Origin: an uncultured Bdellovibrionales bacterium
GTDB lineage: Bacteria > Patescibacteriota > Minisyncoccia > Moranbacterales > UBA2206
Direction of reading: 5' to 3'
DNA length: 64,000 nucleotides
Assembly: GCA_964538685.1 (NCBI GenBank)
Contig: CAZIFD010000002.1
Coordinates: forward strand, 13,255-77,254
Position 1 is the stretch's first letter. Every line of letters starts with the position of its first letter. A model generated the notes under the pieces. That model worked only from the letters and a program-made list of their open reading frames with translations. It did no database searches and was not told the origin of the DNA. The translations under genes were made by a program, and so were the position numbers. Of this stretch, positions 1 to 64,000 are shown in pieces.

Positions 1-595
1 TTGGGAAAATAATCCGATCCCTAAAACGATCATAGAAATCACTATTGTCTTTTTTTACCAAAAGCCCGGTTTTTTCTATTTCCTCTTTTTTGTAGTTCCT
101 TTTTTGGAGAAAATCAAAAATATTTCTCCAGCCTTGAGGCGCATAGCCTAAACGAAAATTCCTAATTGATTCTTCACTAAAACCCCGATTTTTAAGGTAG
201 TCTAAAATTTTAGTTTTGCCCGATCCCTTCCAAAGTTGAACTTCATAAAATTTGGTAGCCAGCTCCAAAATTTCCAAAGTCCGGTTTTCTTTTTCTTTTT
301 TTTCCGGATTATACGAAGAAAGTTGTACGCCGGCTTTTTCGGCCAGAAGCTTCAAGACTTCCCGAAACTCCAATCCCTCAATTTCCATTACAAAAGAAAA
401 CATATCTCCACCTTTTTGACAACCGAAACAATGCCACATCTGCTTTTCTTCACTGATCATAAAAGACGGACTTTTTTCATTATGAAAAGGACAAAGCGCT
501 CGGTAATTGTTGCCGGCCTTTTCCAGACGCAAATACTCCCCAATTACATCCACGATATTGAGGCGACTTTTTATTTCAGCAATATCATTGTTCAT
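1..595 (-). CDS. dnaG: DNA primase DnaG, N-terminal part (CHC2 zinc-finger domain and start of the next domain); ORF runs off the left edge of the window
   Basis: Reverse-strand translation from the ATG at 595: MNNDIAEIKSRLNIVDVIGEYLRLEKAGNNYRALCPFHNEKSPSFMISEEKQMWHCFGCQKGGDMFSFVM... This is the classic primase zinc-binding motif (CPFHxEKxPSF...CFGCxxGGD). It is absent from the supplied ORF track because it has no stop inside the window. The track ORF 236..664 (+) lies antisense to it. Confidence 0.85.
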   Translation of the reverse strand, partial: MNNDIAEIKSRLNIVDVIGEYLRLEKAGNNYRALCPFHNEKSPSFMISEEKQMWHCFGCQKGGDMFSFVMEIEGLEFREVLKLLAEKAGVQLSSYNPEKKEKENRTLEILELATKFYEVQLWKGSGKTKILDYLKNRGFSEESIRNFRLGYAPQGWRNIFDFLQKRNYKKEEIEKTGLLVKKDNSDFYDRFRDRIIFP

Positions 596-794
596 CTGAT
601 GGATAGAAAACTTAGTGTTTCCACTATATTATACGGCGGAAATAAAGGCAAATTGAAGAAATAAAGCTGTGCGCTTTAGCGTTTTGTGGAAAAAGTGATG
701 TGAGTGCGTAAACTTGATAAATTTTCATAAAAATGCAATACTTATTCATACAATATTGCCTAAACTTGCCAACAGCAAGCATGGCTCAAATAAT

Positions 795-950
795 CCTAGC
801 TAACAAAAACGGCCTCATGGTCGGCGCTTGTTAGCTAGGTCGGTTTTCTGAAAAGAAATCCGGGCATATTCGAAAGAATATGTCGCCTGATCCGTGAGGC
901 TTTTTTTGTTCTTTAAAAATTTAGATTAATAATTAAACCTAGCTAACAAC
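795..950 (+). promoter_or_regulatory. Structured leader upstream of ORF 951: a 12-bp-stem hairpin (795-806 / 828-839) whose arm sequence recurs at 938-949 abutting the start codon, a palindrome at 865-882, and a hairpin + T-run at 884-908
   Basis: Read directly: 'cctagctaacaa' at 795-806, its reverse complement 'ttgttagctagg' at 828-839, and 'cctagctaacaac' at 938-950 immediately before ATG 951. Also 'catattc gaaa gaatatg' at 865-882 and 'gcctgatccgtgaggc' followed by 'ttttttt' at 884-908. Confidence 0.4.
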
Positions 951-2048
951 ATGAAAAAAAATAAAAAGGAACTTCTATTTCATATAGATTCTCCAAAAGA
1001 ATTCAATGAGAAAGAAAATTTAATCAATACAAATGATAATATCCTCGCCATAACTGGATGGATTTTGATTAAAGAAGAACCAGCCAAAGTAAAGGTTAAA
1101 AACATAACAACCGGAGAAAAATATGAATCAAGAATAAAAATTGAAAGAGATGATGTAGCCAAAGCTTTTCCAAAAATACCCGAAGCAAAAAATTCCGGAT
1201 TTTTCGTAAGCATACCACTGAGAAACAAAAATGAAAAAATATCTCTGTATTGTGAGATTGATAATGAAGAAATTGTTCTTGGAGAAATTAAAACAAATTT
1301 TATTCCCAAAAACTACCTTCCCGAATTTAAAAATATCAAAAAGGGAATAAGAAAAGGAAGAAATATCTATGAGGGTTATCAAAGAGGATGGGGTTTGCAA
1401 CATGGCGATCTAATTAAAGAGATTGAAAATGACAATCTTTATAGAGAGGCTATTGAACTGTCCCGATCCAGAACAATTGTAAGAGAAGAACATCTTATGA
1501 ATATTTTCCTGATAATGAAATTTGGCCTTCCGAAAATTTCTCAGGGAGATATTATAGAATTTGGATCATATACTGGAGGAAGTGCTATTTTTATGGCTCA
1601 ACTTACCAAAAGATTACATCCAAATATTAAAGTTTATGCCCTTGATACATTTACTGGAATGCCAGAAACAGATAAATCAATAGATGCTCACAACCAAGCT
1701 GATTTCAATAATGTGAATTTACAAGAACTTAGAAACTACGCCAAAGAAATAGGATTGGATAATTTGGAATTTCATCAAGGAATGTTTGAAGATACGGCTA
1801 TTTCTATTTTGAAAAAAGCCAAAAACATTTCTTTGTCTCACATAGATTGCGATATTTATTCAGCAGTAGCTTTCTCTTATGAGGCAGTCAAAAATTATAT
1901 GGTGCCGGGAGGCTATGTAGTTTTTGATGACGCTTGCATTTCGTCTTGCATAGGAGCTACTGAGGCAGTGGAAGAATACCTTATTAAAAAAGATCAACTA
2001 CATTCAGAACAAATATATCCCCACTTTGTATTTAGAATGGGATTGTAA
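951..2048 (+). CDS. Two-domain protein: unknown N-terminal domain (~170 aa) + C-terminal TylF/MycF-like class I SAM-dependent O-methyltransferase
   Basis: C-terminal half shows macrocin-O-methyltransferase family motifs: IEFGSYTGGSAIFMA (compare E-GV-RGGS), ALDTFTGMPE (compare D-F-G-P), HIDCDIYSAV...GGYVVFDD. A strong hairpin terminator follows. Confidence 0.6.
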   Translation: MKKNKKELLFHIDSPKEFNEKENLINTNDNILAITGWILIKEEPAKVKVKNITTGEKYESRIKIERDDVAKAFPKIPEAKNSGFFVSIPLRNKNEKISLYCEIDNEEIVLGEIKTNFIPKNYLPEFKNIKKGIRKGRNIYEGYQRGWGLQHGDLIKEIENDNLYREAIELSRSRTIVREEHLMNIFLIMKFGLPKISQGDIIEFGSYTGGSAIFMAQLTKRLHPNIKVYALDTFTGMPETDKSIDAHNQADFNNVNLQELRNYAKEIGLDNLEFHQGMFEDTAISILKKAKNISLSHIDCDIYSAVAFSYEAVKNYMVPGGYVVFDDACISSCIGATEAVEEYLIKKDQLHSEQIYPHFVFRMGL

Positions 2049-2066
2049 ATAAATGTTTCAAACACT

Positions 2067-2090
2067 AAAAACCGCCAAGAGGCGGTTTTT
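2067..2090 (+). terminator. Rho-independent terminator after ORF 951..2048
   Basis: 'aaaaaccgccaagaggcggttttt': 7-bp GC-rich stem with a T-run. Confidence 0.7.
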
Positions 2091-2096
2091 AGTTGG

Positions 2097-2199
2097 CGGG
2101 CAATGTCGGTCTAGAACTTGTAATCATAAAAAAGTTTAAGGGTTTTCTAGGGATATGGCAAGAATAGAAATTTAAAAAGGTCGGGTCGCAAATTTTGAA
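2097..2199. repeat. Left copy of a ~100-bp imperfect direct repeat flanking the DUF3800/HD cassette
   Basis: 'gcgggcaatgtcggtctagaact' at 2097-2119 is identical to 3679-3701. 'ggtcgcaa(a)ttttgaa' at 2184-2199 matches 3766-3780, at the same spacing. Confidence 0.6.
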
Positions 2200-2394
2200 T
2201 GAAAATTAAGTGAAGTCTTTTAATAAATTTACTACTACCAATCTAATCATGAAATTCACCTCAAATAAAAGAAAATTCTGAAGTTATCCACAGATACTTG
2301 AAATAACTTAACAAATATACTACTATTGTCATAGAAGTAATTCCTCCTGTGTTGAAATACCGTAAGGCGTTTCGTTAAAGCAGGGGGTTTTCTT

Positions 2395-3024
2395 TTATCT
2401 GAAAAGCAGGCTTTCTTCGATAATTTTGTCTTTTATTTCTTCATAATACCCATAGTCATTTCTTTCATATTTTCTAAAAATTGCCCAACTGACAAAATCC
2501 ACTGCCTGCAGACATTTTTCCGTATGAGATGCTTTAATTTTTATTTCAATTCTCCCATTATTCCCTCTTTTCACCAGATTGTCCTTCAAATATTTTTCAA
2601 AGTTCTCCCTGATAAATTTATTCGTATCTTTTTTGTCTATATAAAGACTGATTGGCTCATCAATCCTGATAAGTCTCCTGTTATGCAACCGATCTAATAA
2701 TATGTTAGCAGTATAGTTGTATAGATAGTTTTTCTGACTTTGCAGATCTACATAAACTTTCTTTTTGTTTAAAACAACGCAGAGTACCTTCAAATCATCT
2801 AGTTCGCACAATTTCCTCAGCATCCTATGTTTTGTGATCGCATCAGAATGATAGGCATGCAACTCTCTTAGCTTGTATTTCTTCTTTAGCCCTCTCCTAA
2901 TATTTTTGATAACCTTTTCAATTTTCTTGTGATCGTTAGTCAAGACAATCGTAAAAAGAAACCATTTACTTGAAGTTTCTTTAAAACCAAGATCTCCGCT
3001 CTCGTCTAAAAATATATGCGCCAT
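2395..3024 (-). CDS. DUF3800-family protein
   Basis: N-terminus MAHIFLDESGDLG matches the hallmark DUF3800 start (hIDESG). Size 209 aa. Spacing and orientation suggest co-transcription with the HD gene upstream. Confidence 0.55.
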   Translation of the reverse strand: MAHIFLDESGDLGFKETSSKWFLFTIVLTNDHKKIEKVIKNIRRGLKKKYKLRELHAYHSDAITKHRMLRKLCELDDLKVLCVVLNKKKVYVDLQSQKNYLYNYTANILLDRLHNRRLIRIDEPISLYIDKKDTNKFIRENFEKYLKDNLVKRGNNGRIEIKIKASHTEKCLQAVDFVSWAIFRKYERNDYGYYEEIKDKIIEESLLFR

Positions 3025-3033
3025 TTTTATTTA

Positions 3034-3582
3034 CTATTTCTTTATAAACTTTTCAACCCACCTATTAAATATTTTCACCTTATCGTCACCAAACTTTAAC
3101 GCTTCAGCCCTGATCATTTCAGGACTTTTTTCTTTAGATAAAAATTCTTCGTTTTTTGTAAAGAATTTATCTGCAAAACAAACTATTTTTTCCTCTACGG
3201 AAATTGGGATCATATCCCTTTTGGGGATGGGTAACTTTTGTTTTTCAATATCTTTTATCGAAATTCCTACTCCCATATGTCTTTCACAAACTAATGCATG
3301 CTTTGGGAAACCCTCTTTTTCCAAAATTTCTCTACCCAAATATCCATGACAAATGTAAGGTTCTTTTCCGAAGCATCCAATTTCCGGAGTATTAGTCAAA
3401 AAGATCCCAATATCATGAAGCATGGCAGATTCCTCAATAAATTTTAAATCAGGATTAAGATGAGAAACATTTTTTCCAATTTCAACAGCTTTTTTAGCAA
3501 CCGCCTCACTATGTTTTACTAAAAATTTATAAGCTTTAGAATCTACCTGGTAATATTTTTGGATTATCTTTAATGGATCCAT
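3034..3582 (-). CDS. HD-domain phosphohydrolase
   Basis: HD motif ...AMLHDIGIFL..., plus downstream His/Asp residues (HGYLGREIL, CFADKF). 182 aa. Confidence 0.7.
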   Translation of the reverse strand: MDPLKIIQKYYQVDSKAYKFLVKHSEAVAKKAVEIGKNVSHLNPDLKFIEESAMLHDIGIFLTNTPEIGCFGKEPYICHGYLGREILEKEGFPKHALVCERHMGVGISIKDIEKQKLPIPKRDMIPISVEEKIVCFADKFFTKNEEFLSKEKSPEMIRAEALKFGDDKVKIFNRWVEKFIKK

Positions 3583-3678
3583 ATATTTCTATTTTAGCAT
3601 AAAACCACATTTCGGTGGCTTTGGAGATTTACCCATTTTTCGAAGTGATTAGGTCACCTTCGATACTATGAGCTTGAT

Positions 3679-3780
3679 GCGGGCAATGTCGGTCTAGAAC
3701 TTTCAGATATCAAGTATTATAAGGATTTTTTGAGATTCGTCTATACGCAGAATTTAAGGCTCCTCGGTCGCAATTTTGAA
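3679..3780. repeat. Right copy of the direct repeat flanking the DUF3800/HD cassette
   Basis: See 2097..2199. A 23-bp identical core plus a second conserved block about 85 bp downstream. Confidence 0.6.
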
Positions 3781-3916
3781 GGGCAAATGAGACACCAGAC
3801 AGCCCTTGTCTTATTTTGGAGAAATAAGACGGTAACCTGTTTCATTTAGACATTGCTACTTATCTATAAACTTTGGTAGAATATAATAGGAAATAAGCAA
3901 TTTAATCAAGTTAAAC

Positions 3917-4546
3917 ATGATATATATAAAAGAAGATTCCATTGTAGATGCTTGGAAAAAAAGCATTAAGGAGCTTTATTTAAAAGGCATAGAATCACAA
4001 AAAGGAGAATTTTATAGATTTTCACATGCTATTATTGAAATCTCAAACACAACATCTAAAGATACATATGATGAAAATTTTCCAATGTCTAAAGAAAGTA
4101 TTGATATCATTAACAATTATCTCTTAACAGGAGAAAATGAAGACAAGGTGATTCATGATTGGACAAAAATTTATAGAAACAGGCTATTTGCAAAAAAATA
4201 TAATCAAATAAAACAAATCATCGAATATCTTAGAAAAAAACCCACTGGAAAACGCGCACAAGCTTCAATTTGGAATCAAGAAGTAGATTTGTACGGAAAA
4301 ATCAGCCCATGCCTTCAATTATTGTGGTTTCAAATAATCAATGGAAAACTTGAAATGCATACCCATATGCGAGCAACGGATTGCTATGGAAAACTTCTTA
4401 TGAATATTAACGAATTTATTACATTGCAAAATTTTATTGCTAAAAAATTAGAATTAAAAAGTGGACTCTATGTTCAATTTATTGACTCACTTCATTTTAA
4501 TTCAAACGATAAAGAGCTAATAGATAATCTCCTAGAAAAAATTTAA
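3917..4546 (+). CDS. Compact thymidylate synthase-like / dNMP hydroxymethylase-like enzyme (209 aa)
   Basis: Alignable by eye to the ThyA core: RAQASIWN (ThyA RRIIVSAWN), ISPCLQLLWFQ (ThyA APCHAFFQF, catalytic Cys), NGKLEMH (DGKLSCQ), RATDCYGKLLMNINEFITLQ (RSCDVFLGLPFNIASYALL), DSLHFNSND (DTHLYSNH). It lacks the N-terminal segments of full-length ThyA. Confidence 0.65.
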   Translation: MIYIKEDSIVDAWKKSIKELYLKGIESQKGEFYRFSHAIIEISNTTSKDTYDENFPMSKESIDIINNYLLTGENEDKVIHDWTKIYRNRLFAKKYNQIKQIIEYLRKKPTGKRAQASIWNQEVDLYGKISPCLQLLWFQIINGKLEMHTHMRATDCYGKLLMNINEFITLQNFIAKKLELKSGLYVQFIDSLHFNSNDKELIDNLLEKI

Positions 4547-4634
4547 AGCCCATGCACAGTTTGTGCTACATGAGCTTTTGTTGGTTATTTTGGTTGTTTT
4601 CAATAAGCTTTCACATCCCCACAATTGGGAAATA

Positions 4635-5192
4635 TTAGAGGCTGTTCAGGTAGTGCTCGTAGATGACTTCGGCAAGTTCCTGATCGCTGCCCTCATGCGT
4701 CGTTACGCACAAGCTGAAATATCCATCGTAGAAGCCCTGATGAAATGCTTGTAGCTCATCTCTGGCTTCAGTAATTCTAGATCCATCCTTATCGCGATTG
4801 TCTTTTGCCAATCTTTTTTCCAATTCCTCGAGAGAGGGTGGAAGTAGATAGACTACACACAATCGGCCTGCAAACGCTTTGGTCATTATGCCTAACCGAT
4901 TCACTGGCCAATCCAAGACTGGAAAGCGTAATTCGTTTAGGGCTGTGGTAATGGGGACGATCGGAGTTGCGTATCGTATGCCATACTTCTCGTTTACCGT
5001 GAGAAATTCTCCGCGTTTAATCATCTCGTTCATGGCGTCATCAGAGATGCAGATTTTGTCTGTTTCACCATCTCTGAGCGTTCTTGTCATATACGGAGAA
5101 ATGTACACAAAGCGCTTATCTAGTTTACAAAGTTGCACTATGATAGTGCTTTTTCCGACGCCTGAAGCACCCAGCATATGTGCTTGCCCCAC
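4635..5192 (-). CDS. Guanylate kinase-like nucleoside-monophosphate kinase
   Basis: Walker A GASGVGKST; SPYMTRTLRDGE resembles Gmk S-TTR-PR-GE; LLPPSLEELEKRL resembles Gmk ILPPS-ELDRRL. The local GC is visibly higher than in flanking DNA. Confidence 0.7.
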   Translation of the reverse strand: MGQAHMLGASGVGKSTIIVQLCKLDKRFVYISPYMTRTLRDGETDKICISDDAMNEMIKRGEFLTVNEKYGIRYATPIVPITTALNELRFPVLDWPVNRLGIMTKAFAGRLCVVYLLPPSLEELEKRLAKDNRDKDGSRITEARDELQAFHQGFYDGYFSLCVTTHEGSDQELAEVIYEHYLNSL

Positions 5193-5241
5193 CCTCTCAG
5201 TGCGCGCACAAAAGTCCGCCCACTATGCGGACGGCTCCCAT

Positions 5242-7461
5242 TTAATTCTGAGTCGCAGTATTAGAAAACTGTTCTTCAAGTATTTGATAATGTTCGGGAA
5301 ACACAGTTTTCATCATCTCAAGCAAATACTTAATATTTTTTTGTGCCTCTGGCGCTAACGAAGGATCAAAACCATCACCAGTGATATGTGATTGATCGTT
5401 GGTAAACTTATAGATCGCAGTTTTTTTATCCTCGTCAAAAACAAGTTTTTCCATTTTCTTGTACGGATTTTCTCCATTCGGTACTCTAAACATTAAAAAT
5501 GTATCAAGGACTTTTCTGGCAACATTCGGTATATGGTAAACAGAGGCAATGCTCCCATCAGTTTCAAATGTATATAAAACCTTAAACAAGTAGTGGTACT
5601 CACTCTCATGGTCTCTCAATTCTTTATCGAGTTCTGAAATAAACGCTGTTCTTCTATCGGTTGTAGAATACTGATTTTTAATCATGTAATACTTATGACC
5701 GCTAGTTCTATTTAGCCAATTCAAGATAAGTTTCAGAAAATTGAAGTTGTGTGTAAAAATGAAAACTTGTTTTGCATCTTTTACCGCATTCTTTAGAAAG
5801 GCAAAGGCTTGAAAAAGTGAATTTGAATCAAGACTTGAGATAGGATCGTCTACAACTATTATGCCATTCGCTACATCAAAATTTTGGTCTTTCAAATGCA
5901 CAACAAAATACACAAATGCAATAGCTGTTTTCTCACCTTCGCTTAAATTCTTTGCAATCACGCCACTACGCTTGACAACATAACCACCCTCAGGAGTTAC
6001 TTCGAAAGTAATCTCATTTCTACCTAAAAATGTTTGTAGTCGTTTATTAAGTGTATCGCATGCTTTATGTTCAGACGAAATCTTGTTTTTGTTTTCAGTT
6101 ATTTTTTTCTTTAAGGCTACAATTCCAACAAAAGCTGACGGTTCATCACCATTTTGAAGTTTTGAAATTTCTTTTTCACACTCTTTAATTTCCGAATCAA
6201 AGGTTTTTACTTCATCAAAAATTTCACTCAAATGGTGTGCTTTCAATAATTCAACGGCTCTGTCTTTCTCTGTTTGGAAATTATCACTCTTTTGATTATG
6301 TTGCTCTATGGTCTCATTTACAGAATCAACGGAAGATTGAAAATTGTTGCTCAATGATCTTGAAAAAGTCACTTCCTCTGTAGTCTTTTGTTTTTTGGAA
6401 TTCAAAATTTCAACCATAGCCGACAATTCGGCGCAGTAGTTATCTTTTTCTTGATTGTAAGTTATAGATCGTGATGTAAACGATGTCTGTAAATCGGTAT
6501 AGAATTGAGCTTTGTTTGGCAATTGAATTGCTTTAATCGTCTGAATAGACTGCTGGAGATTAGTGATTTTCGTGTCTATTTTCTCTTTTAACTTTTTATC
6601 TGCTTCATTGAAATGACCAAGCAATGCTTCAATTCTACCTTTCGGCAAATCTGAACCACAGAATTCGCATTGCTCACTCTCTTTTGTGTGTAAAGTTAGT
6701 CCATGTTCAACCCACGCTGAAATCTCTTGACTCTCGGCAAGTCTACTAATGACATTTATTTCAACGGTTTCTTTGCAAATACCTATAACTTCATCATAGA
6801 CACCAGACAAATCTAGGTCTGAAGTAAGATTGATTTTTGTTATTTTATCTTTCTGCTCCTGTTTAATGACTGCCTGTTGTTTAGCAACCTCATCGGCACT
6901 TAAAATTTTCTTTTCTGTGATAGATTCAAAATCTTTTTCAGCGTCTGGTTTTCTATAATTTCTTGTAGATGATCCAACGAGATTTGCTCCAATAACTTTT
7001 GCTACTTCGGTAAATTTGTTGGCTTTATCAGATTCTTTTCTTGTTTTCTCGGTTTCTTTGGCGCTTTTTTGAGTTTCAAGATTGGCTAAAGTTTCTTCAT
7101 CAGTTTTGATCTTATCGGCAATCTCTTTATTTTCCTCTCCGAGAATAAAAATAGGGTTTGCCTTGCCACTCACTAACTGCACATTTTTCTGTATGTAGTC
7201 CTGATTGAAAACTCGTATTTTTTGATTGAATTGAGAGTTTTCTTTTACAGTTCCACTCTCGTGTTCAATATCATATTCTAAATCGGAAAACTCTAGCGAA
7301 TTACCGTCTTCAAGACACGCAAATAATTTTGATAAGGTTGTTTTTCCTGAGCCATTCCAACCATAAAAAAGATTGTATTTATCAAAATCATTCAAATTAC
7401 TATCCCATGTGTAATCAGAGAATAATCCAAGATTTTTAATTTTTTTTAGCTTCTTTATCAT
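5242..7461 (-). CDS. RloC/AAA_13-like ABC ATPase with a coiled-coil insert and a CxxC zinc-hook-like motif (candidate anticodon-nuclease-type abortive-infection protein)
   Basis: Walker A GWNGSGKTT. Long Lys/Glu-rich coiled coil containing CEFCGSDLP. ABC signature LSEGEKTAIAF. Walker B IIVVDDPISSLD. C-terminal ~200 aa domain. It overlaps the 3' end of the upstream MTase gene by 26 bp. Confidence 0.55.
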   Translation of the reverse strand: MIKKLKKIKNLGLFSDYTWDSNLNDFDKYNLFYGWNGSGKTTLSKLFACLEDGNSLEFSDLEYDIEHESGTVKENSQFNQKIRVFNQDYIQKNVQLVSGKANPIFILGEENKEIADKIKTDEETLANLETQKSAKETEKTRKESDKANKFTEVAKVIGANLVGSSTRNYRKPDAEKDFESITEKKILSADEVAKQQAVIKQEQKDKITKINLTSDLDLSGVYDEVIGICKETVEINVISRLAESQEISAWVEHGLTLHTKESEQCEFCGSDLPKGRIEALLGHFNEADKKLKEKIDTKITNLQQSIQTIKAIQLPNKAQFYTDLQTSFTSRSITYNQEKDNYCAELSAMVEILNSKKQKTTEEVTFSRSLSNNFQSSVDSVNETIEQHNQKSDNFQTEKDRAVELLKAHHLSEIFDEVKTFDSEIKECEKEISKLQNGDEPSAFVGIVALKKKITENKNKISSEHKACDTLNKRLQTFLGRNEITFEVTPEGGYVVKRSGVIAKNLSEGEKTAIAFVYFVVHLKDQNFDVANGIIVVDDPISSLDSNSLFQAFAFLKNAVKDAKQVFIFTHNFNFLKLILNWLNRTSGHKYYMIKNQYSTTDRRTAFISELDKELRDHESEYHYLFKVLYTFETDGSIASVYHIPNVARKVLDTFLMFRVPNGENPYKKMEKLVFDEDKKTAIYKFTNDQSHITGDGFDPSLAPEAQKNIKYLLEMMKTVFPEHYQILEEQFSNTATQN

Positions 7462-8245
7462 AATTTTTTTGATCTATAAAACCCTGTATTCTATTTCTTG
7501 CAAGATCGACATATTTCTCATCTTTCTCGATACCAAGCCATTTGCGACCAAGTGCTTCCGCAACAACAGCAGTTGTTCCGCTTCCCATAAAAGGATCAAA
7601 AACAATGTCGCCTTTGTTGCTAGAGGCTAAAATCACTTGTTGTATAAGTTTAAGAGGTTTTTGTGTTGGATGTGCTTTTATTCCGTTTTCGTCTTTAAGT
7701 CTTTCATTGCCCTTACAAAGACCAAAGACCCAATCTGTATCTTTCATTTGTTTTCCTCCATTCAGTTTTTTCATAAATTCATAATTGAAAGTGTATTTTT
7801 TGCAATCTTTATTTTTTACAGACCAAATCAAAGTTTCGTGATTGTTTGTAAATCTGCGACCATTTAAATTTGGCAGGGCATCAGTTTTCACCCAAATAAC
7901 ATCATTTAAAAACCAAAGTCCGAGATTTTGCATTATTGTGCCAACACGAAAAATATTGTGATACATCCCAATAATCCAAAAAGTTCCTGTTGGCTTTAAA
8001 ATTCTTTGACATTCACTAATCCAAGCATGAGTGAAACTGTCATAATGTTCATAACTTTCAAAGCTATCCCATTCATTATTAACTGGGATAATCTCTGAGC
8101 CGTCGGCTCGTTTTAATCTCTTACCTTTTGGAAGTTGTAAATAATATGGAGGGTCTGCAAAAATTAAATCGACAGAATTATCTGGGATTTTCTTTATTTC
8201 CTCAATACAATCACCATGTATAATTTTGCCAAAATATTTTTCCAT
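7436..8245 (-). CDS. Beta-class amino-DNA methyltransferase (N6-adenine or N4-cytosine), DpnA-like in size
   Basis: Motif IV DPPY (LIFADPPYYL) precedes motif I (VFDPFMGSGTTAVVA), which is the beta-class order. 269 aa. Confidence 0.85.
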   Translation of the reverse strand: MEKYFGKIIHGDCIEEIKKIPDNSVDLIFADPPYYLQLPKGKRLKRADGSEIIPVNNEWDSFESYEHYDSFTHAWISECQRILKPTGTFWIIGMYHNIFRVGTIMQNLGLWFLNDVIWVKTDALPNLNGRRFTNNHETLIWSVKNKDCKKYTFNYEFMKKLNGGKQMKDTDWVFGLCKGNERLKDENGIKAHPTQKPLKLIQQVILASSNKGDIVFDPFMGSGTTAVVAEALGRKWLGIEKDEKYVDLARNRIQGFIDQKNYDKEAKKN

Positions 8246-8247
8246 AA

Positions 8248-9369
8248 CTAAAAATTGTAGATGACAAGGTGTTCAACATCTCTATCGTTTCGACCTTTTA
8301 CATTATAGAGATAGGTTTTATCAAATCTATCAATTTTTATTCCTTTTCTATTTTTATATAAGCTAGAAATAAAAGGCGTGTCTTTAATAATCAAAATGAA
8401 TTTCGCTTTTGTTTCATAAAGACATTTTGCCAGACGCTCCTGATCTTTTTTGTCAAAAGTTGCTTTTTCGTAATCACTGAAATCAGTATCGTATGGTGGA
8501 TCAAGAAAAATAAAATCTTTTTCAGTGAATTTATATTCATTAAAAATTTTCTCAAAATCTTGATTTTTAATGACCGTATTCTTAAAAAGTTTTTTTACTT
8601 CATCGCTAAAAATATGATCTACTTTGCTTCGAAAGTCTTTGTTGTTATAAGCAATACCACCATAAGGAATATTGAAATGACCACTACTGTTAAATCGAAA
8701 CATTGAAGCGTAGCAAAATTCACGAATGAAGTAGTAATTTGCAATTTTTTTAGGAAGACTCGTTGGAAACTTGCTTCCGTTGTAATTCATAACATCACGA
8801 AAGTGCATATAAAAACCGCTTCGGAAAGCTGTTTCAATATTTTTTTGCAAATCACCCTCCGGTAATTTACCTCTTTGTTTCTCAATCTCTCTCGTTCTAG
8901 AAATTTTTGAAATAAGGTTTGAGGAAATTTGCTTTAATAAATTTTGCTCGTCTAAACAGAAATCTTTATGAAAAAGCCCATTAAAACGCTCCTCTTCCTT
9001 TTTCAGAATTGTATTTACTTGTTTTGATAGTTCTATTTTTGAAATTTCATCGTGCCTATATAACTCATAAAGTTTTATAATTTTATTTTCAAATACACTG
9101 ATATATTTGGGAATTTTTTCCCAGTTATTGACATAATTGTATAACTCCCTTTTAAAAACCTCTCTTTGTTTACCTTCTTTTAGTAGAGTATAAAAATCTG
9201 TTAGTTCAGAACAAATATCATTGATGATTGATTTTTTGGGCTGTAATTGAAAGAAAATTGCACCACCACCAAAAAACGGCTCGATATAACGATCAAAAGC
9301 TGGAATTAAATCCTTTATGTAAGGATATTCTTTTGTCTTGCCACCAGGCCATTTTATAAGTGTTTGCAT
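8248..9369 (-). CDS. Dam-like (alpha-class) N6-adenine DNA methyltransferase
   Basis: N-terminus MQTLIKWPGGK...FFGGGAIFF (Dam-family motif I), then FLDPPYDTDF (motif IV) later. Confidence 0.85.
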   Translation of the reverse strand: MQTLIKWPGGKTKEYPYIKDLIPAFDRYIEPFFGGGAIFFQLQPKKSIINDICSELTDFYTLLKEGKQREVFKRELYNYVNNWEKIPKYISVFENKIIKLYELYRHDEISKIELSKQVNTILKKEEERFNGLFHKDFCLDEQNLLKQISSNLISKISRTREIEKQRGKLPEGDLQKNIETAFRSGFYMHFRDVMNYNGSKFPTSLPKKIANYYFIREFCYASMFRFNSSGHFNIPYGGIAYNNKDFRSKVDHIFSDEVKKLFKNTVIKNQDFEKIFNEYKFTEKDFIFLDPPYDTDFSDYEKATFDKKDQERLAKCLYETKAKFILIIKDTPFISSLYKNRKGIKIDRFDKTYLYNVKGRNDRDVEHLVIYNF

Positions 9370-9370
9370 A

Positions 9371-10198
9371 CTAGTCTAAATAAGTTTCTTTTATCGATTC
9401 GAGTGCTGATGTAATAAGGTGTGCGTTTTCTTTATATGTTTCCAAAACTATGTCGTAACCATCATCCGACTTACAGACAAAATTCCAAAAATCTTTTCCA
9501 ATCAAAAGTTCATCTTTTGAAAAAAATTGTAGAACCCGTCCTTGTTTCCATTCTTTATCTTCGCCAAACCTATTATAAGCAGTTGCAAAGTAAGCCTTTA
9601 TTTTTGCATCTTTTCCTAAAGCATTTGAGAGAATTGCATATTGCTCAAAAATAGCTTCCTTTTCAGATCGTGCTTTTTTGTTATCTAAATCTCCCCCTAT
9701 CTTCAACTCAATTAAATGATGAGTATTTGTTTCTTTATCAATAAGATAATAATCACTCACATGGACTTTTGATTTTAGTTTAGAATTTGGACTGGGTTTT
9801 ATTCTTCTTATTTCATCGTAATGAGATAATTGTGGGACTAGAGGATTTTTTGTGTTTTTATAACCTTCCAAAAGTTCGGCTATTTTTGATGTCTGTTCTG
9901 GATATAAATTTCCTTCAACACTTTTATTCACTTCATAAAAGAGTTTAGCAATATTGATAGCCATTCCCTCAAGCATATTTCCAAGAGAGCTATCTAAAGA
10001 ACGAACAAGGGCAGAATAATACTGAATATCTAAACCGAGGGCGGCGATAAAGACATTGTGAATTTTCATATTGATAACCCCATTTGGATTATCAACCTCT
10101 CCTTCATGTCTTGCCTTAAAACCAGTTGCATACGATTCCACTGCTGTCCTAACAATGGATTTTATAGCGTCTTTTTTGTTTAATGTGTTTTTATTCAT
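9371..10198 (-). CDS. Putative Type II restriction endonuclease (inferred from its position in the operon)
   Basis: 275-aa ORF sits immediately between the C-protein gene and two DNA MTases, with a 1-bp gap to the next gene. ...LIELKIGGDLDNKKARSEKE... may hold the PD-(D/E)xK-type catalytic core. The organisation mirrors DpnII-type cassettes (Dam-like MTase + second MTase + REase). Confidence 0.45.
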   Translation of the reverse strand: MNKNTLNKKDAIKSIVRTAVESYATGFKARHEGEVDNPNGVINMKIHNVFIAALGLDIQYYSALVRSLDSSLGNMLEGMAINIAKLFYEVNKSVEGNLYPEQTSKIAELLEGYKNTKNPLVPQLSHYDEIRRIKPSPNSKLKSKVHVSDYYLIDKETNTHHLIELKIGGDLDNKKARSEKEAIFEQYAILSNALGKDAKIKAYFATAYNRFGEDKEWKQGRVLQFFSKDELLIGKDFWNFVCKSDDGYDIVLETYKENAHLITSALESIKETYLD

Positions 10199-10203
10199 AA
10201 TAA

Positions 10204-10488
10204 TTATTTTAAAAGTTGATCTACGCTCACACCAAGCACTTTGGCGACCTTTTCCATTGTGCTAATTGTAAGATTTTGTTTGCCATTCTCAACATTACTA
10301 ATATACGCTCGGTCTAAACCTAACTCTCGGCAAATGTCGCCTTGCGACATGCCTTTTTCGAGTCGTATTTTTTTCATGTTTTCGCCAAATTTTTGTGCTG
10401 TGGTTTTTGCCATATTGTATGAAAACTTATCAACATGGTTATTATAGCACTCTCTTGTGTTTTGACTCAATGTTAAGTTATAATACAA
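10204..10488 (-). CDS. XRE-family HTH regulator (RM controller C-protein candidate); the true start is probably the internal Met at 10413 (MAKTTAQKF...)
   Basis: HTH: IRLEKGMSQGDICRELGLDRAYISNVENGKQNLTISTMEKVAKVLGVSVDQL. It is the first gene of the RM operon, consistent with C-protein architecture. Confidence 0.6.
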   Translation of the reverse strand: MYYNLTLSQNTRECYNNHVDKFSYNMAKTTAQKFGENMKKIRLEKGMSQGDICRELGLDRAYISNVENGKQNLTISTMEKVAKVLGVSVDQLLK

Positions 10489-10518
10489 GTGTGCAAAACA
10501 GTATTTTTATGAAGCGTC

Positions 10519-10612
10519 GGAACCAAAACCAAAAATTTTCCTTTCCATTTTTTGCCGGCTCCCCCACACCCCCCGCTGAAAGAGGAATTGTAAGGAAATT
10601 TTTGGTTTTGGG
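10519..10612. promoter_or_regulatory. Large inverted repeat (about 21-22 bp arms, ~50 nt spacer) between the C-protein gene and the serine recombinase gene
   Basis: 'ggaaccaaaaccaaaaattttcctt' (10519-10543) matches the reverse complement of 'aaggaaatttttggttttgg' (10592-10612) with one indel. A C-rich spacer and the GC palindrome 'ggcgcgaagcgcc' (~10748-10762) follow. Confidence 0.5.
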
Positions 10613-10819
10613 ATCGCGACCGAAGGGAGCGTGCGAGGCGCAAGTATCATTCGTCAAAATCCTGCGGATTTTACCCGAAATACATTCGAACTTTGTCCAA
10701 TACACACCGCCAAAATTGAAAATCGGAATCGGAAGCAAAAATGCGGTCGGCGCGAAGCGCCGTCTGTTCTGAATTCCCCCCAAAAAATCCTGAATCTGAA
10801 AGGGTTCGCCAATACAATT

Positions 10820-12394
10820 ATGAATAATCAAACCAAAAAATTTTTCATTTATACTCGCAAGTCTACGGACGACAAAGACAGACAAGTCCGCAGTATTTCT
10901 GACCAATTAGCTGAGCTGAAAAGTTTAGCGTTAAAAGAACAACTGGAAGTGGTAGATGTCTTTGTCGAAAAGCAGACCGCCAAAATACCAGGTCGGCCAG
11001 TGTTTAACGAAATGTTGGAGCGAATGGAGAAAGGCGAAGCGACTGGTATTTTGGCATGGCACCCCGACAGATTGGCGAGAAATAGTGTTGATGGTGGAAA
11101 AATTATCTACCTCGTTGATACTGGTGTAATTTCCGAAATGAAATTTCCAACTTTTTGGTTTGATCCGACACCGCAAGGCAAATTCATGCTTTCAATCGCT
11201 TTTTCGCAATCCAAGTATTATGTGGACAATTTAAGCGAGAATATAAAGCGTGGTAAGCGAAACAAAGTGAAAGACGGAATATGGCCTCAAATGTCTCCGC
11301 TTGGATATGTGAATAAAAATAGAAAGATTGTTCCCGATGAAAATATCGCACCCTTAATCAAGAAAACATTTGAGGCATATTCGTCTGGGTCTTTCACTTT
11401 GCGCGAACTTCGTGACAAATTTAACGGACTTGGATTGAAGCGAAAAAGCGGAAAGGAACTTGCGGTGTCGAATTATCAAAAACTTCTCAAAAATCCTATT
11501 TACACTGGTCTAATGCTCTACAACGGAGAGATTTTTGAGGGCAAGCACGAACCGATTATCACAAAGAAGCTTTTTGATTCTGTTCAAGAAGTGATGATGA
11601 GAAAATCTCAACCGAAAGGAAAAGGACTAAAGCCATTTTTGTATAGAGGATTTTTCCGTTGTGGGGAATGTGGCTGTTTCATTACCACCGAAACGCAGAA
11701 AGGTCATAACTATTTGCGATGTACCAAACGGAAAAATCCCTGCTCACAAAAATATGCTCGCGAGGAAATCATCACTTCAGAAATTCAAAAGGAAATCAAA
11801 AAAGTTTCTTTGCCAGACGATTGGGCTTCTTGGATGTTAGTGGAAAACGAAAAGGATAAATTGGTGGAAGCCCAATCGTCTACGCTTTTTGCAGACAACA
11901 CAAAAGCCGAAATTTCTCTTTTGGATTCCAAGATTGAGAAGCTGATGAACGCCTATTTAGAGAACATACTTTCGCTAGAAGAATATCGGGATGTTAAAAG
12001 TGCGTTAGTGAACCAAAAACAGCTTCTCAAAGAGAAATTATCGGCTTTTGAGCAAAAAGCGAATAATCGGTTCGAACTTGCCGAAAAGTTTTTAAAATAC
12101 AATGTGGAATTGGCAAACGAGGGAATAAATGAAGAGAAACTTCATTTATTCAAAAAAGTCGGTTCGAACTTTATTATTGAAGCTCGAACCGTACTTTTTG
12201 AGCCACGCGGAGCGTGGAAAAACCTTTTGAATTCGGGAATTCTTGGCGGGAATGCATTTGTGTCGGCGCTTCGCGCCGACCGCATTTTTGCTTCCGATTC
12301 CGATTTTCAATTTTGGCGGGCTACTCGAGTTAAGTACCCACGATATACAAGCATTGTAAGGCTTTTTGAGCGATCTGTAAATGGTTGGATTTAA
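10820..12394 (+). CDS. Large serine recombinase (integrase)
   Basis: Start reassigned to MNNQTKKFFIYTRKSTDDKD (resolvase catalytic-Ser motif YxRxST). Recombinase domain, Cys-rich zinc ribbon (CGECGCF...CTKRKNPC) and C-terminal coiled coil. The track ORF begins upstream at 10631. Confidence 0.85.
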   Translation: MNNQTKKFFIYTRKSTDDKDRQVRSISDQLAELKSLALKEQLEVVDVFVEKQTAKIPGRPVFNEMLERMEKGEATGILAWHPDRLARNSVDGGKIIYLVDTGVISEMKFPTFWFDPTPQGKFMLSIAFSQSKYYVDNLSENIKRGKRNKVKDGIWPQMSPLGYVNKNRKIVPDENIAPLIKKTFEAYSSGSFTLRELRDKFNGLGLKRKSGKELAVSNYQKLLKNPIYTGLMLYNGEIFEGKHEPIITKKLFDSVQEVMMRKSQPKGKGLKPFLYRGFFRCGECGCFITTETQKGHNYLRCTKRKNPCSQKYAREEIITSEIQKEIKKVSLPDDWASWMLVENEKDKLVEAQSSTLFADNTKAEISLLDSKIEKLMNAYLENILSLEEYRDVKSALVNQKQLLKEKLSAFEQKANNRFELAEKFLKYNVELANEGINEEKLHLFKKVGSNFIIEARTVLFEPRGAWKNLLNSGILGGNAFVSALRADRIFASDSDFQFWRATRVKYPRYTSIVRLFERSVNGWI

Positions 12395-12421
12395 GGTGTT
12401 TGGGTCGGGGTCTAAAACAAG

Positions 12422-12472
12422 AATGAGACAAATGAGACACTAAAAGGGTGTCTCGCACCTCTGTCTCATTTG
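12422..12472. repeat. att-like imperfect palindrome about 30 bp downstream of the recombinase stop
   Basis: Tandem 'aatgagaca' x2 (12422-12439), 'gtgtctc' (12448-12454), 'gtctcatttg' (12463-12472). 'caaatgagacac' also occurs at 3784-3795. Confidence 0.35.
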
Positions 12473-12510
12473 CTATACTTGATTATTTATGGTCTGATAT
12501 GAAGTTTTGA

Positions 12511-13218
12511 TTAGTAGGGTCTGAAATAAGATATTTCGCCAGTTTCAGAGTCTTGAACAACGTTCTCAATCCTACGCTTATAACCGAGAAAAACATCCTC
12601 ATCAAGTGAATGAGCGTAAAGAGATCTAAGTCCTCTCGCTCTATATTCAAGACTAAAAAAGAGGTAGGTCGTGAATGAACCAGTAAATCGATAGCAACGA
12701 ACACAAGTTTCCAGCTGATCCTCTAATTCAGATTCATATCCCTTCCAAGAGAATAAGCAAGGAAAACTCTCAATCCAATAACCAACGGTGAATTTAAGAA
12801 GTGAAATAATTTCTTGTTTAGCCGACAAATTTCCTTTTTGAGAAATTCTTACCAAAGCAATGCTGATGTCGTTTCTTATTTTTCTATCCTCAGAATCCTG
12901 CGGTGACAAAAAGGTATATCTTTTATCTTTGTATTTTTTGAGAATCAAATTTACTTCTTTTTTACTGCGATACCATTTTAATGCCTTCCATTGCTTTTTA
13001 GTTTTGCTGTGTTTGCAAGTCCATTTTTTCTGAAATTTTTTATCCAGCTTACTTACGATTTTATCCCAATCAATATCGCCAATTTCATTTTTTAGATTTT
13101 TCCAGATGAATCTATAAATACGGGGCGCATTTGTATATATCCAAGAACTACTTATTCTTGGGGGTTGCTTTTCTAAAAGAAGTTTATTGAGATCTTTGAT
13201 TACTTGATTGAAATCCAT
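12511..13218 (-). CDS. Hypothetical protein (235 aa, basic, W/K-rich)
   Basis: Clean ORF with no recognisable motif; possibly phage-derived. Confidence 0.35.
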   Translation of the reverse strand: MDFNQVIKDLNKLLLEKQPPRISSSWIYTNAPRIYRFIWKNLKNEIGDIDWDKIVSKLDKKFQKKWTCKHSKTKKQWKALKWYRSKKEVNLILKKYKDKRYTFLSPQDSEDRKIRNDISIALVRISQKGNLSAKQEIISLLKFTVGYWIESFPCLFSWKGYESELEDQLETCVRCYRFTGSFTTYLFFSLEYRARGLRSLYAHSLDEDVFLGYKRRIENVVQDSETGEISYFRPY

Positions 13219-13285
13219 TTTTCATTTTTGTTGTTTTGCTCTTTATATTACAAGCATATCAAAATAATCAACTTCTAACGATAAT

Positions 13286-13810
13286 TTAATTCAAGAATCC
13301 TCTTATAAAACCTTCGTAATCAGAATTGCTTGTAACCAATTTAGCGTCATCTAATAAAACTTCTTTAGAATTTTTATTATAAAAGAGTCGTAAGCCGTTT
13401 TCATCTTCCAGAATTATTATATCTCCAGATTCACCTTTCTTTTCTAATTTAGTTTTTCCAATGCTTTGAGGAGGTAAACTATTAAGAGCTACTATTTCAT
13501 CAAGTATTAAAACATCCTTATTATTTGTGGTCTCAATTGCGTAATATTGTCTTGCATCTCTAGGTTGATCATTCTCATTGTTTAATTTAACAAATCCTCT
13601 TAGCTCTCCCGTAAATGAACCATCGGAAGGATAGTATACTAAGGTGTTTGTAAGATTTATATGCGGTATAGCCTTGTAATTTATTAGAGAAAATTTCAAA
13701 TTTTGTTTTTCCTCAAATAAATTAAGCGTGGTGATTGCTAAGATAACAATCAGTATTATTTTCCAATGCTTTTTTAAGAATTGGACTACTCGTTCTTTTA
13801 TCTTTGCCAT
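13286..13810 (-). CDS. Hypothetical membrane-anchored protein (N-terminal TM helix, 174 aa)
   Basis: N-terminal hydrophobic segment WKIILIVILAITTLNLF followed by a soluble domain. Confidence 0.35.
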   Translation of the reverse strand: MAKIKERVVQFLKKHWKIILIVILAITTLNLFEEKQNLKFSLINYKAIPHINLTNTLVYYPSDGSFTGELRGFVKLNNENDQPRDARQYYAIETTNNKDVLILDEIVALNSLPPQSIGKTKLEKKGESGDIIILEDENGLRLFYNKNSKEVLLDDAKLVTSNSDYEGFIRGFLN

Positions 13811-13870
13811 AAATAAAACGACTTAATAATTAAGTCGCCGAGAAATTTCCTTGAGAGGACGACCCGGCGG

Positions 13871-13987
13871 ATACCACACTCAAGAAAACACTAGGTGTCT
13901 CTATTGCGTGCACCGAATCGCCCACTAAAGGGCACAATAGAGACAAGTTTTACTTGTTTTCCTAATATTTTATATGAGTGTGGTATC
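13871..13987. other. Nested long inverted repeats in non-coding DNA (possible structured RNA or recombination/partition site)
   Basis: Outer arms 'ataccacactca' (13871-13882) / 'tgagtgtggtat' (13976-13987). Inner arms 'ggtgtctctattg' (13894-13906) / 'caatagagaca' (13935-13945). Central 'gcgtgcac' palindrome. Confidence 0.4.
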
Positions 13988-14110
13988 GTCTTTAATATAG
14001 CATGGAATTGCCCAAAAAGAAAGCCTTTTTAATGAGAAAAACAGAGCCATTTTCAATCCGCTTTGACAAAAATTCAGTAAATTGATAAAATATTATTAAC
14101 AATTGAATAA

Positions 14111-14210
14111 GGAAGGATAGGCGTGATTCATCACGCTGTTCGAATGTCTTCCTTGTTCATATATAGACTTCCTAAACAGCGGATGAATTACAAATTCATT
14201 CGCTGTTTAA
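14111..14210. promoter_or_regulatory. Palindrome cluster immediately upstream of the ParB-MTase gene
   Basis: 'gcgtgattcatcacgc' perfect palindrome (14121-14136). 15-bp inverted repeat 'aaacagcggatgaat ... attcattcgctgttt' (14174-14208) followed by a T-rich tract. Confidence 0.45.
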
Positions 14211-14229
14211 TTTTTAATTAAAAAACGCT

Positions 14230-15585
14230 ATGCAAAAAGCAAGCAACAACGAAATCGTAGAAGAAAAACTTCACGTGCAGTATGTTCCGACTGCTGATCT
14301 CAAAACCGCGGACTATAATCCGCGTAAATGGAGCAAGGAAGCTGAAGCTCAGCTTCAGGAGAGTATAATTTCTTATGGACTGGTTGATCCGTTTATCGTG
14401 AATGCCGCTCCACAAAGAAAAAATGTTTTAATCGGAGGACATTTCCGATTGAGTATTGCTAAAAAATTGGGAATCAAAGAGGTGCCAATTGTTTACATTA
14501 ATATTCCAGACTTGGAAAAAGAAAAAGAATTAAACATTAGGTTAAACAAAAACACTGGTGAGTTCGATTGGGAAATGCTGGCCACCTTTGACGAGCAATT
14601 TCTTTCGAAAGTTGGCTTCTCCTCTGAAGAATTAGACGACATTTTCCACATAGAAGATAATCCGGAAGAATTTGATTTAGAAAAAGAACTGGCCAAACTC
14701 AAGATAGATAAAATTGAAATCAAAAAAGGAGATGTTTGGATGTTGGGCGATTCGAAATTATGTTGCGGCGATTCAACCATTGAGGCAGATATGCAAAAAC
14801 TCATGAGAAATGAAAAAGCCGATATGTGCTTTACTGATCCACCTTACATCCTGGATTATCTTCATGGAAAAAAGAAAAATGGAAAGCCAATCACAGGATT
14901 CGGGGCAAAACGTGATCGTAGATATTTGGAAACCGATTCATTACCGGATAATTTTACAGAGTTGTGGATGAAAAACATAAAGACAATATCTAAAGATGAT
15001 TTCCATATTATTGTTTACGAAAATTGGAAGAATCTCAGAATCATCTGGGGCGAAATGGAAAAATATTGGAAAGTAAAAAACATGATAGTTTGGCATCTGC
15101 CCAATCGAGTGCAGGGCTTTGCCGCTAAATATAAGTTCTTCAATAAGCATGATATTGCGATGGTAGGTACTTCTCATGAGAAAATAGAGCTTAACACTGA
15201 TCCGGAAGACAAGATTTTGGAAGAAGAATATCAAACAGCTCTCTACGCTATTTCAGGTAAACCACATTGGGAAGGATATGAGAAAGGCAAAAGGATTTGT
15301 CCAACTGATTTCATTGAATTCAACGCTGATGATGCAAAACACTCTGGTCAAGGAATAATCTTCGGAACAAAACCCCTGGAAATTCTCATTCCATACATCA
15401 AAGTACTTACCAAGCGTGGAGATTTGATTGTGGAGCCATTTGGTGGATCAGGCTCGACTCTCATGGCCGCAACCAAAATGAATAGAAGATGCTACCTTAT
15501 GGAGAAATCGCCAGTATATGCTGAAGTGATAAAAAATAGGTGGGAGAAATTAACAGGCAGGAAGGCTCAAAAGATAAATGGATGA
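14230..15585 (+). CDS. ParB-like nuclease domain fused to a beta-class DNA methyltransferase (phage/plasmid-type orphan MTase)
   Basis: N-terminal ParB/Srx motifs (DYNPRKWSKE ... IGGHFRLSIAKKLG ... VPIVYI). Then motif IV FTDPPYILDY and C-terminal motif I VEPFGGSGSTLMAA. Confidence 0.8.
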   Translation: MQKASNNEIVEEKLHVQYVPTADLKTADYNPRKWSKEAEAQLQESIISYGLVDPFIVNAAPQRKNVLIGGHFRLSIAKKLGIKEVPIVYINIPDLEKEKELNIRLNKNTGEFDWEMLATFDEQFLSKVGFSSEELDDIFHIEDNPEEFDLEKELAKLKIDKIEIKKGDVWMLGDSKLCCGDSTIEADMQKLMRNEKADMCFTDPPYILDYLHGKKKNGKPITGFGAKRDRRYLETDSLPDNFTELWMKNIKTISKDDFHIIVYENWKNLRIIWGEMEKYWKVKNMIVWHLPNRVQGFAAKYKFFNKHDIAMVGTSHEKIELNTDPEDKILEEEYQTALYAISGKPHWEGYEKGKRICPTDFIEFNADDAKHSGQGIIFGTKPLEILIPYIKVLTKRGDLIVEPFGGSGSTLMAATKMNRRCYLMEKSPVYAEVIKNRWEKLTGRKAQKING

Positions 15586-15979
15586 GAAAAATAACTTTGA
15601 TGAAACAATTGAGAAAAGACAGGAAGAATTAAAGCAAGCCATTATTGACCAGCTCAAAGAAACTCCAATTATAACCGTAGCCTGCAAAAGATCAGGCGTT
15701 GGTCGAGCAACTTATTACCGTTGGCGAAGCGAAGATCCACAATTCACCATGGCGATTAATTCCGCCCTTAAAGAAGGTATTGAACTTATAAACGACCTGA
15801 GTGAGTCTCAAATAATCCAGCTTATCAAGGAAAAGAAGCTTCCGGCTATTTCGCTGTGGTTAAAACATAATAATCCTCGTTATGGAGGAAGAAATATGCG
15901 CAGAGATTTGCCTGTTGCTCCTGAGCCTTTAACTGAAGATGAAGAAAAGCTATTCAAAAAAGCTTTGGGGCTAAAATAA
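15578..15979 (+). CDS. Phage terminase small-subunit-like HTH protein
   Basis: HTH ITVACKRSGVGRATYYRWRSEDPQF. Overlaps the MTase gene by 8 bp and is followed directly by the terminase large-subunit ATPase ORF. Confidence 0.5.
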   Translation: MDEKNNFDETIEKRQEELKQAIIDQLKETPIITVACKRSGVGRATYYRWRSEDPQFTMAINSALKEGIELINDLSESQIIQLIKEKKLPAISLWLKHNNPRYGGRNMRRDLPVAPEPLTEDEEKLFKKALGLK

Positions 15980-15988
15980 CAAATCCGT

Positions 15989-17086
15989 ATGTTAGAAGAA
16001 ATAACAGAAAAAGAAATAGCGCAGATAATGCAAAATAAAAGATTAAGGCAACGGCTTGCTTTTGAAGATCCAATGTGGTTTTCCCTTATTTATCTAAGGC
16101 ATCATTTCGAATTTCCCTTTGCTCCTTTTCACATGGAAATGTTTCAGATAATGAAAAATTCAAAATATGAATTGATAGTAACAATGGCCTTCCGAGGATC
16201 GGGAAAATCTACCCTCTTAAACATGGTAAACACCCTATGGTCAATCCTAGGAAAACCGCGGAAAAAATTCGTGGTGATTGTCAGCCAAACGCAAGAACAA
16301 GCTAAAAATCATTTCTCTAACATTAAAGAAGAACTAGTGACCAACGATCTTTTGCGAGAAGATTTTGGACCATACACTGAAGATGAAAGGGAGTGGAAGA
16401 AAACATCCATGGATCTTGTTTATCATGAGTCAAAAATACTGTCGGTTTCTTGGGAGACAGGCATCCGTGGAATCAAATATAAATCGATGAGACCTGATCT
16501 TATCATCTGCGATGACCTTGAAGACAGTTCGGCTAGAGTGGATAAAATAAAACGAGATGAGCTCTATTCTCGCTTTGTCAGTGAGGTTCTTCCCTTGGGA
16601 AGTAAAGATACACGAATTATTGTTTTGGGAAATTTGATTTGTAAAGAATCACTTCTCATGCGACTCAAAGATGATATTGAAAATAATCGGCAAGATGGAA
16701 TATTTCGAGCCTATCCCATAATTGATAATAGCCGCCGTATTTTATGGCCAGAAAGATATAAAAATATTGAGGAGATTAAGAAGATATGGAAAAAAGTGCC
16801 AACAAGTGTATGGGCAAGTGAATATGTTTTAAAATCGATTGGTTTTAATGAAAATGGAGAAATGCCAGTTATTATTCTCGATAATTTATTTGGAAATGAT
16901 GATCCAATTTATAAAAAAGACGTGAATTTATCACATCAGAAAGCTCTTATATCTCAAATGAGAAAGTTTAATATTTCACCACCGAGCAAAAAAGAAATAA
17001 CATTTGTTTACTCAAGTGAAAATGATCCAGAATATTGGCACAACTTTGGAAATATATTTTTGGATAAGCCGAGATCAAAAAAATGA
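15989..17086 (+). CDS. Phage terminase large subunit, ATPase domain only (nuclease domain apparently missing; truncated or degenerate)
   Basis: Walker A FRGSGKST, Walker B LIICDDLED, coupling motif VLGN. At 365 aa it is shorter than complete TerL proteins. Confidence 0.6.
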   Translation: MLEEITEKEIAQIMQNKRLRQRLAFEDPMWFSLIYLRHHFEFPFAPFHMEMFQIMKNSKYELIVTMAFRGSGKSTLLNMVNTLWSILGKPRKKFVVIVSQTQEQAKNHFSNIKEELVTNDLLREDFGPYTEDEREWKKTSMDLVYHESKILSVSWETGIRGIKYKSMRPDLIICDDLEDSSARVDKIKRDELYSRFVSEVLPLGSKDTRIIVLGNLICKESLLMRLKDDIENNRQDGIFRAYPIIDNSRRILWPERYKNIEEIKKIWKKVPTSVWASEYVLKSIGFNENGEMPVIILDNLFGNDDPIYKKDVNLSHQKALISQMRKFNISPPSKKEITFVYSSENDPEYWHNFGNIFLDKPRSKK

Positions 17087-17087
17087 G

Positions 17088-17636
17088 TTATTTATAAAAC
17101 AACTCGTGATTTCTGAGTTCATTCTTTATTTCCAAATAATCTGGCATGAGTTTTTCAACCAGCGACCAGAACCTTCTGGAATGGTTAAATTCTTTTAAAT
17201 GGCATAACTCATGGACAATAATGTAGTCCTGTTGCTTTTTTGGCAGAAAAATAATTTTGTAGTTGAAATTGAGGTTCCTATTTTTAGAACAGCTACCCCA
17301 ACGAGTCTTGTGGTTTTTGATATTTAAAGCATTATATGAAAAAGCAAATTTTTTACTAAATACTTTGATGCGAGCAAGGACTAATTGAACTGCTTCGTCT
17401 TTATGCTTTAAATAGTCATCCTGAGAAAAAGTTCGGATAGCTTTGCTATCAATACTCTTAAAGAAATTTATTTTATCAGTCAGCCATTGTTTTTTGTCTG
17501 CAATGAATTTTTCAATTATTGTTTGATTTATTCCGAAAGGAGTAGTAATAACAACACTGCCATCACAATAAACAGCCAGTCGCATTCTTTTGGCTCTTTT
17601 GCTTTTCTTGATAATGTATTTCGGCTTTCTAATCAT
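17088..17636 (-). CDS. DUF45/YgjP-like (M48/WLM-type) metal-dependent hydrolase, the usual hsdR-downstream partner
   Basis: HELCHLKEFNHSRRFW (HExxH...H). Sits 5 bp downstream of hsdR, a common arrangement in Type I RM loci. Confidence 0.7.
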   Translation of the reverse strand: MIRKPKYIIKKSKRAKRMRLAVYCDGSVVITTPFGINQTIIEKFIADKKQWLTDKINFFKSIDSKAIRTFSQDDYLKHKDEAVQLVLARIKVFSKKFAFSYNALNIKNHKTRWGSCSKNRNLNFNYKIIFLPKKQQDYIIVHELCHLKEFNHSRRFWSLVEKLMPDYLEIKNELRNHELFYK

Positions 17637-17641
17637 ATTAC

Positions 17642-20557
17642 CTAAAATTTCTTTATGATAATATCCACAAGCCTATTCATGAATTTAGGAAAATCTTTCA
17701 CAGTAAACTTTTCCCTATAATCTCTCAGGATAAGCTCCTGTAGTGTTTGTTTTATGTCTTTGATAAACGTATCTCGCTTAGAAGATTCTTGCCATCCAGC
17801 ATCCGTATCATCTTCAATCCTTGCTCTCAGCTCTTTTACAAAATCTTTGATATCATTTTCTTGGGCATCGGAAATAAATTCTTGAGAAATAACATAAAGA
17901 GCATATTCTCTTAAATCCATCCCCAGATTTTTAGCTTCTTCTCCCTTTGTTTTAATATCTTTCATCAATTCTTCATAGCGTCGGATACGCTCTGCCAAAT
18001 CAATCTGATTCTGTTCAAATTCACGGCGAATTGCTCCAAGCCTTTCACTAAATTTCTGATACGCCGGATCCTCATCAAGATTGATAGAAATTTCTTGTTT
18101 CAGCATCTTTTCAAGATTGAGGGCTTTTTCCTCATCACCCATATCCTTTAGGCGTTCCAGCGTATAAAGCTCATTGACTTTAAGCTCACGAAAGTTTTTT
18201 GTGATACCCTCATAGTCTATAATATTACTTTCTCGAATAAGATTCTTAACTTTTTCTCCATACTCTTCCAACAAATAACGATCATCTTCACTACGAAAAT
18301 CTTTCAAAAATGCCAAATAGAAACTTGTTACCCATTCAAAAGGTCGAATATATTGTTTCAGGAACGGATCGGGAGAAAGAAATTCAAACAAGCTTTTTAG
18401 TTTGGCATATTTTTCGGCAAAATATTTTTGCTTGTCTTGATTGTCGATGAAAATCTTCAAACATCTGCGAAGATTATCCATTGAAGGATCTTCGATGTTA
18501 ACTCCTGTAAAAATTTTCATAACGTCGTTCATAACATCAGAAAATTTCGCCTTCACTCGTTCGATATCGATCATAGCCGAATCAATTACATCCTCGTCAA
18601 AGTCCAAAGCATTATAGAGATTTCTGGTAATTCCGTAATAATCAATGATTTTCCCAGCTTCCTTGTTTTTATAAACCCGATTCGTTCTGGCAATCGCCTG
18701 CAGGAGATTATGATCACGTAGGGGTTTATCAAGATACATCACTTGTTCAATTGGCGCATCAAAACCAGTTAACAACATATCGCACACAAGCAAAAACTTT
18801 AGAGATGAATTCGGATCTTTGAACTTTTCAATAATCTGCTCCCGCTCTTTTTTGCTGGTATTATAAATTTTCAAATCGTCAGCATCACTATTTGGATCCC
18901 CAGGAGAATACACAACCGCTGACCATTCTGCCGGAACGAGCTTGTCAAACAATTTTCTATAATCTGCCACCGCTTCGCGATCATAGGCAACTACCTGTGC
19001 CTTGAAACCATTTGGCTCAACATACAATTTATAATGCTCGACAATATCTCTTGCAACTGCCTCCATTCTTTTTGGAAGCTTTACTAATGCCGCCTTCTTG
19101 CCATATTTCTTTACCAATTCCGTCTTTTGTTTGTCAGACAAGTCACTCGCAATCTCATCGAATTGCTTATCTAGCTTCTCTTCATCAATGGAAAATTTAG
19201 AAAGACGTGCCTCGTAGGTAACTGGGATTGTCGCTCCATCATCAATGGCCTCTTGAATTGAGTAATAATCCAGATAGCGTTTTCCTTCACCTTCATAATT
19301 TCTGAAAGTGTTGGTATGAGTTTTATCTACTGGTGTGCCGGTAAACCCAAAGAAGAATGCTTTTTTGAAAGCATTTCTCATGTTTATTCCTGAAACTCCC
19401 TCATCTCCACGATGAGCCTCATCGGAAAGAATTATTACATTCTCATCCAAATTTTCGACTTCGTTGCCAAGCTCCGAAAACTTTTGAATAGTCGTGATAA
19501 ATATTCCGCGTTCCGGTGATTGTATTTTTTCTTCCAAGTCTTTTCGCGAGGTAACACGGACAATATTTTTTCCTCCGGCATTGGTAAAAGTATCAAATAT
19601 TTGTTGATCCAAGTCTACTCGATCCACCAAGATGAAGATTTTTGGATTTTGCAATAATTTATTAAAACGCAATTTCCAAGCCGTAAAAAACATTGTGAGA
19701 GTTTTTCCTGAACCTTGTGTGTGCCAAATAAGCCCTTGGTGTTTTTCCTTGTTCACTACACGATTAACAATCTTATTTGTGGCTCTTAGTTGTTGATAGC
19801 GAGCAATCTTTTTAACCAGTTTCTCTTTTTCTTTTTCAAACAAAATGAAATTTCCGACAATATCCAATAGATTAGGCTTGTTAAGTAGAACAAAGAGAGT
19901 CATTTCCAATTCCCCTCCCAGTTCTTTTTCCAAGTCCTCGTCTCGCCACTGTAAAAAGTATTGTTTTGGCGCATAAGTTGCTCCGTAAACAGTTTTTAGT
20001 CCGTCACTGGCAATATTAAAGCAGTTTGGGAAAAATAATTTGCGTGCCACTTTTTCATATCTTTTAATCTGATCAATTCCATTCTCAAAGGTCACACTTT
20101 CCGAAGCAGTTGGGCTCTTAGCTTCAATATCAACTAGCGGCAGACCATTTACAAAAATCATGACATCCGGTCGGATGTTTTCGGTGTCACCTTCGAAATA
20201 GAATTGATTAGTGGCAACAAAGTGATTATTTTCAGGATTTTCAAAATCAAGTAATTTATAATCCTGCATTTTTCCAGTCTTTGAACTTTTCAAGTTGATT
20301 CCTTCGCGCAAAGCCTTTAGAAATCCTTCATTAGTGTCAATTTTGTTTACTTCTCTAACTACACTGACAATCTCATCATCATTTGCGTCAGGATTATTTT
20401 TTTTGATTGCATTCTCAAGTAAGGACTTTATTATATATTCACTTTCAAGACTCCTAAGTTTTGAAAATTCTTCGGGTTTAATATATTCATAATCAAGTTT
20501 GTCTTTTATGAATTTGATTATGTAATTTTCAATTGTTACTTGTTCGTTAAATTTCAT
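17642..20557 (-). CDS. hsdR: Type I restriction enzyme R subunit
   Basis: N-terminal nuclease region. SF2 helicase motifs TQGSGKTLTM (motif I) and ILSDEAHRG (DEAH). 971 aa. Confidence 0.9.
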   Translation of the reverse strand: MKFNEQVTIENYIIKFIKDKLDYEYIKPEEFSKLRSLESEYIIKSLLENAIKKNNPDANDDEIVSVVREVNKIDTNEGFLKALREGINLKSSKTGKMQDYKLLDFENPENNHFVATNQFYFEGDTENIRPDVMIFVNGLPLVDIEAKSPTASESVTFENGIDQIKRYEKVARKLFFPNCFNIASDGLKTVYGATYAPKQYFLQWRDEDLEKELGGELEMTLFVLLNKPNLLDIVGNFILFEKEKEKLVKKIARYQQLRATNKIVNRVVNKEKHQGLIWHTQGSGKTLTMFFTAWKLRFNKLLQNPKIFILVDRVDLDQQIFDTFTNAGGKNIVRVTSRKDLEEKIQSPERGIFITTIQKFSELGNEVENLDENVIILSDEAHRGDEGVSGINMRNAFKKAFFFGFTGTPVDKTHTNTFRNYEGEGKRYLDYYSIQEAIDDGATIPVTYEARLSKFSIDEEKLDKQFDEIASDLSDKQKTELVKKYGKKAALVKLPKRMEAVARDIVEHYKLYVEPNGFKAQVVAYDREAVADYRKLFDKLVPAEWSAVVYSPGDPNSDADDLKIYNTSKKEREQIIEKFKDPNSSLKFLLVCDMLLTGFDAPIEQVMYLDKPLRDHNLLQAIARTNRVYKNKEAGKIIDYYGITRNLYNALDFDEDVIDSAMIDIERVKAKFSDVMNDVMKIFTGVNIEDPSMDNLRRCLKIFIDNQDKQKYFAEKYAKLKSLFEFLSPDPFLKQYIRPFEWVTSFYLAFLKDFRSEDDRYLLEEYGEKVKNLIRESNIIDYEGITKNFRELKVNELYTLERLKDMGDEEKALNLEKMLKQEISINLDEDPAYQKFSERLGAIRREFEQNQIDLAERIRRYEELMKDIKTKGEEAKNLGMDLREYALYVISQEFISDAQENDIKDFVKELRARIEDDTDAGWQESSKRDTFIKDIKQTLQELILRDYREKFTVKDFPKFMNRLVDIIIKKF

Positions 20558-20964
20558 AATTTTTTGCTTAAGAGAAAGTCGACTATTTCTAAGCCTTCAT
20601 TGTATTTATCGCAAATTTCTTCTTCCAATTTACTATAATCATCTTTTTCAATAATTGTATGCACTATATTATTTCTAAAATCAATATAACTATTAAGACT
20701 TTCGAATTCTTTTTTATTCAAATAACTAGAAACACGCGATTCACGTGCGGCTTGACCAAAATTTCTTGGTGCTTTTAATCCAACTATTTTGTTTTTCTTA
20801 TTGCATTCACAACTAAATTCCCGTATTAATCCCTCGATGACACTGGCCTGCAAAAGAAAAGCCTGTATAAATCTAGGTTCTTGATCTTCATCTGGAGCAA
20901 ATAAGAAGTCTCCTTGAGCTCTGTTTATTAGCAACTTTGCATTTTCAACAATTTCTTTTTTCAT
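20554..20964 (-). CDS. Hypothetical small protein with an HEPN-like Rx4H motif (DFRNNIVHT)
   Basis: 136 aa, typical HEPN size. Located between hsdS and hsdR. Overlaps hsdR by 4 bp. Confidence 0.35.
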   Translation of the reverse strand: MKKEIVENAKLLINRAQGDFLFAPDEDQEPRFIQAFLLQASVIEGLIREFSCECNKKNKIVGLKAPRNFGQAARESRVSSYLNKKEFESLNSYIDFRNNIVHTIIEKDDYSKLEEEICDKYNEGLEIVDFLLSKKL

Positions 20965-20966
20965 AT

Positions 20967-21260
20967 CTACTTTTTCAGCAGTCTGTTTCTAGGTGGTTTT
21001 TCTTGTTTAATAATTTTCTTTTCCAATATCTCAGCCTTTTCGACAGTTCCCGTTTCAATAACTCTAAAATTTGTACCACCTTTAAACTGACCTTTATGCT
21101 CGTAAACTCTATCTCCAAGACGACCCGCCTTTGCTTTTCCAACATAAAGCAACTCGTCTTTAGCATTTACTATTTTATACACACCAGCACTTTTACCAGA
21201 CAATTTTTCTACGTTTGTCTTGGTGATTTGTCTCTTTGGACTGAAGCTTTGTTTCTTCAT
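20967..21260 (-). CDS. Small standalone GIY-YIG nuclease-domain protein
   Basis: GVYKIVN...LLYVGKA...RLGDRVYEH...EKAEILEKKII...PPRN matches the GIY-YIG core (GIY, YIG, Arg, His/Glu, C-terminal E..LI..P.N). 97 aa. Confidence 0.7.
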   Translation of the reverse strand: MKKQSFSPKRQITKTNVEKLSGKSAGVYKIVNAKDELLYVGKAKAGRLGDRVYEHKGQFKGGTNFRVIETGTVEKAEILEKKIIKQEKPPRNRLLKK

Positions 21261-21347
21261 AGATTTTTTATTAATTTATTATTTACCCTAACTTCCCAAC
21301 TCAAAGATCTTGCGTCAGACCTTTTTTTGAGTTGAGCAGTTTAGATT

Positions 21348-22094
21348 TTAACTTTTAAATTTTTTTCTTATCATATTAAAAATTTTATCTGAAAATTTTT
21401 CAAAAGAATTTCTTGCCTCTTTATAGTCAGCCTCTTTCAGCTTAATCGGATCATTAATATTATATCTTTTTTTAATCTCTATATTCCTGATTTGCTTTAA
21501 AAACTTATCATCAATTATCGCTGCATTATGAATTATTACGTTTCGCAAAGCTTGATACTCAATAAGTTTATTCTTCAATTCATCTTCGACAATTAAATCA
21601 AGATGCAAATATTCTTTCAAGAAATTAATAGTGCTTTGTAAGTCTTGGAAATTATATTTTTCTCTTAAAGATGATCCGATTATCAAGCTGCCTATTGTTG
21701 GAGATGAATATTTTAAAATATTTGGATCAAAGCTAATTTGCTTTTTTTCCGGCCAATTAATTATATCAGGATAATTATCTATGATATTTTTAATCAAGTC
21801 GTTCATAAATGACTCGAATGTAGCAATTACTAAAACAACTGACTGGTTATAAATAATCTTGTATTTTTCAATCAATATGGGATGGTTTTTGATATTTCTT
21901 ATCTGATCAATAACGATATCTAATTTTTGCTTGTAGGGTAAAAAAGCAGACATCCTTTCGTTTTCTCTTTTTAGGTTTCCAAGCATTTCCAAAAGAATAT
22001 TTCCCGCGTCTGAGCCAATTTCGCTTAATTGATCAATTTGTTTAAGATTATTCTTAAAAGTTTCTAAAACATTATTGATTTTTTCCATATACAC
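21348..22094 (-). CDS. Hypothetical protein with an HEPN-like Rx4H motif (ALRNVIIHN)
   Basis: 248 aa. Overlaps the hsdS 3' end by 23 bp. No other recognisable domain. Confidence 0.35.
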   Translation of the reverse strand: MYMEKINNVLETFKNNLKQIDQLSEIGSDAGNILLEMLGNLKRENERMSAFLPYKQKLDIVIDQIRNIKNHPILIEKYKIIYNQSVVLVIATFESFMNDLIKNIIDNYPDIINWPEKKQISFDPNILKYSSPTIGSLIIGSSLREKYNFQDLQSTINFLKEYLHLDLIVEDELKNKLIEYQALRNVIIHNAAIIDDKFLKQIRNIEIKKRYNINDPIKLKEADYKEARNSFEKFSDKIFNMIRKKFKS

Positions 22095-23271
22095 TAATCC
22101 TCACTTTCCCACTCAAAAGATCCTGCGCCAGACCCTTTTTAAGTTGGGTAAGTTTAGATTTTAACTTTTTATTAATTGAAATTTTTTCATCAATGGCTGA
22201 AAGAATTTCTGCAATTTTATCTTGTTCATCTTTTTCCGGTTTCAAAATCAATAGGGGTCTAAGTTTTTCTAGGTTTATGTTTTTTTGTGCAGACTGGGTT
22301 GAAATCTTGTTTAAATAATCTTTCCTTGTCCTCAAAAAATACTCCAAAAAAACACTATTCATTTGATAATTGGAAGTTATTCCTACTAAGCTGTCAGGAA
22401 AACATGAATCAAATTCAAGTATTCCAGTATCTCCAATATTAGCGGCTATAGTTAAAACTATTGTTCCTTTCTTGAACATTCTGCTAACCTTTAATCCATT
22501 TTCATTTAGTGTTTGGCTATACTTTGTAATTTTACCATTTGAACCTATAACATCACCTGTTTGAATAAATGGAATATCACCGCCATAAAATCTTGCGTCA
22601 TTCCTTGGTCTATGAGAAAACTTACCCCTTTCAACCTGAGCAATTTCCTCTAATTTAACAACGTCCCATTCCTCCGGAATTTCACCAAGCTTAGTTTTTT
22701 TGAATTTTTTATGACCAATTCCGCGCGTAAAAAGATCCTGCATCAAACCTTTTTTCAGTTTCCCCGCTTTATCAATCACTTCTTGCGTTTTCAAAATATC
22801 CTCATCTACAGATCCAAGAATTTCAGCGATTTTTTGTTGCTCAGTTTTTGATTCTGGCATCCAAATATCAAGGTTTTGATACTGGGAAATATAATATCGT
22901 TTATGGTTTGCAATAGGAAATTTTATAAGATTTATTACTTCATAAATAAATTTCAGATCAGAACTTTGATCTTTGCATTTCAAAATTTTGATTGCCGACG
23001 ACTTTACCTTGAATGGAAAATCTACGAACTTGCTATCGGTAGTAAAATCGTCAAATATAATGACTGGAAAATCTTTATATATTCCAAAATCTTCATCGGT
23101 ATATCCCAAAATAAAAGATTTATTAGCAGTCAAGACAGGTGTTTTATTATTGGAATCATAATTTGTGCTTTTTACAATATACTTATCCGGCCTTTCATAA
23201 TCCAAAACGTCACTTATTTTTCTAAGTGTCCATCCTTGGGGAGTATTTTTTTGTGCAGTATTATTTTTCAT
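22072..23271 (-). CDS. hsdS: Type I restriction-modification specificity subunit
   Basis: Two target-recognition domains separated by conserved repeats (LKKGLMQDLFTRG ... LKKGLAQDLLSGKVRI). 399 aa. Confidence 0.8.
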   Translation of the reverse strand: MKNNTAQKNTPQGWTLRKISDVLDYERPDKYIVKSTNYDSNNKTPVLTANKSFILGYTDEDFGIYKDFPVIIFDDFTTDSKFVDFPFKVKSSAIKILKCKDQSSDLKFIYEVINLIKFPIANHKRYYISQYQNLDIWMPESKTEQQKIAEILGSVDEDILKTQEVIDKAGKLKKGLMQDLFTRGIGHKKFKKTKLGEIPEEWDVVKLEEIAQVERGKFSHRPRNDARFYGGDIPFIQTGDVIGSNGKITKYSQTLNENGLKVSRMFKKGTIVLTIAANIGDTGILEFDSCFPDSLVGITSNYQMNSVFLEYFLRTRKDYLNKISTQSAQKNINLEKLRPLLILKPEKDEQDKIAEILSAIDEKISINKKLKSKLTQLKKGLAQDLLSGKVRISVYGKNQ

Positions 23272-23275
23272 AATG

Positions 23276-24058
23276 TTATTGATTGTCTTGCGACCTTAAT
23301 GCTTCCGCAAGTTCTCCTGGGGAAAATATTTTTATTTTCAATCCGATATCGTCAAATTCCTTTTGGTTTTGATTGATTCTGTTTAAAATAGTTTCTTTAT
23401 CTAGTGTCAGAAAATAGTCTAGTTCAGATTTTTCTGCTTGAAAAATATGTTCCGCATCGTCAATATCGAAAAATGATTTTAGTCTTGAAAAAAGCGGGTT
23501 CTCCACACTACCTCCTCCTCCGAAAGTTGAAGTCCCGAAGGTAACTGAACCAAAACAGGCAGATGTATGCTCAATTAAATTTGCCGACGGCACATTAGTA
23601 ATCAAATTGCAAAAGAATAAAATTAAACCTTTCTTTTTTTCATCATCTATTTTTTGTATTTCTTCCTTGGCTTTGGATGAAGTAAAAAATTTTATTTCAT
23701 CCTTTTGATATCGTTCAGAAATCTCAGCTAATGATTGAATTTCTTTTTCTTTGACCCTAAAGTCATTTATCCTCGAAATAATATTTGTATCCAAATAAAC
23801 TTTTGGTGTATTATCAGTTTTTTCATATTCAATCTCAATATGTCCCAATCTGGAATGATCATAATAAATCGCATTAACAACCTTTAAAAAATTCTTTATG
23901 CCAGCAGAATTACTGTGTTCTAGAATGTCACCCTCGACTATGGGCAAGGTCACATCATTAATATAAATTTTGTTTTGCACGCTAGCTTTAATATTTTTTA
24001 TCCTGCTGGAATCTTTTTTTATTAAAACTAAATTGTCTGTCATGAAATGATCCATCAT
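23276..24058 (-). CDS. Two-domain protein: unknown N-terminal domain (~85 aa) + PIN-like nuclease domain
   Basis: VYLDTNIISRIN (PIN beta-1 with the first Asp), a later Glu, DIDDAEHIF and FLTLDK acidic positions. A Gly-rich linker (GTSTFGGGGS) is also present. Confidence 0.45.
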   Translation of the reverse strand: MMDHFMTDNLVLIKKDSSRIKNIKASVQNKIYINDVTLPIVEGDILEHSNSAGIKNFLKVVNAIYYDHSRLGHIEIEYEKTDNTPKVYLDTNIISRINDFRVKEKEIQSLAEISERYQKDEIKFFTSSKAKEEIQKIDDEKKKGLILFFCNLITNVPSANLIEHTSACFGSVTFGTSTFGGGGSVENPLFSRLKSFFDIDDAEHIFQAEKSELDYFLTLDKETILNRINQNQKEFDDIGLKIKIFSPGELAEALRSQDNQ

Positions 24059-24864
24059 ATATTTTTATTCCCATTTACTTTTTGAGCTATGTCTGCAATT
24101 GCCTTTTTAACTAAGGATTCTTTTTTATTCTTCACATCTTCCTCAATTTTCTGATCAAGAATAAGGATGATCGATAGCTTTAGGGCAGGAAAATAGGCAA
24201 GGCATTCCTCTTCACTTAATTCATGAACTCCTTTGCTTAAAATTCCATAAACTACTTTCATTTCCACCAACTGACTTGGGAGGTAATCTTTTAGAAAATC
24301 AACTTTTTCATCCATTCTTTTTTTCAAGAAATCATCATCAGAAATTCCTAACTTATCTTTATGCTCTTTATATGTATTCCAAATAACATTTTCAAAAATA
24401 CGTCTTAAATACACGAGAGATCCTGCTCCGGCGCCGTGTGCCATGAGGCCAATTGATTTTTTTAAGTCATGCAGATCCTGCTTGGGCAACACCTTATCAT
24501 ATTTTTTACCAAGTTCAGCAAACTGTATGTCAGCAATAGAAGGAAACTGTCCTACTTTCACAATGATTTCATTATTATCATACACGAAAAATCTTAGAAC
24601 ATCATTGCTTTTTCTTTTACAAGTTAAGGTAATTTTATAAAAATTATTAAAACTTGATTCATATTGTCCATTAACACGACAGGAGTAAATTTTGTATGTA
24701 GTATCAATTCCATTTGCTGCACTGTATGCATCTACATCACCTTCGTGAATATCCTCCTCTAATTGCTCTTTTTTTATAAAATCGTAAAGAGGAGTTTCAA
24801 AATAAAAGTCGTGCTTATTAACATTTTTTAATTCTTCTGCTGGCTGTTCTTTTTCTTCTGGCAT
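24055..24864 (-). CDS. Hypothetical protein (269 aa), translationally coupled to the downstream PIN gene by a 4-bp overlap
   Basis: No confident motif. The C-terminal half (LVYLRRIFENVIW ... SKGVHELSEEE) is faintly reminiscent of HEPN/DUF4145-type domains found in RM loci. Confidence 0.3.
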   Translation of the reverse strand: MPEEKEQPAEELKNVNKHDFYFETPLYDFIKKEQLEEDIHEGDVDAYSAANGIDTTYKIYSCRVNGQYESSFNNFYKITLTCKRKSNDVLRFFVYDNNEIIVKVGQFPSIADIQFAELGKKYDKVLPKQDLHDLKKSIGLMAHGAGAGSLVYLRRIFENVIWNTYKEHKDKLGISDDDFLKKRMDEKVDFLKDYLPSQLVEMKVVYGILSKGVHELSEEECLAYFPALKLSIILILDQKIEEDVKNKKESLVKKAIADIAQKVNGNKNI

Positions 24865-24890
24865 ATTTTTAGCAAATTAGTTTTTTAGAG

Positions 24891-26195
24891 TTATAGCAAA
24901 ACTACGGACTGTTTTGCTCGCGCAACACAAACCCCGTCTTTTATTGCATAGCATTCAGCATAATGTCTGCCTTTATATTTTGTGCTTTCGGGGACATTTC
25001 TTGTTTGATCACAAGTAATTTCTCCTCTTGGTTCCGTGCAATTGTCATCATTTTTTACCTTCCAATTGTAAGTACATCCATCTATGCGATGTAGTCTTTT
25101 GAATTTCAGGTATCTGCCAGAATCAATCACCCCTTGATTATTTAATGGCCTTTGGGTATTGCCAGCTTTATCTGTGATATCGGCAGATATAGAAAATTGA
25201 GAATATTGTGGGTCAGTAAAAGTTGGTATCTTTTTATCAAATAAATATTCCTCTGCAAGCGATTTTCTCTTATGCAGATTTACAGTCAACAAAAAATCAA
25301 TACTATCTTTTTCGTCCAAATTTTCAAGTTTTATCAAAAAATAATCTCGCACTTGTTTAATTTTCTCTTTTTGCTCTGGGGTAAATTTTTCAAGGTAATC
25401 ATCAATAAATTTATCGCCATTCGCCCTATCCTTTATTTGATTCGGATTGTTTATAATATCTGGCAAATCGACGAAAAATTTAAATATCGCATCGAATACG
25501 CATGTGTCAGAAAATTGTTGAAATAATTTTGTGATGACTTGCTCAAGATGAAACGACTTCAATTTCAATTTCTCATCGAAATCATTTAGGTTATTTTTCC
25601 ACTTTTTAACAAGTTTTACGACCTTCCTAAAGTCTTGATTTTGTCCCACCAGTGTAGCAACCTTGATATAGCCCCTAGGATCAGATTTTATCCAGTCATG
25701 AATATTATTAGAATCCCAAGTCATACTTTTTCTAAAATCATGATTTTTTTCTTTTAAAATCTCCGGAACCATATAGGTATCCTGCTGAAATTCGTTTTTC
25801 CCATAAGAATATGCAGGAACAATATCTACGGAAAATACTTCTTCATCATCTTTAGAATATATAACTGTAACTGAGTGAGCCTGTAGCGATGAACTTACAG
25901 TAAGACTTGTCGGATTCACATAATCACTATTAATTTGACTAAACAATTTTTTAAGCGTTTCCGATGGATCATGACTATTTTCACTCCATTGACCTAAAAT
26001 GTACAAAATATCAAGATCATGAATAGGCGTAATGGAAGTAAAGCGAGGATATGAACCAATTTGAATACAGTTATCTATTCCAAACAAATCATTAAATGAT
26101 TGATAAATTTTGTTTACCAAGTTCTGTTCAGAGGTACTCGGGGATAGACTCCTTGCAAACTCCCTCAATTTTGAATTGAATTTATCTTTTTTCAT
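24891..26195 (-). CDS. Pol-beta-superfamily nucleotidyltransferase of the CD-NTase/SMODS type (candidate CBASS-like cyclase)
   Basis: IGSYPRFTSITPIHDLDILYI matches the GS-x9-13-[DE]h[DE]h pattern. FSVDIVPAYSY matches the third acidic residue in an hDhhPa strand. Cys-rich C-terminal tail. 434 aa. Confidence 0.5.
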   Translation of the reverse strand: MKKDKFNSKLREFARSLSPSTSEQNLVNKIYQSFNDLFGIDNCIQIGSYPRFTSITPIHDLDILYILGQWSENSHDPSETLKKLFSQINSDYVNPTSLTVSSSLQAHSVTVIYSKDDEEVFSVDIVPAYSYGKNEFQQDTYMVPEILKEKNHDFRKSMTWDSNNIHDWIKSDPRGYIKVATLVGQNQDFRKVVKLVKKWKNNLNDFDEKLKLKSFHLEQVITKLFQQFSDTCVFDAIFKFFVDLPDIINNPNQIKDRANGDKFIDDYLEKFTPEQKEKIKQVRDYFLIKLENLDEKDSIDFLLTVNLHKRKSLAEEYLFDKKIPTFTDPQYSQFSISADITDKAGNTQRPLNNQGVIDSGRYLKFKRLHRIDGCTYNWKVKNDDNCTEPRGEITCDQTRNVPESTKYKGRHYAECYAIKDGVCVARAKQSVVLL

Positions 26196-26727
26196 AACTT
26201 GTGCTAAGCAAGGTAGTTATAATATCATTCATGAGGCGGCCGCGCATATTAACAACCGTGGTAAATTGTTCATTATTGATCGCTTTCATCATTTCCTTGG
26301 AAATAACATTTTCTGGCGGAGAGAATTCCGGAAAATAGAATATAAATCCTGTGGCAGCATTTTTATACGAAAGTATTTTTTTTATATCATCCTCGCTAAA
26401 GGATTGATAATGAACCAGCACTAGGCTCTCATTCTTTATTTTAGTTAATGATTGATTGGTGATTTGCTCAATATTTTTTTCTCTAAAAACCCCGGTATCA
26501 ATAAGATCAGTCTTAATATTTCTATAAGTCTCATCATTAGCCGCAATTTTTATTTTTCTGGTCCATCTGCCAAATCCAAGTCTTAAAAATAATGGGAAGA
26601 TGCCCATAGACCAACTTATAATTGCCCAAATAAATAATCCTATCGCAAAAATAGTTGTTAAAACACCAATAATGTCTATAAAAAGTTTAATAAAATTTAA
26701 CAAAGTCATAAATTTATTTGATCCCAA
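26182..26727 (-). CDS. Two-TM-helix membrane protein with a ~125-aa cytoplasmic domain (candidate Cap15/SLATT-like CBASS effector)
   Basis: Two N-terminal hydrophobic helices (LLNFIKLFIDIIGVLTTIFAIGLFIWAIISWSMGIFPLFL), then a soluble domain. Overlaps hsdM (14 bp) and the NTase gene (14 bp). Confidence 0.4.
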   Translation of the reverse strand: MGSNKFMTLLNFIKLFIDIIGVLTTIFAIGLFIWAIISWSMGIFPLFLRLGFGRWTRKIKIAANDETYRNIKTDLIDTGVFREKNIEQITNQSLTKIKNESLVLVHYQSFSEDDIKKILSYKNAATGFIFYFPEFSPPENVISKEMMKAINNEQFTTVVNMRGRLMNDIITTLLSTSYEKR

Positions 26728-28414
26728 GATCTTTTAAATAATTATCTACTTTTTTATCTGCTATATCTCGTTCTTTTTCAATTTCTTTCAGTTCCTTCCA
26801 AGCAGATTTCACATCCACAATTTCCTCAACGTCTCCGTTTTCTACGTACCGACGGACATTTAGGTTGAAGCCATTCTCTTCGATTTCCTTGAGAGGAACC
26901 ACTTTGGCATATTTCTCGATGTTGCGATATCCCTCATAAGCCGAAACTATCTTTTCAATATCTTTTTTCCTGAGACGATTCTGATTTTTTCCTTCTTCAA
27001 AGTCCTTTTCCGCATCGATAATCAGAATCTTGTTCCTATGCGTCTCCGGCTTGTTTTTATTGAAAATAATGATCGCTACCGGAATGCCAGTCCCATAAAA
27101 AAGTTTAGGAGGAAGTGCGATAATAGCCTCAATCAAATCATTTTTGATGATTTGTTCACGGATAGCTCCTTCTGCTCCGCCACGAAAGAGAACGCCATGA
27201 GGAAGTAATATTCCGGCTCGTCCGTTTTCGTTCATTGATTTGATCATGTGCAAAACAAAAGCATAATCAGCCTTTTTCTCTGGCGGCATTTCATAACCAG
27301 AGAGTCTGCCATATTTATCAGACTTGAACATTTCAGATTCCCACTCTTTGATTGAGTAGGGTGGGTTTGCAACGCAGATATCGAATGTCTTGAGTGAACC
27401 GTCCAGGTTTAAGAATTTCGGATCAGCCAAAGTATCTCCACGCTGGATATCAGCACTATCAAGTCCGTGTAAAAACATATTGATCTTCGCAATCGCAAAA
27501 GTCCCGATGTTTATTTCTTGTCCATAAAGATAAAGCGAGCGTGCTTTTCTCTCGCCAGCTTTTTCCTTGAGATAATGATAGGCTTCCAAAAGAAAACCAC
27601 CTGATCCAACCGTCATGTCATAAATATGATCTTTCTCGTGAGGTTTTAGGATTTGAATGATAACTCGCTCGGTTTCGCGCGGAGAATAAAATTCACCACC
27701 TTTTTTCCCAGCATCGGCCGCAAATTGCTCAATGAGGTATTCATAAGCATCGCCGAGCAGATCCGAACTGATATAGCTATCTCCAAAATTGTACTGTGAA
27801 AAATGATTAACCAGCCTTTGCAGTGTTTCATTTGGAAATTTATCTTTATTGGCAAAATCAAGATCATCAAAAATTTTGTCGAGCTTTGGGCTATTGGCGT
27901 TTGTCAGTTTGTCAAAAATTTCATTAAGTCTCTGTCCGATTCCTCCGGCTTGTTTTTGAATAACTTCCCAGCGACAATCTTTGGGGACTTGGAAGCGGTG
28001 ATTGTAATCAGCGCGTGCGATTGTTTCATCATGAAATTCATCCAGCACTTTTTTATATTCTTCATCCCAAGTATCGCTGATACGTTTATAAAAGAGTAAA
28101 CCGAAAATATATTTTTTGTAATCTGAGCTGTCTATTTTTCCTCTTAAAATATCAGCACTTCTCCAAAGGAATTGTTTGAGGTGAGCCAAGGTCATTTTTT
28201 CGCCAGTCCCGCTAATTTCACTGAGAACTGCCCCCATCTTTTTATCGATAAATTTTTCCAGATCTTCTATTCTATATTTTCTGTCTGCCCTGGTTCCGAC
28301 TCGCAGCGGCGTTATCTTTCCCTCTTTTTCCCAATTGCGAAGAGTGTCCTTGTTTATTCCAAGAAGTTCGGATGCCTGTTTAATTGAGAGTAATTTTGGC
28401 GAATTTTTGCTCAT
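26714..28414 (-). CDS. hsdM: Type I RM N6-adenine methyltransferase subunit with an N-terminal MerR/excisionase-type HTH extension
   Basis: N-terminus LLSIKQASELLGINKDTLRNWEKEGKITP (HTH). HsdM N-domain. Motif I DMTVGSGGFL. Motif IV VANPPYS. 566 aa. Confidence 0.9.
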   Translation of the reverse strand: MSKNSPKLLSIKQASELLGINKDTLRNWEKEGKITPLRVGTRADRKYRIEDLEKFIDKKMGAVLSEISGTGEKMTLAHLKQFLWRSADILRGKIDSSDYKKYIFGLLFYKRISDTWDEEYKKVLDEFHDETIARADYNHRFQVPKDCRWEVIQKQAGGIGQRLNEIFDKLTNANSPKLDKIFDDLDFANKDKFPNETLQRLVNHFSQYNFGDSYISSDLLGDAYEYLIEQFAADAGKKGGEFYSPRETERVIIQILKPHEKDHIYDMTVGSGGFLLEAYHYLKEKAGERKARSLYLYGQEINIGTFAIAKINMFLHGLDSADIQRGDTLADPKFLNLDGSLKTFDICVANPPYSIKEWESEMFKSDKYGRLSGYEMPPEKKADYAFVLHMIKSMNENGRAGILLPHGVLFRGGAEGAIREQIIKNDLIEAIIALPPKLFYGTGIPVAIIIFNKNKPETHRNKILIIDAEKDFEEGKNQNRLRKKDIEKIVSAYEGYRNIEKYAKVVPLKEIEENGFNLNVRRYVENGDVEEIVDVKSAWKELKEIEKERDIADKKVDNYLKDLGIK

Positions 28415-28690
28415 AGTTATGATTTACAAAATTTATGTTTTTTCTTACCTTTTCATATGTTAGCACGACAACTTTAATCTTGTCAATACTTTTTACAAAA
28501 ATTCTGATGATTTCATAGGTTATTATATTTAAGTGCTATTGAGCAGAAAGACACTCTTTTTGTAAGTTTATGAGGATTTAAGGCTATTTAAAGCCAATAA
28601 GTTATCAACAGGTAACCTACTTGGGACGCTCTGGACTCTTTCATGAGAGTGCGTCATTCATTGAGTTGTAACAAATAAGACCAAAATCCT

Positions 28691-30019
28691 ATGGATTACC
28701 CAAAAACCAACCAAATAGGGGCGATTACCAAATCAGAGCCAATTGCGATGCCTGTCCGATATTGTCTCTACGCCCGCAAAAGTACCGAGAGTGAGGAGCG
28801 CCAAATACTCTCTATTGATTCCCAGATCAAGGAGATGCTTCAACTGGCAGAGCGTGAAAGCTTGGAGATAGTTGAAATAAAGCGCGAATCGCATAGTGCC
28901 AAGGAAACAGGGCAAAGACCGATTTTTAATGAAATTGTTGAAGAAATAAAACAAGGAAAATTCAACGGTATTCTGACTTGGGCACCGGATAGAATTTCCA
29001 GAAATGCTGGAGATCTTGGAAAAATAGTAGATCTGATGGACAGCGGAGCTTTAAAAGAAATCAGAACTTATGGGCAACGATTTACTGATTCGCCAAATGA
29101 AAAATTTCTACTAATGATTTTGGGATCTCAAGCTAAACTAGAAAATGATAATCGTGGCATCAATGTAAAGCGAGGACTTCGTGCCAGATGCGAAATGGGA
29201 CTATGGCCAACGGTGGCACCGCTTGGATATCTCAATCAAAGGCACATGGACAAAAAATGCCAGCTGATTCAGGATCCACAAAGAGCGTCAGTTATAAAAA
29301 AGATATTTGAAAAAGTAGCTTATGAACATTATTCGGGCAGGAAAATATATCATTGGTTAAGATTTGAGCTAAATTTCTATACCAGAGGAAATAAGCCACT
29401 GACATTAGGTGGGGTGTATCGGGTTCTTGAAAATCCTTTCTACTATGGAGTCTTTGAATACCCAGTCAAAAGCGGAAATTGGTATACCGGAAAACATGAA
29501 CCGATAATCACCCAGGAGATATTCGAAAAAGCCCAGGCCTGGCTAAAAAGAGATAAAATTGTCCGGGAAAATAAAGAGTTCGCCTTTACTAAATTGTTCA
29601 CCTGCGGATATTGCGGATCGGGAATATCCGCCGAAGAAAAATACAAACAACTGAAAGACGGTACACACGCCAGATATATCTACTATTCCTGCTCGAGAGC
29701 CAGAGACCGGCATTGCAAAAACAAATATATCCGCGAGGAAGAATTGATCACCGAGCTTCTAAAAATAATCGATCAAATGAATATCAATGAACTAGGAATG
29801 AGGCAGAAATTGGAAGATGAAATCAATCGCTTCAATATTTTTCAAAAATCAGTGATGGGAGAAAAACACAAAATTCAAAATACCAAAGATACAGATATCC
29901 GAAATTATGCCAAATACCTACTTAAAGAGGGGTCGGTATCGGAAAAAAGAGAACTTCTCGGAAATCTAAGATCGAGGATAATATACAAAGATAAAAAACT
30001 GGAGCTGGTGAAAGAATAG
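28691..30019 (+). CDS. Large serine recombinase (integrase), adjacent to tRNA-Ser
   Basis: RYCLYARKSTESEE (catalytic Ser motif), resolvase and recombinase domains, Cys-rich zinc ribbon (CGYCGSG ... YYSCSRARDRHC). 442 aa. Ends 112 bp from the tRNA-Ser 3' end. Confidence 0.85.
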   Translation: MDYPKTNQIGAITKSEPIAMPVRYCLYARKSTESEERQILSIDSQIKEMLQLAERESLEIVEIKRESHSAKETGQRPIFNEIVEEIKQGKFNGILTWAPDRISRNAGDLGKIVDLMDSGALKEIRTYGQRFTDSPNEKFLLMILGSQAKLENDNRGINVKRGLRARCEMGLWPTVAPLGYLNQRHMDKKCQLIQDPQRASVIKKIFEKVAYEHYSGRKIYHWLRFELNFYTRGNKPLTLGGVYRVLENPFYYGVFEYPVKSGNWYTGKHEPIITQEIFEKAQAWLKRDKIVRENKEFAFTKLFTCGYCGSGISAEEKYKQLKDGTHARYIYYSCSRARDRHCKNKYIREEELITELLKIIDQMNINELGMRQKLEDEINRFNIFQKSVMGEKHKIQNTKDTDIRNYAKYLLKEGSVSEKRELLGNLRSRIIYKDKKLELVKE

Positions 30020-30029
30020 AAAACAAAAA

Positions 30030-30058
30030 ACAGCGGAGAAAAATTCGCTGTTTTTTTG
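30030..30058 (+). terminator. Rho-independent terminator after the recombinase gene
   Basis: 'acagcggagaaaaattcgctgt' hairpin followed by 'ttttttt'. Confidence 0.65.
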
Positions 30059-30131
30059 TTCAATTTTTTATGTCTTCGGGTCGCTCATTCGTCTCGATAG
30101 AATGGGTCTATCCGATAAAAAATTGTCGATG

Positions 30132-30218
30132 CGGAGAGAGGGAGATTCGAACTCCCGAGACCCGTTAAGATCTACTTGCTTTCCAAGCAAGCGCACTCGA
30201 CCACTATGCGATCTCTCC
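30132..30218 (-). tRNA. tRNA-Ser (anticodon GGA), class II with long variable arm; no encoded CCA
   Basis: Reverse complement GGAGAGATCGCATAGTGGTCGAGTGCGCTTGCTTGGAAAGCAAGTAGATCTTAACGGGTCTCGGGAGTTCGAATCTCCCTCTCTCCG. 7-bp acceptor stem. Anticodon stem CTTGC/GCAAG with loop TTGGAAA. Long variable arm. T-arm GGGAG-TTCGAAT-CTCCC. Confidence 0.85.
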
Positions 30219-30306
30219 AAAATATAGTTGAATAATTGAGAAACAAAGCAAGGCTCATCCTCAAGCCTCGCTTTATAATCTAACAGCTAACAATGATTTA
30301 ATCAAG

Positions 30307-31731
30307 TCAAATCTCCTCAATTCCAATCAATCTCATTTTCTTTCCCCCCGGCAATTTTCCCATAATCACCACCACCTTGTCTCCTTTTTTAAGCCTTTTT
30401 TCTTCCTGGGAAATTTTACTCAAAATAGAAATAAAATCATCAATATTTTCTTTTTCCGAAAGATAAAATCCTCGCACTCCCCAAAGAATTGAAGTTTGGA
30501 AATAGGTGTTTAAATTATTGGTTGCCACCAACATTATTTGCTTTGGACGATGTTGCGACATCATAAGCGGAGTTGTTCCGGAAAAACTAAACGACAAAAT
30601 TGCTTTAGCCTTGGAACTTTTAGCCAGTTCATGAGCACTGTCAATAATAGCTCTGTATTCTTCCAAATCTGAATGGTCAAAAAGTTTTTTTCCACTGTCA
30701 TCATAAGGAGATTCTTCAGTGTCGGCAATTATTCTAGCCATAGTTGCTACCGCTTCAATCGGATATTTTCCGTTGGCTGATTCTCCGGAAAGCATCACCG
30801 CATCAGTGTGATCAATAACTGCATTGGTCACATCCGACACTTCCGCTCGTGTTGGAAGAGGATTTTCAATCATCGTTTCAAGCATCTGAGTCGCCACAAT
30901 TACCGGCGTATTCATTTGCAAGCATTTCTCAATAATTTGTTTTTGATAAACAACAACTTTAGTTTCCGGCAATTCAATCCCCAAATCGCCTCGCGCCACC
31001 ATAACCGTGTCCGTTGTTTCAATTATTTCATCAATGTTTTTTATGGCTTCTTTTCTTTCTATTTTAGCCACGATTTTGGGATAAACATCTTTCTCTCCCA
31101 AAGTTTCTTTTATCTTCATTCTCAAATCCTGAATATCCTTGGCATTTCCCACAAAAGACAAAGCCACAAAATCAACTTCTTTTGACAAAACAAATTTCAA
31201 ATCTTCGTCATCTTTTTCCGTCATCGCTCCGAAATTCAATTTAGCGTCCGGAATATTCACTCCCTTGTGATTTCTAACAACTCCGGAAACTAAGACTTCG
31301 GAAAGCAAAAAACCGGCCTGCCTTTCAACAACCCTGAACTTTATTTTTCCATCTTCAACCAAAATTTCATTATCAACATTTATTCCTTCCAGAATATCTT
31401 TGTCCAAATAAAAAACTTTTGTTTCCGAGTTCTCTCTTTTTTCCGATTTAATGTCTCCAATTAATATTTTTTCTCCTTTTTCCACCGCCACCTCATTGTC
31501 TGTCATTATTCTAATTCTCGGTCCCTGAAGATCGGCCAAAATTCCAATCGGTTTCCCCAATTCTTGACGCAATTCTTTGACTTTGTCTATAAGTTCGCCG
31601 TTTGTTTCGTGAGTTCCATGGGAAAAATTTATCCGAGCTACATTCATTCCGGACTCAATCATTTTGCGGAGAGTTTCTTTATCTTTTGAGGCTGGTCCGA
31701 TAGTGGCGACTATTTTGGTTCTTTTTTGCAT
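30307..31731 (-). CDS. pyk: Pyruvate kinase
   Basis: MQKRTKIVATIGPAS...NVARINFSHG...GPRIRI... Canonical PK motifs. 474 aa. Confidence 0.9.
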   Translation of the reverse strand: MQKRTKIVATIGPASKDKETLRKMIESGMNVARINFSHGTHETNGELIDKVKELRQELGKPIGILADLQGPRIRIMTDNEVAVEKGEKILIGDIKSEKRENSETKVFYLDKDILEGINVDNEILVEDGKIKFRVVERQAGFLLSEVLVSGVVRNHKGVNIPDAKLNFGAMTEKDDEDLKFVLSKEVDFVALSFVGNAKDIQDLRMKIKETLGEKDVYPKIVAKIERKEAIKNIDEIIETTDTVMVARGDLGIELPETKVVVYQKQIIEKCLQMNTPVIVATQMLETMIENPLPTRAEVSDVTNAVIDHTDAVMLSGESANGKYPIEAVATMARIIADTEESPYDDSGKKLFDHSDLEEYRAIIDSAHELAKSSKAKAILSFSFSGTTPLMMSQHRPKQIMLVATNNLNTYFQTSILWGVRGFYLSEKENIDDFISILSKISQEEKRLKKGDKVVVIMGKLPGGKKMRLIGIEEI

Positions 31732-31861
31732 ATATTCTTTATTCTCCTGAATTAATCAGGATTTTTTAAACTTAACTTAACTAATCCAATCTTCTCATAT
31801 CAAGCAAAAACAGGCAACCAGAAAAGGAAAGCCTGTTTTTTTAGCCGGAAAAAGTAAAAAA

Positions 31862-32293
31862 TTATTTAAGAATTTCCACTCCACCAATAACCGGAAGTTT
31901 TTTCATTTCTCCCTTAGACGCATTAATAACACCCATGATCATAAGCACTAACAGAAAAATTGTTCCCAATGGCAAAATTATAAACCAACCGATAATCGGC
32001 AAAATTCCTCCCACTGCATTCACCACTATCCAAGAAATGAGAAGCATCAATTGTTGATTGGCATGAAACTTGGCAAAAGGACTGTTTTTCGCTTCGCCCA
32101 AAAGCGGTACAAAAAACAAAATAGGAATGATATATCCAACAATGGCCATCGCTTTGTTTTTTTCCACATCGTCATTCTTGGCTTTTGGTTGAGCTTCTTT
32201 TACCGGCTCTTCCTGTTTCTTTTGTTCCTCCATGTTTATCACCTGCCTTTCTATTTTATTAAGATTAAATTTATCTTTTCTAAATGATACCAC
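31862..32293 (-). CDS. Small integral membrane protein (DUF4870-like)
   Basis: Charged N-terminus, then 3 TM helices (AIVGYIIPILFFVPLL...; LISWIVVNAVGGILPIIGWFIILPL...). Confidence 0.4.
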   Translation of the reverse strand: MVSFRKDKFNLNKIERQVINMEEQKKQEEPVKEAQPKAKNDDVEKNKAMAIVGYIIPILFFVPLLGEAKNSPFAKFHANQQLMLLISWIVVNAVGGILPIIGWFIILPLGTIFLLVLMIMGVINASKGEMKKLPVIGGVEILK

Positions 32294-32307
32294 AAAAAAA
32301 GCATATA

Positions 32308-32655
32308 CTAAAGATTGCCACCGGAAATTTCCTGAAGAATATCCTCGGGAATCGGATTATTTTTAGGGCTTACTCCAGGGTATCTCCAAGCACTAATAAT
32401 TTTAAATTTTCCCGGAATTAAGCTTAATTTTTTAGTTTTTCGTTCTTTTTGATACATCGCCCAAATCTCTTGTTTCCAAAATTCCTTGCCATCAACCTTT
32501 TTTGAACTTTGCGGTTGCATAACCGCAACTGTATTTTTGACAATTCCCTCTTCTTTGCGATAAGGACTCCTTATTACCCGCCTGATTCGCTGTTCACTCA
32601 AACCATATTGTTTGAGTTTAAACTTAGCGTGTTCGGTCCAAAAATATTTATCCAT
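32308..32655 (-). CDS. Hypothetical small protein, possibly BrnT/DUF4258-like; the track ORF's N-terminal extension to 32712 is an artefact of read-through into a repeat element
   Basis: From MDKYFWTEHAKFKLKQYGLSEQRIRRVI (pattern F-W-[DT]-E-x-K......[HY]G[VL]S-E, reminiscent of BrnT). Residues ILAFAGMTF of the longer ORF are encoded by the REP-like element. Confidence 0.3.
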   Translation of the reverse strand: MDKYFWTEHAKFKLKQYGLSEQRIRRVIRSPYRKEEGIVKNTVAVMQPQSSKKVDGKEFWKQEIWAMYQKERKTKKLSLIPGKFKIISAWRYPGVSPKNNPIPEDILQEISGGNL

Positions 32656-32659
32656 AAAT

Positions 32660-32691
32660 GTCATTCCCGCAAAAGCGAGAATCCAGTCATT
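32660..32691. repeat. REP-like palindromic element, copy 1 of 3
   Basis: 'gtcattcccgcaaaagcgagaatccagtcatt' is nearly identical to 58622-58652 'tcattcccgcgaaagcgggaatctagtcatt'. Confidence 0.6.
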
Positions 32692-32723
32692 AGTCTTAAC
32701 TGAAAAAAACAAACAAGAAAAAA

Positions 32724-33617
32724 TTATTCAATATCCATACCCCGCAATCTAGCCACTCTTTCTTCAATTGGCGGATGAGTGGCAAAAAATTTGGAAACTT
32801 TTTTTCCTTTGAAAGGATTGGTAATAAAAAGATGGGCTGTCGCACGATTAGCCACTTCAAGCGGTTTTGTGTCTTGGGATATTTTTTCCAAGGCCCGAGC
32901 CAACCCTTCGGGATAGCGAGTCAAAAGCGCTCCATCAGCATCAGCCAGAAATTCTCTCTTTCTTGAAATTGCCAATTGCATTAAAACAGAAGCAATTGGA
33001 GCCAAAATAGCCAAAACTATGGCAACTATTGTCATTATAATTTGCAACTGATTCCCCTCTCTGTCATCACTTCTCCGACCGCCAAAAATACTCCAACGCA
33101 AAAACCAATCCGCCAAAAGAGAAATAAATCCGACCAAAATAACTACCACTGTTCCGAGCAAAATATCTCTGTTTCCAATATGCGACAATTCGTGAGCAAT
33201 CACACCTTCCAGCTCTACTTTTTCTAAACGATCAACAATTCCGGTTGTCAAACAAATTACTCCGTGTTTTGGATCACGACCGGTCGCAAAGGCATTCAGG
33301 GCATCATCAGAAATGATGTAAATTTTGGGAACCGGCAATCCAGCTGTAATGCAAAGATTTTCCACTAAGTTATAAATCTGGGGATTGTCTTTTTTGGATA
33401 TTTCCCGCGCCGAACTCATTGCCAAAACTATTTTGTCGCTCCACCAATACGATCCAAGACTCATAAAAACCGAGAATAAAACAGCAATGTATAAAATATC
33501 CCTGTTTCCCAAAGCTTCTGAAAAAACATAGCCAACACCAATCACAAAAACCAAAAACCCAGACATATAAATCCAGGTTAGGCGAGTATTTCTATCTTTT
33601 TGCGTGTATAGAGTCAT
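32724..33617 (-). CDS. htpX: Zinc metalloprotease HtpX (M48)
   Basis: N-terminal TM helices. HELSHIGNRD (HExxH). Additional TM helices. 297 aa. Confidence 0.85.
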   Translation of the reverse strand: MTLYTQKDRNTRLTWIYMSGFLVFVIGVGYVFSEALGNRDILYIAVLFSVFMSLGSYWWSDKIVLAMSSAREISKKDNPQIYNLVENLCITAGLPVPKIYIISDDALNAFATGRDPKHGVICLTTGIVDRLEKVELEGVIAHELSHIGNRDILLGTVVVILVGFISLLADWFLRWSIFGGRRSDDREGNQLQIIMTIVAIVLAILAPIASVLMQLAISRKREFLADADGALLTRYPEGLARALEKISQDTKPLEVANRATAHLFITNPFKGKKVSKFFATHPPIEERVARLRGMDIE

Positions 33618-33624
33618 AAAAAAA

Positions 33625-34176
33625 CTAAAATTCCACTTTCACATTTTCTTTTTCTCCTTCTTCTGCTTCAAAAAATTCTCTTTTGGTAAAATTAAGCATT
33701 CCGGAAATCAGATTGTTGGGAAAAATCTCAATTTTAGTGTTGAAATCACGCACATTGCCATTGTAAAATCTCCTAGCAGCCTGAATTTTGTCTTCAGTGT
33801 CAGTCAACTCTCTTTGCAATTCCAAAAAATTCTGATTGGCTTTCAAATCCGGATAACTTTCCGCCACTGCAAACAACGATTTCAAAGTTCCCGAAAGCGC
33901 ATTTTCCGCCTGCTCCTTGTCAGCTGGATTGACCGCTCCCATGGCTGCCGTTCTGGCTGCCGTCACTTTTTCAAACAATTCTTTTTCGTGAGTCGCATAA
34001 CCCTTGACAGTATTGATCAAATTGGGAATCAGATCATATCTTCGTTTAAGCTGAACATCAATATCACTCCAAGCTTCATCCACTCTGTTTTTGAGACGAA
34101 TCAAGCCATTGTAAATTCCAATAAGCCAAATGGTCAATCCGACCAAAACTATTACAATGATTAAACTTATGGACAT
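33625..34176 (-). CDS. lemA: LemA family protein
   Basis: N-terminal TM. NGLIRLKNRVDEAWSDIDVQLKRRYDLIPNL is the typical LemA motif. 183 aa. Confidence 0.8.
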   Translation of the reverse strand: MSISLIIVIVLVGLTIWLIGIYNGLIRLKNRVDEAWSDIDVQLKRRYDLIPNLINTVKGYATHEKELFEKVTAARTAAMGAVNPADKEQAENALSGTLKSLFAVAESYPDLKANQNFLELQRELTDTEDKIQAARRFYNGNVRDFNTKIEIFPNNLISGMLNFTKREFFEAEEGEKENVKVEF

Positions 34177-34250
34177 ATTTTTTATTTTATTTGTTATATT
34201 TTAATTGTACCAAAGAAAATACCTTTTGACAAACCAAAAAATATGATAAA

Positions 34251-34730
34251 ATGGAAAAAATAATCATAAACAATACTATGGAAAACTTCTTTGAATTTTT
34301 ATCTCCCTATTATATCTTCCTCATTCCCATTTTGGTTGGATTTATTACTCAACTGACCAAATTTATTGTTTATTCCCTAAAACACGGCTACAATTGGCGC
34401 TATGCAATGACTCACGGCCATATGCCAAGCGCTCACACTGGATTTATTATTTCTCTTGTTACTTCGGTTGGATATTATGATGGATTAACTTCCGGCGCTT
34501 TCACGGTAGCCGTAGCCTTGGCTATTATTGTTGTTGATGACGCCGTACGACTCAGAGCCTATATGGGAGATCAAGGCAGATACCTCAATATGCTTATTCG
34601 TCAACTAAACATCAATGAAGATCAATTTCCTCGTCTCAAAGAAAGAATGGGACATCGCTTAAGCGAAGTAGTTGTCGGAGGAATTTATGGATTTATCCTA
34701 ACAATGGTCTTTGTCACTATCTTCAAATAA
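34251..34730 (+). CDS. Divergent PAP2 / acid-phosphatase-related membrane protein (DUF212/YuiD-like)
   Basis: GHMPSAHTGFIISL ... IIVVDDAVRLR motifs and 3-4 TM helices. 159 aa. Confidence 0.55.
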   Translation: MEKIIINNTMENFFEFLSPYYIFLIPILVGFITQLTKFIVYSLKHGYNWRYAMTHGHMPSAHTGFIISLVTSVGYYDGLTSGAFTVAVALAIIVVDDAVRLRAYMGDQGRYLNMLIRQLNINEDQFPRLKERMGHRLSEVVVGGIYGFILTMVFVTIFK

Positions 34731-34750
34731 ATCTCTCTTTATTTTTAATG

Positions 34751-34775
34751 AAAAAGCGCCTAGGCGCTTTTTCTT
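34751..34775. terminator. Bidirectional hairpin terminator between convergent genes (overlaps the Mur ligase stop codon)
   Basis: 'aaaaagcgcctaggcgcttttt' perfect palindrome with flanking A/T runs. Confidence 0.6.
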
Positions 34776-36022
34776 TTTTCCATTTCCTCCAAAATAACCA
34801 GCTTGTCATTCCAGGGAATTCTTTCTTTGCCGACAGCCATCGTTTCCTCTGCCCCTTTTCCTGTTACCAAAACAAAATCGCCCGACTTGGCCAATTGTAA
34901 AGCTTTGGCAATCGCCTCCCGACGATCCATAATTTTCCAAAAATTTTCATTTTCTTTTTTCTTTTTGATTCCTACTGCCACCTCATTAATAATTTGCCAA
35001 GGATCTTCAAAAAAAGGATCCTCGTTAGTCAAAATAATATAATCTGTCGCTTCGTCTACAATCCCGCCCATTATCGGTCGTTTTCCCCTATCTCTCTCCC
35101 CACAAGATCCAAAAACCGCAAGCACCTTTCCTTGCCCCTTAATTTCTCCGACATACTCATAAAGTTTTTGGAGTGAATCCGGAGTTACTGCATAGTCAAT
35201 AATAATATTTATTCCCTGATTATTAGGCACGCTTTCCAATCTTCCCGGAACGCTCTTGATTTCACTCAAAGCTTCGGCAATATTTTTAAGTTTAATTCCT
35301 TCGCAAATTCCGACACAAGTTGCCGCCAAAGCATTTTCAATGTTGAATTTTCCCGGAAGTTGCAATCTAAATTCTTGCTTATCAACTTCAAATTCAGATC
35401 CGTCTGATCGCAATCTTATTTCCTTGGCTTGAAGAACTTTCAGTTTTATTTCCGGATTTTTTTCTGAAGTTGCATAACCATAGGCCTTTTCCATATTTTC
35501 GCTCAAAAAATCTTTCGGATTTTCAATATCCAAGTTAATAATCGCCACCTTGGATTTCCTGAATAATTTCAGTTTAGCAGAGCGATAGTTATCCATCGTC
35601 TTGTGATAATCTAAATGCTCACGAGTAATGTTAGTTATTACTGCTACATAAAAAGGAATGCCCCAAACCCGATTTTGATCCAAAGAATGAGATGACACTT
35701 CCAAAACCGCATATTCGCATTTTTTTCTAACGGCTTGGGTCAAAAATTTTTGAATACTCCAAGCGGAAAGAGTAGTAAATTTGGTTGTATTCACCCACTC
35801 TCTTTCTCCCAACTTAAAATTAATAGTTGAAGCCAACGCCACTTTCTTGCCGGATTTTTCCAAAATTTTGGTTATCATCTGACAAGTCGTGGTTTTGCCA
35901 TTGGTTCCCGTCACCCCAATCACTTTTATTTTTTTTCCCGGAAAAACAAAAAATAAACCAGCCCAAACCGCTTTTCCAAAATGATAAAAATTTTTTATAA
36001 ATTGCGGGATTATTTTTTTCAT
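34760..36022 (-). CDS. Mur ligase family protein (MurE-like UDP-N-acetylmuramoyl-tripeptide ligase)
   Basis: VIGVTGTNGKTTT (Mur ligase P-loop), central and C-terminal Mur ligase domains (DYAVTPDSL, LTNEDPFFEDP). 420 aa. Confidence 0.7.
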   Translation of the reverse strand: MKKIIPQFIKNFYHFGKAVWAGLFFVFPGKKIKVIGVTGTNGKTTTCQMITKILEKSGKKVALASTINFKLGEREWVNTTKFTTLSAWSIQKFLTQAVRKKCEYAVLEVSSHSLDQNRVWGIPFYVAVITNITREHLDYHKTMDNYRSAKLKLFRKSKVAIINLDIENPKDFLSENMEKAYGYATSEKNPEIKLKVLQAKEIRLRSDGSEFEVDKQEFRLQLPGKFNIENALAATCVGICEGIKLKNIAEALSEIKSVPGRLESVPNNQGINIIIDYAVTPDSLQKLYEYVGEIKGQGKVLAVFGSCGERDRGKRPIMGGIVDEATDYIILTNEDPFFEDPWQIINEVAVGIKKKKENENFWKIMDRREAIAKALQLAKSGDFVLVTGKGAEETMAVGKERIPWNDKLVILEEMEKRKSA

Positions 36023-36023
36023 T

Positions 36024-36965
36024 TTATTTTATTTTTTGAATCAATCTATATAAAAAATATTTTGGCGGATTTAAAACAAGATCATAACTTCCCAAATATT
36101 TTGTCGGTTCTGTGTTTTGGGAAAAACCCAGTTTAAACCGAGTAATTCCTTGCCAGTTGTTATTCTTGCTCTCAAGTTTAATCCCTCCAAAATCAAACTT
36201 ATTGCATCCCGCCTTTTTTGCGTCCAAAATCTCCCGCCATTTGAGAAGATGAGGAGCCATTACATTTCGGTATTCATCATCCGAAGCTCCGTGAAGATAA
36301 GTCGCTGTTTTTTTATAAAAAACAATCAGATCAGTTGCCACAATTTTCCCTTGATATTCTGCTATATATAATTTCAAAATGCCAACTGGGATTTGTTCAA
36401 ACATCTTTTGATAATACACATCTGGATGAGGAGTGATTCCCTGCCTTTTGGCCATTATTTTGGTAAGCCTCAAAAAATCGGAAAAATATTTATTATCTCT
36501 ATTTTCATAAGAATAACTTTTTATCAAAATCCCTTTCTTTTCGGCCAAACGAATATTATATCTGGTTTTTGATTTCATTTCGGCCAACAACACATCTTCC
36601 GATTTGTTTATGTTAATAATAAAAACTTCTTTCGGTTGCGTGTCATGAGGAGCTTTGATGATCTGAAAACTACTGCCATCTTTCAAAGACGCTAATGTTT
36701 TTTCATTATCAATATCCAGTCTAATCCAACCAACACCGTTTTTTCTAGCCAAATCGCAAACCCTTTCCAAAAAAATTTTTATTTCTCCTGAGTCAATATT
36801 TTTTTTGAAATAAATTCCTCTGGGAACATAAAAATACTTTCCAATAATCGGCAATTTATGCTCAACAATACTGGTTTCAAAATTTTCATCCTCCACAAAA
36901 AAAGTTTCCCGACCAACACTTGTCTGAAATTCTCTCCATTCTCTTGATTGCAAAAAGTCATTCAT
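36024..36965 (-). CDS. FemAB-family peptidoglycan bridge-forming aminoacyltransferase-like protein
   Basis: MNDFLQSREWREFQ... start and overall 313-aa architecture are typical of FemAB/GNAT-fold proteins. Adjacent to the Mur ligase gene. Confidence 0.6.
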   Translation of the reverse strand: MNDFLQSREWREFQTSVGRETFFVEDENFETSIVEHKLPIIGKYFYVPRGIYFKKNIDSGEIKIFLERVCDLARKNGVGWIRLDIDNEKTLASLKDGSSFQIIKAPHDTQPKEVFIININKSEDVLLAEMKSKTRYNIRLAEKKGILIKSYSYENRDNKYFSDFLRLTKIMAKRQGITPHPDVYYQKMFEQIPVGILKLYIAEYQGKIVATDLIVFYKKTATYLHGASDDEYRNVMAPHLLKWREILDAKKAGCNKFDFGGIKLESKNNNWQGITRFKLGFSQNTEPTKYLGSYDLVLNPPKYFLYRLIQKIK

Positions 36966-37537
36966 TATTTCTTTCCCAAACTTTTAAGAGCCAATCTTAT
37001 TTTTTGGCTAATATCTTTTGTGCTTTTTGGAACCAATTTCAAAGCTTCCCGTGCTTCGGTAATGTTGTACCCCATAGTCATCAAAGCTTCAATAGCATCC
37101 GAATCCGCCACAGCTTCATCTTTGTCATCATTTGAAATGTCTCCAACCTTATTCTGAAGCTCCAAAATAACCCGCTCCGCTGTCTTTTTTCCAATCCCCG
37201 ATACTTTAGTCAATATGGAGGAATCCTCGTTTAAAATAGCTGTTTTGATGGTTTTTGGAGTAGCAATGGTTAGTATTCCCAAGGCCGCCTTAGGACCAAT
37301 GCCACTTATGGAAATCAGAAGTTCAAACATTCCCAATTCTTCCAAACTCAAAAAACCATAGAGAGCCAGCGCATCTTCTCTAACATAAGTATAAGTAAAA
37401 AAACTCACCGACTCTTGACCGGAAATTTTTCCCAATGAATAACTGGTAAGATAAATTTTGTAGCCAATCCCCCCAACTTCAACTACTACATAGTTTTCTC
37501 TTATGTATTCAATTTTTCCGCTTATTTTGGCAATCAT
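36965..37537 (-). CDS. ruvA: Holliday junction branch-migration protein RuvA
   Basis: MIAKISGKIEYIRENYVVVEVGGIGYKIY... (OB domain), HhH motifs (LISISGIGPKAA; VSGIGKKTAERV), C-terminal domain. 190 aa. Confidence 0.85.
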   Translation of the reverse strand: MIAKISGKIEYIRENYVVVEVGGIGYKIYLTSYSLGKISGQESVSFFTYTYVREDALALYGFLSLEELGMFELLISISGIGPKAALGILTIATPKTIKTAILNEDSSILTKVSGIGKKTAERVILELQNKVGDISNDDKDEAVADSDAIEALMTMGYNITEAREALKLVPKSTKDISQKIRLALKSLGKK

Positions 37538-37597
37538 AATAATATTTTAGCACAAAATAAAAGCCCGGAGAAACCCGGGCTTAAAATATACGAAATA

Positions 37598-38332
37598 TTA
37601 TTCAGTTTTTTTTCTGGAAAAAAACCAAGCACCCAAAGTAATAGCAAAGATTAACAATAATCCAAAAATAATATTATTAAACATATTGCTCCCAGAATCA
37701 TCATCTTCCGCATCTAGAATCAATTGCTCATCTTCATTTGCTTCTTCCGTTTTATTTTGATCCTGAATTTGTTCTTCATTTCTTGGTTCTTCTTTTATTT
37801 CCTCCTCAACCGGTTGCGATTGAGCGGAAACAGGAGAAACTGTTTCTGTTTTAGTTTCTTTAGTCAACACTTTAGCTGTTGCCGGTTTTGGTCTATAGGC
37901 AATCTTTATAGCGTAAGGAGAAGAACTTTTGCCAGAATATTTTACATTTCCAGCTTCATCTTCAGCTTTGATGTAATATTCCAAGGTTCCAGCTTTCACA
38001 GGAGCAGTAAGAGAGGTTCTATAAACCCGACTTTTATTATTTTTCATTTTTCTGCTTCGCCACTCACCACCATCAATTCGGTATCTCAATTTTACACTGT
38101 CAACTCCGGAATCGGAATCTTTCACTGTAGCAGAAAACTTTATTTCTTCTCCAATATAAGCCAAGTTGATTTGAGCATGTTTAATGCTGGGATCCTTTTT
38201 ATCAGTAGCAGTTCCGCCATATCCGGCCAAAACCAAGCTTCCAATGGTACCATTAGGACTAAAAATTCCGGAAAAAAGACTTAATAGAGCAATAAAAATC
38301 ACACTTAAAACCATTATTCTTCCCTTTTTCAT
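37598..38332 (-). CDS. Secreted, C-terminally anchored surface protein with an Ig-like domain and an acidic low-complexity linker
   Basis: Signal peptide, Ig-like domain, E/Q-rich linker, C-terminal TM (FGLLLIFAITLGAWFF) + RKK tail. Confidence 0.4.
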   Translation of the reverse strand: MKKGRIMVLSVIFIALLSLFSGIFSPNGTIGSLVLAGYGGTATDKKDPSIKHAQINLAYIGEEIKFSATVKDSDSGVDSVKLRYRIDGGEWRSRKMKNNKSRVYRTSLTAPVKAGTLEYYIKAEDEAGNVKYSGKSSSPYAIKIAYRPKPATAKVLTKETKTETVSPVSAQSQPVEEEIKEEPRNEEQIQDQNKTEEANEDEQLILDAEDDDSGSNMFNNIIFGLLLIFAITLGAWFFSRKKTE

Positions 38333-38448
38333 ATTTTTTTACTTACTTATTATATGTTTAATTCTCACAATTTTGATTAGTAAATGATTGTAGCCTGTTT
38401 TTGCTTCTGTTGTCAAGTAAAAAAGACTTTTTTGTTTTCTTGAAAAGT

Positions 38449-40140
38449 TTAGCGAACACTATAAACACTCAATCCGTTTTCTTCAAATATTTTTTTCAAT
38501 TTTTGAGAATTAAGAAATTCATAGTTGAAATTATCCTTTCCAATCAGATCATGAGAAAAAATTATATAACCAATATTATATTTTTTCATACTATTAATTA
38601 TTTCATCTTGCTCCAGTTCGCTACTTTTTTGAATTAATTCCTGAATTTCAAAAACATTATCTTCTTTGGCAATAGTATTGCCGTCATTATTTTTTAGGAG
38701 TTCCATATCTAAACTTGAAACTATTTGTTTCCCGAAAAATCTTCCAGCTGGATTAACACTTAAAATATTATTATTAAAACCCAAAGAATAATATTGATGC
38801 CAAGGAAGAAATAATGTTTTTTTATTAAATCCATCTTCCTGAATTATATTTTTAGCCTTTGCCCAACTCTCTGGATAGAAAACCGGCCGAAGCTGACCCC
38901 AAAATCCTCCCAACATCAGATGCATACCCGAAACTAAAAACAGTAAAATAATAAAACCAATAAAATCTTCCCAAAACTGCCTTGCCTTTATTTTTATTTT
39001 TTGACTCAGAAAATCCAAGATCACAGAAACACCTAAAGACAGGAAAAACGAATAAGCAAAAACCAAAAAAGCCGAAATTTTATTGGTATCTCTAAGCCCT
39101 CGCCAAAAATACAAATTCTCAAATATCCACCGATTAACTCCCTGAAACACGGACTCTCCAAGTCCGCAGGAAAAAACAAAAGAAGTTGTCCCTAAAAGCA
39201 AAAATATGCTTGTTATATTTTTATTGTTTTTTAATCCCCTGAAAATACCCAAAACGAGAAGGATAAAAAGTCCCCAAAAATAACTCCAAGCCACAAACCG
39301 ATTATCAGTTATCCATAAAAATTGCTTAGACCAAGGCTTATCTTCTCCCCAGAATCCCCGAAGAGTCGCAACTCTGAGCAAAGTTTCACCATTATTTTTG
39401 CCTGCAGTTGAAAAAGCTTCCCAATGACTTTGGTCAAATTGTTGAACGATAAATCCATTAAGATTAATTAAATTGGGAATTATCCAAAATCCGCCAAATA
39501 TAAGAAAAACCAAAAAACCAATTGAAAAAATTTTAATAAAACTGATAATTTTTTTCGCATTTTTGGAAAATAACAACCTAACTAAAATCACCAAGGCTTC
39601 AATTAAAAAAATAATTAATGCGAGAGCCAATAGATGCAAAGAAAAAAAACTAATCAATAATAACCAAAAAAATATTTTTAACAAATCTTTTCTCTCCATT
39701 TTTCTCGCATACCTAAAAAGATAATAAAAAAGCGGAGGAATAAAAGCATAAGCGAAAAGTAACATCCAATGTCCGGCTAAAAACCTGGTATACACAAAAG
39801 GATTGAATAAATAAAAAAATGCCCCGGCATATCGAGAAAAAGAATTGTTTCTAAAAAAAGAATATTTCCAAGCCAGATAACCAATTAAAAAGAAAAGCGC
39901 AATTAAAATTAATTTTTGCACCAACCAAATCGGCATCAAAAATCCTAAAAATTTAATCAAACATAAAATTGGCAATAAATTATAGGAGCTCGGGCTATCA
40001 ATCCAGACACCCATATCCGGAGCAAAAGACATATCCATAGTTAAAATATAACCAGGTAAAATCATTTTTCCCAAAATTAACAATGAGATCGCCAAAAACA
40101 GCCAGCACTCAAATTTTATTTTTTTAAAAAAGATTTTCAT
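38449..40140 (-). CDS. Polytopic membrane protein (possible GT-C-type glycosyltransferase)
   Basis: At least 12 predicted TM helices followed by a C-terminal soluble domain. 563 aa. Confidence 0.35.
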   Translation of the reverse strand: MKIFFKKIKFECWLFLAISLLILGKMILPGYILTMDMSFAPDMGVWIDSPSSYNLLPILCLIKFLGFLMPIWLVQKLILIALFFLIGYLAWKYSFFRNNSFSRYAGAFFYLFNPFVYTRFLAGHWMLLFAYAFIPPLFYYLFRYARKMERKDLLKIFFWLLLISFFSLHLLALALIIFLIEALVILVRLLFSKNAKKIISFIKIFSIGFLVFLIFGGFWIIPNLINLNGFIVQQFDQSHWEAFSTAGKNNGETLLRVATLRGFWGEDKPWSKQFLWITDNRFVAWSYFWGLFILLVLGIFRGLKNNKNITSIFLLLGTTSFVFSCGLGESVFQGVNRWIFENLYFWRGLRDTNKISAFLVFAYSFFLSLGVSVILDFLSQKIKIKARQFWEDFIGFIILLFLVSGMHLMLGGFWGQLRPVFYPESWAKAKNIIQEDGFNKKTLFLPWHQYYSLGFNNNILSVNPAGRFFGKQIVSSLDMELLKNNDGNTIAKEDNVFEIQELIQKSSELEQDEIINSMKKYNIGYIIFSHDLIGKDNFNYEFLNSQKLKKIFEENGLSVYSVR

Positions 40141-40963
40141 TTTTTCTTCTTAATTGTCTTTCTCTAGACTTTATTATTGTGCCAGCCATAATCACATTAT
40201 TTATGAAAATATCAATAATTTCCTTTTTTCTCTTTTGAATCTCCATTTCTTCCTGACTTATTTTTTGTTTAAAAAATGACTCCTGCTTGTCTGGTTTAAA
40301 GATTATTCTTGCCTTTTTGTTTTTATTATGATTAAAAAATACCTTGACTAATTGAACAGCCCTAATTTTGATGCTAATTGCAAAATTATTCACCAAAAAT
40401 TTAAATTTTTTAATAATATCAAGCCGAAAAACAAAGCTGGTTCTGATTATATTTTTAATTAGTAGGGATTTATTAATCTTTTGTCCCACCGCCCCTTCAC
40501 TAATTTTTTCCGGAACTTTGGAAAAAATCTCTTTCTCGCAAAAAATTTCTCTCGCTCTGAGAAAAAGGGTCATACTAAAAAAATAAAAAGCTAAAATAGA
40601 CATCTTTTCGGCAATTTCCTCATAATTCAACATCAAAAACAAAGGCGAGAGTAAAATTGAAAATATTCCCAAAAAAGAAACTACTTTTATTTCCCACTGA
40701 AAAAAAAAGAAACAAAGAAAAATCATCAATAAAAATGTTTTTTCAAATCCAAGCCAAATAAAAATCAAACTTAGAATAACCAAGGCCAGTATGCTTCCAT
40801 TTTTATGTTTTTTAAAATCTAACTCTGCTCTGTCAAAAGCCGAATTTATTTTTGAAATAACCAAGGAATAAAATTCGTTTACTCTGAGTTTGATTTGTTG
40901 ATTTATTTTTTTCATCTTAAATTTAGTTTTAATCAGAAATAACAGGCTCTTCTTTGTTTTCAT
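40124..40963 (-). CDS. Hypothetical membrane protein
   Basis: Several hydrophobic helices. Overlaps neighbouring genes at both ends. No motif recognised. Confidence 0.3.
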   Translation of the reverse strand: MKTKKSLLFLIKTKFKMKKINQQIKLRVNEFYSLVISKINSAFDRAELDFKKHKNGSILALVILSLIFIWLGFEKTFLLMIFLCFFFFQWEIKVVSFLGIFSILLSPLFLMLNYEEIAEKMSILAFYFFSMTLFLRAREIFCEKEIFSKVPEKISEGAVGQKINKSLLIKNIIRTSFVFRLDIIKKFKFLVNNFAISIKIRAVQLVKVFFNHNKNKKARIIFKPDKQESFFKQKISQEEMEIQKRKKEIIDIFINNVIMAGTIIKSRERQLRRKNENLF

Positions 40964-43289
40964 TTGATTTTTTAATTTTCCTCCCTTGCCAACGGATAAA
41001 TTTATAAATCAACCAAAAAACTAACAAACAAGCCACCCAAACAACGAAACAAACAAGTTTATACCATTCATTTTGCAAAATCAATTGAATTTCAAAGCTT
41101 CCGTCCTGATTTTTTTGACATAATCCTTTGGCAAAACACAAATCATCCACACTCACAATCCACGCATTGGCATAGTTGTTCCAACGAAAATGAGCTTTCT
41201 CTGAAATCGGTTTATTAAAAATATTTCCGGAAAATGACAAGCTTCCCAAATTATCATTTCTAATTGAATCATCCACTTTTTTTGATATAAATCCCGAACC
41301 AACTTGAGAAATCAATCCTTCTTCCAAAAACCGACTGACCTCTTCCAATGAAGCCTGGCGATTATATTCTTTTTCTGAGACAGTATAATCATTTAAATTA
41401 GTCAGATTGTCTGCAAAAAAATCACTTTTTTTCGGATAAACTTTCCATGAATCGTTATATTTTTCTGAAGAAAAAATCAATAAGTTGTTTTTGGCGCCAT
41501 GGATTATTATTTCTGTTTGAAATTTATTTAATGGATTATATTCAACTGAGGAAAAGTTTTTTATATTTTGAGTCTCAGTAGAAGAAAACAAATAATAGTT
41601 TTCAATATTCTTTGGGGCATATTCGGTCAAACGAACATTGTCGTATAAATTCTCAACTTCCTTGTTGCCATTTGAAAGAGCATAAAAGAATATTTGAATG
41701 GAATTGAAATCATTATTTTTTGAATTAATTACTACTTCCAATTCATTCCAATTATTATCATCCACATCCAAAAACTCACTGCTTTTTTTGATTATTTCTC
41801 CATTTTTATTTTCCAATTGGTAGTAATATCCAATCTCTCCTCCTTTTTTGCTTTTATAATTGAAACTTAATTTATAAAGTTTTTCATTGTCAGGATTAAC
41901 GGAAAATTTCTTATTGGTGCAAGCATTGTGATTAGCAGAAGCAATTCTAAGCGAATGCGATCCCAAAAAAGCTTCTTCCGATAAATCCATTGAAAAATCT
42001 GAATTGCCAGGCATCTCTTTGTTGCAATCATAAGGACGGCTAGTCCACAAACCATTTTCAAAAGAAGCATCTTCAGTATTTAATAAATTTTTTTCAGAAG
42101 ATTCAAATTTTAATTCATTCTCACCCAAAACCAATGAAATATTGTCGGCCAATTTTAAACTTTCTTCGGTTATGGAAGTTCTTTCAATTTTTAGAGTGCC
42201 TTGTTGGGAATAAGCTTCCAACTCAACATTGTCATACAGATTTTCCACTTTTTGATTCTCTTCCGATGGAGCATAAAAAAATATTTGCACGGCAGAAAAT
42301 TCTTTAGGTTGGAAAACTTTTTCAAAATGCTTCCAATTGGAATCAAGTGGCTTAAAAAATTCGCTCTCTTGAAAAATATTCTCTCCGTTTTCACCTAAAA
42401 AAGCTATAAAATAACCCACTTTTGATCCCGCTAATGCCTTGTAATCAAAAGAAAGTTTATAAACAGCTTCTTGTCCGCCTTTGAGGTTGAACTTTTTGCC
42501 AACACAAGCATTATGGTTTTCTGATCTTAGCAACATAGATCTTTTGCCTTGGGTGGAATCTGAAGAAAATCCCGTATAAATTTTGGCTTCTCCGGGAGAA
42601 TTTTTGCTACAATCAAAAGCCTTCCTTGACCAAAGTGAATTTTCAAAAGAAGAAGAATTTTCATCTAAAAGATTTTTTCCCGATAATCTGAAAATACTAG
42701 CTTCAGAATTTTCCAATGCTTCATAAGAAAGGAGATTATTATCACCAAAGTTATCAAGATTAAAAAGATGGCTTTCTCCTATTTTGAGAATAGATTCATT
42801 ACTCAAACCACTAATTGAAAAAAGTGATTTGTCAGAAGTAGAAACATTTTGTTTTCCAATTTGAAAATTATTTTTAGAAAATACAAAGTTAATTCTTTGA
42901 TCTGTCGGATTATAAACAGCCTTCAAGAGACTTTCCTTTTCAATTTTTTGAAACAAAGAAAATTTATTTTCTAAACCGTATTCATTTCTGAAAATATATT
43001 TTTTATCCTCATTAATCTCCAGTGGCAAAAAAATATCCCTAGTCATTTCCAAAAGACCAGTAAAATTTTTCTTTTCATCCGAATAATCTGATTTCGCAAC
43101 TGAAAAACCGCCTTTTTGATCTAAAATTGACTCACCACTAGAAAGCAAAACGGTTTCAACAAAATTTTTTCCACCAATCAAAAGATTCTCCTTTTTAAAC
43201 AAGAATGTAATAAAAAGACTTAAAATCAAGATTATTAAGAATAAGCTACCCGCAATTATTTTAAACCATTTTTTACTGATATTTTTCAT
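40929..43289 (-). CDS. Large membrane-anchored surface protein with two tandem ~160-aa repeat domains (carbohydrate-binding-like)
   Basis: N- and C-terminal TM segments. Internal repeats: NLLDENSSSFENSLWSRKAFDCS...ENLYDNVELEAY and NLLNTEDASFENGLWTSRPYDCN...ENLYDNVRLTEY. Confidence 0.5.
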   Translation of the reverse strand: MKNISKKWFKIIAGSLFLIILILSLFITFLFKKENLLIGGKNFVETVLLSSGESILDQKGGFSVAKSDYSDEKKNFTGLLEMTRDIFLPLEINEDKKYIFRNEYGLENKFSLFQKIEKESLLKAVYNPTDQRINFVFSKNNFQIGKQNVSTSDKSLFSISGLSNESILKIGESHLFNLDNFGDNNLLSYEALENSEASIFRLSGKNLLDENSSSFENSLWSRKAFDCSKNSPGEAKIYTGFSSDSTQGKRSMLLRSENHNACVGKKFNLKGGQEAVYKLSFDYKALAGSKVGYFIAFLGENGENIFQESEFFKPLDSNWKHFEKVFQPKEFSAVQIFFYAPSEENQKVENLYDNVELEAYSQQGTLKIERTSITEESLKLADNISLVLGENELKFESSEKNLLNTEDASFENGLWTSRPYDCNKEMPGNSDFSMDLSEEAFLGSHSLRIASANHNACTNKKFSVNPDNEKLYKLSFNYKSKKGGEIGYYYQLENKNGEIIKKSSEFLDVDDNNWNELEVVINSKNNDFNSIQIFFYALSNGNKEVENLYDNVRLTEYAPKNIENYYLFSSTETQNIKNFSSVEYNPLNKFQTEIIIHGAKNNLLIFSSEKYNDSWKVYPKKSDFFADNLTNLNDYTVSEKEYNRQASLEEVSRFLEEGLISQVGSGFISKKVDDSIRNDNLGSLSFSGNIFNKPISEKAHFRWNNYANAWIVSVDDLCFAKGLCQKNQDGSFEIQLILQNEWYKLVCFVVWVACLLVFWLIYKFIRWQGRKIKKSNENKEEPVISD

Positions 43290-43304
43290 AAATTTATCCT
43301 TAAG

Positions 43305-45638
43305 CTAGTTCTTTCTTAAAAAATATATATTCAAAAAAATCAAACTGACAAAAACCAAAAAGCAATCAATTATAATTCCCAGATAAAAATAGCTTTGTGG
43401 CAAAAAATAAATAATAATATTAAAATCCAAACTTTTGTCAGAATTTTCCCTATAATATTCGTTGGAAAAATTATTTTTAATAAATTCCGGATTGATTTCC
43501 CATTGATTAGAAAAATTAGAATCCAGACTGTGATCTTCTTCAAAAATTGAGTTTTTAAACAAATAACTTATTTCTTCTCCCTCAAAAAAAACTTTACTAG
43601 AACGACATTCTCGGCTTGAAAAATTAACATATTCATAAATTGGATTACAAGTTAATTCCTCATTAATAGGTTTGAGATAGAGTTTCCACTGAGAATTAAA
43701 AGATTGTAAAAGGTTCAGTTTTTCCTTTCCTTTAATATTTTTTATGCTTATTTTATATTTTGTAGGATTTATTTTTTCAAAAATTAAATCACTCCCAACG
43801 CTGATAGGAGGTAAAATATTTTCTTCCGACAATTCGTATAAAATAAAATAATCATTCTCTTCAATTTTCTTCAATTTTTTCGCCTCTTCCAAGTTTTCTA
43901 AAAAAAATCTGATTTTTTCCGTACCCAAAAACCAATCTTCAGGAATATCTTTGTGAAACATAATATAGCGAGCTCCAAATTTTTTTACTTCTTCCAACAA
44001 ATAACGAGATTCTTGACTTCTTTCATTGACCTCCTTGAATGAAAGTCGGGTTTCCAAGAGCGGATGATCATAACTATTGGCGCTAATATAGCGCTTATTA
44101 TAAAGAAGATATAAAAAATCATGTCCGACAAAATTCCATTTTGGATAATTGGACCAATTAAGGGAATTAACTTTGGCATAAGGCAAAGAAATAATAGCCG
44201 TATCTTCGTCGCTTTGGTTGATTTTTTTTGCCACTTCTTTGTATTCTTGGGGGATTTCAACTGAAATTTTATAGCCGTTGTCCGATGGCTCCAAAAGATT
44301 TTTGTCCAGCTCCCAATTGAGATATTTATTAATTCCGCCAAAATAAAAAGGGAATGGAATGAGTAATAACAGGATGAAAATTATATTTGCTGTTTTCTTT
44401 TTTAAGTCAAAAAATGAAATTGCTAAAACCAGAGAAAGGGTTAAAAAATATTGAAAGAAAACTTGAATTTTATCCGGCGACCGAAAAAGCAAAAAACCGG
44501 GAAGTCGGAAAAGAAATTCGGAAATTGCTTCAAATGGAGAAGTGATTCTGGCTACAAGAATAATACTCAAAAAAAATACCAAAAGAATAATGATTGAAAT
44601 TTTTAAATCTTGCCAATTGTTTTTTTTATTTTTCCAAAAATAAAGCCAAAATAAAATCAAAATAATTGGCAAAAAATTAAGTGCTTGCGGAATCAATTTT
44701 CCCCAAAAATTACTACTAAAATAATTTAATCCCGGAAAATGATACTTTTGAGTGTTTAATCCAAAAACTTCCAAGAGACTATTTGATCTTGTCCGAATAT
44801 TGTTAATTGCATCTCCGCCAAAACTTTCCGTAGTTTCAATTTTTTCAGCATATTCTATTTGAGAAGCAACAAAAGGAGCTAAAAAATAAAGCGATAAAAT
44901 AATTTGAAGAACCAAAACAACTAAAAACGAAACTAATATTTTTTTGTCAAATTTTTCCAAAAAATACGCTAAAGCAAAAACCAATCCCTCAAAAAGAAAA
45001 AGGGCAGCTAAAAAAGCGATATTATTAAAACTCACCGTTGATAAGAAAAAGACAATTATCATTATGAAATAATATTCTTTTTTTCTTTTTAAAAGACAAC
45101 TAAGAAAGACTGCCATCAAAGGAGGAATGAAAAGATAGATCAAAAAATGATGCAAATATCCGTAGCTAAAAGACAAAACATTAAATGTAAAAATATTAAG
45201 CGCATAAATCAAACCACCCCAAAAACTAACTATTCCGCCAAGTTTGTTTCTGTTAATAAACAGTTTTGAAATCAATCGCAAAGAAAAATAAAAAGATAAA
45301 AAGGCCCCATAAAGAAAGCCAAACGCCAAAACTTGAGCGATTTGCGAATATTCAAGTCCGATTTCTTCCAAAAGCATCTGGAGAAAATAAAAAGGGAAAG
45401 CTACGGTAAGTGGATTGAATTGTCCTTGCCCAGAGTGGTAGAACCAAGTGAATAAATAATTGCGGAAATTTTCCTTGATATTAATAAGTTGATAGAAATC
45501 TCCCTGAGCAATAACCGAGCCTGGTTGAAAAGGATTTAACGAGAAAACAACAACCGCCAAAAAAACAGCCACGCTCAAATGAGCCACAAGCCGAGGCTTT
45601 TGAAGAATTAGTTGTTTAATTTTTCTTAAAATCAGCAT
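43305..45638 (-). CDS. Large polytopic membrane protein (YfhO/GT-C-like) with a C-terminal extracytoplasmic domain
   Basis: About 13 N-terminal TM helices, a soluble domain, and a final TM. 777 aa. Confidence 0.35.
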   Translation of the reverse strand: MLILRKIKQLILQKPRLVAHLSVAVFLAVVVFSLNPFQPGSVIAQGDFYQLINIKENFRNYLFTWFYHSGQGQFNPLTVAFPFYFLQMLLEEIGLEYSQIAQVLAFGFLYGAFLSFYFSLRLISKLFINRNKLGGIVSFWGGLIYALNIFTFNVLSFSYGYLHHFLIYLFIPPLMAVFLSCLLKRKKEYYFIMIIVFFLSTVSFNNIAFLAALFLFEGLVFALAYFLEKFDKKILVSFLVVLVLQIILSLYFLAPFVASQIEYAEKIETTESFGGDAINNIRTRSNSLLEVFGLNTQKYHFPGLNYFSSNFWGKLIPQALNFLPIILILFWLYFWKNKKNNWQDLKISIIILLVFFLSIILVARITSPFEAISEFLFRLPGFLLFRSPDKIQVFFQYFLTLSLVLAISFFDLKKKTANIIFILLLLIPFPFYFGGINKYLNWELDKNLLEPSDNGYKISVEIPQEYKEVAKKINQSDEDTAIISLPYAKVNSLNWSNYPKWNFVGHDFLYLLYNKRYISANSYDHPLLETRLSFKEVNERSQESRYLLEEVKKFGARYIMFHKDIPEDWFLGTEKIRFFLENLEEAKKLKKIEENDYFILYELSEENILPPISVGSDLIFEKINPTKYKISIKNIKGKEKLNLLQSFNSQWKLYLKPINEELTCNPIYEYVNFSSRECRSSKVFFEGEEISYLFKNSIFEEDHSLDSNFSNQWEINPEFIKNNFSNEYYRENSDKSLDFNIIIYFLPQSYFYLGIIIDCFLVFVSLIFLNIYFLRKN

Positions 45639-46674
45639 AAATTTTAATTATTTGTTCCACTCTATTGTGATAAGTGTGATTTTTCAGCACTCTCTTTTGA
45701 CCAGCTTCAATAATCGGAATTTTTTCTTTTGGATTTTTAAGATAATAATCAATTTGAGAAAACCATTCTTTTTTATCTTTGGCTAACACAATCTCTTTTC
45801 CTACTCTGAAATATTTCTCCAAGCACGGCACCGCATCGGAAATTTCAAAACCTCCACAAAGCGGAATTTTAAAAGTCCGTTCATTACAATCGCCTCCAAA
45901 ACTTTTCTGGTAGTCTTCGTGAACATTGATGCAAATTTTGGCTGAAGAATATATTTTGGATTCATCTTCCAGTTTTAGTTTTGGCTTTTGAATTGATCGA
46001 AGAAGTGGAAGATTGAAATATTGACCGATTTTTTGAATAAATCCCAACAGCCTGTCTTTTCGCGTCCAGTCTTGTCCATAGAGCTTGAGATCATACTTTT
46101 CTCCTAAAGGAAAAACAAATTCCTTAAAAAATTTCCGCTTGGCTGGCAAATAAGTTCCAACAAAAGCAATATCAGAAACAAACTTCTCATCAAAAAAATT
46201 TTTCATTAAAGTTTTGTCTGCCGCCAATGGAATAGTATGCCATTTTTTTCCGGTTGTTTCAAAAAATCCCTCCATTCGCCCGTCGCCTTGTTCCACCACA
46301 TGAAAAAACACATCACCTAATTTATTATTTTTAATAAGCTCAATGGTTTTTTTGTCAGTTTTCATTCCTCCCGGTTCATTAACTTGAGTTTTTCTGACAG
46401 GAGAATTCCAATAATCCAATTTCACAAAAACAACCATTCCCTTTTTTCTGTAGTTTTCCAGAATGTTCAAATTCAAAAATTTTTGATAATAAAAATGAGA
46501 AGCGGTTAGAAATATGTCCGGCCGATTATTTCTCAAAAAACATTCCAAATCATCACCAGCCGTAAAAGTAAAAAATTCATGTCCCAGATCTAAGAAAGCA
46601 TTGCGAAATCCGTGATAGATGGTTCGCTGAGCATAAATGCTTGACAGCGATGGCATATGATAAGCTATTTTCAT
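45616..46674 (-). CDS. CgeB-like glycosyltransferase (DUF3880 + GT1/GT4-type C-terminal domain)
   Basis: C-terminal E-x7-E-type motif (IEAGQKRVLKNHTYHNRVE) and overall 352-aa architecture. Confidence 0.45.
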   Translation of the reverse strand: MKIAYHMPSLSSIYAQRTIYHGFRNAFLDLGHEFFTFTAGDDLECFLRNNRPDIFLTASHFYYQKFLNLNILENYRKKGMVVFVKLDYWNSPVRKTQVNEPGGMKTDKKTIELIKNNKLGDVFFHVVEQGDGRMEGFFETTGKKWHTIPLAADKTLMKNFFDEKFVSDIAFVGTYLPAKRKFFKEFVFPLGEKYDLKLYGQDWTRKDRLLGFIQKIGQYFNLPLLRSIQKPKLKLEDESKIYSSAKICINVHEDYQKSFGGDCNERTFKIPLCGGFEISDAVPCLEKYFRVGKEIVLAKDKKEWFSQIDYYLKNPKEKIPIIEAGQKRVLKNHTYHNRVEQIIKIYADFKKN

Positions 46675-47300
46675 TTTTTTTTGGCTATGATTAAAATAGT
46701 TTCCCTAAATTTTTTTCCAAAAATTTTGCATAACCAATAATTTAAAACTACTAGCGGGGTGTCTTTGGGAAAAGGAAAATGCAAATAATCAAGCCTTGTT
46801 ATTTGAAACTCATATCTCCTTAAAAGCTCCTGAATCGTTTTGGGAGTAAAATAAACCGTATGTTCATCATTAACCGGCGGTTCATTGGTAAATCCAGCCA
46901 AAATCCGTACCAACCTAGCCAAAGAAAAAGTATTGGGCGTAAGAATTACCAATTCACCACCAGCTTTGAGATTTTTTTGGGAACATTCCAAGAAATTTCC
47001 CGGATTAGACAAGTGTTCAATCAGGTCACCAGCAAACACCAAGTCAAATTTTCTGTCCGCAACAAAATTTTCCGCATTGCCATAAACTATTTCATAACCC
47101 TCTTTTTGAGCTTCTTCCACATCTTTTTTTAAATAATCAATTCCCAAAACCGTCTTGGCTGATTGCCTTAAAACATCAAAGTTCCAGATTTTTTCTTTTC
47201 CCCTTTGAGAAAAATTATGCTGAATACTGCCAATATCCAAAACTTCTTTGTCTTTTGTTATTTGGCCTATTTTTTTGTAATATTCTTCTTGAAGTTTCAT
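46671..47300 (-). CDS. Class I SAM-dependent methyltransferase
   Basis: VLDIGS (motif I region) ... DLVFAGDLIEHL ... GGELVILTPN, the Methyltransf_11/23 pattern. Confidence 0.65.
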   Translation of the reverse strand: MKLQEEYYKKIGQITKDKEVLDIGSIQHNFSQRGKEKIWNFDVLRQSAKTVLGIDYLKKDVEEAQKEGYEIVYGNAENFVADRKFDLVFAGDLIEHLSNPGNFLECSQKNLKAGGELVILTPNTFSLARLVRILAGFTNEPPVNDEHTVYFTPKTIQELLRRYEFQITRLDYLHFPFPKDTPLVVLNYWLCKIFGKKFRETILIIAKKK

Positions 47301-48136
47301 AATATTTTTTTTGATCGCAAAAAATTAAATGCTTGAAATTTAAATTTAGCTGGTATTAAAAACATACTGAGGTACTGAAAGAAAAAATAAATCTTGTCTG
47401 AAAATCTCATTGAATAATCATATTCCATAATTGATTTAATTCTAATGTAAAGAGTGAATTTTTCCTGATTTTTAGCCCTATTAAGACTAATTCCATTAGG
47501 ATTGGTTCTCATTTTATAGAGTTGATCTTCCAAATTGGCAAAATGACCCAATCGTCCAATACGAAAATAAAAATCATAATCTTGAGCGGCAAAAAATTTT
47601 TCGTTATATCCTCCAATTTTCTGAGCTACTTGAGTTTTATAAATTGTCGTGGCATGGCAAAAAGGACTATAGCGAAAGATTTTTTTTCTGATTTCAGCAT
47701 CTTTTTTTCCATATTTTCTAAGATTAACAAATTTTAAATCTTGATCACAAACCACCATTGTTCCTCCACTTATGACCACGCTTGGATTTCTTTCCATAAA
47801 CTTAAATTGCTTGCTAAGCCGGTCAGGAAAAGACCAATCATCGGCATCCATTCGGGCAATATATTTTCCTCGAGCCACCTCAATCCCCCGATTAAGCGTA
47901 GCTGCGATTTTCAAATTTTCCCGATTGCGAAATGGAACAATGCGTGAATCTTTTTGGGCATATTCCGAAATAATTTCCCAAGTGCTGTCAGTTGAACAAT
48001 CATCAATAATAATAAATTCAAAATCCGAAAAAGACTGATGCAAAATACTTTCAATAGCTTTGGAAATATAATCCTCAGCATTAAAAGCTGGCATCAAAAC
48101 AGAAACTTTAGGATTTTTTTCTTGTATTGTTTTCAT
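47297..48136 (-). CDS. Family 2 glycosyltransferase
   Basis: VSVLMPAFNAEDYISKAIESILHQS...FIIIDDCSTD...YIARMDADD (DxD). Confidence 0.8.
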   Translation of the reverse strand: MKTIQEKNPKVSVLMPAFNAEDYISKAIESILHQSFSDFEFIIIDDCSTDSTWEIISEYAQKDSRIVPFRNRENLKIAATLNRGIEVARGKYIARMDADDWSFPDRLSKQFKFMERNPSVVISGGTMVVCDQDLKFVNLRKYGKKDAEIRKKIFRYSPFCHATTIYKTQVAQKIGGYNEKFFAAQDYDFYFRIGRLGHFANLEDQLYKMRTNPNGISLNRAKNQEKFTLYIRIKSIMEYDYSMRFSDKIYFFFQYLSMFLIPAKFKFQAFNFLRSKKIL

Positions 48137-48140
48137 ATTA

Positions 48141-49091
48141 TTAAAAATTCTTCTTGCGACTGATTACGAAAAGCGGGCGCGCCAAAACTTCCTGATAGAT
48201 GTTTCCAATATAAAGCGCCACCAACCCCAAACAAGATAAAATCACTCCCACTAAAAACAAGATTATAACCGCTAAAATAGCCGAGCCAGAAAAATTCAAA
48301 TTCCAAGCATCAGCAAAAACATATTTTTCAAAAAATATAAACAATCCCATAGTTCCCGAAAGTAAAGTGATAATTGAACCCAAATAACCAGCAAGCTTGA
48401 GCGGAAAAAGACTGTGTGATACAAAAGAGCTCATTGCTAAATGAAGTAACTTGATTTTAGAATAGCTAGGCTCACCAAACTTTCGCTTATCCACATTAAA
48501 CTCCACAAAAGCTTTTTCAAATCCCAACCAATCAATCAATCCGCGCGTAATTCGTCCATGTTCGGAAAACCGCTTAAATTCATCAATGACTCTCCGATCA
48601 ATCAGACGAAAATCGCTTGAACTTGGCATCAAATTAGTTTCACCAATCAAATTCATTATGAAATAAAATATTTTGGAAATCAGATTTCCCCAAAATCCCT
48701 TGCCGTTGCCGTTTTTTCGCACTCCCACCACCACGAGAAAACCTTCTTCCCATTTTTTTAAAAAATTTGGAATAGTTTTGGGCGGATGTTGCAAATCAGC
48801 ATCCAACATCACTGCCGCATCACCCAAACAAAACGAAAGTCCAGCAGTCGTTGCCAATTCTTTTCCAAAATTGCGAGAAAATTCCAAATATTTCACCCGG
48901 GAATATTTCTCAGATAGCCTTTGACAAATAATGGCACTTTTATCACAACTGCCATCATTGACAAATATAACTTCAAAAAAATATTTTCCAATTAGTTTTT
49001 GTTCCACTTTTAAAACTTCCCTAAGTACCAAAGGAACATTTTTTTCTTCGTTAAAAACAGGAATAATGATAGATATTAATTTTTCTTTCAT
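48141..49091 (-). CDS. Family 2 glycosyltransferase with C-terminal TM helices (polyprenyl-phosphate sugar synthase-like)
   Basis: ISIIIPVFNEEKN...FVNDGSCDKS...MLDADLQHPP, then 2 C-terminal TM helices. Confidence 0.75.
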   Translation of the reverse strand: MKEKLISIIIPVFNEEKNVPLVLREVLKVEQKLIGKYFFEVIFVNDGSCDKSAIICQRLSEKYSRVKYLEFSRNFGKELATTAGLSFCLGDAAVMLDADLQHPPKTIPNFLKKWEEGFLVVVGVRKNGNGKGFWGNLISKIFYFIMNLIGETNLMPSSSDFRLIDRRVIDEFKRFSEHGRITRGLIDWLGFEKAFVEFNVDKRKFGEPSYSKIKLLHLAMSSFVSHSLFPLKLAGYLGSIITLLSGTMGLFIFFEKYVFADAWNLNFSGSAILAVIILFLVGVILSCLGLVALYIGNIYQEVLARPLFVISRKKNF

Positions 49092-50407
49092 AGCTTTGTT
49101 TCTGCTATCAATTGCTTACCTAAAAAAATATGATTAAACCCAAATATTAAGGAAAAACCGAAAACCAAAACGATTGTCAAAGACTCAACTAATGACTTGA
49201 GACTACTATTGAAAATAGAAACTAAAATCAACATTAAAACCAAAATAATCAGTATAATCCAAGAAACCCGAAAGTCATTCCTGGAAAAAGACCAATTAAT
49301 TTCCAGCATCAGGATTGAAAGCAAAAAAATATTAAGAATAAACCATGGAAGTAAAAAGGCATAAAGAGTAAATTTATCTCCAAAAATAAAACCCATCAAC
49401 ATCTCCGGAAAGAGCCAACTGAAAACAAAAACTCCCAGACTTAGAATCGTTATGGTTAGATAGGAAAAAAACATCGTTTTCTGCTGATTTTTTTCACTGT
49501 CATTAAAATGAAAAATTCTAGGAAGAGCCACTGAAACCACCGACATATTGAGCCAAAAAAGAGTTTTGGAAAAAGTGCTTAGTGCCCCGAAATGACCCGC
49601 CATTTCAGGGGAAATAAAAATTTTGGAAAAAAGAATATCCGCATTTTGAAACAAAACCACCAAAAAAGAAAAGCAAGCAATAATCCAAATATTTCTTCCG
49701 ATGTTCTCTTGGGGAAAATATTTTTCTTTCCAATCTTTTCCATCTCCTAATTTCGGTTTTCCGATTTTTTTTCTAACTGCCATTTTCCAAAAAATAAAAC
49801 TGGACAAAGAAGCCAAACAAAATGACAATGCAATAATTGAAGCTTTGGCAAAAAACAAAGCCAATAAAAGACCAAGAATTAGTTTGATTCCGGCGGACAA
49901 AACCGAACCGACTCCAAAATGAAAAAAATCTTCAAAAGCCGAAAGATTAGCGCCATAGACTACCGCCAAGGAAGTAAAAATTGCCGAAAAAAAGATAAAT
50001 ATTAATCCATAATAATCAGAAAGTTTAAAAATATTAAAAATCCAAGGAGAAATTAAAAAGAAAAAAATAAAACCTGCAAGAGATGCTTTCCAAATGGAAT
50101 TTTCAGTTTTTTTCAAAAACTGAAAATTTGCTTTCAAATCATTGTTCTTCCTAAAAACAGCAACGAATTTTACCACAAAATAAGTGATGGCCTGAGAAGC
50201 AAAACCAAAAACCACCGAAAGAGAAATCAATACTTGCAATTCACCATAAGCTATAACAGAAACTTGTCGGGAAACCAAAAAATGAAATAAATAATTTAAA
50301 AAGCCAGCCAAAAAAGCTCCCGTAGCATAGAAGATGAAATTTTGAAACAAAATATGGTTTTCTGGAGCTTTTTCAAGCATTTTTTCTTTCTCAAAGTTGA
50401 CCTGCAA
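49088..50407 (-). CDS. Polytopic membrane protein (Wzx/MATE-like oligosaccharide flippase candidate)
   Basis: About 12-14 TM helices, 439 aa. Operonic with the glycosyltransferases. Confidence 0.45.
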   Translation of the reverse strand: MQVNFEKEKMLEKAPENHILFQNFIFYATGAFLAGFLNYLFHFLVSRQVSVIAYGELQVLISLSVVFGFASQAITYFVVKFVAVFRKNNDLKANFQFLKKTENSIWKASLAGFIFFFLISPWIFNIFKLSDYYGLIFIFFSAIFTSLAVVYGANLSAFEDFFHFGVGSVLSAGIKLILGLLLALFFAKASIIALSFCLASLSSFIFWKMAVRKKIGKPKLGDGKDWKEKYFPQENIGRNIWIIACFSFLVVLFQNADILFSKIFISPEMAGHFGALSTFSKTLFWLNMSVVSVALPRIFHFNDSEKNQQKTMFFSYLTITILSLGVFVFSWLFPEMLMGFIFGDKFTLYAFLLPWFILNIFLLSILMLEINWSFSRNDFRVSWIILIILVLMLILVSIFNSSLKSLVESLTIVLVFGFSLIFGFNHIFLGKQLIAETKL

Positions 50408-50536
50408 TTATACATAATTTTTCAATTTTGTCAAATAAACCAACCTGCCAATTTTAGCCTTGCCAAAAAACTCTAGGTATGGTAAAAATGATTATGTCTC
50501 AGTAATTTTTTTAATTCACTTTTAATTTTAGAAAAA

Positions 50537-50806
50537 ATGCCTATCAAAAAATCAGCCAAGAAGTATATGCGGGTTACTGAAAGAAAAACCGAAAAAAACC
50601 GCAAAATAAAAGGGGCTTTCCGAAGCGCCATCAAAAAAACTCAGGAGTGCTTGAGTAAAAACGAGATTGAAAAAGCTCAAGAGTCTCTCAAAAAATCCAT
50701 CAAGGCCATTGACAAAGCTATTCAAAAAAAAGTTCTCAAAAAGAACACCGGTGCTCGCAAAAAATCCCGACTCAACAAAAAAGTCAAAGAATTGGCTAAG
50801 AAGTAA
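50537..50806 (+). CDS. rpsT: 30S ribosomal protein S20
   Basis: MPIKKSAKKYMRVTERKTEKNR... Basic, 89 aa, typical bS20. Confidence 0.85.
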   Translation: MPIKKSAKKYMRVTERKTEKNRKIKGAFRSAIKKTQECLSKNEIEKAQESLKKSIKAIDKAIQKKVLKKNTGARKKSRLNKKVKELAKK

Positions 50807-50824
50807 GTTCTTCCAAACAAAAAA

Positions 50825-50852
50825 ACCTCAATGATCTGTTGAGGTTTTTTTG
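50825..50852. terminator. Hairpin + T-run terminator after rpsT (probably bidirectional, also serving holA)
   Basis: 'acctcaatgatctgttgaggt' followed by 'tttttttg'. Confidence 0.65.
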
Positions 50853-50874
50853 TTTTGCAAAGAGCGCTTGTTTT

Positions 50875-51843
50875 TTAAACTTCTACCAAAAACTTTTGCA
50901 AAGCCAATTTGATGTCAATTTTACCGGTTTTTATTTTTTGGTCCAAACCGGATAATTTGGCGTAAATTTTTTTCAATTTAAGAAAAGGCAAATTTCTAAT
51001 TTGCGAAAGGCTTTTTTTGACCACGAAAGGATGCATTTTGGCCAGTTTGGCAATTTCATATTCATTATTAACTCCGATTTTTTGCAATCCGGAAACCTTG
51101 ATTAAATTTCTAAACTGATAGACTAACATTGAAAAAAGATAAAACGGATCATCTCCATTTTCCAAATGATTTTCCAGTAACTCCAAGGCTTTTTGTTTGT
51201 TGTTTTCTCCCACTGCGTCAATTGTGGCAAAAATATTACTGTCCAAAATTGATCGCACCAAAGATTCAACGGCTATTTCATTTATTTCCGGATCATCGGA
51301 AAAATTCACCAATTTTTTGATTTCATTATTCAGAAAAAAAATATTTCCTCCGGTGTAGGCAATGAGCTTTTGGATTGCCTTCGGAGAAATATTCTTCTCC
51401 GAATCAATATATTTTATTTTCTTGACAATCCAACTTTCAAGATTAGCTCCGACTAGAATTTCAAATTGTTGCTTATTTATTTCTTTTTCTTTTTCCAGAA
51501 ATTTAAAAAAACTATTGTTTTTTCTGGGAAGTCCGTCTTCCCGAAAAACCACTTCTAGATTTTGGTCGGAAAAAATATTTCGGTTTTTTTTAAAATATTC
51601 CAGAAGCAAATCTTGTTCTTCTTTTTTTCCGAGAGTAATCATATTTTCCACAATCACCAATCGCTTTTCCGAAAACAATCCTCGGGAAACTAAAGCTTCA
51701 ACAATATTGTTTTCTCCGGAATCGGAAAAATCAAAAACCGAAAGGCCGGAACCAAATTGTTCCGACCCCAAAAATTTATCTTTTATTTCCTTGAGTTTTT
51801 CTTTGGAGCGAAAAGTGTCTTCGCCATAAAAAAAGAAAATCAT
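50875..51843 (-). CDS. holA: DNA polymerase III delta subunit
   Basis: MIFFFYGEDTFRSKEKLKEIKDKF... is the typical HolA N-terminus. 322 aa. Confidence 0.7.
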   Translation of the reverse strand: MIFFFYGEDTFRSKEKLKEIKDKFLGSEQFGSGLSVFDFSDSGENNIVEALVSRGLFSEKRLVIVENMITLGKKEEQDLLLEYFKKNRNIFSDQNLEVVFREDGLPRKNNSFFKFLEKEKEINKQQFEILVGANLESWIVKKIKYIDSEKNISPKAIQKLIAYTGGNIFFLNNEIKKLVNFSDDPEINEIAVESLVRSILDSNIFATIDAVGENNKQKALELLENHLENGDDPFYLFSMLVYQFRNLIKVSGLQKIGVNNEYEIAKLAKMHPFVVKKSLSQIRNLPFLKLKKIYAKLSGLDQKIKTGKIDIKLALQKFLVEV

Positions 51844-51923
51844 AGAATATCAAACTTCAAGCACAAAACTAAAATTAATATTTTTATTTTGTGCTTATCG
51901 TTCCCATTATTCAAGCTAAAACA

Positions 51924-53015
51924 CTAAATTCCAGGAGTCCATTTGAGAGATTGGCCCGGCTCCAATATTTCCACCCAAATTTGACCAGGAACAAATTTTA
52001 CTTCTTGACCGGATTCATCATAGAAATATAATTTGCTATCCAATTTGGATTTATCTTTTTTCCAAGAGCCCTTATATTCCTTGCCATTCATATAATAGTG
52101 AGCTTCTCCAGAATCGGAAGTGTCATACCAAGGATCTCCGATTTGAACATTGTTATATTGTCCTTCTATTTGCTCTGAGGCCGCAAAAATAACAACAATA
52201 TTTTTGGGAGCAATTCGTTCACCGTTATTTCTGTCGGTATCAGCCGTGTTTCCCCAAGTTCGCAAATATGAATTATTTTCTTTTTCATAAGTATATTCAA
52301 CAGCAAACGGTCCGGCAAAAGCTACTCTCAGATTTCCTCCGTTGTTGCCTCTTTCTTCCAATGAAGCCTCAGCTTGATGATGATAACCGGAAAAATTATT
52401 TGTCATTCTGTATCCAAAAGCCTCAGCACCTTCCAAAAGCTTGGAAAATTTGGCATATCCCGTATCCACTCCCCGCATCGTTCCGGTCGCCTCTTTGCGA
52501 TAGCAATACTGTCCGGCCGATTGTCCGCCATCGTTATTGCAATTCATATTTTCAATTACACCCTCGTTCAACTTTTCTTTAGCAAAATGAGATCCTCCCC
52601 AATGAACAAAAATAGCATCCAATCCTTTAGCCAGAGCAATATAATCGTGTCGTGAACTTCTCATTGAACCAACATCATCCGGATTACCACAAACATAAAC
52701 TCCCATCAACCGCGTGATAGAAGCAGTGATTACTGGCATTTCAATTACCATATCCGCCTGAGAAAATCCAGCGGCAGGACGAGCCGTCACATCGGCCGGT
52801 TGCATCACAGCAAAAGGTCGCCTATTCCAATTCTCACAAGCCAATCCGGAAATCGGACTCACATCTCCTGTATTAGCCGGACCGGTTTCCTGAGTAATAT
52901 TGCTATTTAAATCAATTTGTTTGTCAGCCTTCTTTGTGCGAGAAAAGAAATACACCAGCCCTCCGGCTAAAACAATAACCAGAATAGCAATAATTATTTT
53001 TTGCTTTTTGCTCAT
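51924..53015 (-). CDS. Membrane-anchored lipoprotein-like protein (DUF3048/YerB-like)
   Basis: N-terminal TM/signal anchor, 363 aa soluble domain. Weak family assignment. Confidence 0.35.
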   Translation of the reverse strand: MSKKQKIIIAILVIVLAGGLVYFFSRTKKADKQIDLNSNITQETGPANTGDVSPISGLACENWNRRPFAVMQPADVTARPAAGFSQADMVIEMPVITASITRLMGVYVCGNPDDVGSMRSSRHDYIALAKGLDAIFVHWGGSHFAKEKLNEGVIENMNCNNDGGQSAGQYCYRKEATGTMRGVDTGYAKFSKLLEGAEAFGYRMTNNFSGYHHQAEASLEERGNNGGNLRVAFAGPFAVEYTYEKENNSYLRTWGNTADTDRNNGERIAPKNIVVIFAASEQIEGQYNNVQIGDPWYDTSDSGEAHYYMNGKEYKGSWKKDKSKLDSKLYFYDESGQEVKFVPGQIWVEILEPGQSLKWTPGI

Positions 53016-53104
53016 TTTATATTTTCCACAGCTGAAAACGCAATGCGTTGATAGTTATCCTAAATTAAAAAACTATCACTAAGCGCAAACAGCGGAGCTA
53101 AAAA

Positions 53105-53962
53105 TTATTTTTGACACTTTGGACAAAGAAAAACACTTCTTTGACCTATTTTTGAACGCACTATTATTGTACCACATTTTTGACATTTTTCACCCTGACG
53201 ATTATAGACTTTGAGAACTTTTTGAAAGTTGCCGGGAGCGCCGGAAGTATCCCGATAATCACTGTCTGATGTTCCCCTTAGTTCCACAGCTTGCCTTAAA
53301 ATTTTCTTGATGTTTTGAAAAATTTCTCTCTTTTCATCAGAACTTAAGCTTTCCGTTTTTCTTTCCGCTTTAACCCCAGAAACAAAAAGGATTTCACTTC
53401 TATAAATATTGCCAATTCCGGCAATCAAACCTTGCTCCATCAACAAAATACCTATTGGCTTTTTGGGTCTTTTTTTTAAAATTTCCTCAAATTTATTGAA
53501 AGTAAATTTTTCACTCAGCGCATCCACTCCCAGGACTTTTATTTCTGGTAATTCTTCTACCTCGTTAGTATCCACCAAAACAATCTTTCCAAATTTTCTA
53601 AGATCTGAAAATTCCAAACTTTTTCCGCTTTTGAAAATCCATTTGTGATGAATATATTGATTGACTTTGTCAGAAAAATAATCTTCGTTTTTCTTTGTTA
53701 TTTTTTCGTTTTTCACCAACAAATGTCCGGTCATTTTAAGATGGATATAAATTGTTTTTCCCCCTGACAAATCAATAAAAATATTCTTTCCAATTCTTCT
53801 CGCTCCCAAAATACTCCGCCCAATTATTTCTTTTTTAAATTTCTGAAGAGTCGCATTTTTGACAGCGCTTGGCCAGTCAGACCAAAAAGAGACGATCTTT
53901 TCGCCTTTTATCTTTTTGTTTAAATCGCTAACCACAGTTTGGACTTCGGGTAATTCCGGCAT
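53105..53962 (-). CDS. mutM: Formamidopyrimidine-DNA glycosylase (Fpg/MutM)
   Basis: MPELPEVQTV (catalytic Pro2, Glu3), H2TH region, C-terminal zinc finger CQKCGTII...CPKCQK. Confidence 0.85.
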   Translation of the reverse strand: MPELPEVQTVVSDLNKKIKGEKIVSFWSDWPSAVKNATLQKFKKEIIGRSILGARRIGKNIFIDLSGGKTIYIHLKMTGHLLVKNEKITKKNEDYFSDKVNQYIHHKWIFKSGKSLEFSDLRKFGKIVLVDTNEVEELPEIKVLGVDALSEKFTFNKFEEILKKRPKKPIGILLMEQGLIAGIGNIYRSEILFVSGVKAERKTESLSSDEKREIFQNIKKILRQAVELRGTSDSDYRDTSGAPGNFQKVLKVYNRQGEKCQKCGTIIVRSKIGQRSVFLCPKCQK

Positions 53963-53966
53963 AAAT

Positions 53967-56684
53967 TTAAATTTCTCCCCAATTATTTCCCACTTTCACA
54001 TCCACCACCAAAGGAACCCTTAAACTATAAACTTCTTCCATAACTTTTTTAATTTTTTCGGAAAAATCCTTGACCACATCTTCACGAACTTCAAAAATAA
54101 GTTCGTCATGAATTTGAAGAATCGTTCGCACTTTGGAAGAATATTTTTCCACCAGCTTTTCCGCTTCAATTGTGGCTAATTTCATAATGTCGGCCGCCAA
54201 GCCTTGAATCGGCATATTAATCGCCATTCGCTCGGCCGAATTTTTGACCATAAAATTGGAAGAGTTGATTTCTGGCAAATATCTTCTTCTTCCCAGAAGC
54301 GTTTCAACAAATCCTTTTTCTTTGGCTGACATTTTTGTTTCTCGCATATAATTCGCTACTCCGGAAAATTTGGACATATATTCGTCAATGAATTTTTTTG
54401 CTTCCTCCCGTTCAATATCAGCTCCCAAAGAAAAGCCAAAAACACTCATTCCGTAAATTATTCCAAAATTAAGTGCCTTGGCTCCGTTTCTCATTTTTTC
54501 CGTCACCTTGGAAAGAGGAACTTTGTTAATTTCAGCCGCGGTAGTTTTGTGAATATCTTCACCTCTAAGAAAAGTTTCAATCATTTTTTTGTCAGCACTC
54601 ACATGCGCCACCACCCGAAGATCAATCTGGGAATAATCCGCTCCAACTAATTTCCAGCCTTTCGGAGCCTCAAAAGCTGTTCTTAGGAATTGTCCTAAAT
54701 CAGTTTTAGCAGGAATATTTTGCAAATTTGGATCGGATGAAGATAATCTTCCGGTCGCTGTCACTGCCTGATTAAAAGAAGTATGAATCCGGGAATCATT
54801 ATCACAAAGTTCCGGCAAAGCGTCCAAATAAGTTGTCTTCAGTTTGAAAAGCTCTCTATATTCTTCAATCCTAGAAATTACCAGACTTTCTTTTTTAATT
54901 TTTTGCAATTCCGAAGAAGCTGTGGAAAATCCAGTCTTGCCTTTTTTAATTTCATCAGTGGGAATACCAAGTTTTTGGAAAAGGATTTCAGCCAACTGTT
55001 TTGGAGAATTAATATTAAATTGTTCTCCGGCCAACTTGTAAATAGCTTTTTCCAAAGCGGAAATCCTCAACGAAAGTTTGTCTGCTATATCGGAAAATAT
55101 TTTTTTATTAAGATAAATTCCGTTCATTTCCATTTCAGCCAAAATCGGAACAAGTGGCATCTCAATTCTTTCAAAAATTGTTTGAATATTTTTGCTCTCA
55201 GATTGACCGGCGCTGATTGATTTTATTTTTTCCGTTAAGATACTTTTGAGCTTCCAAATATAGTCCGCTTTTTGGCAAATTTTTTTAGCTATGTCGCTTT
55301 CTGATTCAATGGAAAGTCCCAATTGCCCGCTCTTTTTTTCGGCTTCAGAAAATTCTTCGCCGATTTCTTCCAAAACCATTTCCGAAAAATTAATTTTTTC
55401 TCCCGGAGAGAGGACATATTTCGCCAAAAGCACATCAAAATGTATTCCTCGCAATTTCACCTTGTAGTTCATCAAAACTTCCAAATCGGCTTTTAGATCA
55501 AAACCTATTTTGTTTATTTTTTCATTTTCCAAAATTGACTTCAGTTTTTCCTTTGTTTTTTCATTCCAAAAAATATATTTCGCTCGGCCTGTTTTCCACG
55601 AAAAAGCCAGCCCTTCAATTTTTTGATCAAAATATTTCTTGCCACCTATGGTTTTGGAAGCCAGCGCCACCACTTCTTGTTTTTTCAATTCTTCCAAAAA
55701 CTCATCTAATTTTTCTTCGGTAATTATTTCAAATTTAAAATCAGCCACTTCTTTTTTGTCTGCCATTTCGTTTTTTTCTCCTGTTTCTTTCTCAGAAATA
55801 GTCAAACTATTTTCCGGTATTCTTTTTATTAAACTGAAAAAATTCAAATTCTTGAAAAGTTCCACCAGTTTTTCGCGATCAAATTCTTCCAAGTGAGCCT
55901 TAGAAAAATCCAGAATCAAAGGCACATCTTTCCGAATGGTGGCCAAACGCTTACTCATAAAAGCTTGCATTTTGTCTCTTTCTAATTTGTCTTTGACAGC
56001 CCCTTTTATTTCAAGCAAATTTGCGTAAACACCCTCAATGGTTTTGTATTTCTTAAGAAGCGACACAGCGGTTTTTTCGCCAATCCCCTTTACTCCCGGA
56101 ATATTGTCTGACGGATCCCCGCGGAGACCCTTATAGTCAATCATCTGATCAGTTCTAAGTCCGTATCTTGCCAAAACTTCTTCTTCTCCATAAATAACCG
56201 TGTCGCTCATTCCTCTTCTTAGGGCATAAACTTTCGTTTGAGAAGAAATTAATTGCAAAGCGTCCAAGTCTCCGGTGACAATAATATTTTCAATATTTTC
56301 TTCAGCATTTTCCGCCTGACAAACCAGTGTCCCAATCACATCATCCGCTTCAAAACCGGATTGTTCATAAATTGGAATTCCAAAAGCCCGCACCACCTCT
56401 TTCACTCTTTCAATCTGAGCATAAAGTTCGTCCGGCGCTTTCATTCGGGTAGCTTTGTAGTCGGCATATTCTTTGTGCCGGAAAGTCGGAGCTTTCAAAT
56501 CAAAAGTAGCTACAATATATTTTGGCTTAATTTCAGATATAACCTTAAGAAGCACACTTGTAAATCCATAAACCGCATTTACCAGTTCTCCGCCTTTGGT
56601 CGTGAGAGGTGGCAGAGCATGATAAGCCCGGTGAATAAGGGCATTTCCATCAATCAGTACCAATTTTTGAGATTTTTTATTCAT
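53967..56684 (-). CDS. polA: DNA polymerase I
   Basis: N-terminal 5'-3' exonuclease domain (LVLIDGNALIHRAYHA), C-terminal family A polymerase motifs (DYSQIDLRV; HDELIFEV). 905 aa. Confidence 0.95.
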   Translation of the reverse strand: MNKKSQKLVLIDGNALIHRAYHALPPLTTKGGELVNAVYGFTSVLLKVISEIKPKYIVATFDLKAPTFRHKEYADYKATRMKAPDELYAQIERVKEVVRAFGIPIYEQSGFEADDVIGTLVCQAENAEENIENIIVTGDLDALQLISSQTKVYALRRGMSDTVIYGEEEVLARYGLRTDQMIDYKGLRGDPSDNIPGVKGIGEKTAVSLLKKYKTIEGVYANLLEIKGAVKDKLERDKMQAFMSKRLATIRKDVPLILDFSKAHLEEFDREKLVELFKNLNFFSLIKRIPENSLTISEKETGEKNEMADKKEVADFKFEIITEEKLDEFLEELKKQEVVALASKTIGGKKYFDQKIEGLAFSWKTGRAKYIFWNEKTKEKLKSILENEKINKIGFDLKADLEVLMNYKVKLRGIHFDVLLAKYVLSPGEKINFSEMVLEEIGEEFSEAEKKSGQLGLSIESESDIAKKICQKADYIWKLKSILTEKIKSISAGQSESKNIQTIFERIEMPLVPILAEMEMNGIYLNKKIFSDIADKLSLRISALEKAIYKLAGEQFNINSPKQLAEILFQKLGIPTDEIKKGKTGFSTASSELQKIKKESLVISRIEEYRELFKLKTTYLDALPELCDNDSRIHTSFNQAVTATGRLSSSDPNLQNIPAKTDLGQFLRTAFEAPKGWKLVGADYSQIDLRVVAHVSADKKMIETFLRGEDIHKTTAAEINKVPLSKVTEKMRNGAKALNFGIIYGMSVFGFSLGADIEREEAKKFIDEYMSKFSGVANYMRETKMSAKEKGFVETLLGRRRYLPEINSSNFMVKNSAERMAINMPIQGLAADIMKLATIEAEKLVEKYSSKVRTILQIHDELIFEVREDVVKDFSEKIKKVMEEVYSLRVPLVVDVKVGNNWGEI

Positions 56685-56790
56685 GGTTTAATTATACCAG
56701 TTTTGGGGCGAAAATAAAGTAAAAGATGGTTTTGAATTTTTTGGCCAATTTGAGCCAAATAGCGAAAAAATTTGACAAAACACCAGTTTT

Positions 56791-57603
56791 ATGCTAGGAC
56801 GAATGGTCAGCCAGGTCTTTGGACTTCGCTGTCAGCTCTTTGAAAAATGTCTTTCTGCCGCTATTTGGAAGCGGATTGCAAAAGAGTGGCCTTTCGCAAA
56901 AGCGAGTACAGAAAGGAACAGAAAAATGTTGAAAGAAAAAAAGGAAAATCTGGAAAAGAATCAAGAGCAAAATCCTTCCTTTTATTTCCCCATGACGAAT
57001 ACCTGTCTTGGCGGGGGATATCCCACTCCCTCCACTTTCCCGTACAAGCCAGAGAAAGATAATAATGATGACTTTTTCATCTTTGATAATCCCCGTTTCG
57101 AAGATACGGGGATGGAGGAGTATGAAGGACAAGGGATCAGCTACCCAGTTCCGATGGAGGACGTGAAGTTGATCGCTGCTGCGATCAGCTTTATGGATCA
57201 TAAGTATTATAAAGAGATCAAACTTGGTCTCCGAAAACTTTGCTGCTCACTCAACCATGAGAAGTACGAGCGACTGAGTCGTTCACCCCTCCTCTGGGGG
57301 CGGTTCTATATTGCAGATGAGGATGTATACCCCCATCTGCGGTATACCAATAACTGGAAAAAGATAAAACGCGACGACTGCCTGATTTTCGGAACTGGCA
57401 GTCGAATATTTTATTTATATGAAGACCGCTTCGAAGCAGTCTTCACCGTGAACGAGGAGGATCCGTCCGTAACATTCGCGTTCTGGACGGCTGCTTATCT
57501 CCTTGGGGCTGGTGTCAGCCTCGAGGAGATCCATGTCACTGTCGTCAACAATGACGACAGTGAAGAAGAAATGACAGCCCAGGCTTGGCTGTCCTTAAAA
57601 TAA
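56791..57603 (+). CDS. Hypothetical protein in a GC-rich islet (true start may be the internal Met near 56926, MLKEKKENLEK...)
   Basis: The ORF has markedly higher GC than its surroundings. No recognisable motif. Followed by a 13-bp-stem hairpin. Confidence 0.4.
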   Translation: MLGRMVSQVFGLRCQLFEKCLSAAIWKRIAKEWPFAKASTERNRKMLKEKKENLEKNQEQNPSFYFPMTNTCLGGGYPTPSTFPYKPEKDNNDDFFIFDNPRFEDTGMEEYEGQGISYPVPMEDVKLIAAAISFMDHKYYKEIKLGLRKLCCSLNHEKYERLSRSPLLWGRFYIADEDVYPHLRYTNNWKKIKRDDCLIFGTGSRIFYLYEDRFEAVFTVNEEDPSVTFAFWTAAYLLGAGVSLEEIHVTVVNNDDSEEEMTAQAWLSLK

Positions 57604-57648
57604 ACAAAAAGGTTAGTATTGAGAATAACCGTGGTTCGGTTCTTCTCT

Positions 57649-57678
57649 GGAGTAGCGTCGCGTTGCGACGCTACTCCC
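57649..57678. terminator. Strong GC hairpin (13-bp perfect stem, no T-run) after ORF 56791..57603
   Basis: 'ggagtagcgtcgc gttg gcgacgctactcc'. Confidence 0.45.
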
Positions 57679-57931
57679 TCAAACTGAATTCATTTCAAAA
57701 GAAGTGGGTTCTGATGAGAAAATAATTCTTCCCTACTTTTTGACAAGCGAAGACTTCTTTAATGAAGAAAATAAAAAAGTTATCTTTATAAAAATCCGAA
57801 AACTCTCTCTTTTGGTTTTTTATTTAAAAATACTTTTTTATTTTTCGCTTGTCGCAAAGTTTGGAAGAAAAACAAAAAAAACGCTTTAATCAATTCAAAG
57901 CGTTTTTTTGGTTTAGAATTTTCCCGAAAAT

Positions 57932-58612
57932 CTATTTCTTCTCAATTAAAGTTATTTTTTCAATTATTACATTTTCCAATGGACAATCGCGGGAATCAGT
58001 GGAAACTTCTTGAATTTTGAGCGCCGTCTCCATTCCCGATTCCACTTTTCCAAAAACCGTATAGCTCGGCGGAAGCGGATAGCCAGGCAAAGCCGTCACA
58101 ATGAAGAACTGAGAACCATTAGTGTTAGGTCCGGAATTAGCCATCGCCAATGTCCCTTGAGAATAAGTTTCTTTTCCTGTGAGCTCGTCCTTGAATTTGT
58201 ATCCCGGTCCGCCTGTTCCCCAGAAAGATTTTTTCGCATCTTCTTTGGAAAGCGGATCGCCACCCTGAATCATAAAATCCTTGATCACCCGATGAAATTT
58301 GGTTCCGTCATAAAATCCTTCGTTCGCAAGTTTCAAAAAATTATTGACCGTTACTGGAGTCGTTTCTACGAAAAATTTTATTTCAATATCCCCCAAATTG
58401 GTTTTGAGAATGGCGCCGTAATATTTTTCTGCGTAGTTAATTTCATCATTCATAGCCTTGTTTATTTGATTATTTTTATTATTAGCAGTTGTTTGAATAT
58501 TTTTTTCGGCTTGAATTTTCGTTTCCAATGCCTCGTTTTTCTCGCTTGAAGAAGCGCAACCGGATAGCAATATCAAAATTGGGATTAAAATCAATATTTT
58601 TATTTTTTGCAT
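57932..58612 (-). CDS. Cyclophilin-type peptidyl-prolyl cis-trans isomerase, lipoprotein
   Basis: Lipobox LLSGCASS. FHRVIKDFMIQGGDP and SMANSGPNTNGSQFFI cyclophilin motifs. Confidence 0.85.
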   Translation of the reverse strand: MQKIKILILIPILILLSGCASSSEKNEALETKIQAEKNIQTTANNKNNQINKAMNDEINYAEKYYGAILKTNLGDIEIKFFVETTPVTVNNFLKLANEGFYDGTKFHRVIKDFMIQGGDPLSKEDAKKSFWGTGGPGYKFKDELTGKETYSQGTLAMANSGPNTNGSQFFIVTALPGYPLPPSYTVFGKVESGMETALKIQEVSTDSRDCPLENVIIEKITLIEKK

Positions 58613-58621
58613 AAAATTGTT

Positions 58622-58695
58622 TCATTCCCGCGAAAGCGGGAATCTAGTCATTAAATTTAGCTACTTCACTGGATTCCCGCTTTCGCGGGAATGAC
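58622..58695. repeat. Two inverted copies of the REP-like palindromic element (copies 2 and 3)
   Basis: 58622-58652 'tcattcccgcgaaagcgggaatctagtcatt' and 58671-58695 'ggattcccgctttcgcgggaatgac'. Each contains the palindrome 'ttcccgc(g/t)(a/t)(a/t)(a/c)gcgggaa'. Confidence 0.6.
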
Positions 58696-58722
58696 AATCA
58701 GCTCAATTTTGATCTTATTATT

Positions 58723-59196
58723 TTAATATTTTACATTGAATAAAATCTCTCTTTCATTCTCCCCTAGCCACCTAAAATTGAACCAACAGGCCGACTCAGG
58801 AACAATGTTTTTGATTCTTTCCGGCCATTCAATGATTATAACATTTTCCGGATTACCAATCATTTCTTTCCAGCCTAAATCCAAAATATCTTTTTCAACC
58901 ACCCGATAGGTGTCAATGTGATAGATTTTTTTGATTTTTGATTTTTGATTTGATGTTTTTAGATTATATTCTTTCATAATGAGAAATGTCGGACTAGTGT
59001 AGGGCTTCTGGGCTCCCAATTCTTCCAAAATTCCTTGAGTAAAAGTGGTTTTTCCGCTTCCCAAATCTCCTGCCAGACAAATTATTTCTCCGCCTTGAAA
59101 ATTCCTAGCTGATTTCTTGCCCAATTCCCTCGTTTCTTCAAAATTTTTACTAATTATTTTTTTCATATTAATTAGTTTAATATAAGCACTACTCAT
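58723..59196 (-). CDS. tsaE: tRNA threonylcarbamoyladenosine biosynthesis protein TsaE
   Basis: P-loop GDLGSGKTTFTQG and the HIDTYR motif of YjeE/TsaE. 157 aa. Confidence 0.8.
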   Translation of the reverse strand: MSSAYIKLINMKKIISKNFEETRELGKKSARNFQGGEIICLAGDLGSGKTTFTQGILEELGAQKPYTSPTFLIMKEYNLKTSNQKSKIKKIYHIDTYRVVEKDILDLGWKEMIGNPENVIIIEWPERIKNIVPESACWFNFRWLGENEREILFNVKY

Positions 59197-59266
59197 AAGC
59201 TATCGCAAATTTGAAAAAAAGAAAAGCGGGCGGGGCAACAAGTTGCCCACGCCCGACGAAATATTC

Positions 59267-59677
59267 TTATTTGCGGTTTTTTATCTCCCCAAGGCCAATT
59301 GCTCGGCCTCGGTCCCGCTCCGCCGATTGCCAGATGCGGAATTCTCGCTCCTGTAACTGGCGAAGTGTTCGCCAATAAGCCGCCTCCATTTCAGGTGGGC
59401 CAAAACAATAAAAAGGTTCTCCTGCCCTCCAATCAGAGAGTGCTTTGGCCTCTCCTAATTTTTGATTGGCAATTTTTTGGTTCATCACTTCTTTTTGGTA
59501 GCGATGAACCAATTCTTCGGCCCTGCCCAGATTCGCCTCGGGCGAGCCCAGTGACCCCGGACGACGATACCCGCCGTCCCCGATGGGCCAGGGGGCGTGC
59601 GGGTTGACATAACACCCGCTGACAAACAAAGTAAAGACTATTACTATTATCGCCATTGTTTTGACGAAATTTCTCAT
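59267..59677 (-). CDS. Hypothetical small lipoprotein in a GC-rich islet
   Basis: Signal peptide with Cys (FTLFVSGCYV). Coding GC is near 50%, versus ~33% locally. Confidence 0.4.
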   Translation of the reverse strand: MRNFVKTMAIIVIVFTLFVSGCYVNPHAPWPIGDGGYRRPGSLGSPEANLGRAEELVHRYQKEVMNQKIANQKLGEAKALSDWRAGEPFYCFGPPEMEAAYWRTLRQLQEREFRIWQSAERDRGRAIGLGEIKNRK

Positions 59678-59842
59678 TTCCTATTTCCTTCCTCCGGATC
59701 AATAACCCGGATTTTTATTTTTCATGTACTATTTTTCGTTTTTAACAGAAAAACATAGCACAAAACAAAGAAAAAGTCAAACAAAACAATCCTCAAGCGA
59801 TTGCCTTCTTAATATAGAAAATAATTTTTATTTACTTATTTA

Positions 59843-60406
59843 CTATTGCCCCCGTCTGTATTCTTTGTATCTCTCCATTCCCCGAACCTTACCTCTTTCT
59901 TTTATTATCCTTCTTTCATTTGCCTTTTTTTCTCTTTCCCAACTTTTTATAACGGAAAGTCGTCCTTTTTGATAAAAATTTAATTTATTTCTATCTCTCG
60001 GAAAAATATCTGATCGGCAACTGGGATGACCATTTTCTGCAATAAATTTTTCTTCGTCCGCTTTTCCCTCCATATACTCCGCTCTACCTTCCATTTTTTC
60101 GTCTCGTTCAATTAATTTTCCATAAGTATCATTGGCTTCCACTTCTTCTTCCAATGGACCTCTAATGATATTAATTGCATCACTAAAAATCCCTCTCTCT
60201 CTGGCTTCCGCGTTTTTTGGAGTCGCCATATTCAACATTGCCGCCCCAGTCAGAGCAACCAAAGCAATCATCAATTTTTTCGCCCAAGACTTTTCAGCCA
60301 AATTTCTTAATACCCCTTCCGCATTAGAAAACTCAGTCAATGTATCAATTTTAGTTTCGGTTTTATTTTCCCCCAAACCAGACACTGGCATTTGTTCAAA
60401 GCTCAT
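59843..60406 (-). CDS. Hypothetical protein with one TM helix
   Basis: Clean ORF, 187 aa, hydrophobic segment LMIALVALTGAAMLNMA. Confidence 0.3.
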   Translation of the reverse strand: MSFEQMPVSGLGENKTETKIDTLTEFSNAEGVLRNLAEKSWAKKLMIALVALTGAAMLNMATPKNAEARERGIFSDAINIIRGPLEEEVEANDTYGKLIERDEKMEGRAEYMEGKADEEKFIAENGHPSCRSDIFPRDRNKLNFYQKGRLSVIKSWEREKKANERRIIKERGKVRGMERYKEYRRGQ

Positions 60407-60410
60407 AGAT

Positions 60411-60701
60411 TTATTCTTTACTATTTAGTTCTTGAATTTTTTCTTTTTCTTCCTCCAAAATTTCCCGAAGCATTGCTTTGGCTTTTTCGGAATCGGTTTT
60501 TGCCAATTCAAAGGCCTTGATTTTTCTTTTGTAAATATCATTAAACCAAGAAAGTTCTTCCGGATTGCTCTTCAATGCGTCCAAAATGGAGAAAGCGAAA
60601 TCATCCGGCGCTTTCTGAATCAGATCGCTCCACATTTTTTTGTCTTCCTCGGAAGAAAGTCCGGCATTCATAATTTCCAATAATTCTTTTTTGGGATCCA
60701 T
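60411..60701 (-). CDS. Hypothetical small acidic protein
   Basis: 96-aa ORF, E/K-rich, no motif. Confidence 0.3.
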   Translation of the reverse strand: MDPKKELLEIMNAGLSSEEDKKMWSDLIQKAPDDFAFSILDALKSNPEELSWFNDIYKRKIKAFELAKTDSEKAKAMLREILEEEKEKIQELNSKE

Positions 60702-60816
60702 AATTTTAATTTAATTTTTGTGGTTGTATTTTACCATATTGGCAAAAAAAACATAATTGACAGTCCGCTTTTCTTCTGTTAGTCTGGAATACTGATTTAA
60801 ATTCAGATCAAATTTT

Positions 60817-61953
60817 ATGAGCCTTGAACCATTGGAACAACTAAAAACTTTTTTGGAAAAATCGGAAGAACCGCTAATTCTTCTTCCGGAAAATCCCGAC
60901 GGCGATGCAGTTGGCGCAGCTTGGGGACTTTTCTTTTTTTTGAAAAACAAAGGAGTTTCTCCTACTATCGCCTTTTCCGGAGAACTACCTCAAAAAACCG
61001 CTTTTCTTCCCCGACCGGAAAAAATTCTCCCCGGAATTACCGGCGCCCGAGATTTCGTTTTGTCTTTTGACACTTCCAGAAACAAAATCAAGAACATTCG
61101 CAGTGAACAGCTGGGGAATCAATTTAATATTTTTGTCACTCCGGAGAAAGGCACCGTCAATCCTCGGGATTTTTCTTTCATTTTGGCCAAATTCAAATAT
61201 GACTTGATTATTGTCATCAATTGCCCTGATTTGGAATCATTGGGAAAAGTTTACGAAGAAAATCCGGATTTATTTTTTGAAGTTCCTGTCATTAACATTG
61301 ATCACAAAAGCAATAATGATAATTTTGGTCAAATTAACTTGGTTGATGTTACTGCTTCTTCCTGTTCGGAAATAATTTATGGTCTTTTGGAAAACATCAA
61401 CGAATCATTAGCTGATGAAAAAATCGCTGAATGTTTGCTTTCCGGAATTATTCTAGCCACTGATCGTTTTCAGAAAAAAAATACCACTCCTAAAACTTTT
61501 CACTTGGCAGCTAAATTGATGGACAAGGGAGCAGATCAACAAAAAATAGTCCGCTGGCTCTACAAAACTCAACCTCTTTCTATTTTGAAACTCTGGGGTC
61601 GCGCCATGGCTAATCTTCGCTGGGAAGAAAATTTCGGCCTTATCTGGTCAAGCATTAGTGTAGAGGATTTTGTCCAAAGTCGTTCTGACCAAAAATCCAT
61701 TCCTACAATTTTGGAAAAACTTCAAGAAAATTATAGCGACGGAAAATTGTTTATGCTAATTTGGAACGACACGCCTCATTCTTCAATTGCGCTTATTACC
61801 TCTCCTGACAAAGAATTGCTAAGCGAACTCAATGCTTTTTTGGGCGGAATTATCAATTCAAAAAACTTGGAAATCAGAAGCGATTTTAACAACCTAGAAA
61901 TGGCGGGAGAAAAAATCCAAGAAAAAATAGCTTACTTTTTTAATCACCGTTAA
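60817..61953 (+). CDS. DHH-family phosphoesterase (NrnA-like nanoRNase/pAp phosphatase)
   Basis: DHH motif region (ENPDGDAVGAA ... NIDHKSNN) and DHHA1 C-terminal domain (GGH-like GGI). 378 aa. Confidence 0.75.
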   Translation: MSLEPLEQLKTFLEKSEEPLILLPENPDGDAVGAAWGLFFFLKNKGVSPTIAFSGELPQKTAFLPRPEKILPGITGARDFVLSFDTSRNKIKNIRSEQLGNQFNIFVTPEKGTVNPRDFSFILAKFKYDLIIVINCPDLESLGKVYEENPDLFFEVPVINIDHKSNNDNFGQINLVDVTASSCSEIIYGLLENINESLADEKIAECLLSGIILATDRFQKKNTTPKTFHLAAKLMDKGADQQKIVRWLYKTQPLSILKLWGRAMANLRWEENFGLIWSSISVEDFVQSRSDQKSIPTILEKLQENYSDGKLFMLIWNDTPHSSIALITSPDKELLSELNAFLGGIINSKNLEIRSDFNNLEMAGEKIQEKIAYFFNHR

Positions 61954-61969
61954 AAAATCAAACTGAAAA

Positions 61970-61999
61970 AACCTCCGAAAAAACCGTCGGAGGTTTGTT
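61970..61999 (+). terminator. Rho-independent terminator after the DHH phosphoesterase gene
   Basis: 'acctccgaaaaaaccgtcggaggtttgttt'. Confidence 0.65.
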
Positions 62000-62035
62000 T
62001 AATTTGGACAAATAAATTAGAATAAAGAAAAAAAT

Positions 62036-64000
62036 ATGATTAAAATATTACCTCCTCAAAAAAATCAAGAGGAATCTCAAAAATCCGAAGAAACAAAAAA
62101 GATTCTAGCCAAACTAAAACATCAAGACGAGGAAGAAAAAGCTAGTTTGTTTGCCAAAGAAATCGGCTTCCCTTATATTGACACCAATATTTTTCCGGTG
62201 AGCACTGAAAGCATTAAAAATATTTCCGAAGAAAACGCCAGAAAATTCAAAGTGCTTATCATTCAAAAAACCGGAAAAAATGTTTCTTTCGTTTCCACCA
62301 ATCCGACTCAAAAAGAAACTGTGGAATTTATTAAATCAACCTCAGAAGAAAATGGCTGGAAAGCAACTGTTTTCGTTGTTTCCGAAACCAATTTCAATCA
62401 AATACTCAACAAATACAAAACGATTGTCTTTTCCAATTTGATTGACGAGCTAAGCATTAATCTGAAAACTGAAGATATTGAAAAATTTGAAAAAGAACTG
62501 GAAGATTTGGTTTCCCTGAAAACTCGGATTAGGGAACTTCCCACCACTCAAATTCTCAATATTCTAATGGCCGGTGCCTACAAACTCGGCGCCAGCGATG
62601 TTCACATTGAACCTCAAGAAAATTTATTGCGTATTCGCTACCGAATTGACGGCGTTTTGCACGATGTCATTGAATTGCCTTTCAATATTCACCGGCCCGT
62701 AGTTTCTCGCATCAAAATGATGTCCGGAATGAAAATTAATATCAGAGATACCGCCCAAGACGGAACTTTTGAAATAAATTTAGACAAAAAAAAGATTGAC
62801 ATCAGAGTTTCAATTCTGCCGGGAAATTTTGGAGAAACAACCGTAATGCGTCTTCTTGACCCTGCTTCCATTCAGGTTGATCTTAACAATTTGGGACTTC
62901 GTGGCTTGGCTTATGAAACGATTCAAAAAGAAATTAATGCTCCCGACGGAATGATTCTCACTACCGGACCGACTGGTAGCGGAAAAACCACCACTCTTTA
63001 CGCTATTATTAACAAACTCAATAATCCCGAAAAAAAAATTATCACTATTGAAGATCCGATTGAATACGAAGTTAAGGGTATTTCCCAATCTCAAGTGGAA
63101 AATTCCCGGGGTTATTCTTTCGCCAAAGGACTCCGATCAATTGTTCGCCAAGATCCGGATGTTATTCTGGTAGGAGAAATCCGAGACGACGAAACCGCCG
63201 ACATTGCTGTCAATTCGGCTCTTACCGGACATTTGGTATTGTCAACCATTCATACTAACAATTCTGTTGCCACCATTCCCCGTCTTATTGAAATGGGTAT
63301 CAAGCCCACCCTCATTCCTCCGTCTGTCAATGCTATCATCGGACAAAGATTGGTCAGGAAACTTTGTCCGCATTGTCGGGAAGAATATACTATTGCCAAA
63401 GAATCTTTGGAATCCATAAAAAAAACATTATCCATCATTTCCCCCAAGGCTAAACTGGAAATTCCTAAAAACATCACCAAACTTTATCGCCCCAAAGGTT
63501 GCCCAAAATGCAACGGTATTGGCTACAAAGGTCGGATTGGAATTTTTGAAGTTCTCACCATCAACAGTGCAATAGAAAAATTAATTTTGGAAATGGCTGG
63601 AAAATCAGATTTGATTATGGCTGCCCTGGAAGCCGGAATAGTCACTATGCTTCAAGATGGAATTTTGAAAGCCATAGAAGGAACCACCACTATTGAAGAA
63701 GTTAAGAGAGTGACCGGTGAAGGAGATTTCTTGGAAGGACTTTATGAAAGTTTAATGAATCAAGTTTTTTCCAGAAAAATAATCATTGATAACAAAACCT
63801 ATCAAATAGTTAAAGCCAGTCTCCAATCTCCTCTTGGTTTTCAAAAACTCATTCAAGAATCAAAAACTAAAGATATCAACAAATTGGTTTTTTCCGCCGC
63901 CTTACTTATGAAAGCTGGCGACATTCACTTGGAACCAGGAGAAAAGGAAATTCATATCCGTTTCCGAATTGACGGCATTTTGCAAACCATCGCTTCTTTT
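62036..64000 (+). CDS. pilB: Type IV pilus / type II secretion assembly ATPase (PilB/GspE family), with a C-terminal extension beginning a second N2-like module; ORF runs off the right edge of the window
   Basis: Walker A GPTGSGKTT, Asp box, Walker B VILVGEIRD, His box, tetracysteine CPHC...CPKC. After the canonical C-terminus (...IEEVKRVTGE) the frame continues with AGDIHLEPGEKEIHIRFRIDGILQ, a repeat of the earlier N2 motif GASDVHIEPQENLLRIRYRIDGVL. Absent from the ORF track because there is no stop in the window. Confidence 0.85.
   Translation, partial: MIKILPPQKNQEESQKSEETKKILAKLKHQDEEEKASLFAKEIGFPYIDTNIFPVSTESIKNISEENARKFKVLIIQKTGKNVSFVSTNPTQKETVEFIKSTSEENGWKATVFVVSETNFNQILNKYKTIVFSNLIDELSINLKTEDIEKFEKELEDLVSLKTRIRELPTTQILNILMAGAYKLGASDVHIEPQENLLRIRYRIDGVLHDVIELPFNIHRPVVSRIKMMSGMKINIRDTAQDGTFEINLDKKKIDIRVSILPGNFGETTVMRLLDPASIQVDLNNLGLRGLAYETIQKEINAPDGMILTTGPTGSGKTTTLYAIINKLNNPEKKIITIEDPIEYEVKGISQSQVENSRGYSFAKGLRSIVRQDPDVILVGEIRDDETADIAVNSALTGHLVLSTIHTNNSVATIPRLIEMGIKPTLIPPSVNAIIGQRLVRKLCPHCREEYTIAKESLESIKKTLSIISPKAKLEIPKNITKLYRPKGCPKCNGIGYKGRIGIFEVLTINSAIEKLILEMAGKSDLIMAALEAGIVTMLQDGILKAIEGTTTIEEVKRVTGEGDFLEGLYESLMNQVFSRKIIIDNKTYQIVKASLQSPLGFQKLIQESKTKDINKLVFSAALLMKAGDIHLEPGEKEIHIRFRIDGILQTIASF

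Follow-up and report, generated by a model that had tools for sequence, protein, structure and literature searches.

Within the 64,000-nucleotide stretch of DNA analysed here (the window), two overlapping genes very probably constitute a two-gene type I CBASS module, carried as cargo by a type I restriction-modification (R-M) operon on an integrated mobile element (Table 1). The module pairs a small membrane effector with a CD-NTase cyclase bearing a C-terminal AGS-C domain, and each protein belongs to a family that had previously been assigned to type I CBASS. Both genes are uninterrupted and lie on the minus strand at the coordinates where the initial annotation had placed them, and each has hundreds of homologues, which marks effector and cyclase as genuine genes, as opposed to chance ORFs. 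The overlapping arrangement of effector followed by cyclase is kept in 95 related loci, 73 of which show the same overlap geometry, which suggests translational coupling of the two reading frames. Models for Cap2/Cap3 and HORMA/TRIP13 matched none of the eight proteins, from the operon and its flank, that were scanned with PADLOC and Pfam, and the gene lists of relatives that were inspected are likewise devoid of these accessory genes; the system is therefore assigned to type I, as had been proposed from the sequence.

Table 1. Features of the CBASS pair and of the surrounding operon (positions in the window)
Feature	Position	Strand	Remarks
YgjP-like metallopeptidase gene, after hsdR	17088..17636		E 6.8e-44
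hsdR, 971 aa, restriction subunit	17642..20557	-	Pfam HSDR_N, ResIII, T1R_D3-like
hsdS, 399 aa, specificity subunit	22072..23271	-	Pfam Methylase_S; NCBIfam type I specificity subunit
Two genes (269 aa, 260 aa) between cyclase and hsdS	23276..24864	-	no Pfam/PADLOC family
CD-NTase (CBASS oligonucleotide cyclase), 434 aa	24891..26195	-	SMODS core and C-terminal AGS-C domain
AGS-C domain, residues 327-431	24903..25217	-	Ig-like beta sandwich
Cyclase catalytic motifs	25824..26057	-	G47-S48 26057..26052; D60-L-D62 26018..26010; D124 in VDIVPA 25826..25824
Effector stop / cyclase start overlap, 14 nt	26182..26195	-	read from sequence
Membrane effector, 175 aa	26182..26709	-	start most likely ATG 26709; alternative upstream TTG 26727
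Predicted effector cytosolic CheY/flavodoxin-like sensor domain, residues ~50-175	26562..26185	-
Effector N-terminal hydrophobic segment, residues 1-46	26709..26572	-
hsdM, 566 aa, N-terminal MerR/HTH_17 domain	26714..28414	-	NCBIfam TIGR00497 E 1.3e-82; Pfam N6_Mtase, HsdM_N, HTH_17, MerR
Promoter-like site (TTGACA, 18 nt, TG-TAACAT), candidate operon promoter	28457..28486	-	best of region, upstream of hsdM

The cyclase sequence is that of a cGAS/DncV-like nucleotidyltransferase whose catalytic residues are intact. PADLOC model PDLC00785 covers residues 1-433 of its 434 (E 1.3e-165), and together with the effector match given below this bears out the minimal pair of CD-NTase and membrane effector that the initial annotation had put forward. 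Pfam SMODS scores 29.8 bits against a cut-off of 26.5 and AGS_C (PF18134) 53.9 bits against a gathering cut-off of 26.7, and NCBIfam CBASS_cyclase_b is matched with E 1.9e-26, the NCBIfam CBASS models being matched below their curated cut-offs. Sequence searches of the PDB retrieved nucleotidyltransferase 6p8u (E 7e-10), which we take to be P. aeruginosa CdnD, with matches limited to the Cdn nucleotidyltransferase entries 6p8u/6p82/6p8j and E. coli CdnC 6p80; these closest solved structures are presumably clade D and C enzymes. The signature noted at the outset, with GS at residues 47-48, DLD at 60-62 and VDIVPA at 123-128, is present, and G47, S48, D60, D62 and D124 are invariant in an alignment of 54 homologues (674 were found overall). 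A variable insertion at residues ~146-167, which 6p8u lacks, might form a surface 'activation loop' such as those that phage prohead proteases cleave (PMC12991175). Kinship with a non-signalling nucleotidyltransferase family had been considered as the adverse outcome; the PDB and NCBIfam matches are signalling cyclases, and no such family appears in any Pfam, PADLOC or NCBIfam scan of the protein.

The C-terminal domain is modelled by AlphaFold2 as all beta with a pLDDT of 94.9, and its fold agrees with the solved AGS-C domain of EcPycC. The tail had been described as Cys-rich, which holds insofar as the last 61 residues contain five cysteines; they lie in an Ig-like AGS-C domain and only C415 and C423 are invariant among them. 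A metal-binding Cys cluster was ruled out for this all-beta domain because only two of the five tail cysteines are conserved. AGS-C occurs in about 40% of the cyclases of type I CBASS, and the operons with such cyclases that have been tested protect against phage; the fusions fall in clades B, H, F and G, with clades C and D being without AGS-C in type I systems (bioRxiv 10.1101/2023.05.21.541620). The domain has been tied in the literature to which phages type I CBASS responds to, and the type I systems listed in PMC11381338 include a lactococcal one with an NTase/AGS-C cyclase. A 2020 review applies the label 'AGS-C' to the helical C-terminal lobe of DncV (PMC7288161), a usage that we judge irrelevant to the Ig-like domain described here.

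The pair lies within a type I R-M operon of the order hsdM-[pair]-...-hsdS-...-hsdR. The effector start is most likely ATG 26709, as judged from the reading frames and their homologues: full-length effector homologues are nearly all 172-182 aa long and begin at the position of this codon, which sits 4 nt past the hsdM stop and is also the start called in the source assembly. From this start the effector is without overlap with hsdM, so that of the two 14-bp overlaps in the initial annotation the one between effector and cyclase is retained, and the one with hsdM would exist only if translation began at TTG 26727. We found that the R-M operon contains five further embedded genes besides the pair. 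The two genes between the cyclase and hsdS, encoding the 269-aa and 260-aa proteins, were considered as accessory CBASS components and rejected, as tblastn retrieved no homologue of either in 164 loci (L001 being the window's own contig) and hsdS directly follows the cyclase in the closest relatives. The promoter-like site upstream of hsdM constitutes weak evidence because, in a promoter and terminator scan of positions 16900-28800, such sites are not commoner than in shuffled sequence. Repeats of the tRNA-Ser region that could mark attachment sites were sought elsewhere in the window, with only chance-length matches of 12-14 nt. Overall, the R-M and CBASS genes form an island on a mobile element, and the host is probably of the Patescibacteria type. 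The literature searched yielded no report of CBASS with hsdM in such an arrangement, nor of CBASS tested in Patescibacteria.

Among relatives, the effector and AGS-C-cyclase pair is repeatedly placed right after a methyltransferase gene, in both type I and type III R-M operons. Of 71 loci that pair the effector with an AGS-C cyclase, 39 have an R-M gene immediately upstream in the same orientation, versus 2 of 62 loci where the effector family has another partner, kinship being handled in this comparison solely by dereplication at 85% identity. DNA methyltransferases account for 40 of the 57 upstream neighbours scanned (21 N6_Mtase and 19 N6_N4_Mtase), and 12 hsdS and 5 ResIII genes are found among 42 downstream neighbours. 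The pair is embedded in type I (hsdM-[pair]-hsdS-hsdR) and type III (mod-[pair]-res) operons and in one instance with a fused enzyme, and three more loci, chosen independently, are all R-M-embedded. Following dereplication, a methyltransferase is found directly upstream in 20 of 46 informative lineages, scattered over the cyclase tree. Burroughs et al. (NAR, 2015) are said to have defined SMODS and AGS-C, in an abstract that reportedly describes such systems as 'sometimes combined with' R-M and CRISPR.

All of these positional data would also fit a reading in which the pair is more than parked in the operon and is functionally linked to the R-M complex as a PrrC-like guard. The binding partner of AGS-C would then be the methyltransferase or the assembled complex, and the cyclase would be triggered by ongoing restriction or by a phage anti-restriction protein that puts the complex out of action; precedent exists in prrC, which lies within a type IC hsd locus and is activated upon EcoPrrI inhibition (PMC12707154). 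The same surveys also speak against it, however, as the remaining 26 of 46 lineages are without a methyltransferase directly upstream, so that the pair is evidently able to stand alone, and as a single, specific protein-protein interface is hard to reconcile with R-M partners of such unrelated types. Furthermore, access to the methylase's tightly controlled promoter would be a mundane but adequate explanation for the presence of a toxic cassette there, and R-M operons are known to house many embedded defence genes, five others in the present case. We therefore consider functional coupling unlikely, though worth stating for what would follow from it: a failed first defence would be converted into an abortive-infection signal, in a nucleotide-signalling counterpart of PrrC or PARIS, and AGS-C would acquire a concrete ligand and this CBASS subtype a defined trigger.

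The effector matches the PADLOC 'Effector 1TM' model PDLC00664 with E 1.8e-50, the alignment spanning residues 9-181 of the 181-aa ORF that begins at the TTG and model positions 4-174 of 174. Its hydrophobicity is unbroken over residues 1-46, and the AlphaFold2 model features one long helix (residues 3-35) followed by two short ones. The membrane part is thus probably a single long helix, with a tight two-helix hairpin still conceivable, and the two N-terminal TM helices of the initial annotation appear doubtful, also in view of the '1TM' class of the PADLOC match. The soluble part is modelled with confidence as a (beta/alpha)5 domain, which we interpret as a CheY/flavodoxin-like alpha/beta fold. 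Twenty-two residues are invariant in the family, many of them at or just past the C-terminal ends of strands, in the motifs H100-Y101-Q-S-F, Y125-x-P-x-F and N154-x-R-G-R-L-x-N-D, and in the model the domain presents a conserved Arg-rich loop face. The initial annotation had also allowed for a soluble domain devoid of any ligand-binding fold; the confidently predicted alpha/beta fold and its Arg-rich face point the other way.

Two assignments proposed for this protein did not survive: it is not of the Cap15 type, because its predicted sensor is alpha/beta and not a beta-barrel, and not of the SLATT type, because none of 64 family members matches Pfam SLATT. In the same Pfam scan, with E up to 1, no family recurred among these members, and CARF and SAVED were likewise absent. 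Foldseek comparison of the model with the PDB returned no match at E <= 0.001; the weaker ones were to Ras, REC and DNPH1-like folds, all of them generic alpha/beta three-layer sandwiches, with no solved CRISPR or CBASS effector and no known nucleotide receptor among them, and a PDB sequence search gave no meaningful match. A REC receiver domain was examined and dismissed, as the effector does not combine a CheY fold with the phospho-acceptor Asp that closes beta3 and the acidic pair that follows beta1 in such domains. PADLOC model Mem_04, described as one that 'could be a CARF domain diverged beyond recognition', covers effector residues 143-175 only.

CD-NTases of at least four different families occur as partners of the effector family, whose members also adjoin Cmr6 and CARF/Csx1 genes in type III CRISPR loci, with homologues matching the CRISPR-linked PADLOC models C3a59 and Mem_04. 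In rare proteins the sensor domain is joined to a TIR domain in place of the membrane helix. This variety of partners suggests that the soluble domain acts like a portable signal sensor. In viral contigs we found a single distant effector homologue, and the effector/cyclase pair is therefore not typically phage-borne.

These data support a model of five steps, the first two resting on sequence and fold and the other three inferred from established CBASS. First, hsdM, effector, cyclase, hsdS and hsdR would most likely be expressed as one transcript from the hsdM promoter, since they lie on the same strand with 4-nt gaps or overlaps. Second, the cyclase is of the cGAS/DncV-like kind, has its catalytic residues intact and is fused to its Ig-like AGS-C domain. 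Third, a late-infection phage cue would turn the cyclase on to make a cyclic oligonucleotide, possibly of the cyclic oligoadenylate type because the effector family also occurs in type III CRISPR loci; a cA3-like product is a weak guess, because the closest solved structures presumably belong to clades C and D, for which the literature reports no AGS-C in type I systems. Fourth, the nucleotide would bind the Arg-rich conserved loop face of the effector's CheY-like domain. Finally, the effector would oligomerise via its N-terminal membrane helix, damage the membrane and halt the cell before phage release. In such a scheme R-M would act as the first layer of defence and CBASS as the second.

The direction of signalling in this scheme could also be inverted, as in Panoptes, where a constitutively made nucleotide keeps the effector off until phage sponges or phosphodiesterases deplete it and thereby free the effector. 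Type II Panoptes does feature a CARF-TM effector kept inactive by cA3 (PMC13577387), and the effector gene here precedes and overlaps the cyclase gene, so that both proteins would always be made together. The Panoptes polymerase is, however, a minimal CRISPR polymerase (mCpol) and not a CD-NTase, the membrane domain of CARF-TM is apparently at the other, C-terminal end (PMC13577387), both proteins of the present pair match CBASS models, and the AGS-C cyclase operons tested to date act as classical CBASS (bioRxiv 10.1101/2023.05.21.541620), all of which makes an inverted logic very improbable. A pair that does not signal at all, be it a polyA-polymerase-like or aminoglycoside nucleotidyltransferase beside an unrelated small membrane protein or a decayed, inactive cassette, might be suspected from the SMODS score barely over its cut-off and the sub-threshold NCBIfam CBASS matches, but appears close to refuted and is the least credible reading of all, given scans free of non-signalling families, a full-length PADLOC match, intact and invariant catalytic residues, and uninterrupted genes that overlap as a pair in 95 loci.

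As a CBASS locus, the type I module described here is ordinary, both protein families being already catalogued. Its interest lies in part in the effector, a clean example of the '1TM' class, which becomes experimentally approachable; to our knowledge this class has no solved structure and no published mechanism. What is added for it is a predicted CheY-like sensor fold with a candidate ligand face, a set of invariant residues, and links to type III CRISPR and TIR. Further interest lies in gene position, as the version with an AGS-C cyclase is far commoner after a methyltransferase gene than the same effector with other cyclases, and a physical or regulatory link to R-M, if present, would answer how type I CBASS is triggered and what AGS-C does. 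Lastly, the locus shows R-M and CBASS layered in one island of a mobile element, and its genome is probably of the Patescibacteria type, a group in which defence has been little studied.

Among known systems, PrrC of the EcoprrI type IC hsd locus is likewise an abortive-infection gene intercalated in, and co-transcribed with, a type I R-M operon; it is a tRNA nuclease restrained by the R-M proteins, whereas the present pair is a nucleotide-signalling one whose association with R-M is one of gene position. Cam1, Csx23 and CARF-TM, from type III CRISPR and Panoptes, share the combination of a membrane segment with a cytosolic sensor, which in their case reads cyclic oligoadenylate; the effector here matches no CARF or SAVED model. 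Cap15 and SLATT proteins are also small membrane effectors beside a CD-NTase, and Cap15 similarly has an N-terminal membrane part followed by a soluble nucleotide sensor. Cap15, however, combines 2TM with a beta-barrel, and SLATT is a two-TM domain that lacks a sensor of its own, in contrast to the predicted (beta/alpha)5 domain and probable single membrane helix here, and Pfam SLATT is matched neither by the effector nor by its 64 family members. Closest overall is type I CBASS with a CD-NTase-AGS-C cyclase in the classification of Millman et al. 2020, with which the pair shares the cyclase and effector operon free of Cap2/3 or HORMA/TRIP13, the intact GS/DxD/D residues, the C-terminal Ig-like AGS-C domain of ~18 kDa and the membrane effector. 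The tested representatives are gammaproteobacterial with 2TM, 4TM, SLATT, Cap5 and similar effectors (Richmond-Buccola et al., bioRxiv 10.1101/2023.05.21.541620), whereas the present pair has a '1TM' effector and is set within an R-M operon, in what is probably a Patescibacteria genome. The '1TM' class of PADLOC and Millman (PDLC00664), in turn, equals this effector in size and architecture.

The membrane-protein and nucleotidyltransferase reading frames singled out in the initial annotation are real, and the gene order places them inside a type I restriction-modification (R-M) operon, after its methylase gene and before its specificity gene, in a tightly spaced run of genes that extends from 28414 to 17088, all on the minus strand and separated by small gaps or overlaps (see the table). 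Five further genes are intercalated in this operon (20554-24864, minus strand), encoding a GIY-YIG protein and four unnamed proteins designated here by their lengths in residues (u269, u260, u248 and u136), none of which matches a PADLOC defence-system family at E <= 0.001; beyond its N-terminal 74 residues, u260 looks PIN-like by eye. A homologue of u248 (BLASTP E 3e-20, 27% identity) is encoded at 11982-12761 of the related locus L142, directly behind the AGS-C cyclase in a type III R-M operon ordered mod-effector-cyclase-u248 homologue-res, so that a u248-type gene family accompanies the pair in two R-M types. The HsdM of the window (26714-28414, minus strand) carries an additional N-terminal MerR/HTH_17 (excisionase-like) DNA-binding domain (566 aa versus ~502 aa in relatives), which may serve self-regulation of the operon.

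Features of the window, with positions, strands and remarks
Feature	Position	Strand	Remarks
hsdM	28414..26714	minus	first gene of run
Membrane protein (effector), 175/181 aa	26709 or 26727..26182	minus	
Nucleotidyltransferase (cyclase), 434 aa	26195..24891	minus	
u269	24864..24055	minus	only phrog_25239 match
u260	24058..23276	minus	N-terminal 74 aa match phrog_16834
hsdS	23271..22072	minus	
u248	21348-22094	minus	R-x4-H motif (ALRNVIIHN), typical of HEPN
GIY-YIG protein, 97 aa	between u248 and u136	minus	PADLOC UzuA match only at E 0.016
u136, HEPN-like	between GIY-YIG gene and hsdR	minus	weak HEPN_RiboL-PSP match; motif FRNNIVH
hsdR	20557..17642	minus	
YgjP-like peptidase gene	17636..17088	minus	last gene of run
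Large serine recombinase	28691..30019		adjoins tRNA-Ser gene
tRNA-Ser	30131..30218	minus	
Second large serine recombinase	10631-12394		
ParB-DNA methyltransferase	14230-15585		
Small terminase-like gene	15578-15979		
Truncated large terminase	15989-17086		ATPase part only
LOOT RNA (RF03000)	757-884	plus	Rfam 60.4 bits vs gathering score 46.4, full length; unrelated to the CBASS pair

The nucleotidyltransferase matches the PADLOC CBASS model PDLC00785 over its whole length (E 1.3e-165), with weaker matches to 21 other PADLOC cyclase models, and lies above the Pfam gathering scores for both SMODS (29.8 vs 26.5 bits) and AGS_C (53.9 vs 26.7 bits); NCBIfam CBASS cyclase models were also matched, but under their equivalog cut-offs. 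The solved structures nearest to it in sequence are E. coli CdnC 6p80 and the P. aeruginosa CdnD nucleotidyltransferase entries 6p8u/6p82/6p8j, the latter matched at E 7e-10 by the protein alone and at 1.5e-13 with the family profile. The catalytic signatures reported earlier were located as G47-S48, D60-L-D62 and V123-DIVPA, and G47, S48, D60, D62 and D124 do not vary across 54 aligned homologues; no non-signalling nucleotidyltransferase family was matched in any profile scan. The tail described as Cys-rich does hold five Cys but is the known AGS-C domain: only C415 and C423 are invariant, and the AlphaFold2 model of residues 296-434, obtained with the family alignment, is confident and all beta (pLDDT 94.9), which together rule out a metal-binding cluster. 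A variable insertion of ~22 residues (roughly 146-167) is poorly conserved in the family and missing from PDB 6p8u in pairwise alignment. CD-NTase/AGS-C fusions are encoded by ~40% of type I CBASS operons, and the AGS-C domain occurs in type I systems only and correlates with the phage families that a system restricts (bioRxiv 10.1101/2023.05.21.541620); clade A, D and G CD-NTases are activated by surface-loop cleavage by phage prohead proteases (PMC12991175). The variable insertion noted above is a possible loop of this kind.

The membrane protein matches the PADLOC CBASS 'Effector 1TM' (PDLC00664, E 1.8e-50) as well as models from type III CRISPR neighbourhoods (C3a59, E 1.3e-34; Mem_04, E 2.7e-06), and no Pfam family was found for it or, with hits admitted up to E 1, for any of 64 relatives, so that the Cap15/SLATT-type assignment gives way to 1TM. 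The family is small: clustered at 50% identity, it accounts for 275 groups in a set of 1.84 billion representatives, with lengths of 160-185 aa in nearly every case. A search of 5.8 billion proteins yielded 108 relatives, and since the full-length ones are nearly all 172-182 aa and start where ATG 26709 stands, a start also picked by the assembly's gene caller, translation likely begins at this codon, 4 nt behind the hsdM stop codon. The supposed overlap with hsdM is then an artefact of an upstream TTG. The 14-nt overlap of the effector end with the cyclase start, by contrast, is read directly from the sequence and kept in 73 of 95 related loci, most others having shorter overlaps.

The AlphaFold2 model of the effector (pLDDT 86.5) features a long helix (3-35) and two short helices (38-50), followed by a five-stranded (beta/alpha)5 domain. 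Its hydrophobic stretch is unbroken over residues 1-46. A single membrane helix with an interfacial segment agrees more closely with the model, and with the name PADLOC gives the family, than a tight two-helix hairpin, which is the less likely arrangement. The cluster of R43, R48, R51 and K52 behind this stretch suggests, by the positive-inside rule, a cytosolic soluble domain. A functional receiver domain is ruled out, as H100-Y101 replaces the phospho-acceptor Asp at the end of strand 3. Many of the 22 invariant residues lie at or just past the C-terminal ends of strands 3, 4 and 5, the usual ligand face in this fold class, within the motifs H100-Y101-Q-S-F, Y125-x-P-x-F and N154-x-R156-G-R158-L-x-N161-D162; such an Arg-rich pocket would suit a phosphate-bearing ligand.

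Our comparison covered 164 related loci, drawn from metagenomes and species-representative genomes; an AGS-C cyclase follows the effector in 95 of them. Elsewhere it precedes a 255-261-aa cyclase (PDLC00803, E 2.4e-80; e.g. Legionella maceachernii) or one of 320-334 aa (PDLC00823), or lies directly downstream of one of 290-316 aa (PDLC00822), and in further loci, such as L078, L056, L072 and L028 (around 10001 or the match position), homologues adjoin type III CRISPR genes for Cmr6-type RAMP proteins or a CARF/Csx1 protein, pointing to use as ancillary type III CRISPR effectors. In rare proteins the soluble domain lacks the membrane helix and is fused instead to a TIR domain (P0338; Pfam TIR_2, E 1.4e-11), to a TIR/nucleoside-deoxyribosyltransferase-like region with no Pfam match (P0358), or to a shortened reverse-transcriptase fragment that is possibly a gene-calling chimera (P0276). 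By swapping both signal generators and output modules, the soluble domain appears to behave as a nucleotide second-messenger receptor, and, since type III CRISPR loci also employ it, the ligand may resemble a cyclic oligoadenylate.

Models for Cap2, Cap3, HORMA and TRIP13 matched none of the pair's neighbours, nor do such genes occur in the relatives' gene lists, in support of the type I assignment. Judged by sequence, the pair is a type I CBASS of an AGS-C cyclase and a 1TM effector, both of known kinds. The initial annotation was thus essentially right in observation and upheld in interpretation, with start codon, helix number, effector family and nature of the tail corrected.

The part worth pursuing is the recurrent intercalation of the pair behind R-M methyltransferase genes, which extends beyond the window. 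Nine relatives have effectors of at least 60% identity and sufficient sequence on the upstream side; in seven of these, hsdM ends 5-105 nt ahead of the effector gene, the methylases falling into two lineages with 67-82% and ~37% identity to the window HsdM. A Pfam scan of upstream same-strand neighbours across all 95 AGS-C cyclase loci identified 40 of 57 as DNA methyltransferases (21 N6_Mtase, 19 N6_N4_Mtase), the others including HsdS or HSDR_N_2 proteins. Of the 42 neighbours that follow the cyclase, hsdS accounts for 12 and ResIII for 5. Complete examples comprise hsdM-[pair]-hsdS-hsdR-ygjP (L002, L004, L005, L166, L167), and type III mod-[pair]-res (L101, L142, L168); a fused HSDR_N_2/N6_Mtase enzyme (L130) and the variant hsdM-hsdS-[pair]-hsdR (L128) also occur. 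The gene immediately upstream belongs to an R-M system in 39/71 AGS-C cyclase loci versus 2/62 loci combining the same effector family with another partner. When loci are dereplicated at 85% effector identity, such a gene is found in 20 of 46 informative lineages. The scatter of the embedded members over a neighbour-joining tree of cyclases implies repeated gain or loss rather than one inherited arrangement; three further cyclase homologues looked up afterwards were all embedded.

Several of these loci show features of their own. In L004 a second, short SMODS-type gene (264 aa, 14866-15660) sits just behind the ygjP-like gene of the same-architecture operon. Half-size hsdS genes (~190 aa) precede hsdM in L002 (5916-6494), L004 (5917-6489) and L166 (2375-2950), with a full hsdS behind the cyclase and, in L002 and L004, a serine recombinase nearby; this layout could be an hsdS-shuffling arrangement. 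In L167 (GCA_002749055.1, Gracilibacteria), otherwise of the same architecture, the table-11 translation of the cyclase gene differs from the database protein, consistent with the Gracilibacteria alternative genetic code.

The operon stretch is low in GC (29-33% between 20 and 27 kb vs 35-41% in the flanks), a recombinase gene stands beside tRNA-Ser, a block of mobile-element genes occupies 10.6-17.1 kb and related loci show the same kinds of genes together; on this evidence the R-M/CBASS island is apparently cargo of an integrated mobile element. No attachment-site repeat was found around it. The locus has its closest relatives in MAGs of Kaiserbacteria, Paceibacterota, Moraniibacteriota and other Patescibacteria, and a host of that group is probable, judging from these relatives of a mobile element.

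R-M operons are known hosts of embedded defence genes, and that of the window holds five besides the pair. A cautious reading is that a toxic, promoterless two-gene cassette gains from a tightly controlled methylase promoter and moves with R-M operons. Functional coupling to the R-M system, for which PrrC in the EcoprrI locus is a precedent (PMC12707154), would accord with the correlation between embedding and the AGS-C form of the cyclase, yet seems improbable to us: 26 of 46 lineages have no adjacent methylase, and the R-M systems that host the pair belong to types unrelated to one another. An inverted Panoptes-like logic (cf. PMC13577387) is possible and finds little support.
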